From positions 1-22,551 of the forward strand of contig CAVTDB010000012.1 of assembly GCA_963733375.1 (NCBI GenBank): a stretch of DNA of 22,551 nucleotides, read 5' to 3'. This document shows positions 1 to 22,551 of this stretch, piece by piece. The notes under the pieces were generated by a model that saw nothing but the letters and a program-made list of their open reading frames with translations, did not search any database and had not been told where the DNA came from. The stretch's first letter is position 1. The number at the start of each line of letters is the position of its first letter. Source of the DNA: Nitrospirota bacterium. Lineage in GTDB: Bacteria > Nitrospirota > JACRHJ01. A program made the position numbers and the translations under genes.

Positions 1-39
1 CCCGCCGGGATTAAAGACAGGGAGATGGATAAGCCTTGA
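1..39 (+). CDS. 3' end of upstream gene, probably RNase P protein by synteny (partial)
   Basis: Frame 1 is open ([12 protein letters not shown]) and its TGA overlaps the yidD TTG start (TTGA). Identity is inferred only from the usual rnpA-yidD-yidC order. Confidence 0.3.
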
Positions 40-245
40 AATGGCTGTTTATTGGCATTATTAAGCTATACAGGGCGGTCATATCGCCGCTTCTGCCTTC
101 GCGCTGCCGTTTCTATCCATCCTGTTCGGAATACTCCCTTTGTGCATTCACGAAATATGGTTTCTTTAAGGGCTTCTTCCTTACCGCCAAGAGGATATTA
201 AAATGCCACCCGTTTCATCCGGGCGGGTTCGATCCAGTACCGTAA
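36..245 (+). CDS. yidD: Membrane protein insertion efficiency factor YidD
   Basis: [18 protein letters not shown]...[17 protein letters not shown] signature, directly upstream of yidC. Confidence 0.95.
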
Positions 246-250
246 AACCC

Positions 251-348
251 TTACTTTCTTTTCGGGTGAAAAGAAAGTAACACAAAGAAAAGCCGTACTA
301 AAGTTCCGCTTTCTTTTGGTACTTTTCTTTCACGCGAAAGAAAAGTAC
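251..348. repeat. Doublet of A/T-rich hairpin + mirror-tail repeats (type A/A)
   Basis: TTACTTTCTTTTC-gggt-GAAAAGAAAGTAA (251-280) with tail CAAAGAAAAGC, then tail GCTTTCTTTTG with GTACTTTTCTTTC-acgc-GAAAGAAAAGTAC (319-348). Confidence 0.92.
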
Positions 349-371
349 GGTCTTAGCCTTGAAAGGTTTAA

Positions 372-1952
372 ATGGAAAAGAACTTAATTCTGGCAATAGC
401 CCTCTCGGTGGCCATACTTGTAGGTTATAACTACTTATTCCCGCCTCCCAAGCCCATGCCGGTCAAGGCCCCGGCCCCGGTTCAGGCGCCCGTTCAGCCT
501 CAGCAGGGGGCGAAGGGGGGGAACCAGGCCCCGGCGGCGCAGACTTCGGCCGCTTCAGCCCCGTCGCCGGTTTCCACGCTCCCTCAGGCGGCTAGTGCGC
601 CCGCGAAGGAAATTCCGATAGAGACTTCGCTTTACTCCGCGGTGATAACCACACGCGGCGGGACGCTCAAAAGTTTTAAATTGAAAAAGTACCAGGACGC
701 CGAGGGCAAGCCGGTTGAGATGGTCCAGCCCGAATCGACGGTGATGCCGCTCACACTGGCGCCCGTGGGGACTTCCCCGTCCCAGGCCGAGGAGGTGGTT
801 TATACCGCCGACAAGGACGCCCTGACGCTGGACAAGGGCGGCGAGGGGACGTTGACGCTTTCTGCCCAGGGGCCGGACGGTAAGACGCTGGTAAAGAATC
901 TGACGTTTAAAGACGGAAGCTATGTAATAGACGGCTCATTCGAGGCCAAGGGTTATCCGTCGGCGGTTTTGTACATGGGGGACGGCTTCGGGAGCTTGAC
1001 CAGCTTAAAAGAGAAGGGCAGGTATGGCTTCGTCGGGCCTTTCACATTGGTGGACGGGAGAAGTAAGAGGACAACCCGGCCAAGCTCGCGGTGATGAAAA
1101 ACTATTCGGGCCGGTCGGGATATACGGGAGTAACGGATAAATATTTCATAGCCGCGGTCGTGCCGTCCGGGCCGTTCAAGGCAATCGTCGGGAGTGGATC
1201 AACCGGCACCGGCATCGTGGCAATACAGTCTCACCGGGCCTGCCGAAAAATTCTCGCTGTATGTAGGACCCAAGGAGTACGACCGTCTGAAGGCGGCGGG
1301 CCACGAACTGGAAAGGGCGGTGGATTTCGGCTGGTTCACCGTAATCGCCAAGCCGCTCTTTGTCGCGCTGAAGTACTTCTATAAGTTGGTCGGCAACTGG
1401 GGCTGGGCGATTATCATTCTCACGGTAATAATAAAGGTCCTGTTCGCGCCGCTTACGCACAAGAGCCAGAAGTCCATGAAGCGCATGCAGAAGCTCCAGC
1501 CGCTATTCGCTGAACTGAAGGAAAAATATAAAGGCGATCCGGCCAAGCTCAACAAAGAGATGATGGAGCTTTACAAAAAGCACAAGGTAAACCCGATGGG
1601 CGGGTGCCTCCCGATGCTGATCCAGATTCCGGTGTTCATCGCGCTTTACAGGGTCCTGGGCAACTCGATCGAGCTTCGGCACGCGCCGTTTATGTTCTGG
1701 CTGCACGACCTCTCGGCGAAGGACCCTTACTACGTGCTCCCGATACTGATGGGCGTCTCCATGCTCGTCATGCAGAAGATGACCCCCACGACAATGGACC
1801 CCAAGCAGAACATGATGATGATGCTCATGCCGGTCATCATGGTCTTTATGTTCATCAGCCTGCCCTCGGGCCTGGTGCTGTATTTCACCGTGAGCAACCT
1901 GCTCTCGATGGCGCAGCAGTTCTATATAAACAAATATTCGGTCGAAACTTAA
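372..1952 (+). CDS. yidC: Membrane protein insertase YidC (split by at least 2 apparent frameshifts near 1065 and 1190-1225)
   Basis: N-terminal TM and periplasmic domain (372..1094), DKYF motif (1091..1384), and core [45 protein letters not shown] (1194..1952). Confidence 0.93.
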
Positions 1953-2261
1953 CCGAATCCTGAAGGTGGTTTGGGTGGACGGGATAAACCTGCTGCCAAA
2001 AGCCTGCGGGGAGGCTGGGGAAGCGGTAATAACCTTATCTTTGACCGGCACGGGAAATCTCCCTGCCAGCCGCTTTACAAACCCGTCACCCCCGCTTTAC
2101 ACGCCCCGCATGGAAGAGGTATGCCGGTACGGCGACGTCGGCAAGAGGCGCATGGCATTTCCATATCTCACACCCGGGCAGGCCTCCATTCTGAAAAAAA
2201 CGTACTTTCCGCCATATTTATTTCATGTAAAATAAAACTAAATATTTCAAAGAGTTAAAAT

Positions 2262-3682
2262 ATGTTAAACGATAAAGACACCATCTGCGCCATTTCCACC
2301 CCGCCCGGTTTCGGCGGAATCGGAATCGTCCGCATATCCGGAACGCGATGCGGTGGGGATATTGAGCGGAGTATTTTTTGCCAAAATATGGTGAAGTGGT
2401 GAGTAATTTTCAATCCCACCGCTTATATTATGGCAATGTGGTAAATCCAGATACAGGGGAGAAGGTTGACGAGGCGCTGGCAGTCCTTATGAGGGGCCCT
2501 AAAACCTATACCCGGGAGGACGTGGCCGAAATAAACTGCCACGGCGGACCGGCGGCGGTAAAGAAGACTTTGGAAATTGCCCTCCGGGCCGGGGCGCGTC
2601 TGGCCGGGCCGGGCGAGTTCACAAAGCGGGCGTTCTTAAACGGCAGGATTGACCTTACCCAGGCCGAGGCGGTCATGGACATCATATCCGCCTCCACGGA
2701 GCTGAGTCTCCAGGCGGCGGTCAAGCAGTTGTCCGGGGGCCTGAGGGAGAAAATCGACGACGTCCGCGCGGCGCTGGCGGAACTCCTGGCGCTTACGGAG
2801 CTTTCGATCGACTTCCCGGAGGAGGAAGTGGATTATGTCCCGGCTTTGGGCCTTAAGAAAAATGGGGCCATGGTCCGGGAGAAGCTGGGCGCGCTTCTAT
2901 CGACATACGACGAGGGCCGGCTTCTCAGGGAGGGGGCAAAACTTGCCATCGTGGGCGCTCCGAACGTCGGGAAATCGAGCCTTTTAAACCTGCTGACAAA
3001 GAGCGAACGCGCGATAGTGACAGAGATACCGGGCACGACACGCGACACCGTGGAGGAGCTGATAAACCTGGGCGGGGTGCTGGTCCGGGTAATTGACACG
3101 GCGGGGATACGCGAGAGCCAGTGCCCGGTGGAGAGAGAAGGGATAAAACGTTCGAAGGCGGCGATGGAGGAGGCGGATTTAATCCTCCTGGTCCTGGACG
3201 GTAGCAGGGAAGTCAACGGCGATGACATGAAGTTCCCACTTTCTTTTGCGGAAAAGAAAGTGGACAAAGAAAACGAGGCTAAAAACCGTGTTATGGTCGT
3301 AATAAATAAGGCTGACCTGCCCCAGCAAATAAATTTAGAAGTTTTTGGCGCTACCTTTTTCCAAAAAGGTAGCGAAGTTAGTCTCTCCGCCAAGACCGGC
3401 CAGGGTTTAGAGATTTTGACCTCCCGTATCCGGGAGTTGATTTTAGGTCCGGGCAGAGAAAGGGCCCCGGAGGCCGCGATTAACCTCCGGCACAAGCAGG
3501 CTCTTGAAATGGCGGACGAGGCGCTGGTCAGGTTCATTGACGGCTGCGATAAAAATCTTTCGCCGGAATTCCTTGCGCTGGAGCTTCGGGAGGCGCTGGA
3601 CGCGGTAGGCGAGGTGGTCGGCCGTACCGCCCCGGAGGACGTGCTGAACCTGATATTCAGCAAGTTCTGCATAGGGAAATAG
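2262..3682 (+). CDS. mnmE: tRNA modification GTPase MnmE (frameshift near 2345)
   Basis: ATG 2262 gives MLNDKDTICAISTPPGFGGIGIVRISG. The main frame has EINCHGG, GEFTKRAFLNGRIDLTQAEA, GAPNVGKSS, GTTRD, DTAG, NKAD, SAKTG and C-terminal FCIGK. Confidence 0.96.
3236..3275 (+). repeat. Type A repeat unit inside the mnmE coding sequence
   Basis: CCACTTTCTTTT-gcgg-AAAAGAAAGTGG plus ACAAAGAAAAC, translated in frame as PLSFAEKKVDKEN. Confidence 0.88.
3334..3374 (+). repeat. Type B repeat unit inside the mnmE coding sequence
   Basis: TTTAGAAGTTTTTGG-CGCTACCTTTTT-cc-AAAAAGGTAGCG matches intergenic TTTAAAAGTTTTTGGC..ACCTTTTT..AAAAAGGT at 9541 and 12642. Translated as LEVFGATFFQKGS. Confidence 0.88.
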
Positions 3683-3727
3683 AGTTTTAGGGTTTTCTGT
3701 TTAGCAAGAATTACGGTTTTTTCACCC

Positions 3728-3802
3728 GGTTTTCTTTGGTTACTTTCTGTCTTCGCAACGCTCTGGACAGGTAAACATTTCTTTTTTCCAAAAGAAAGTA
3801 AC
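3728..3802. repeat. Type A repeat unit interrupted by a 34-bp insertion
   Basis: GGTTTTCTTTG-GTTACTTTCT[3749-3782]TTTTTCCAAAAGAAAGTAAC. Removing the insert restores a perfect 13-bp stem. Confidence 0.75.
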
Positions 3803-3813
3803 AGAAGGTTTTC

Positions 3814-5674
3814 ATGTATCGCTATTCCAAAAAATATGACGTAATAGTCGTCGGCGCGGGGCATGCGGGCTGCGAGGCCGCTCTTGCGGCGGCGCGGATG
3901 GGGACGTCCACCCTGCTTCTTACCATGAACCTGGACTCGGTCGCCCAGATGTCCTGCAACCCGGCCATCGGCGGCCTGGCCAAGGGGCATATCGTCAAGG
4001 AAATCGACGCGTTAGGCGGGGAGATGGCCAAGGTCATCGACAAGACGGGAATCCAGTTCCGGCGTCTCAATATGAGCAAGGGTCCGGCGGTCCGGGCGAC
4101 CAGGGCGCAGGCCGATAAGTCCTGGTATCGGCGGGCGATGAAGGAGACCGTGGAGGCCCAGGTAAATTTGGACCTGAAGCAGGGGATGGCGGTCCGGATA
4201 CTGGTGGAGAACGGCCGCGCCGCCGGGATAGTCGACCAGCTTGGGACAGAGTACCGGGCATCCGCCGTGGTGCTTACCACCGGGACGTTCTTAAACGGCC
4301 TGATCCATATCGGCGAGAGCCATTTCCCGGCTGGCAGGGCGGGCGAGTTCCCCTCTCAGGGCTTAAGCGAATCGCTTGCCGAGCTTGGGTTCCCGATAGG
4401 ACGCCTCAAGACCGGCACGCCGCCGCGCATAGATGCAAAATCCATTGATTTTCAAGGACTTAAGCCCCAGCCGGGAGACGACCCGCCCCCGCCGTTCTCG
4501 TTCTCCACTGAGCGGATAACGAACTGCAGCTGCCCTGCTACATGACTTATACCAATGCCCGGACGCACGAGATTATCCTGGGAAGCTTGGACCGCTCTCC
4601 GCTTTATTCCGGCACCATAAAGGGCGTCGGCCCGCGCTACTGCCCGTCCATCGAGGACAAGGTAGTCCGGTTCGCCGATAAGGAGCGCCACCAGATTTTC
4701 CTGGAGCCGGAAGGATATAACACCTCGGAATATTACGCGAACGGGATATCCACGAGCCTTCCGGCGGACGTCCAGTTAGCCCTCGTCCGGACGGTTGTGG
4801 GCCTGGAGTCGGCGGAGCTTATGCGGCCGGGATATGCTATCGAGTATGACTTTGTCCCGCCGACCGAGCTGCTCCCGAGCCTTATGACAAAGCGCATACC
4901 GGGGCTTTTCCACGCCGGGCAGATAAACGGGACCTCCGGGTATGAGGAGGCCGCCGGCCAGGGGCTTATCGCCGGGATAAACGCGGTGAAGTACGTCCGG
5001 GGGGATGACCCCCTTGTCCTTGGCCGGGATGAGGCTTATATCGGTGTAATGATTGACGACCTGGTGACGAAGGGGATAGATGAGCCGTTTCGGATGTTCA
5101 CTTCGCGCGCGGAGTACCGGCTCCTTCTTCGGGAGGACAATGCGGACCTCCGGCTGATGGGCAAGGGCTACTCGCTTGGTCTTGTGGATGATGAAACTTA
5201 CCGGAAATTTTTAAAAAAGCGTGAGCAGGTGGAGCGCGAACTTGCGCGTCTTTCGATTACGCGCGGTCGAGCGAGACGGCGAGAGCGTTACGCTTAAAGA
5301 GATGCTGAAAAGGCCGGAAATAAGTTACGCGCAGGTGCTCTCTGAGTTATCCGCCCGACGAGGCTCTCGTCCCGCCCGGCGAGGCTCTCGCCCCTGCCGC
5401 CGCCGAGCAGGTGGAGATTTTAGTGAAATACGAGGGCTATATAAAGCGGCAGGCGGGCGAGGTGGACCGGCTGAAGCGATACGACGAGAAGCTGATCCCG
5501 CACGGGTTCGATTATTCGCTTCCGGGTCTGTCGCGCGAGGTGCGGGAGAAGCTTGCCAAGGTGGAGCCCAGGAGTGTCGGCCAGGCCGGGCGCATACCGG
5601 GGATTACTCCGGCGGCGGTGGCGATAGTCCTTGTGGCGCTTGAGAAGGGCCGGCGCGAGGGGGCCGGAGCCTAG
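3814..5674 (+). CDS. mnmG: tRNA uridine-5-carboxymethylaminomethyl(34) synthesis enzyme MnmG/GidA (frameshifts near 4525, 5265 and 5345)
   Basis: [80 protein letters not shown] and IPGITPAAV are spread over four consecutive ORF pieces. Confidence 0.96.
5351..5392 (+). repeat. 21-bp tandem duplication within mnmG
   Basis: CCGCCCGACGAGGCTCTCGTC / CCGCCCGGCGAGGCTCTCGCC (2 mismatches), read as [14 protein letters not shown] in the frame leading into [12 protein letters not shown]. Confidence 0.8.
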
Positions 5675-5687
5675 ACGGAAAGGCAAA

Positions 5688-5703
5688 AGTTCCACGTGGA
5701 ACA
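5688..5703. promoter_or_regulatory. parS centromere site
   Basis: AGTTCCACGTGGAACA, a near-perfect match to the TGTTNCACGTGNAACA parS palindrome, 1.6 kb from parAB. Confidence 0.88.
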
Positions 5704-5739
5704 ATGGCCGGCGTTCCTGCCTGAAAGTCCATCATTTAA

Positions 5740-6272
5740 ATGACTTACGCGAAAATCATATTCCTCGTTTTAATCGCCGCATACTTCCTTGACTGCGGGC
5801 TGCACCCGTATGAATATCATTTCATTGACGGGGTTAACCTGCTTTTTCACGAGGCGGGGCATCCGATATTCGGCCTTTTCGGTAACGATTTCCTAATGGT
5901 GATGGGCGGCACGCTCGGCCAGCTGATCATGCCGCTCGTTATAGTGGTTTACTTCTCTCTCACGGGCCAGCGTTATTCCTCCGCCGTGGCGGGCCTCTGG
6001 TTCTCGGAGAACTTCTTCCCTATCTCAGTCTACGCAAAGGACGCGGTCGCAATGGAACTGCCGCTTGTCGGCAACGGCGACCGCATACACGACTGGAACT
6101 ACATGCTCTCGGAGCTTCACATGCTGAACCAGGACCAGCAAATCGGAAATCTGGCCCATGCGGCCGGGCTTGTCCTGATCGGGGTGTTTTTCCTGGCGGG
6201 CGTATGGTACAGCCGAGCGGCGGTTGAGCAAAGCGGTAACAGCGCTGGAGGGAAGAAAAATGGCGGGATTGA
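5740..6272 (+). CDS. Uncharacterised integral membrane protein with an HExxH motif (possible M50-like metalloprotease); as assembled it reads through into rsmG
   Basis: About 5 hydrophobic segments, NLLFHEAGH and RIHDWNY. The 3' end is uncertain, with a TGA at 6270-6272 in a neighbouring frame. Confidence 0.65.
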
Positions 6273-6273
6273 C

Positions 6274-7079
6274 GTGGATTTGAATTTACTTTCAAAAGGT
6301 TGCGAAGTCTTAGGCTTTCCCGTCACTACCGGGGAACTCCGGCTGTTCGGGCTTTATCTTGGCGAGATCCGGAAGTGGAACAAGAAGGTGAACTTGACCG
6401 CCATCACGGAGCCGGAAGAGATCATCGTAAAGCACTTCCTGGACTCCCTGGCGCTTCGGCTGATATTGCCGATTGACAGCGAGAAGACTCCGGTAAGCAT
6501 AGCAGCGGCTTTAAGCCAGCGCGTATCGCCGGAGACGTGGGCCCTCCCGAAGGCGGGGCTTTCAGAGGGGGCGCTCTGCGGCGCACAGCGGCGCTACCGC
6601 CCAGGCCGGGGCGGAAAGCCGCCCAATTCCGCCGGCGGTCCCGCCCGGCGCTTTCCCAAAATTTCTCCGCCTGCGACATCGGGAGCGGCGCGGGCTTTCC
6701 CGGCCTGGCCCTGAAGGTCGTCCTGCCGGGCATGGCTCTTACTCTGGTGGAGCCGGTACATAAAAAGGCGGTATTCCTGCGGCAGGTAATCAGGACTCTG
6801 AACCTTTCCCCTGTAACGGCTTTAGAGGCCAGGGCCGAGGATCTGCCGGGCAAGGTCTCCACGCCTTTCGATATTGTCTTCTCCCGCGCGTTCAAGGCCC
6901 CGGCCGAGCTCCTTCCCCTGGCATTCCCCGTGCTGAAAGACGGCGGCCTGGTCGCGCTTTCCCTGGGGCCGGGTATGGAATGCGAGCCAAGCCCCGGATG
7001 GACCGTGGAGCGCGAAGAAGAGATAACCCTGCCGTTCTCGGATATCCGAAGAAGATTAATCCTCCTGAAGAAAAGCTAA
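6274..7079 (+). CDS. rsmG: 16S rRNA m7G527 methyltransferase RsmG/GidB with an internal insertion and a frameshift
   Basis: KWNKKVNLTAI..EIIVKHFLDSL (5740 frame), then DIGSGAGFPGL, LVEPVHKKAVFL, RAED, FDIVFSRAF, TLPFSDIRRRLI (6537 frame). GTG 6274 start is assumed. Confidence 0.9.
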
Positions 7080-7084
7080 CATCT

Positions 7085-7182
7085 CTACTTTTCTTTCGCG
7101 GGAAAGAAAAGTAGCAAAAGAAAGCGGGAAGCTTAAGTCCGGCTTTTCTTTGCTACTTTCTTTTCGCCCGAAAAGAAAGTAG
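7085..7182. repeat. Type A/A doublet, in reverse orientation relative to 251-348
   Basis: CTACTTTTCTTTC-gcgg-GAAAGAAAAGTAG-CAAAAGAAAGC ... GCTTTTCTTTG-CTACTTTCTTTTC-gccc-GAAAAGAAAGTAG. Confidence 0.92.
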
Positions 7183-7193
7183 GGGGTGGTTTT

Positions 7194-7209
7194 TGTTCCA
7201 CGTGGAACA
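7194..7209. promoter_or_regulatory. parS centromere site
   Basis: Perfect palindrome TGTTCCACGTGGAACA just upstream of the parA promoter. Confidence 0.93.
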
Positions 7210-7227
7210 TTCCCTGCCTCAAAAGCC

Positions 7228-7256
7228 TTGACATCGGCTCATTTCACCGTTAGAAT
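7228..7256 (+). promoter_or_regulatory. Sigma70-type promoter of parAB
   Basis: TTGACA (7228-7233), 17-bp spacer, TAGAAT (7251-7256). Confidence 0.75.
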
Positions 7257-7331
7257 GCCTCCAGTCCACCGGCCGAGAGACGGGGTTGCAAGTAAGTATT
7301 TACTTTAATAATCAATAAGTTAAGAGGTAGT

Positions 7332-8099
7332 ATGGGCAGAGCTAAGGTAATCGCCATCGCAAACCAGAAAGGCGGGGTCGGAAAAACCACCACCGCCGTC
7401 AACATGTCCGCATCCCTGGCCGCGGCGGAAAAAAGGGTGCTCCTGGTGGACACGGACCCGCAGGGCAATTCCACGTCCGGCGTCGGCGTGGACAGGGACG
7501 CCGTGGAAAGAAGCCTCTACGGTCTTTTCGCGGACAGCCTGCCCTTAAGCGAGATTATAATCCCTACGCCGCTTCCGTACCTTTCCCTGGCGCCGTCCAG
7601 CGTGGACCTGTTCGGCTCGGAGGTGGAGCTTGCCGGAAGGGACGGAAGGGAGACGGTCCTGAAGGACGCGCTACTGCCCGTACTCTCCGATTACGATTAC
7701 GTAATCATAGACTGCCCGCCCGCCCTGGGCCTTCTCACGGTAAACGCGCTCACCGCGGCGGACTCGGTGCTTATCCCCGTGCAGTGCGAGTATTACGCGC
7801 TTGAGGGCCTTTCCCAGCTTATAAAGACGCTCCAGCTCGTGCGGGAGGACTTGAACCCCGGCCTGGAGGTCGAGGGGATACTCCTGACAATGCACGACTC
7901 CCGAAACAATCTCTCCCGGCAGGTGGAAAACGAAGTCCGGGAGCATTTCCATGAAAAGGTGTACCAGACCATGATCCCAAGGAACGTAAGCCTGTCCGAG
8001 GCCCCGAGCTTCGGAAAGCCTATCATACTGTACGACATCCGCTCGAAAGGTGCACAGAGCTACCTCTCGCTTGCAAGGGAGGTTATGAGCCATGTCTAA
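7332..8099 (+). CDS. parA: Chromosome partitioning ATPase ParA/Soj
   Basis: Deviant Walker A NQKGGVGKTTT, DTDPQGNST, IIDCPP, PVQCEYYALEG, IPRNVSLSEAPSFG. Confidence 0.97.
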   Translation: MGRAKVIAIANQKGGVGKTTTAVNMSASLAAAEKRVLLVDTDPQGNSTSGVGVDRDAVERSLYGLFADSLPLSEIIIPTPLPYLSLAPSSVDLFGSEVELAGRDGRETVLKDALLPVLSDYDYVIIDCPPALGLLTVNALTAADSVLIPVQCEYYALEGLSQLIKTLQLVREDLNPGLEVEGILLTMHDSRNNLSRQVENEVREHFHEKVYQTMIPRNVSLSEAPSFGKPIILYDIRSKGAQSYLSLAREVMSHV

Positions 8100-8958
8100 A
8101 ACCATGTCCAAGACCTCTCTCGGCAAAGGGCTTGGCGCGCTCATCCCGGCCGGCTCGCCGGGCATGCTCCTGAAAGGGACAGGGGGGGGCGCGACCGAAG
8201 TGGAGCTTCACCGGATAATCGCAAGCGAATACCAGCCCCGGAAAAATTTCAAGGACGACGCCATCGCATCGCTGGCCGAATCCATAAAGAGCGTCGGCGT
8301 AATCCAGCCGGTGATACTAAGGAGGCGGGACGAAGGCGGATATCAGCTTATCGCCGGTGAGCGCAGGTTCCGGGCGGCCGCCCTCGCCGGGCTTACAAGA
8401 ATTCCGGCGATAGTGAAGGACGTATCACCCGCCGAGGTCCTGGAGATGGCGCTGGTGGAGAATATACAGCGGGAGGACTTAAACCCCATAGAGACCGCCG
8501 AAGCCTATGAGCGGCTGGTCGGCGAGTTCAAGCTGACGCAGGAGGAGCTATCCGCGAAGGTGGGGAAGGAACGCTCCACCGTGGCCAATTTTTTAAGGCT
8601 CCTGACCCTTCCTTCGGAAGTGAAACGCGACCTGGCCGAGGGCGATCTTTCGATGGGGCACGCAAAGGCGATATTGTCGCTTGATGCGGCGTCGAAGCAG
8701 ATGGCGCTCAGGCGTGAAATAATCTCGCGGGGCTTATCCGTGCGCGAGGCGGAAGGCGCGGCGAAGAGGCTGAAAGCCCCCGGCCATGTGATAAAGAAGA
8801 AGGAGCCCTCCGCGCAGATGGCGATGCTGGAGGACGAGCTGAAGAAGAAGCTCGGCACGAAGGTGAAGATAAAGCGCAAGGGGAAGCGCGGCTCCATCAA
8901 CATCGAATTTTATTCCGACGCCGAACTGGACAGGCTTCTGGAATTTTTAAGGGGATGA
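8092..8958 (+). CDS. parB: Chromosome partitioning CTPase ParB/Spo0J
   Basis: LGKGLGALI N-terminus, YQPR, IAGERRFRAA, LVENIQREDLNPIE, HTH TQEELSAKVGKERSTVANFLRLL. Confidence 0.97.
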   Translation: MSKTMSKTSLGKGLGALIPAGSPGMLLKGTGGGATEVELHRIIASEYQPRKNFKDDAIASLAESIKSVGVIQPVILRRRDEGGYQLIAGERRFRAAALAGLTRIPAIVKDVSPAEVLEMALVENIQREDLNPIETAEAYERLVGEFKLTQEELSAKVGKERSTVANFLRLLTLPSEVKRDLAEGDLSMGHAKAILSLDAASKQMALRREIISRGLSVREAEGAAKRLKAPGHVIKKKEPSAQMAMLEDELKKKLGTKVKIKRKGKRGSINIEFYSDAELDRLLEFLRG

Positions 8959-8966
8959 GGTAAACC

Positions 8967-9061
8967 GTTACTTTCTTTTCGAGAAAAGAAAGTAACCAAA
9001 GAAAAGCGAAAATGTCCGGCTTTCTTTTGGTTACTTTTCTTTCACCTGAAAGAAAAGTAAC
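8967..9061. repeat. Type A/A doublet
   Basis: GTTACTTTCTTTTC-ga-GAAAAGAAAGTAAC-CAAAGAAAAGC ... GCTTTCTTTTG-GTTACTTTTCTTTC-acct-GAAAGAAAAGTAAC. Confidence 0.92.
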
Positions 9062-9076
9062 AATTAAGGAGGCACC

Positions 9077-9476
9077 ATGTTAAGAAAAGCGAAAGGACAT
9101 CCGGAAGTGGAGGAGATGGTCGCATTCCTGGGGAAGGGGACGGACTTCAAGGGGACGCTCCATTTCGAGGGCACCATCCGGATCGACGGCAGGCTGGAGG
9201 GCGAGATATATACCAAGGACACCCTGATAATCGGCGAGGCCGGCCGAGGTGATGGGAGAGATAAACGTCGGCACGCTTATCTCGTCGGGCAGGATTACCG
9301 GCAACGTGAAGGCGGCCCGCGCGGCGCACCTCATGATGCCGGGCAGGCTGGACGGGAACGTCGATACGCCGTCGCTCAAAGTGGAGGAAGGCTTCTCGTT
9401 TAACGGCAGGTGCGAGATGTCGGACGCAAAGGCCAGCGCCGTCCTGGGCGCGGTAAAAGAATCGCTAAGCGTGTAA
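9077..9476 (+). CDS. Bactofilin (polymer-forming cytoskeletal protein; frameshift near 9245)
   Basis: AFLGKGTDFKGTLHFEGTIRIDGRLEGEI..LIIGE continues as GEINVGTLISSGRITGNV..GRLDGNVDTPSLKVEEGFSFNGRCEM. AAGGAGG RBS present. Confidence 0.9.
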
Positions 9477-9480
9477 GACC

Positions 9481-9580
9481 GTTACTTTTCTTTTGGGTAA
9501 AAGAAAAGTAACACAAAAGAAAACCGGACATAAAAACAAGTTTAAAAGTTTTTGGCGTTACCTTTTTACAAAAAGGTGAC
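9481..9580. repeat. Type A + type B doublet
   Basis: GTTACTTTTCTTTT-gggt-AAAAGAAAAGTAAC-ACAAAAGAAAACC ... TTTAAAAGTTTTTGGC-GTTACCTTTTT-ac-AAAAAGGTGAC. Confidence 0.9.
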
Positions 9581-9596
9581 AAGGGGTTTAAAAATA

Positions 9597-10646
9597 ATGA
9601 TAAGAAAGATTGCCGTCGCCATGAGCGGCGGCGTGGACAGCTCGGTTACCGCGGCTCTTCTGAAGCAGTCCGGCGAGGACGTAACAGGCGTAACCATGCG
9701 TCTTTGGGGCGAGGAGTCCGACTCGGCGAGCGCCGTGGAGTCCGCGCGAGAGGTATGCAGGATAATAGGTATCGAACACAAGGTCCTGGACCTCCGTGAG
9801 ATATTCAAACAGGAGATAATCGATTACTTCCTGGACAGCTACGTGCAGGCATACACCCCGAACCCCTGCGTCAGGTGCAACCAGAAGATAAAGTTCGGCA
9901 CGCTGATGAAGCTCGTTGACCTTGTCAACGCGGAGAGGCTGGCCACCGGACATTACGCGCGGATCGGTCTGGACAGGATTTCGGGCAGGCACCTCCTGCT
10001 TCAGGGTGCGGATATGCGAAAGGACCAGAGTTACTTTCTTTATCGTTTAAGTCAGAGCCAGCTCGCGCACGCCATGTTCCCCCTGGGCGAAATGCAAAAG
10101 AGCGAGGTAATCGAGACGGCGAGACAAATGGGTCTTCCCTCAGCCGAGCGCGAGGAGAGCCAGGAGGTCTGCTTCATCCCGGACAACGATTACCGCGGCC
10201 TCATCGAATCAGAGAGGCCGGAGGCAGTGAAAGAGGGCGAGTTCGTGGACAGGGAGGGGAACGTCATCGGGCGGCATCGGGGAGTCGCTTTCTATACCGA
10301 GGGCCAGAGGCGCGGCCTTAATTTCTCGTCGCCCGGCGGCCGGAGCTACGTAACGAACCGGGACCCGGAGACGAACCGGATTACGCTGGGCGCTCCCGAG
10401 GACCTGCAAAAGAGTGAGTTTTTCGTAAAAGAGACCAACTGGATTTCATTTTCCGGCATCTATGGCCCCATGCCCTGCGACGTCAAGCTCCGCCACCGTT
10501 TCGCCCCCGCCGGTTGCATGGTATACCCGGAAGAGGGCGGCGCACGCGTAGTGTTCGATGCGCCCACGGCGGGAGCCGTGCCGGGCCAGTCGGCGGTATT
10601 CTATCACGGCGACACGGTGCTTGGCGGGGGGATAATACAGAAATAG
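9597..10646 (+). CDS. mnmA: tRNA 2-thiouridine(34) synthase MnmA
   Basis: AVAMSGGVDSS PP-loop, TPNPCVRCN, ATGHYAR, KDQSYFL, ESQEVCF, YTEGQRRGL, PGQSAVFY. Start moved to ATG 9597 because the upstream extension is repeat-derived. Confidence 0.96.
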   Translation: MIRKIAVAMSGGVDSSVTAALLKQSGEDVTGVTMRLWGEESDSASAVESAREVCRIIGIEHKVLDLREIFKQEIIDYFLDSYVQAYTPNPCVRCNQKIKFGTLMKLVDLVNAERLATGHYARIGLDRISGRHLLLQGADMRKDQSYFLYRLSQSQLAHAMFPLGEMQKSEVIETARQMGLPSAEREESQEVCFIPDNDYRGLIESERPEAVKEGEFVDREGNVIGRHRGVAFYTEGQRRGLNFSSPGGRSYVTNRDPETNRITLGAPEDLQKSEFFVKETNWISFSGIYGPMPCDVKLRHRFAPAGCMVYPEEGGARVVFDAPTAGAVPGQSAVFYHGDTVLGGGIIQK

Positions 10647-10652
10647 TGATTT

Positions 10653-10782
10653 CTACTTTTCTTTTGGAAAAAAGAAAAGTAGCAAAAGAAAACCGGACCG
10701 AAAAACCCGCTATTTTTTCTTTAATTTAAGCTATACTAATCCTAAAAGTTTTTTGCGCTACTTTTTTACCAAAAAAGTAGCG
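10653..10782. repeat. Type A (10653-10694) + type B (10743-10782) doublet
   Basis: CTACTTTTCTTTT-ggaa-AAAAGAAAAGTAG-CAAAAGAAAACC ... TAAAAGTTTTTTG-CGCTACTTTTTT-acc-AAAAAAGTAGCG. Confidence 0.9.
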
Positions 10783-10806
10783 GTTTTGTTTTTAACGGAG
10801 GTGTCG

Positions 10807-12588
10807 ATGTTAAAGAAGTTGGACAGGGAAGCCGGCCAGCTCATATTCCATACGGACGGCATGGTCTGCTCCACCGCGAGAGACCTCCTTCAAAGCGATA
10901 TATTCGTGCAGGTGGTGGATGATTTCATCCGTACGCTCGCCTTCGACGACCCGCAGTTCCTGGACTCCATCGACCCCAGGCTTAAAGAAAGCGGCGGCAG
11001 CCGCCTTATGATCGAGCTGCTTCGGGCATTAGCATATGATCCCCTGGAGCGGGCGGTGAAGGCCGTGCCGGGAGCGGAAGGCCTTATCGAGAAGCGGCGC
11101 GAACTGCACGACTTCCTGGAGCGGCTCTACGACTTCTGGCGCGTGTTCAACCGCTACATGGTGCTCCACTCCGAGGCCGGCCCGAACAGCATGGACCGGC
11201 GCCCTTATCAAACCTTCAGCGCCACCATAGAAGTACTGACGCATCTCGTCCGGAGCGTCTACCGGGAGATAAACGAGAACATCCTGGGGCAAAAACCCCG
11301 CGTCTATCGCCAGGTATCCGCGGGCTGCAGCGTCGGGATAATCGCCGTGCCGAGCGGGGATAGCCTTCCGCCGCGTTATACGGACAAGCTTGGTGAAATC
11401 CCCATAATCAGGCAGGTGTTGATAAACCCGCCGCTCATCATAGACCCCCCGATGAACAAGAGGACGGGGCTTTTCAAGCAGGTGCCGGACGACCTTCTGG
11501 ACGGGTTGCAGTTCGAGAGTGGGAAATGGCTCTGCTACCCCGCGCAGGTCGGCCCGCTCGTGGTGTTCATCTACTTCCATCAGTGCTTCATCGGCCTGGG
11601 CTCGTCTTTAGCCAACCTCTTCGATATCGCGGCCGACGAGAAAATAGCAACCGGGCCTGATGCTATATTCATCTACGGCGCGGACCCGGAGGCGATGAAG
11701 AAATTCGGCGACCTGCCTACCGTGTTTCACGACGACACGGAAAATAATATCCTTGTAGGCGCGGTGCCCAGGGAGGACCGTTTCGGCTACTTCGGCTATC
11801 TCAAGAAGATGGCGCTGACACTGCACAACGTGGCGATGATGAAGCGGGGGCGTCTGCCTTATCACGGCTCGATGAGCAGGATTATACTGAAAGACGGGAG
11901 CGCCGCCGACGTCCTCATCATCGGGGACACCGCGACCGGGAAATCGGAGTCTCTGGAGGCCTTCCGGCTCCTGGGCAAAGATAAGATTGCAGAGCTTATT
12001 ATAATCGCGGACGATATGGGCTCTCTTGAGATTGCGGAGGACGGCCGGCTTAAGGGATACGGGACGGAGACGGGGGCGTTCGTGCGGCTTGACGACCTCC
12101 AGGCCGGGTACGCCTTCGGTAAGATTGACCGCTCTATCATCATGAGCCCGCAGAAGACAAACGCCCGGGTCGTTTTGCCGGTGACTACTCTGGGCGAGGT
12201 ACTGCACGGGCATAACGTGGACTTTATTTTATATGCGAACAACTTTGAGGAGACGGACGCGGACCACCCGATAATCGAGAGGTTCGATTCAGCCGGGAGC
12301 GCGCTTCGGGTTTTCCGGGAAGGCGCCGCGATGTCCAAGGGCACGACCCAGGCGACCGGCCTCACGCACCACTATTTCGCGAACCCGTTCGGCGCGCCGC
12401 AGTACCGGGAGCTGCATGACACGATAGCGGAGAAGGTTTTCGATGCGGCATTTAAGAGCGGCGTTTTCGTGGGCCAGCTGCGGACGCGACTGGGCATTGC
12501 TGGATGCGAGACAGAGGGGCCGCACGAGGCGGCGGCGGCGCTGCTCGCGCAGATACTCGAAAAATGTTCCGAAGAGAAATGCGGGTAA
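10807..12588 (+). CDS. Divergent phosphoenolpyruvate carboxykinase-like protein
   Basis: PEPCK-like motifs in the expected order: YFGYLKK, LPYHGS, P-loop GDTATGKSE, IIADD, GTETGAFVR, TNARV, FANPFG. GGAGG RBS precedes ATG 10807. Confidence 0.75.
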   Translation: MLKKLDREAGQLIFHTDGMVCSTARDLLQSDIFVQVVDDFIRTLAFDDPQFLDSIDPRLKESGGSRLMIELLRALAYDPLERAVKAVPGAEGLIEKRRELHDFLERLYDFWRVFNRYMVLHSEAGPNSMDRRPYQTFSATIEVLTHLVRSVYREINENILGQKPRVYRQVSAGCSVGIIAVPSGDSLPPRYTDKLGEIPIIRQVLINPPLIIDPPMNKRTGLFKQVPDDLLDGLQFESGKWLCYPAQVGPLVVFIYFHQCFIGLGSSLANLFDIAADEKIATGPDAIFIYGADPEAMKKFGDLPTVFHDDTENNILVGAVPREDRFGYFGYLKKMALTLHNVAMMKRGRLPYHGSMSRIILKDGSAADVLIIGDTATGKSESLEAFRLLGKDKIAELIIIADDMGSLEIAEDGRLKGYGTETGAFVRLDDLQAGYAFGKIDRSIIMSPQKTNARVVLPVTTLGEVLHGHNVDFILYANNFEETDADHPIIERFDSAGSALRVFREGAAMSKGTTQATGLTHHYFANPFGAPQYRELHDTIAEKVFDAAFKSGVFVGQLRTRLGIAGCETEGPHEAAAALLAQILEKCSEEKCG

Positions 12589-12592
12589 AGTC

Positions 12593-12682
12593 GTTACTTT
12601 TCTTTCGAGAAAGAAAAGTAACACAAAAGAAAGCTGGACAGTTTAAAAGTTTTTGGCTCCACCTTTTTCCCAAAAAGGTGGA
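12593..12682. repeat. Type A + type B doublet between convergent genes
   Basis: GTTACTTTTCTTTC-ga-GAAAGAAAAGTAAC-ACAAAAGAAAGC ... TTTAAAAGTTTTTGGC-TCCACCTTTTT-ccc-AAAAAGGTGGA. Confidence 0.9.
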
Positions 12683-12691
12683 AAAGGTTTG

Positions 12692-13960
12692 CTATTCTGG
12701 TATCTCTTCGATGGGGCAGCTCTCGCCGGTCAAGCGGTTGACGGAAGTGCTGTACCTGCCGATGTGGGTGGAGGCGGTGTGGTAGGCGTCCTGCGCTTTG
12801 GTAATGGACTTCCCGACGTCTTCGAACTTCCTCTCGAAATCGCCGAAATGCTTCCGCGCCTTCCTTATATTCTCCACCGTCTGCTCCACGCCCTTGGCCA
12901 TCTGGTAGTAGTCATACGAGATGCGGACGCCGTTTAACGTCACGGCCAGGGTATTGGGAGATACCGGAAATACTTTCAGCTTCGTAAGCGCGGCCCATAG
13001 CTCCGTATCCCGGACGATCTCGAAATAAAGCATCTCGGACGGCAGGAACATAAGGCCCATGTTAGTCGTGCCCAGCTCCGGGCGGACGTACTTCTCCGAT
13101 ATGTCCTTCGCCTGGGCCTTCACGACAGCGCACAGCGCCTTTCTGGCCTCGGCGATTTTTCCCTGGTCGCAGCTGTCGAACAGCGGCAGGACCTGCTCGC
13201 GCGGGAACTTGCTGTCTATGGGGAGCGACGCGCCGGGGAGTTTCACCAGGACGTCTACCCGGTTGGCGCCTATCTGGGCCTGAAGCTCGTACAGGTCCGA
13301 CGGCAAAAACTCCGACAGCAAAAGCTCCAGCGCCGCCTCCCCGAAGCCGCCCCGGAGGTGCGGGAGCTTCAGCAGGCTGTTCAGCTCGTTCACGGACACT
13401 CCGACCGCGGACAGGCCGGCAAGCTGTATCTCCGCCTTCTTCAGGTGCTCCTGGACTTTCTCGAAATGAGCGAACCCTTCCTTGATGTTCTCGTCCAGCT
13501 TCGCCTGCACCTGGTTTCCGATCTCCATCAGCCGGAGGTCCACCTTCTCCCGTATGGTGTCAAGGGATAAAGCGGTATTCTGCCCGAACTCGCCAAGCCT
13601 TTTAATAATGGCTTCGGTGGCCGCCGTCCCCGCCTTGGCGGATTCAAGGCGCCCCGCCTTGAGTTCCGCATCCACCTTGTCCCGTATCTCGCCCAGGTTC
13701 AGGGAGAGCCTGTCCTGCATCACGGTCAGGGCGTCAGCTAACCTGTCCGAGACCCCCTCGCGCACCCCGGCGGAAGACGCGGCAATCCTCTCGGAGAGCT
13801 CGGAGGATACCTTCCTTAACGTGTCGGCAGTCTCGGATCGGCCTTGGTTAAAAAGGTCTTGAACCTTTTGCGCCTCCCGGTCGGCCCCGCTTTTGCGCAG
13901 AAGGATGACGGCCGCAAGGAAAAGCGTCGCTATCGAAGCGATTAAGGTAATTATTTCCAT
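12692..13960 (-). CDS. rmuC: DNA recombination protein RmuC family
   Basis: N-terminal TM, coiled coil, RGGFGEAALE, RVDVLVKLP..LPIDSKFP nuclease-like motif, MFLPSE, VSPNTL. Confidence 0.9.
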   Translation of the reverse strand: MEIITLIASIATLFLAAVILLRKSGADREAQKVQDLFNQGRSETADTLRKVSSELSERIAASSAGVREGVSDRLADALTVMQDRLSLNLGEIRDKVDAELKAGRLESAKAGTAATEAIIKRLGEFGQNTALSLDTIREKVDLRLMEIGNQVQAKLDENIKEGFAHFEKVQEHLKKAEIQLAGLSAVGVSVNELNSLLKLPHLRGGFGEAALELLLSEFLPSDLYELQAQIGANRVDVLVKLPGASLPIDSKFPREQVLPLFDSCDQGKIAEARKALCAVVKAQAKDISEKYVRPELGTTNMGLMFLPSEMLYFEIVRDTELWAALTKLKVFPVSPNTLAVTLNGVRISYDYYQMAKGVEQTVENIRKARKHFGDFERKFEDVGKSITKAQDAYHTASTHIGRYSTSVNRLTGESCPIEEIPE

Positions 13961-13966
13961 CAGGCG

Positions 13967-13996
13967 ATATTACATCACCCTGCAAACCGTTGGCAA
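13967..13996 (-). promoter_or_regulatory. Putative rmuC promoter (leaderless geometry)
   Basis: Minus strand reads TTGCCA, 18 bp, TAATAT, 6 bp, ATG. No Shine-Dalgarno sequence. Confidence 0.5.
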
Positions 13997-14066
13997 GCAT
14001 AAACTATTATGGATTTGATCGAAGCTGGAATCGTTAGTTAAGCAAAAGCCGGCCAAACCCGTTTAT

Positions 14067-14267
14067 TTCCGGGGGATGATTGACAAAATTTGGTTATTTT
14101 GTTAAGAGTTAAGAAATAGTGCGTATCTTTTCCCAGCCTTAAGCAAGCCGTAAATTTCTTCTTTTCCAAAGTATAAAGCAATCCAGAAGTAAAGAGCAAC
14201 CCTTCACTTGCCGCGCCATTCCGCGGGCGGCGCAAATCAGACGGGGAGGATAGCTCATCCCCCGGAA
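14067..14267. repeat. Perfect 13-bp inverted repeat pair bracketing the mtrA promoter/leader
   Basis: TTCCGGGGGATGA (14067-14079) and TCATCCCCCGGAA (14255-14267). Confidence 0.7.
14080..14108 (+). promoter_or_regulatory. Putative sigma70 promoter of mtrAB with an overlapping palindromic operator
   Basis: TTGACA, 17 bp, TAAGAG with an extended-10 TG. Dyad TTGACAAAAT-N6-ATTTTGTTAA (9/10 match). Confidence 0.55.
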
Positions 14268-14277
14268 GGAGGGGTCA

Positions 14278-15211
14278 ATGTACGGTAAGATGAACTTTTT
14301 TAAGGCGGCAGCCGCTGCTTTATTCCTGCTGGTTATCACCAGCCTTTCGGCCTATGCGGCCGATGGCGCTGCCGGCAGCTCCGGACGACAACGGTTACGT
14401 AGGCAACAACGTCTGCGCCGGGTGCCATCCGGACGAGGCGGCGAATTTCCAGACGAACATCCATATGCAGGCCGGGAAATTCTTCACGACGTTCCAGGGA
14501 TGCGAGACCTGCCACGGCCCCGGCGCAAACCACGCGAAAGAGGGCGACCCCACCAAGATCCGGAACCCGAAGAAACTGGACTCCCCGGCCATGAACGAGA
14601 TATGCCTGGGCTGCCATTTAAGGGGGAAGCTTGCCCTCTGGAAAGGCAGCACGCACGAGACCAGGAGCCTCGCCTGCACGAACTGCCATTCCGTGCACCA
14701 CGGCTACAAGCATCTTTTAGTGATGGACAACGAGATAGATGTCTGCGCGCGCTGCCACGGCGACGTCCGGGCCGAGTTATGGCGCTCCAGCCACCATCCG
14801 GTCCGGGAGGGCAAGCTGACCTGCACGAACTGCCATAACCCGCACGGGACGATAGGCCCGAAGTTAGTTGACGCCCTCACGATAAACGACAAGTGCTTCG
14901 AGTGCCACGCGGAGAAGCGCGGGCCGTTTCTGTTCGAGCACAAGCCGGTGGTAGAGGATTGCATGAATTGCCATACGCCGCACGGCTCGAACCATACCAA
15001 GCTCCTGGCCCGCAAGAGTATCTACCTCTGCCAGTCGTGCCATTCCGGCTCAAGGCATCCCGGAACACTGTACGCCATGGGCGCGTCGACGAACGTGCCG
15101 AACAATCCCTCCAGGAGCCTGGCCGTACAGGCAATTTACAGAGACTGCCTGAACTGTCACTCAGACATCCACGGGTCCAACAGCCCGTCTGGCGAATTTT
15201 TCTTAAGATAG
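14278..15211 (+). CDS. Periplasmic decaheme c-type cytochrome, MtrA/MtoA/PioA/DmsE family (frameshift near 14375)
   Basis: The 14278 frame gives a Sec signal peptide (..SLSAYA). The 14354 frame has exactly 10 CxxCH motifs plus family motifs SHHPVREG, CHNPHG, CHAEKRGPFLFEH, CHTPHGSNH and CHSDIHGSNSPSG. Confidence 0.93.
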
Positions 15212-15226
15212 GAGGAGGGGTCTACT

Positions 15227-17459
15227 ATGAAAAAATTCATGTTGATAACGTCATGCCTGCTGCTTCTGGCCGGCACGACCGCGCTCCCGGTTATGGCCCA
15301 GGAAGCCACCGCCCCTCCAGCAATCGCCCCTCCAGCCACCGCAGAGGCTCCCGCCCCCGCTCCGCCGCCTGCCCCCGAAGGAGAGGCCCCCGGATGGATA
15401 GCGCACGGGAGTATAACGGGTGGAGGCGAATACTTCTGGGAAGACAGCGGCAACGCGAAGTTTAACGAGTACCGCTACAAACAGTCCGAGCCCTGGGGCG
15501 GGTTCGGCGGACTGAACGCTTACGTCATATCCCCGGACGGGTCGCACAGGATGGACCTTTCCATCGACTACAGGAGCCCGGAGGACATCGATGTCGACTT
15601 GACGAGCCAGACCTTCGGGTTGTACAAGTTCGACTTCGGCTTCCAGAGGATGGGGCATGTTTTCGCCTACGGCGTGAAATCCGTCTTTGACGGGGTCGGC
15701 ACAGGGAACCTTACCCTGAAACCGGGCTTGGGTCTCCCGATCCCGGCGGCGAACCTGTCGGCGCTCCAGTCAGCGGATGCTCAGGCGAATTCCGTGGACC
15801 TGCTCCTCCGGCGAGACAAGCTCGGCGCGGACCTCGACCTGGACATGTTCTGGCCCGTGGACTTAAACCTCGGCTTCACCTGGGAGAACCGCAAAGGAGA
15901 CCGGCCATTCGGAGGATCATTGGGCTTCGGGGCCCCGGTGGAGATAGCCGAGCCTATAAACTACGACACCTACATCGGGAAGGCGGGGCTGGAATATGCC
16001 GACAAGACTCTTGTTCGCGCGCGCCAACTACTACCACTCCACCTTCGACAACCATATCCAGTCCTTAACGTGGGCAGAATCCCTTGCCGTGGCTGGCCTG
16101 GAAAGGACCTCCCTGCCCCCCAGCAACGAATACGATGACATAAACGGCGCTCTTGGCGTGAACCTGCCCATGCGCACCCGCGTGCTCTTCATAGGGAGCT
16201 ACGCCTGGGAAAACCAGAACGAGAACCTGCAGGCCCCGTCGGTAAACCCGGCGGCGGTATTCGGCCCCTGCCCAGGGCGAAGGCGGAATGCGAGGTGGAG
16301 TCGAAGCAGTTCGAGCTCCGGATTACTTCATCGCCGGTAGAGAAGCTTTCCGTGAAAGGGGATTTCAAGTACTTCGACCATATAAACAACACCCCGGTGG
16401 AGACCTTCACCGCCTTTCAGTATGATTCCGCGACCGCTTCGCTTTCGACTCCTGAATACAACAGCTGGGTCTCGCGCTCCGCGGAAGGCGAGGTGGCGTA
16501 TGAGATCCTGCCCAAGACCAACATCGGCGTAGACTACACATACCTCGACCAGACCTACTTCTACGAGATCACCGGGAGGATGACGGAGGTGGAAAATACC
16601 GAAAAGTACTTCATCGACACCCGGAACCTGGACTGGCTTACCGCGAAACTGAGCTTCCAGCATTCGGACAGGGAATCGAACTATGGCGACGAGGACATCG
16701 CCGGGGGTCAGCCCCCGCTGCTGAGGAAGTTCGACATGGCGGACAGGGACCGCTACATGGCGGACGCCATCGTGACGGTGATGCCCATCGACCCGCTCTC
16801 GTTCTCGCTTGAGTACAACTACGGCAGGGACCGCTACGACGAGTCGACTTCGGCCTGCAACTGAGCAAGTTCCAGACGGCGACCGCGGACGTGGACCTGC
16901 AGCGTCGCGAAGTGGGTGTCGCTGAATGCCTTCTATACCTATGAATACAACAGCCAGGGCCAGGAGGACAGGCAGTCGACGCCGCATCCGCGACAGAACT
17001 GCCCGTCACCAGTCAGCCCCAGCAACTGGAACCTGCGCACAAGGTCGAATATCCAGACCGTCGGCCTGGGGACGGACATGCAGGTCGTGCCGGAGTTCAT
17101 CAGTCTAAAAGCTGAAGGGACCTGGTCCAAGGTACAAGGCAAGGCCTTCTTCTCAAGCCCGTCGGCCCACGACCGGCCTGACCCAGACCTGAACGCCTTC
17201 ATCCCGCAAAACTTCAATAACCTCGACTCCAATGAGTTCTGGAGGGCGCTGGTTGAGCTCAAGGTACGGCTTTCAAAGAACATTCAGGCGACGCTCGGAT
17301 ACCAGTACGAGAGATGGAACGTAAAGGACTACCAGCGCGACGGCCTCATGAACGTCCAGACCAACGCCGCCGGGAGCTGTCGATCTCCTGAACATGGGCA
17401 CCCTGTACCAGCCATACGAGGTCCATTCGGTGTTCACCTCGCTGACGTATTTCTTCTAA
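15227..17459 (+). CDS. Outer-membrane beta-barrel porin, MtrB/MtoB/PioB family (about 4 frameshifts)
   Basis: Follows the decaheme gene with a GGAGG RBS. Signal peptide, AKFNEYR, IAEPINYDT, SLPPSNE, PLLRKFDMADRDR, YQYERW, amphipathic strands and a C-terminal aromatic end (SLTYFF*, TAA 17457-17459). Confidence 0.9.
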
Positions 17460-17483
17460 AAGGCCATAGGGGCCACGGAGTCA

Positions 17484-17508
17484 AGGGGGCGGGGAAAACC
17501 CGCCCCCT
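17484..17508 (+). terminator. GC-rich hairpin after mtrB (putative terminator or stabiliser)
   Basis: AGGGGGCGGG-gaaaa-CCCGCCCCCT with a weak U-tract. Confidence 0.5.
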
Positions 17509-17529
17509 CGTGTTATCTGAACCCTTTCC

Positions 17530-17558
17530 TTGAACATAGCCCCTCCCTCTGTTATGAT
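17530..17558 (+). promoter_or_regulatory. Putative buk promoter (leaderless or near-leaderless)
   Basis: TTGAAC, 17 bp, TATGAT with an extended-10 TG. ATG lies 8 nt later with no SD. Confidence 0.55.
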
Positions 17559-17566
17559 AGAGTGCT

Positions 17567-18656
17567 ATGGCCCCCTCAACCATCCTCGTCATCAACCCCG
17601 GCTCCACCTCCACGAAAATCGCGCTCTTTACCGGCGATGAAAAGGTATTCCAGGAAGACGTCGTCCACCCGGAAGAGGTATTAAGAAAATTCAAGGACAT
17701 CCCCTCGCAGCTTGCCTTCCGCATGGAGACGCTGATGGACGCCCTGCGGCTAAGGGCGGTGGATATCTCGAAACTGGACGCCGTGGCGGTGCGCGGCGGA
17801 CTGATGCGGCCCGTCAAAAGCGGAGTTTACCGGGTGACAAAGGAGATGGCGGAGGACTTAAGGGACTCGAAGACCCTCTGGGGCCGGGAGCACGCCTCGA
17901 ACCTCGGGGCTATGATGGGGCTGCAACTGGCTGAGGAATACGGCATCCCTGCATTCACGGCGGACCCGGTCACGGTTGACGAGCTGGACGATATAGCACG
18001 CGTTTCGGGAGTGCCTGAGATAAAGAGGCAAAGCCTCCTGCACGCGCTGAATATCAAGGAGCGCATCCGCCGCGCGTCGCGCGACCTGGGGCTTAAAGTA
18101 GATGAGGCCAATTTCATAGCCGTACACATGGGCGGGGGGACGACCGTCGCGGCAATCAGGCGCGGAAGGATAGTCGACGTGAATAACGCGCTACTCGGCA
18201 TGGGCCCTTTCTCGCCTCTCCGGGCCGGCGCGCTCCCGACGGGCGACCTGCTGGAAATGGCGTATTCAGGCGAATATACTGAAGCCGTCGCTCAAGCGCA
18301 AATTAGTTTTTGAAAGCGGCCTGAAAGGATACCTGGGCACGGGCGACGTGCGGGAAATCGAGAGGCGTATCGAGGCCGGGGATAAGGCGGCGGAGCTGGT
18401 GCTGTCGGCTATGGCGTACCAGGTGTCTAAGGAAATAGGCGCGATGGCCGCGGCGCTCGAAGGCAAGGTTTCCGCTATTATCCTGACCGGCGGCGTGGCG
18501 TTCTCGGCAAGGGTTGCAAAAGAGGTTTCCGGGCGGGTGGAGTTTATAGCAAAGGTGCTCGTATATCCGGGGCAGGCGGAGATGGAGGCGCTGGCCTGGC
18601 ATGCACAGGCGGCGCTATCAGGAGAGGAACGGGTACTTCATTATGGACAGGATTAG
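17567..18656 (+). CDS. buk: Butyrate (branched-chain carboxylate) kinase (frameshift near 18290)
   Basis: ILVINPGSTSTK, RGG, HASNLG, DPVTVDE, HALN, HMGGG, VNNAL.G.GPFSP.RAG, AMAYQVSKEIG, ILTGG, VYPG..EMEALA. Confidence 0.92.
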
Positions 18657-19590
18657 GAACTTCAGCGAACTGATGGCCGCGGCGAAACAGGCGAGGGAGT
18701 GTCTCACGCCTTACAGGGTGGCGGTATGCGCGGCGGAGGACAAAAGCACGGTCACCGCGATGGACACCGCCGCCCGCCTCGGGCTGGCAAGGCCCATCCT
18801 TATCGGCGAGCGGGCGCGGATCCTTGAGGTAATAAAAGAGAACGGCTTCGACCCGGGGCTTTTCGAGCTGATAGACATAAGCGGCGAGGACGAGAAGGTG
18901 GAGTTGGGCGTGAAGCTTATCCGCACGAAGGAAGCGGATATTTTGATGAAGGGCATGGTGCCGACTTCCACGTTCCTGAGCCCGATATTCAGGAAGGAGA
19001 ACGGCCTTTCCACGGGGTTCTTCATAAGCCACTGCGGGGTCTTGCAGGTACCGGGGTTCGACAGGCTTATCATCCAGACGGACGGCGGGATTAATATCGC
19101 CCCGGACCTCGAGATGAAAAAGGGGATAATCGCGAACGCGGTCTTCGTAGCCCGGAAGCTTTTGAGGATAGAAAGGCCGAAAGTCGCGCTTTTATCCGCG
19201 ACCGAGAAGGTGCATCCGAAAATTCAGTCAACGGTAGACGCGCATGATTTAGCTGTATGGGCGAAGGAGGCGATACCGGAGGCAGACGTGGAAGGGCCGC
19301 TCGCGCTCGACATTGCGGTCTCCGTGGACGCGGCTATGAGGAAGGGGATAACCGGGGCCGTCGCGGGGTTGGCCGACGTGCTGGTCTCGCCGAATATAGA
19401 GATGGGTAACGTGATATACAAGGCGCTCAGGCATTTCGCGAATGCGGAGGGCGCGGGGATAGTAGTCGGCGCGGGTTGCCCGATAATCCTCACATCGCGC
19501 TCCGACCCGCCGGCTGAGAAGATAAACGCCCTGGCGCTCGCGGTGCTCTACGGCGAGCACATAAACGAGGCGGGGTACAGGGTGAAATAG
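18643..19590 (+). CDS. ptb: Phosphate butyryltransferase / phosphate acyltransferase (PTA/PTB family)
   Basis: ADILMKG, TDGGINIAP, PKVALLSA, GPLALDIAVS, PNIEMGN, PIILTSRSD. Overlaps the buk stop. Confidence 0.88.
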   Translation: MDRIRNFSELMAAAKQARECLTPYRVAVCAAEDKSTVTAMDTAARLGLARPILIGERARILEVIKENGFDPGLFELIDISGEDEKVELGVKLIRTKEADILMKGMVPTSTFLSPIFRKENGLSTGFFISHCGVLQVPGFDRLIIQTDGGINIAPDLEMKKGIIANAVFVARKLLRIERPKVALLSATEKVHPKIQSTVDAHDLAVWAKEAIPEADVEGPLALDIAVSVDAAMRKGITGAVAGLADVLVSPNIEMGNVIYKALRHFANAEGAGIVVGAGCPIILTSRSDPPAEKINALALAVLYGEHINEAGYRVK

Positions 19591-19597
19591 GTAGCCT

Positions 19598-20183
19598 ATG
19601 CCTCATCCCCGCGTAATCACCATATCCGGCTCTCATAGCGGCGTCGGAAAGACGTACCTGGCCACACTCCTTATAAGGAGCCTCCCCGGTTTCGCCGCGA
19701 TAAAGGTGACGCATGACGACCTCCTCGTTTTCGTTACGGACGACGAGGCCGAGATTATGCGTCCCGGCAAGGACACCGCCCTGATGAGACAGGCCGGGGC
19801 TAAGGAAGTGATATGGATACGCGCCGGGGAGCGCGACCTCTCCGACGCCCTCTCGATTGCCTTTGATATGGTCTATAAATCGGGCGCTCCGGGCGTAATC
19901 ATCGAGGGGAATGCCGCGGCAAGGATTCTAAAGCCGGACCTGGCGTTTTTCGTCGCGGGAGAGAGCCTCAAGGAGATGAAGCCGGGGGCGCTGGAAAACC
20001 TTAAAAAATGCGACGTTGTCGCCTTAAACTCTCCGCCGGTCCAGCTCTCGACGGGCGTCCGGCCTGACTCCGGAGCTTGAGACGGCCATCCGGGAACATA
20101 ACCGGACCGCCTTAATATGCCCGGTGGAACGGTTCATCAGTCCCGATGAAGAGATAGCCGAGCTTTTCCGCCGCCTGGCCTGA
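19598..20183 (+). CDS. MobB-like P-loop NTPase of unknown function (frameshift near 20060)
   Basis: Walker A GSHSGVGKT, IKVTH, GKDT..MRQAGA, VIIEG. Continues in another frame as PELETAIREHN...LFRRLA*. Confidence 0.65.
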
Positions 20184-20226
20184 ACCTTGTTTTGTTTGCC
20201 AGCCTGGCCCTTTACCCGCCTTTACC

Positions 20227-20255
20227 TTGATTTTATATTACGAGTGTGGTATTTT
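20227..20255 (+). promoter_or_regulatory. Putative promoter of the sensor kinase
   Basis: TTGATT, 17 bp, TATTTT with an extended-10 TG, in an AT-rich gap. Confidence 0.4.
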
Positions 20256-20290
20256 AGACACACTTTTTACTCACCCCAAAGAGAATTTTA

Positions 20291-22513
20291 ATGCCCGAGA
20301 AGGACGCATCCCCCCGCCCACCCCGTTCCGGACCATCCAGGAGCCGCAGGACGCTCTTGCTTATCGCCGGTTTTTTATTCTTGACCATCGCGGCGACCGT
20401 GGTGGAGATCCTCGCAAAATCCCATCAGCAGAGGCCTCTAATCGGCAACGTGATGGCGCTCGGCCTTTTAAATATCAACGTCATCCTGCTCGTCGTCCTC
20501 CTGCTCCTGCTGGGCCGCCAGCTGGCCAAGATATATTTCGAGAAGAAGAAAAGCCCCTTCGGCGCGGGTTTCAAGACTAAATTAGTCACCGCCTTCATCG
20601 CCCTGTCGATCGTCCCGGCGGGCCTTTTGTTTATCGTCGCATCCGGACTGTTGACCGGCGGTGTAAAATACTGGTTCGGCCCGCGCATCGAGGGCGCGGT
20701 GCTGGACTCCATCTCCATTGCGCGGGAGTACAGGGCGGAAAAAACCAGAGACGCCCTGCACTACGCCCAGGTGATGGCCCAGCGGCTATCTGAAAATAAA
20801 AAGCCGGCCGACATGAAAACCTTCTCACGGAGCGCGCGGGACGAATACCGGATAGACTTGGTCGAGGTCTATTCAAGGAATAAGAAAATTCTGGCCGCGG
20901 CTGGGCGGGGGAAGTATGTCAGGGCGCCCTCCTCGGGCGAAAACATCCTCAGTGAGGCCCTGGATAAAGGCAAGCCGGTTTCGGCGTCCGAGACAAGGCG
21001 CATGGGAGAGGTCATAAGCGGCGCGGCTGTATTCAAAGACCGCTCCGGACGGCCAGGCGGTGTCGTCGTGGCGAGCTATTTCATCTCGCCCGTGATATCC
21101 GCGAACCTTGCGGACGTCTCCAGGTTCTATAAGGAATACTGGAACCTGCGCACGTTCAAGAACCCCCTGAAGGAAAGCTACCTGCTCTCCTTCATGCTGA
21201 TAACCCTGGTCATCCTCTTCGCCGCGCTCTGGTTCGGGCTGTACCTCTCGCGCATCATTACCGTGCCCATCACCTCCCTTGCCGAGGCCACGGATACAAT
21301 CTCCAAGGGCGATTACGACGTGAAGATAGACGTGGTCGCCAGCGACGAGATCGGGGTGCTGGTCGATTCCTTTAAAAGGATGACGCGGGATTTGAAGTTC
21401 TCCCGCCACAGGCTGAACCAGGCCAACGAAACCTTAAGCCGCGCAAACGAACTCCTGGAGCAGCGGCGGCAGTTCATAGAGACCGTGTTAGAGAACGTAA
21501 ATACCGGAGTGCTGACCATCGACCGGGGGGGCAGGATAAGCACGTTCAACGGCGCGGCCCAGCGCATCCTGGAGATGGGCGCGGATGAGGGGGTCGGCAA
21601 GAACTACCGTGATATTTTCGAGTTCCACCAGCTTGAGGAGATACGCGAACAGATAGGTCCCATGGCGGAAGACGGCTCAAGCATGGAGAAAGAAATCCAG
21701 CTGACCGTCGGCCGCAGGGCCCTTAACTTAAGGCTTTTCGTCTCGCCCCTGAAGGACGCGCAGGGCGGATACCTGGGTACGCTCGTGGTGTTCGACGACA
21801 TGACGGAACTGATAAGGGCGCAGCGCGCGGCGGCCTGGAAGGAAGTAGCGAGAAGGATAGCCCACGAGGTGAAGAACCCGCTCACGCCGATACAGCTCTC
21901 CGCGCAGAGGTTACGGAAGCGGTACCTTGAAGGGACGGGGGACTACGGCAACATAGTCGACGAGTGTACCTCCATGATAATAAATCAGGTGGAGGGGATG
22001 AAGAACCTCGTCGACGAGTTCTCCCGTTTCGCCCGGATGCCGAATGCTCGCCCGTGCCGAACGACCTGCACGGCATCATCGACGAGGTGGCTACGCTCTT
22101 CGGCGGGGCGCACAAGGACATCGAGATATGGCGCGAGTTCGACATCAATATGCCCGCGATAAAAGTGGACAAAGAGCAGCTGAAACGGGTATTCCTTAAC
22201 CTGTTCGACAATGCCGTTACCGCGATGGACGGAAGCGGCAAAGTCAGCGTGGCGACGGCCTACGACAGGCGAGCCCGGATAGCGCGGATTACGGTCGCAG
22301 AGTGGCCCGGGGATTCTGCCGGAGGACAGGGAGAAGTTGTTTCAGCCCTATTTCTCCAAGAAGAAATCCGGCACCGGCCTTGGCCTTGCGATAGTGAGCC
22401 GCATCGTCGCCGACCACGGCGGCTACATCCGCGTGGAAGGCAATAGCCCGCACGGCGCGAAGTTCGTAATCGAGCTTCCGGCGGGAGGAAAAAAATGGAT
22501 TTTTCACAAGTAA
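20291..22513 (+). CDS. NtrY-like HAMP-PAS sensor histidine kinase (frameshifts near 22050 and 22300)
   Basis: 3 N-terminal TMs, periplasmic domain, TM, HAMP (DEIGVLVDSF), PAS, H-box AWKEVARRIAHEVKNPLTPIQLSA, N-box NLFDNA, and FQPYFS..KSGTGLGLAIV. Confidence 0.9.
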
Positions 22514-22535
22514 TTAAATTATAAATAGGTGAAAT

Positions 22536-22551
22536 TTGTCCAACATCCTGA
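22536..22551 (+). CDS. Possible start of the cognate response regulator (partial)
   Basis: AGGTGA RBS then TTG TCC AAC ATC CTG (MSNIL..), resembling a receiver-domain start. Only 5 codons are visible. Confidence 0.3.

Follow-up and report, generated by a model that had tools for sequence, protein, structure and literature searches.

A recently mobile, two-unit repeat family of a Nitrospirota bacterium whose hairpins carry a mirror-image third tract

The window analysed here, a stretch of 22,551 nucleotides from a Nitrospirota bacterium, carries a dispersed family of small, A/T-rich repeats. Each unit is a hairpin accompanied by a third tract, the mobile form is a composite of two such units, the family has inserted recently, and the units obey three covariation rules. 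We give about an even chance to the explanation that this is a small gene-less mobile repeat, a composite whose triplex-competent units are selected to fold when one strand is free; that the triple helix actually forms we infer from the sequence. A previous sequence-only reading had proposed a triplex element. Its mirror covariation, its mobility and its kinship to the BoxC/PIT repeats hold up, whereas its simple fold-back of the tail and its single-hairpin mobile unit give way to a different architecture.

All 15 hairpin units listed in that reading, 11 of type A and 4 of type B, are recovered in their places. The 5' outer stems of type A begin at 251, 319, 3236, 3739, 7085, 7153, 8967, 9030, 9481, 10653 and 12593, and the type-B units lie at 3342-3374, 9549-9580, 10749-10782 and 12650-12682. 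The arm/tail pairings proposed for type A are each found again: arm A4GA3 goes with tail A3GA4 at 251, 3236 and 8967, GA3GA4 with A4GA3G at 7085 and 12593, and A4GA4 with A4GA4 at 9481 and 10653. The stem-tail matching described for type B appears as a T5GG lead with an A5GG arm (three units) and a T6G lead with an A6G arm (10749). Outer stems show the swaps already reported (GTTAC/GTAAC, CTAC/GTAG and CCAC/GTGG) and also GTAC/GTAC. As a test of chance we used a generic detector that looks for a hairpin with a purine arm and a mirror tract behind it (each 8 nt long with no more than one mismatch). It reports 10 units in the window, whereas 30 first-order shuffles average 0.13 and never exceed 1.

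The units are arranged in larger structures. The A-A' doublet at 243..356, which like the other A-A' composites has no assigned strand, runs from a TAAAACC flank through hairpin 251-280 (arms 255-262 and 269-276) and tail 284-292 to a spacer, lead 309-318, hairpin 319-348 and the GGTCTTAG flank; it combines arm A4GA3 and tail A3GA4 with an inverted partner of arm GA3GA4 and tail A4GA3G. The A-A' composite at 7085..7182 (hairpin 7085-7114, tail 7116-7124, spacer, lead 7143-7152, hairpin 7153-7182) is also present in genomes G001 and G002, and the one at 8957..9065 (hairpin 8967-8996, tail 8998-9006, lead 9020-9029, hairpin 9030-9061) folds as DNA with a z of -6.8. A-B composites on the plus strand lie at 9474..9590 (TAAGACC, hairpin 9481-9512, tail 9515-9523, spacer, lead T5GG 9549-9555, hairpin 9556-9580), with a longer spacer at 10653..10782 (hairpin 10653-10682, tail 10684-10692, lead T6G 10749-10755, hairpin 10756-10782), and between convergent genes at 12586..12690 (hairpin 12593-12622, tail 12625-12633, lead T5GG 12650-12656, hairpin 12657-12682). 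The inverted type-A unit at 3730..3802 on the minus strand (lead 3730-3738, outer stem 3739-3743 with 3798-3802) has a second repeat of 35 nt (about 3747-3783) sitting in its loop, and because its hairpin is interrupted it is counted among the tail-less hairpins genome-wide.

Across the genome there are 149 loci, 66 of them A-B and 28 A+A-, with none head-to-head. Two-unit composites make up 94 of the 149, all with tails inward, and 2 further loci hold other multi-unit arrangements. What moves is this composite, about 105-125 nt long, in which two units (A-A' or A-B) face inward between TAAAACC ... GGTTTTA boundaries, rather than the single hairpin previously taken as the repeat. Composites occur at gene ends, often 4-8 nt past the stop codon. 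Tandem, convergent and divergent gaps hold 122, 10 and 10 loci, roughly in proportion to the 1971, 244 and 238 gaps of each kind overall, and only 6 of the 149 loci fall within called genes.

Comparison with relatives demonstrates that the family has recently been mobile and that it inserted as the composite. Relative to G002 (96% identical), 10 of the 77 comparable composites are absent, while the reverse comparison finds 0 of 64 absent. Together with empty sites, these absences bear out the earlier claim of a spreading family: the 8957..9065 composite is present only in this genome, its site being empty in G001, in G002 and in contigs of two DNA metagenome runs, where 8956 is joined to 9066 or 9076, and the site of the 9474..9590 composite is empty in G001. 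Out of about 10 junctions only 3 are clean; at these 3 we find no target duplication, and the element sits directly 3' of a pre-existing TAAA(A/C). The TAAAACC/GGTTTTA ends are as expected of a DDE-type MITE such as Correia, but the duplication is missing and the target already contained the motif of one side. Subterminal hairpins, lack of duplication and a position just 3' of a short specific motif recall PATEs, non-autonomous elements derived from IS200/IS605, a likeness read from the 3 junctions only; unlike in PATEs, the ends here are symmetric, and TnpA (Y1) and TnpB were not found in the genus.

The relation between stem and third tract is the central regularity. Among 169 type-A-like hairpins in the window's own genome, the tail lies on one side in 155, on both sides in 3 and on neither in 11. 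In the one-tailed units the tail is an exact mirror of the purine arm in 142 of 155 cases (13 are near misses), with arm runs of (3,4) answered by tail runs of (4,3) 74 times, (4,3) by (3,4) 56 times and (4,4) by (4,4) 12 times; direct copies, (3,4) with (3,4) or (4,3) with (4,3), occur in 0 of 155. Counted by exact match, the same genome gives 142 mirror, 8 direct and 16 ambiguous. Because these are only three arm/tail states in one genome, and shared descent or subfamilies could yield the same pattern, the argument is carried by independent samples. Genera g2, g3 and g5 of the family have mirror tails in 44 of 57 units and 1 direct copy. Distinct low-copy units across many phyla, collected with a search pattern that fixes the arm core, have mirror tails in 75 of 92, and apical arm A runs of 3, 4, 5 and 6 are each equalled by the tail. 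We know of no templated copying process that makes mirror repeats. The tail-stem covariation first proposed from the window extends to genome-wide copies, other genera and other phyla, and in all three separate samples the tail tracks its stem in mirror register.

A second pairing, which the earlier reading had overlooked, ties the loop to the sequence after the tail. In 43 distinct cross-phylum units, whose stems are 99.3% paired and whose two outer pairs covary with 4 pair types, the hairpin loop pairs with the bases following the tail (columns 20-24 with 47-51). All 5 of these pairs show compensatory changes (e.g. GC 21, CG 13, UA 7). Their covariation scores 0.338, where shuffles score 0.082 and 0 of 500 attain 0.338, and slid partners reach at most 0.070. 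In the own genome, 84 of 87 units with 6-nt loops have loop bases 3-4 complementary to post-tail bases 2-3. Given compensatory changes in all five pairs, the tail would be clamped along the stem in a pseudoknot-like manner, which would hold the predicted third strand in register.

The geometry of the stem constrains how this could happen. Loop 1 is mostly 4-6 nt long, and on the purine-tail strand a covarying outer stem of 4-5 bp stands between arm and tail, leaving a linker of only 1-2 nt. The arm-to-tail stretch measures 5, 6, 7 and 8 nt in 51, 42, 58 and 4 units (at most 6 nt in 93 of 155), and 4-5 nt of it are paired in the outer stem. Since this stem intervenes with 1-2 linker bases, the tail cannot simply fold back onto the adjacent arm in mirror register, as had been supposed with the outer stem overlooked. 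A mirror-register fold-back would need the outer stem opened, or the geometry of the complementary strand. Within the purine motif, A·A-T is also the weakest triple.

Two copies lie in frame in mnmE, both on the plus strand. The type-A unit at 3236..3274 (CCAC, arm, GCGG loop, arm, GTGG, AC, tail 3266-3273) encodes FPLSFAEKKVDKEN and keeps its position in both genus g1 and genus g5; it is absent in g2 and g4. The type-B unit at 3342..3374 (lead T5GG 3342-3348, hairpin 3349-3374) encodes VFGATFFQKGS and is found in G000, G001, G006 and G009, with a variant in G008. Both units stay intact as hairpin plus third tract, in frame, in two genera with about 75% identity between their proteins, and these copies suggest selection on the nucleic acid.

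Now we consider what might move the family. The window holds no candidate enzyme, just as had been stated. Y1 (PF01797), the suggested RAYT/TnpA-Y1 gene flanked by the repeat, was found in 0 of the genus's three genomes (81, 97 and 94% complete). Among 12 family genomes, a set that takes in G000, 5 have it, each with a lower repeat copy number than the genus. IS110 and TnpB were likewise found in none of the three, and the genomes with most copies yield no nuclease or transposase candidate. A different pattern appears elsewhere in the phylum, where 26 of 34 DUF559 genes are framed on both sides by G/C-rich hairpin-plus-mirror units, with tails inward at 21 of the 26. Such units occur at 7.3 per kb adjoining the DUF559 gene against 0.17 per kb elsewhere, and where their tails depart from the mirror at an A, the replacement is T in 43 of 51 cases, which is the antiparallel purine-motif third-strand code. 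These elements resemble ours in having two facing units (a layout shared by the 28 A+A- doublets), third tracts mostly inward and the same predicted third-strand code. They differ in being G/C-rich with a nuclease gene between the units, whereas the A/T-rich composites carry nothing and are most numerous where DUF559 was not found: searches of G000 (81% complete) and G002 (94%) return no DUF559, and G001 has two DUF559 genes, both with G/C-rich ends. Neither a DUF559 gene with A/T-rich ends nor a gene-carrying copy of the A/T-rich composite turned up in these searches, and the titles and abstract openings covered contain no link between DUF559 and such repeats.

Under the explanation that we favour, the family is a mobile repeat in a style akin to REPINs and MITEs. 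When one strand is free, a unit would fold into a 12-13 bp hairpin, a third strand running along its inner 8-9 base pairs, and the loop/post-tail pairing. Folding of the purine-tail strand would produce A·A-T and G·G-C triples. The opposite strand, and likewise type B, would have T·A-T triples, accompanied by C+·G-C in type A and by G·G-C in type B, and the short loop/post-tail pairing would keep the third strand in register in a pseudoknot topology. The fold presumably forms in single-stranded DNA and may be the structure recognised by the mobilising agent, perhaps a structure-specific nuclease like the DUF559 proteins framed by G/C-rich units; effects on neighbouring genes would be secondary. 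A broader proposal, which we put forward tentatively and think rather doubtful, is that the conserved fold (13-bp hairpin, 8-9-layer triple helix and loop/flank lock) could serve as a recognition and cleavage structure of mobile elements in many phyla, a third kind of end beside terminal inverted repeats and plain IS200/IS605 hairpins, driven by structure-specific enzymes, DUF559 nucleases in the G/C-rich branch.

The same features can be read as an RNA fold, which we consider unlikely. Here the pyrimidine-lead strand would form an H-type pseudoknot kept by the host as a transcript-end or stability element, its U-rich first loop lying in the major groove of the 13-bp stem with U·A-U and C+·G-C triples, followed by GGUUUUA. 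The position of composites shortly beyond stop codons suits this, and because the composite is two-fold symmetric either transcript finishes with lead, hairpin and GGUUUUA. In low-copy relatives a GC hairpin close by carries C(UUCG)G loops on the pyrimidine-lead strand, and a Paraburkholderia outward flank matches RF02421 (a predicted sRNA) in the same direction. In pseudoknot geometry a 1-nt linker past a 5-bp outer stem would suit a strand leaving the A-form deep groove. Transcript ends, however, do not account for the mnmE copies or for loci that follow the gap classes roughly as the gaps themselves are distributed, and a scan for simple intrinsic terminators (a G+C-rich stem, then a T run) picks out 1 of the 15 window units, the B hairpin at 10756-10782. 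The protection of RNA ends raised in the earlier reading finds no support in these results. Moreover, type B has G and not C opposite G-C pairs, and the T-for-A changes of the G/C-rich relatives suit the purine-tail strand while being mismatches on the pyrimidine-lead strand.

Triplexes would be needless altogether if arm and third tract were two sites for one protein (nuclease, transposase or nucleoid protein) reading A3-4GA3-4, an idea we find quite improbable. TAC TTTTCTTT ... AAAGAAAA GTA nnC AAAAGAAAG is indeed conserved across phyla well beyond structural need, and the 7-nt core AAAGAAA is identical in both directions. Yet proteins read direct or inverted repeats and not mirror repeats, the rule holds in differing sequences (type B and the varied G/C-rich arms around DUF559 genes), the tail follows run lengths from 3 to 6, the T-for-A pattern is that expected of a third strand's chemical code, and the loop/post-tail covariation is Watson-Crick. 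Watson-Crick pairing has also been considered for the tail itself, either with the lead of the other unit (a central or long REPIN-like hairpin) or as a switch, with tail and 3' arm competing for the 5' arm. For the doublet, both as DNA and as RNA, ViennaRNA puts tail and lead together in a predicted central helix, and the minus strand as RNA becomes one long hairpin of -41 kcal/mol. Single units, the 66 A-B composites and the low-copy units of other phyla obey the rule although they lack a partner lead, and the single units already largely refute this very improbable alternative; a long perfect hairpin would need identical units instead of mirror variants, and a competing tail would be a direct copy of 8-9 bp, the class that is empty among the 155. 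Chance, low complexity or an assembly artefact has a negligible probability. The assembly of the window does have many frameshifted genes, making homopolymer lengths possibly unreliable, and Holder et al. describe A/T-rich triplex-like motifs as common in scrambled genomes (PMC4666352). The excess over shuffles nonetheless effectively excludes it, as does the recurrence of the same elements: 11 of 11 family genomes have them, and so do metagenome contigs of independent origin and other phyla.

Intrastrand triplex motifs of E. coli were reportedly described by Hoyne et al. in 2000, and to our knowledge these repeats have since then been without a function or partner protein. Holder et al. (2015, PMC4666352) equate TMECO with BoxC and PIT, place the motifs in E. 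coli and other Proteobacteria, and have TMECO DNA forming a triplex in vitro; the earlier choice of these repeats as closest kind was apt. Like TMECO/BoxC, our family is dispersed and intergenic, with a pyrimidine arm, a 3-6 nt loop, a purine arm, a short spacer and a second purine tract for R·R-Y, in many copies whose number differs between close relatives, and with no known enzyme. The ITxF class Y-R-R, as defined in the same paper (pyrimidine arm, purine arm and mirror purine tract, stem of 6-15 nt with at most 1 mismatch, both loops 1-6 nt; PMC4666352), has three blocks as ours does, here of 8-9 nt and mostly exact mirrors. The TMECO/BoxC consensus CCCTCNCCC N3-6 GGGNGAGGG N3 GGGNGAGGG is not matched, the arms being T3-4CT3-4 / A3-4GA3-4, A/T-rich with one G in 8-9 where TMECO has CCCTCNCCC/GGGNGAGGG. 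Ours further adds the covarying 4-5 bp outer stem, the loop/post-tail clamp, the two-unit composite as which it always moves and a second unit type (B) with its T5GG lead on the 5' side, and its triplex is predicted from sequence while that of TMECO has in vitro support. The family is an A/T-rich relative of the E. coli triplex-motif repeats.

Other comparisons are less close. REP and REPIN elements are said to be mobilised by RAYT (Y1) (the work of Nunvar et al. in 2010 and of Bertels and Rainey in 2011). The A-B and A+A- composites share with them short extragenic palindromes in two inverted units, a GTAG-like hairpin foot, family specificity, high copy number and no target duplication seen; REPs differ in having no mirror third tract, and in the genus's three genomes no Y1 transposase was found. 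The Rickettsia palindromic elements, reportedly described by Ogata et al. in 2000, are likewise retained in frame in housekeeping genes (here mnmE), with unrelated sequence and, for our family, few loci inside genes. RNA triple-helix pseudoknots (telomerase RNA, the SAM-II riboswitch, ENE/MALAT1) resemble the pyrimidine-lead strand, with a first loop in the second stem's major groove and U·A-U triples, but are single functional RNAs and not mobile repeats. Rfam matches in the window are at chance level, all under the gathering score, and those of relatives are only RF02421 and RF02902, mainly in flanks beside the hairpins; no Rfam family covers the units.

Several things missing from the E. 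coli repeats are present in this family: its natural variation follows third-strand rules in a number of independent lineages, a Watson-Crick clamp would fix the register, and recent insertion as a defined composite is clear. It further offers copies kept in an essential gene, a nuclease gene of the phylum is framed by units of like architecture, and the family makes testable the question of whether intrastrand triplexes form and matter in cells. A fold used as a handle for mobilisation would define a new way for DNA to move, and one that works in RNA would give bacterial transcripts their first long triple helix.

All 15 units listed by the sequence-only reading, 11 of type A and 4 of type B, are borne out by reading the window sequence itself. 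A type-A unit is laid out as an outer stem of 4–5 bp, a pyrimidine arm (T3-4CT3-4), a loop of 4–6 nt, a purine arm (A3-4GA3-4), 1–2 bases and a third purine tract; in the window the outer stems are GTTAC/GTAAC, CTAC/GTAG, GTAC/GTAC and CCAC/GTGG, and one of the 11 units (3730–3802) is interrupted by an insert. Type B carries its third tract on the 5′ side, as T5GG or T6G, followed by a hairpin with the purine arm A5GG or A6G. A generic detector, which looks for a purine-arm hairpin followed by a mirror image, picks up 10 window units compared with a mean of 0.13 in shuffled sequence. Housekeeping genes of the window are broken into two or three successive open reading frames at 372–1952 (yidC), 3814–5674 (mnmG) and 14278–17533, which suggests indel errors in the assembly, and single homopolymer lengths in the window should therefore be taken with care. 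At 14278–17460 a cytochrome c gene of multihaem type, rich in CxxCH motifs, precedes a large secreted protein, possibly a porin; the two could be an extracellular electron-transfer pair unrelated to the repeats.

Does the tail follow the stem beyond the window? The sequence-only reading had set genome-wide covariation of the two as its own check, and the covariation holds. In the genome from which the window, its contig C12, comes (G000; 2.39 Mb, 26 contigs, 81% complete) we find 169 type-A hairpins, 155 of them with a third tract on one side only; this tract is an exact mirror of the adjacent arm in 142, is off by one base in the remaining 13, and is never a direct repeat of the arm. Writing each tract as the lengths of the A-runs on either side of its G, the exact mirrors fall into 74 (3,4)→(4,3), 56 (4,3)→(3,4) and 12 (4,4)→(4,4). 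Type B is present in about 90 copies and is little informative on covariation, since 83 of its 93 raw matches are T5GG/A5GG. Because one genome offers only three arm/tail states, for which descent could account, we examined independent samples. The hairpin occurs in each of the family's 11 other genomes, at 3 to 142 copies, and other families of the phylum stay at background level (0–3 copies); in genera g2, g3 and g5 of the family, 44 of 57 units are exact mirrors and one is a direct copy. Scanning 185,579 species genomes for an exact pattern, one that fixed the basal run and core and left only the apical run and the tail free to vary, gave at least 123 loci, with Burkholderiales, Xanthomonadales, Pasteurellaceae, Clostridia, Selenomonadales, Bacteroidota, Desulfobacterota, Methylomirabilota and others among the matches listed. 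These relatives are flanked by housekeeping genes (queA and tgt, for example) and are low in copy number (1–13 per genome in the four genomes checked). Among the matches listed, 92 distinct units have a third tract, and 75 of these are exact mirrors and none a direct copy; where the loop-adjacent A/T run is 4, 5 or 6 long, the last run of the tail is 4 (14 cases), 5 (one case) or 6 (two cases).

The relatives of the Proteobacterial type reveal a further element that was absent from the first description: the 3′ part of the hairpin loop reappears as its reverse complement in the 4–6 bases after the tail, a putative clamp. Aligned without gaps, 43 distinct units show 99.3% pairing over the 13-bp stem, with covariation at its two outermost pairs (CG 21 and GC 21 at one; CG 16, AU 11, UA 10 and GC 3 at the other). 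That the outer stem covaries marks it as real. Compensatory changes are found at all five loop/post-tail pairs (for example GC 21, CG 13, UA 7), and the covariation score of the clamp is 0.338, compared with 0.082 in shuffles (reached by none of 500) and no more than 0.070 with the partners slid. In G000 the clamp is down to 2–3 pairs but keeps its regularity: for 6-nt loops, loop bases 3–4 are complementary to post-tail bases 2–3 in 84 of 87 units, as GG with CC (44), CG with CG (39) or AG with CT (1). Together, the loop/post-tail pairing and the mirror tail place the third tract antiparallel to the strand made of the loop's 3′ half and the purine arm. In the predicted fold the third tract would pair in Watson-Crick fashion with the free part of that strand and make like-with-like contacts (A-A, G-G) along the part already paired, the same topology as an H-type pseudoknot whose long loop acts as a third strand.

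Most units do not stand alone. The 149 loci in G000 comprise 66 A-B composites, 28 A-A′ doublets, 30 single A, 23 single B and 2 others, a composite being two facing units of about 105–125 nt in all. Third tracts face inward in all composites, every doublet joins a (4,3) unit to an inverted (3,4) unit, and the borders are flanked by TAAAACC-like and GGTTTTA-like sequence. Loci occupy tandem (122), convergent (10) and divergent (10) gene gaps roughly in proportion to the numbers of such gaps, and six lie within called genes; in tandem contexts the B unit comes first in 34 and the A unit in 19, an orientation bias too weak for use.

Comparison with a second genome of the genus (G002, about 96% identical, of which 0.79 Mb was used) covers 77 comparable loci. 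About 10 of the 77 lack the whole composite in G002, with length differences of −97 to −123, and several more G002 sites hold remnants or partial copies; in reverse, none of 64 G002 composites is lacking in G000. This one-sided absence points to recent gain of composites in the G000 lineage. In the window, the doublet at 8957–9065 is absent from both G002 and a third genome of the genus (G001), where the site reads GGGGATAA joined directly to AAGGAGG, and also from the contigs of two DNA metagenome runs, and genomes of genus g5 have no type-A hairpin across the syntenic region; the A-B composite at 9474–9590 is absent from G001. We sought target-site duplications at the roughly 10 presence/absence sites, where most junctions are blurred by divergence or are internal deletions, and found none at the three clean junctions. 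At these three, the element meets a TAAA(A/C)(C) motif pre-existing in the target with one end, formed by the B hairpin or one A hairpin, and carries its own inverted copy of the motif at the opposite end. Since TAA-A is common at gene ends, insertion beside this motif would explain why copies lie a few bases past stop codons.

What might move the element? The RAYT/TnpA-Y1 gene that the sequence-only reading proposed to look for was not found by Pfam search in any of the three genus genomes (81, 97 and 94% complete), nor were IS110 or TnpB. No gene-carrying, autonomous A/T-rich copy was found in G000 or in the 0.79 Mb of G002, and the sole pair of facing units 2.8–3 kb apart encloses radical-SAM genes. 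A different candidate is the DUF559 nuclease, which a Pfam family search places in 52 of 121 genomes of the phylum. Among 34 examined DUF559 loci (L189–L224), hairpin-plus-mirror units frame the gene on both sides in 26, on one side in 6 and on neither in 2; in the 26 doubly framed cases the tails point inward in 21, outward in 3 and ambiguously in 2, and such units number 7.3 per kb beside the gene compared with 0.17 per kb elsewhere. The framing units are G/C-rich and of many different sequences, from which we conclude that the hairpin-plus-mirror design is general, and the A-A′ doublet resembles such an element stripped of its gene. As a partner of the A/T-rich family, however, DUF559 is unsupported by co-occurrence: none was found in G000 or G002, the two genomes with most A/T-rich copies, nor was DUF559 found with A/T-rich ends, those in G001, a further genome (G003), genus g5 and one Paraburkholderia genome being G/C-rich. 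Its link to the A/T-rich composites is thus one of architecture only.

Geometry raises an objection to the fold, for which there is a possible answer. The outer stem sits between arm and tail with a linker of only 1–2 bases, so that, on the purine-tail strand, mirror register is out of the tail's reach unless the structure is strained. For the complementary strand, the order would be the canonical RNA-pseudoknot arrangement, with the pyrimidine lead as first loop, running along the second stem's deep groove parallel to the purine strand, a path predicted to give T/U*A-T/U and C+*G-C triples. In an A-form helix, a strand exiting the deep groove faces the other strand's 5′ end about 5–6 pairs further on, and this would explain the 5-bp outer stem and 1-nt linker. 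Type B places G, not C, opposite its G-C pairs, and at the A positions where G/C-rich tails break the mirror, the substitute is T in 43 of 51, which is the antiparallel purine-motif code, the mismatch arising on the other strand. These two features point to DNA and to the purine-tail strand, and we lean toward single-stranded DNA as the medium of the fold. Doublets could fold alternatively into a single long hairpin or through a tail:lead helix at their centre, but partnerless single units and A-B composites still obey the mirror rule. A reading as intrinsic terminators fares poorly too, with only 1 of 15 window units passing a simple terminator scan.

Comparison with Rfam, another suggested check, gave no family covering the units of the window or their relatives. 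The intrastrand triplex motif of E. coli (BoxC/PIT/TMECO) is the closest described kind; the A/T-rich units are set apart from it by their A/T-richness, outer stem and clamp, two-type composite as mobile unit, conservation across phyla and the retention of in-frame copies. The paper on that motif (PMC4666352) regards A/T-rich triplex motifs as mostly chance-like and contains no description of the present element. Among the papers listed, judged from titles and the starts of abstracts, those sharing sequence words with the element are unrelated (primers, viral sequences), and those on DUF559, alone or with triplex or repeat, hold no link to such repeats; in the search listings we found no published description of this element.

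Other repeats share this genome. A second small repeat of about 35 nt, with core CTGTCCAGAGCG..GCGAAGACAG, lies at about 3747–3783 in the window and has 33 copies in G000 (e.g. at C11:15953, C13:104238 and C26:22909, by contig); 9 of the 33 interrupt type-A hairpins between loop and 3′ arm, and others are free-standing or tandem. Its core, GAGCG-N-AGCGA, is similar to CTGTCTGAGCGAAGCGAGTT, the conserved motif in the loop of a hairpin adjoining the triplex unit in Proteobacteria and Bacteroidota. It is often hosted by a third repeat, GTCATTCCCGCG ... GGCGGGAATCCAG (palindrome ATTCCC-N-GGGAAT), seen outside the window at C2:37135, C2:43310, C3:274792 and C25:142164. In Paraburkholderia (loci L006, L019, L038, L048, L056, L077 and L116), units face each other across 300–620 nt of non-coding GC-rich DNA, and since the sequence flanking them outward matches RF02421 (Bp1_Cand684_SIPHT), a predicted sRNA family, this 'sRNA' may be part of a repeat element.

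Finally, two window copies lie in frame within the G domain of mnmE (ORF 2378–3682), a type-A unit at 3236–3274 and a type-B unit at 3342–3374, and in this behave like Rickettsia palindromic elements. Genera g2 and g4 lack both. Both are kept in genus g5, where the protein is about 75% identical, with hairpin, mirror tract and compensated outer stems intact; the outer stem is CCAC/GTGG in G000 and CTTC/GAAG in a further genome (G006). That the pattern is kept in a variable protein linker argues either that the nucleic acid is under selection or that the copies are homogenised among themselves.
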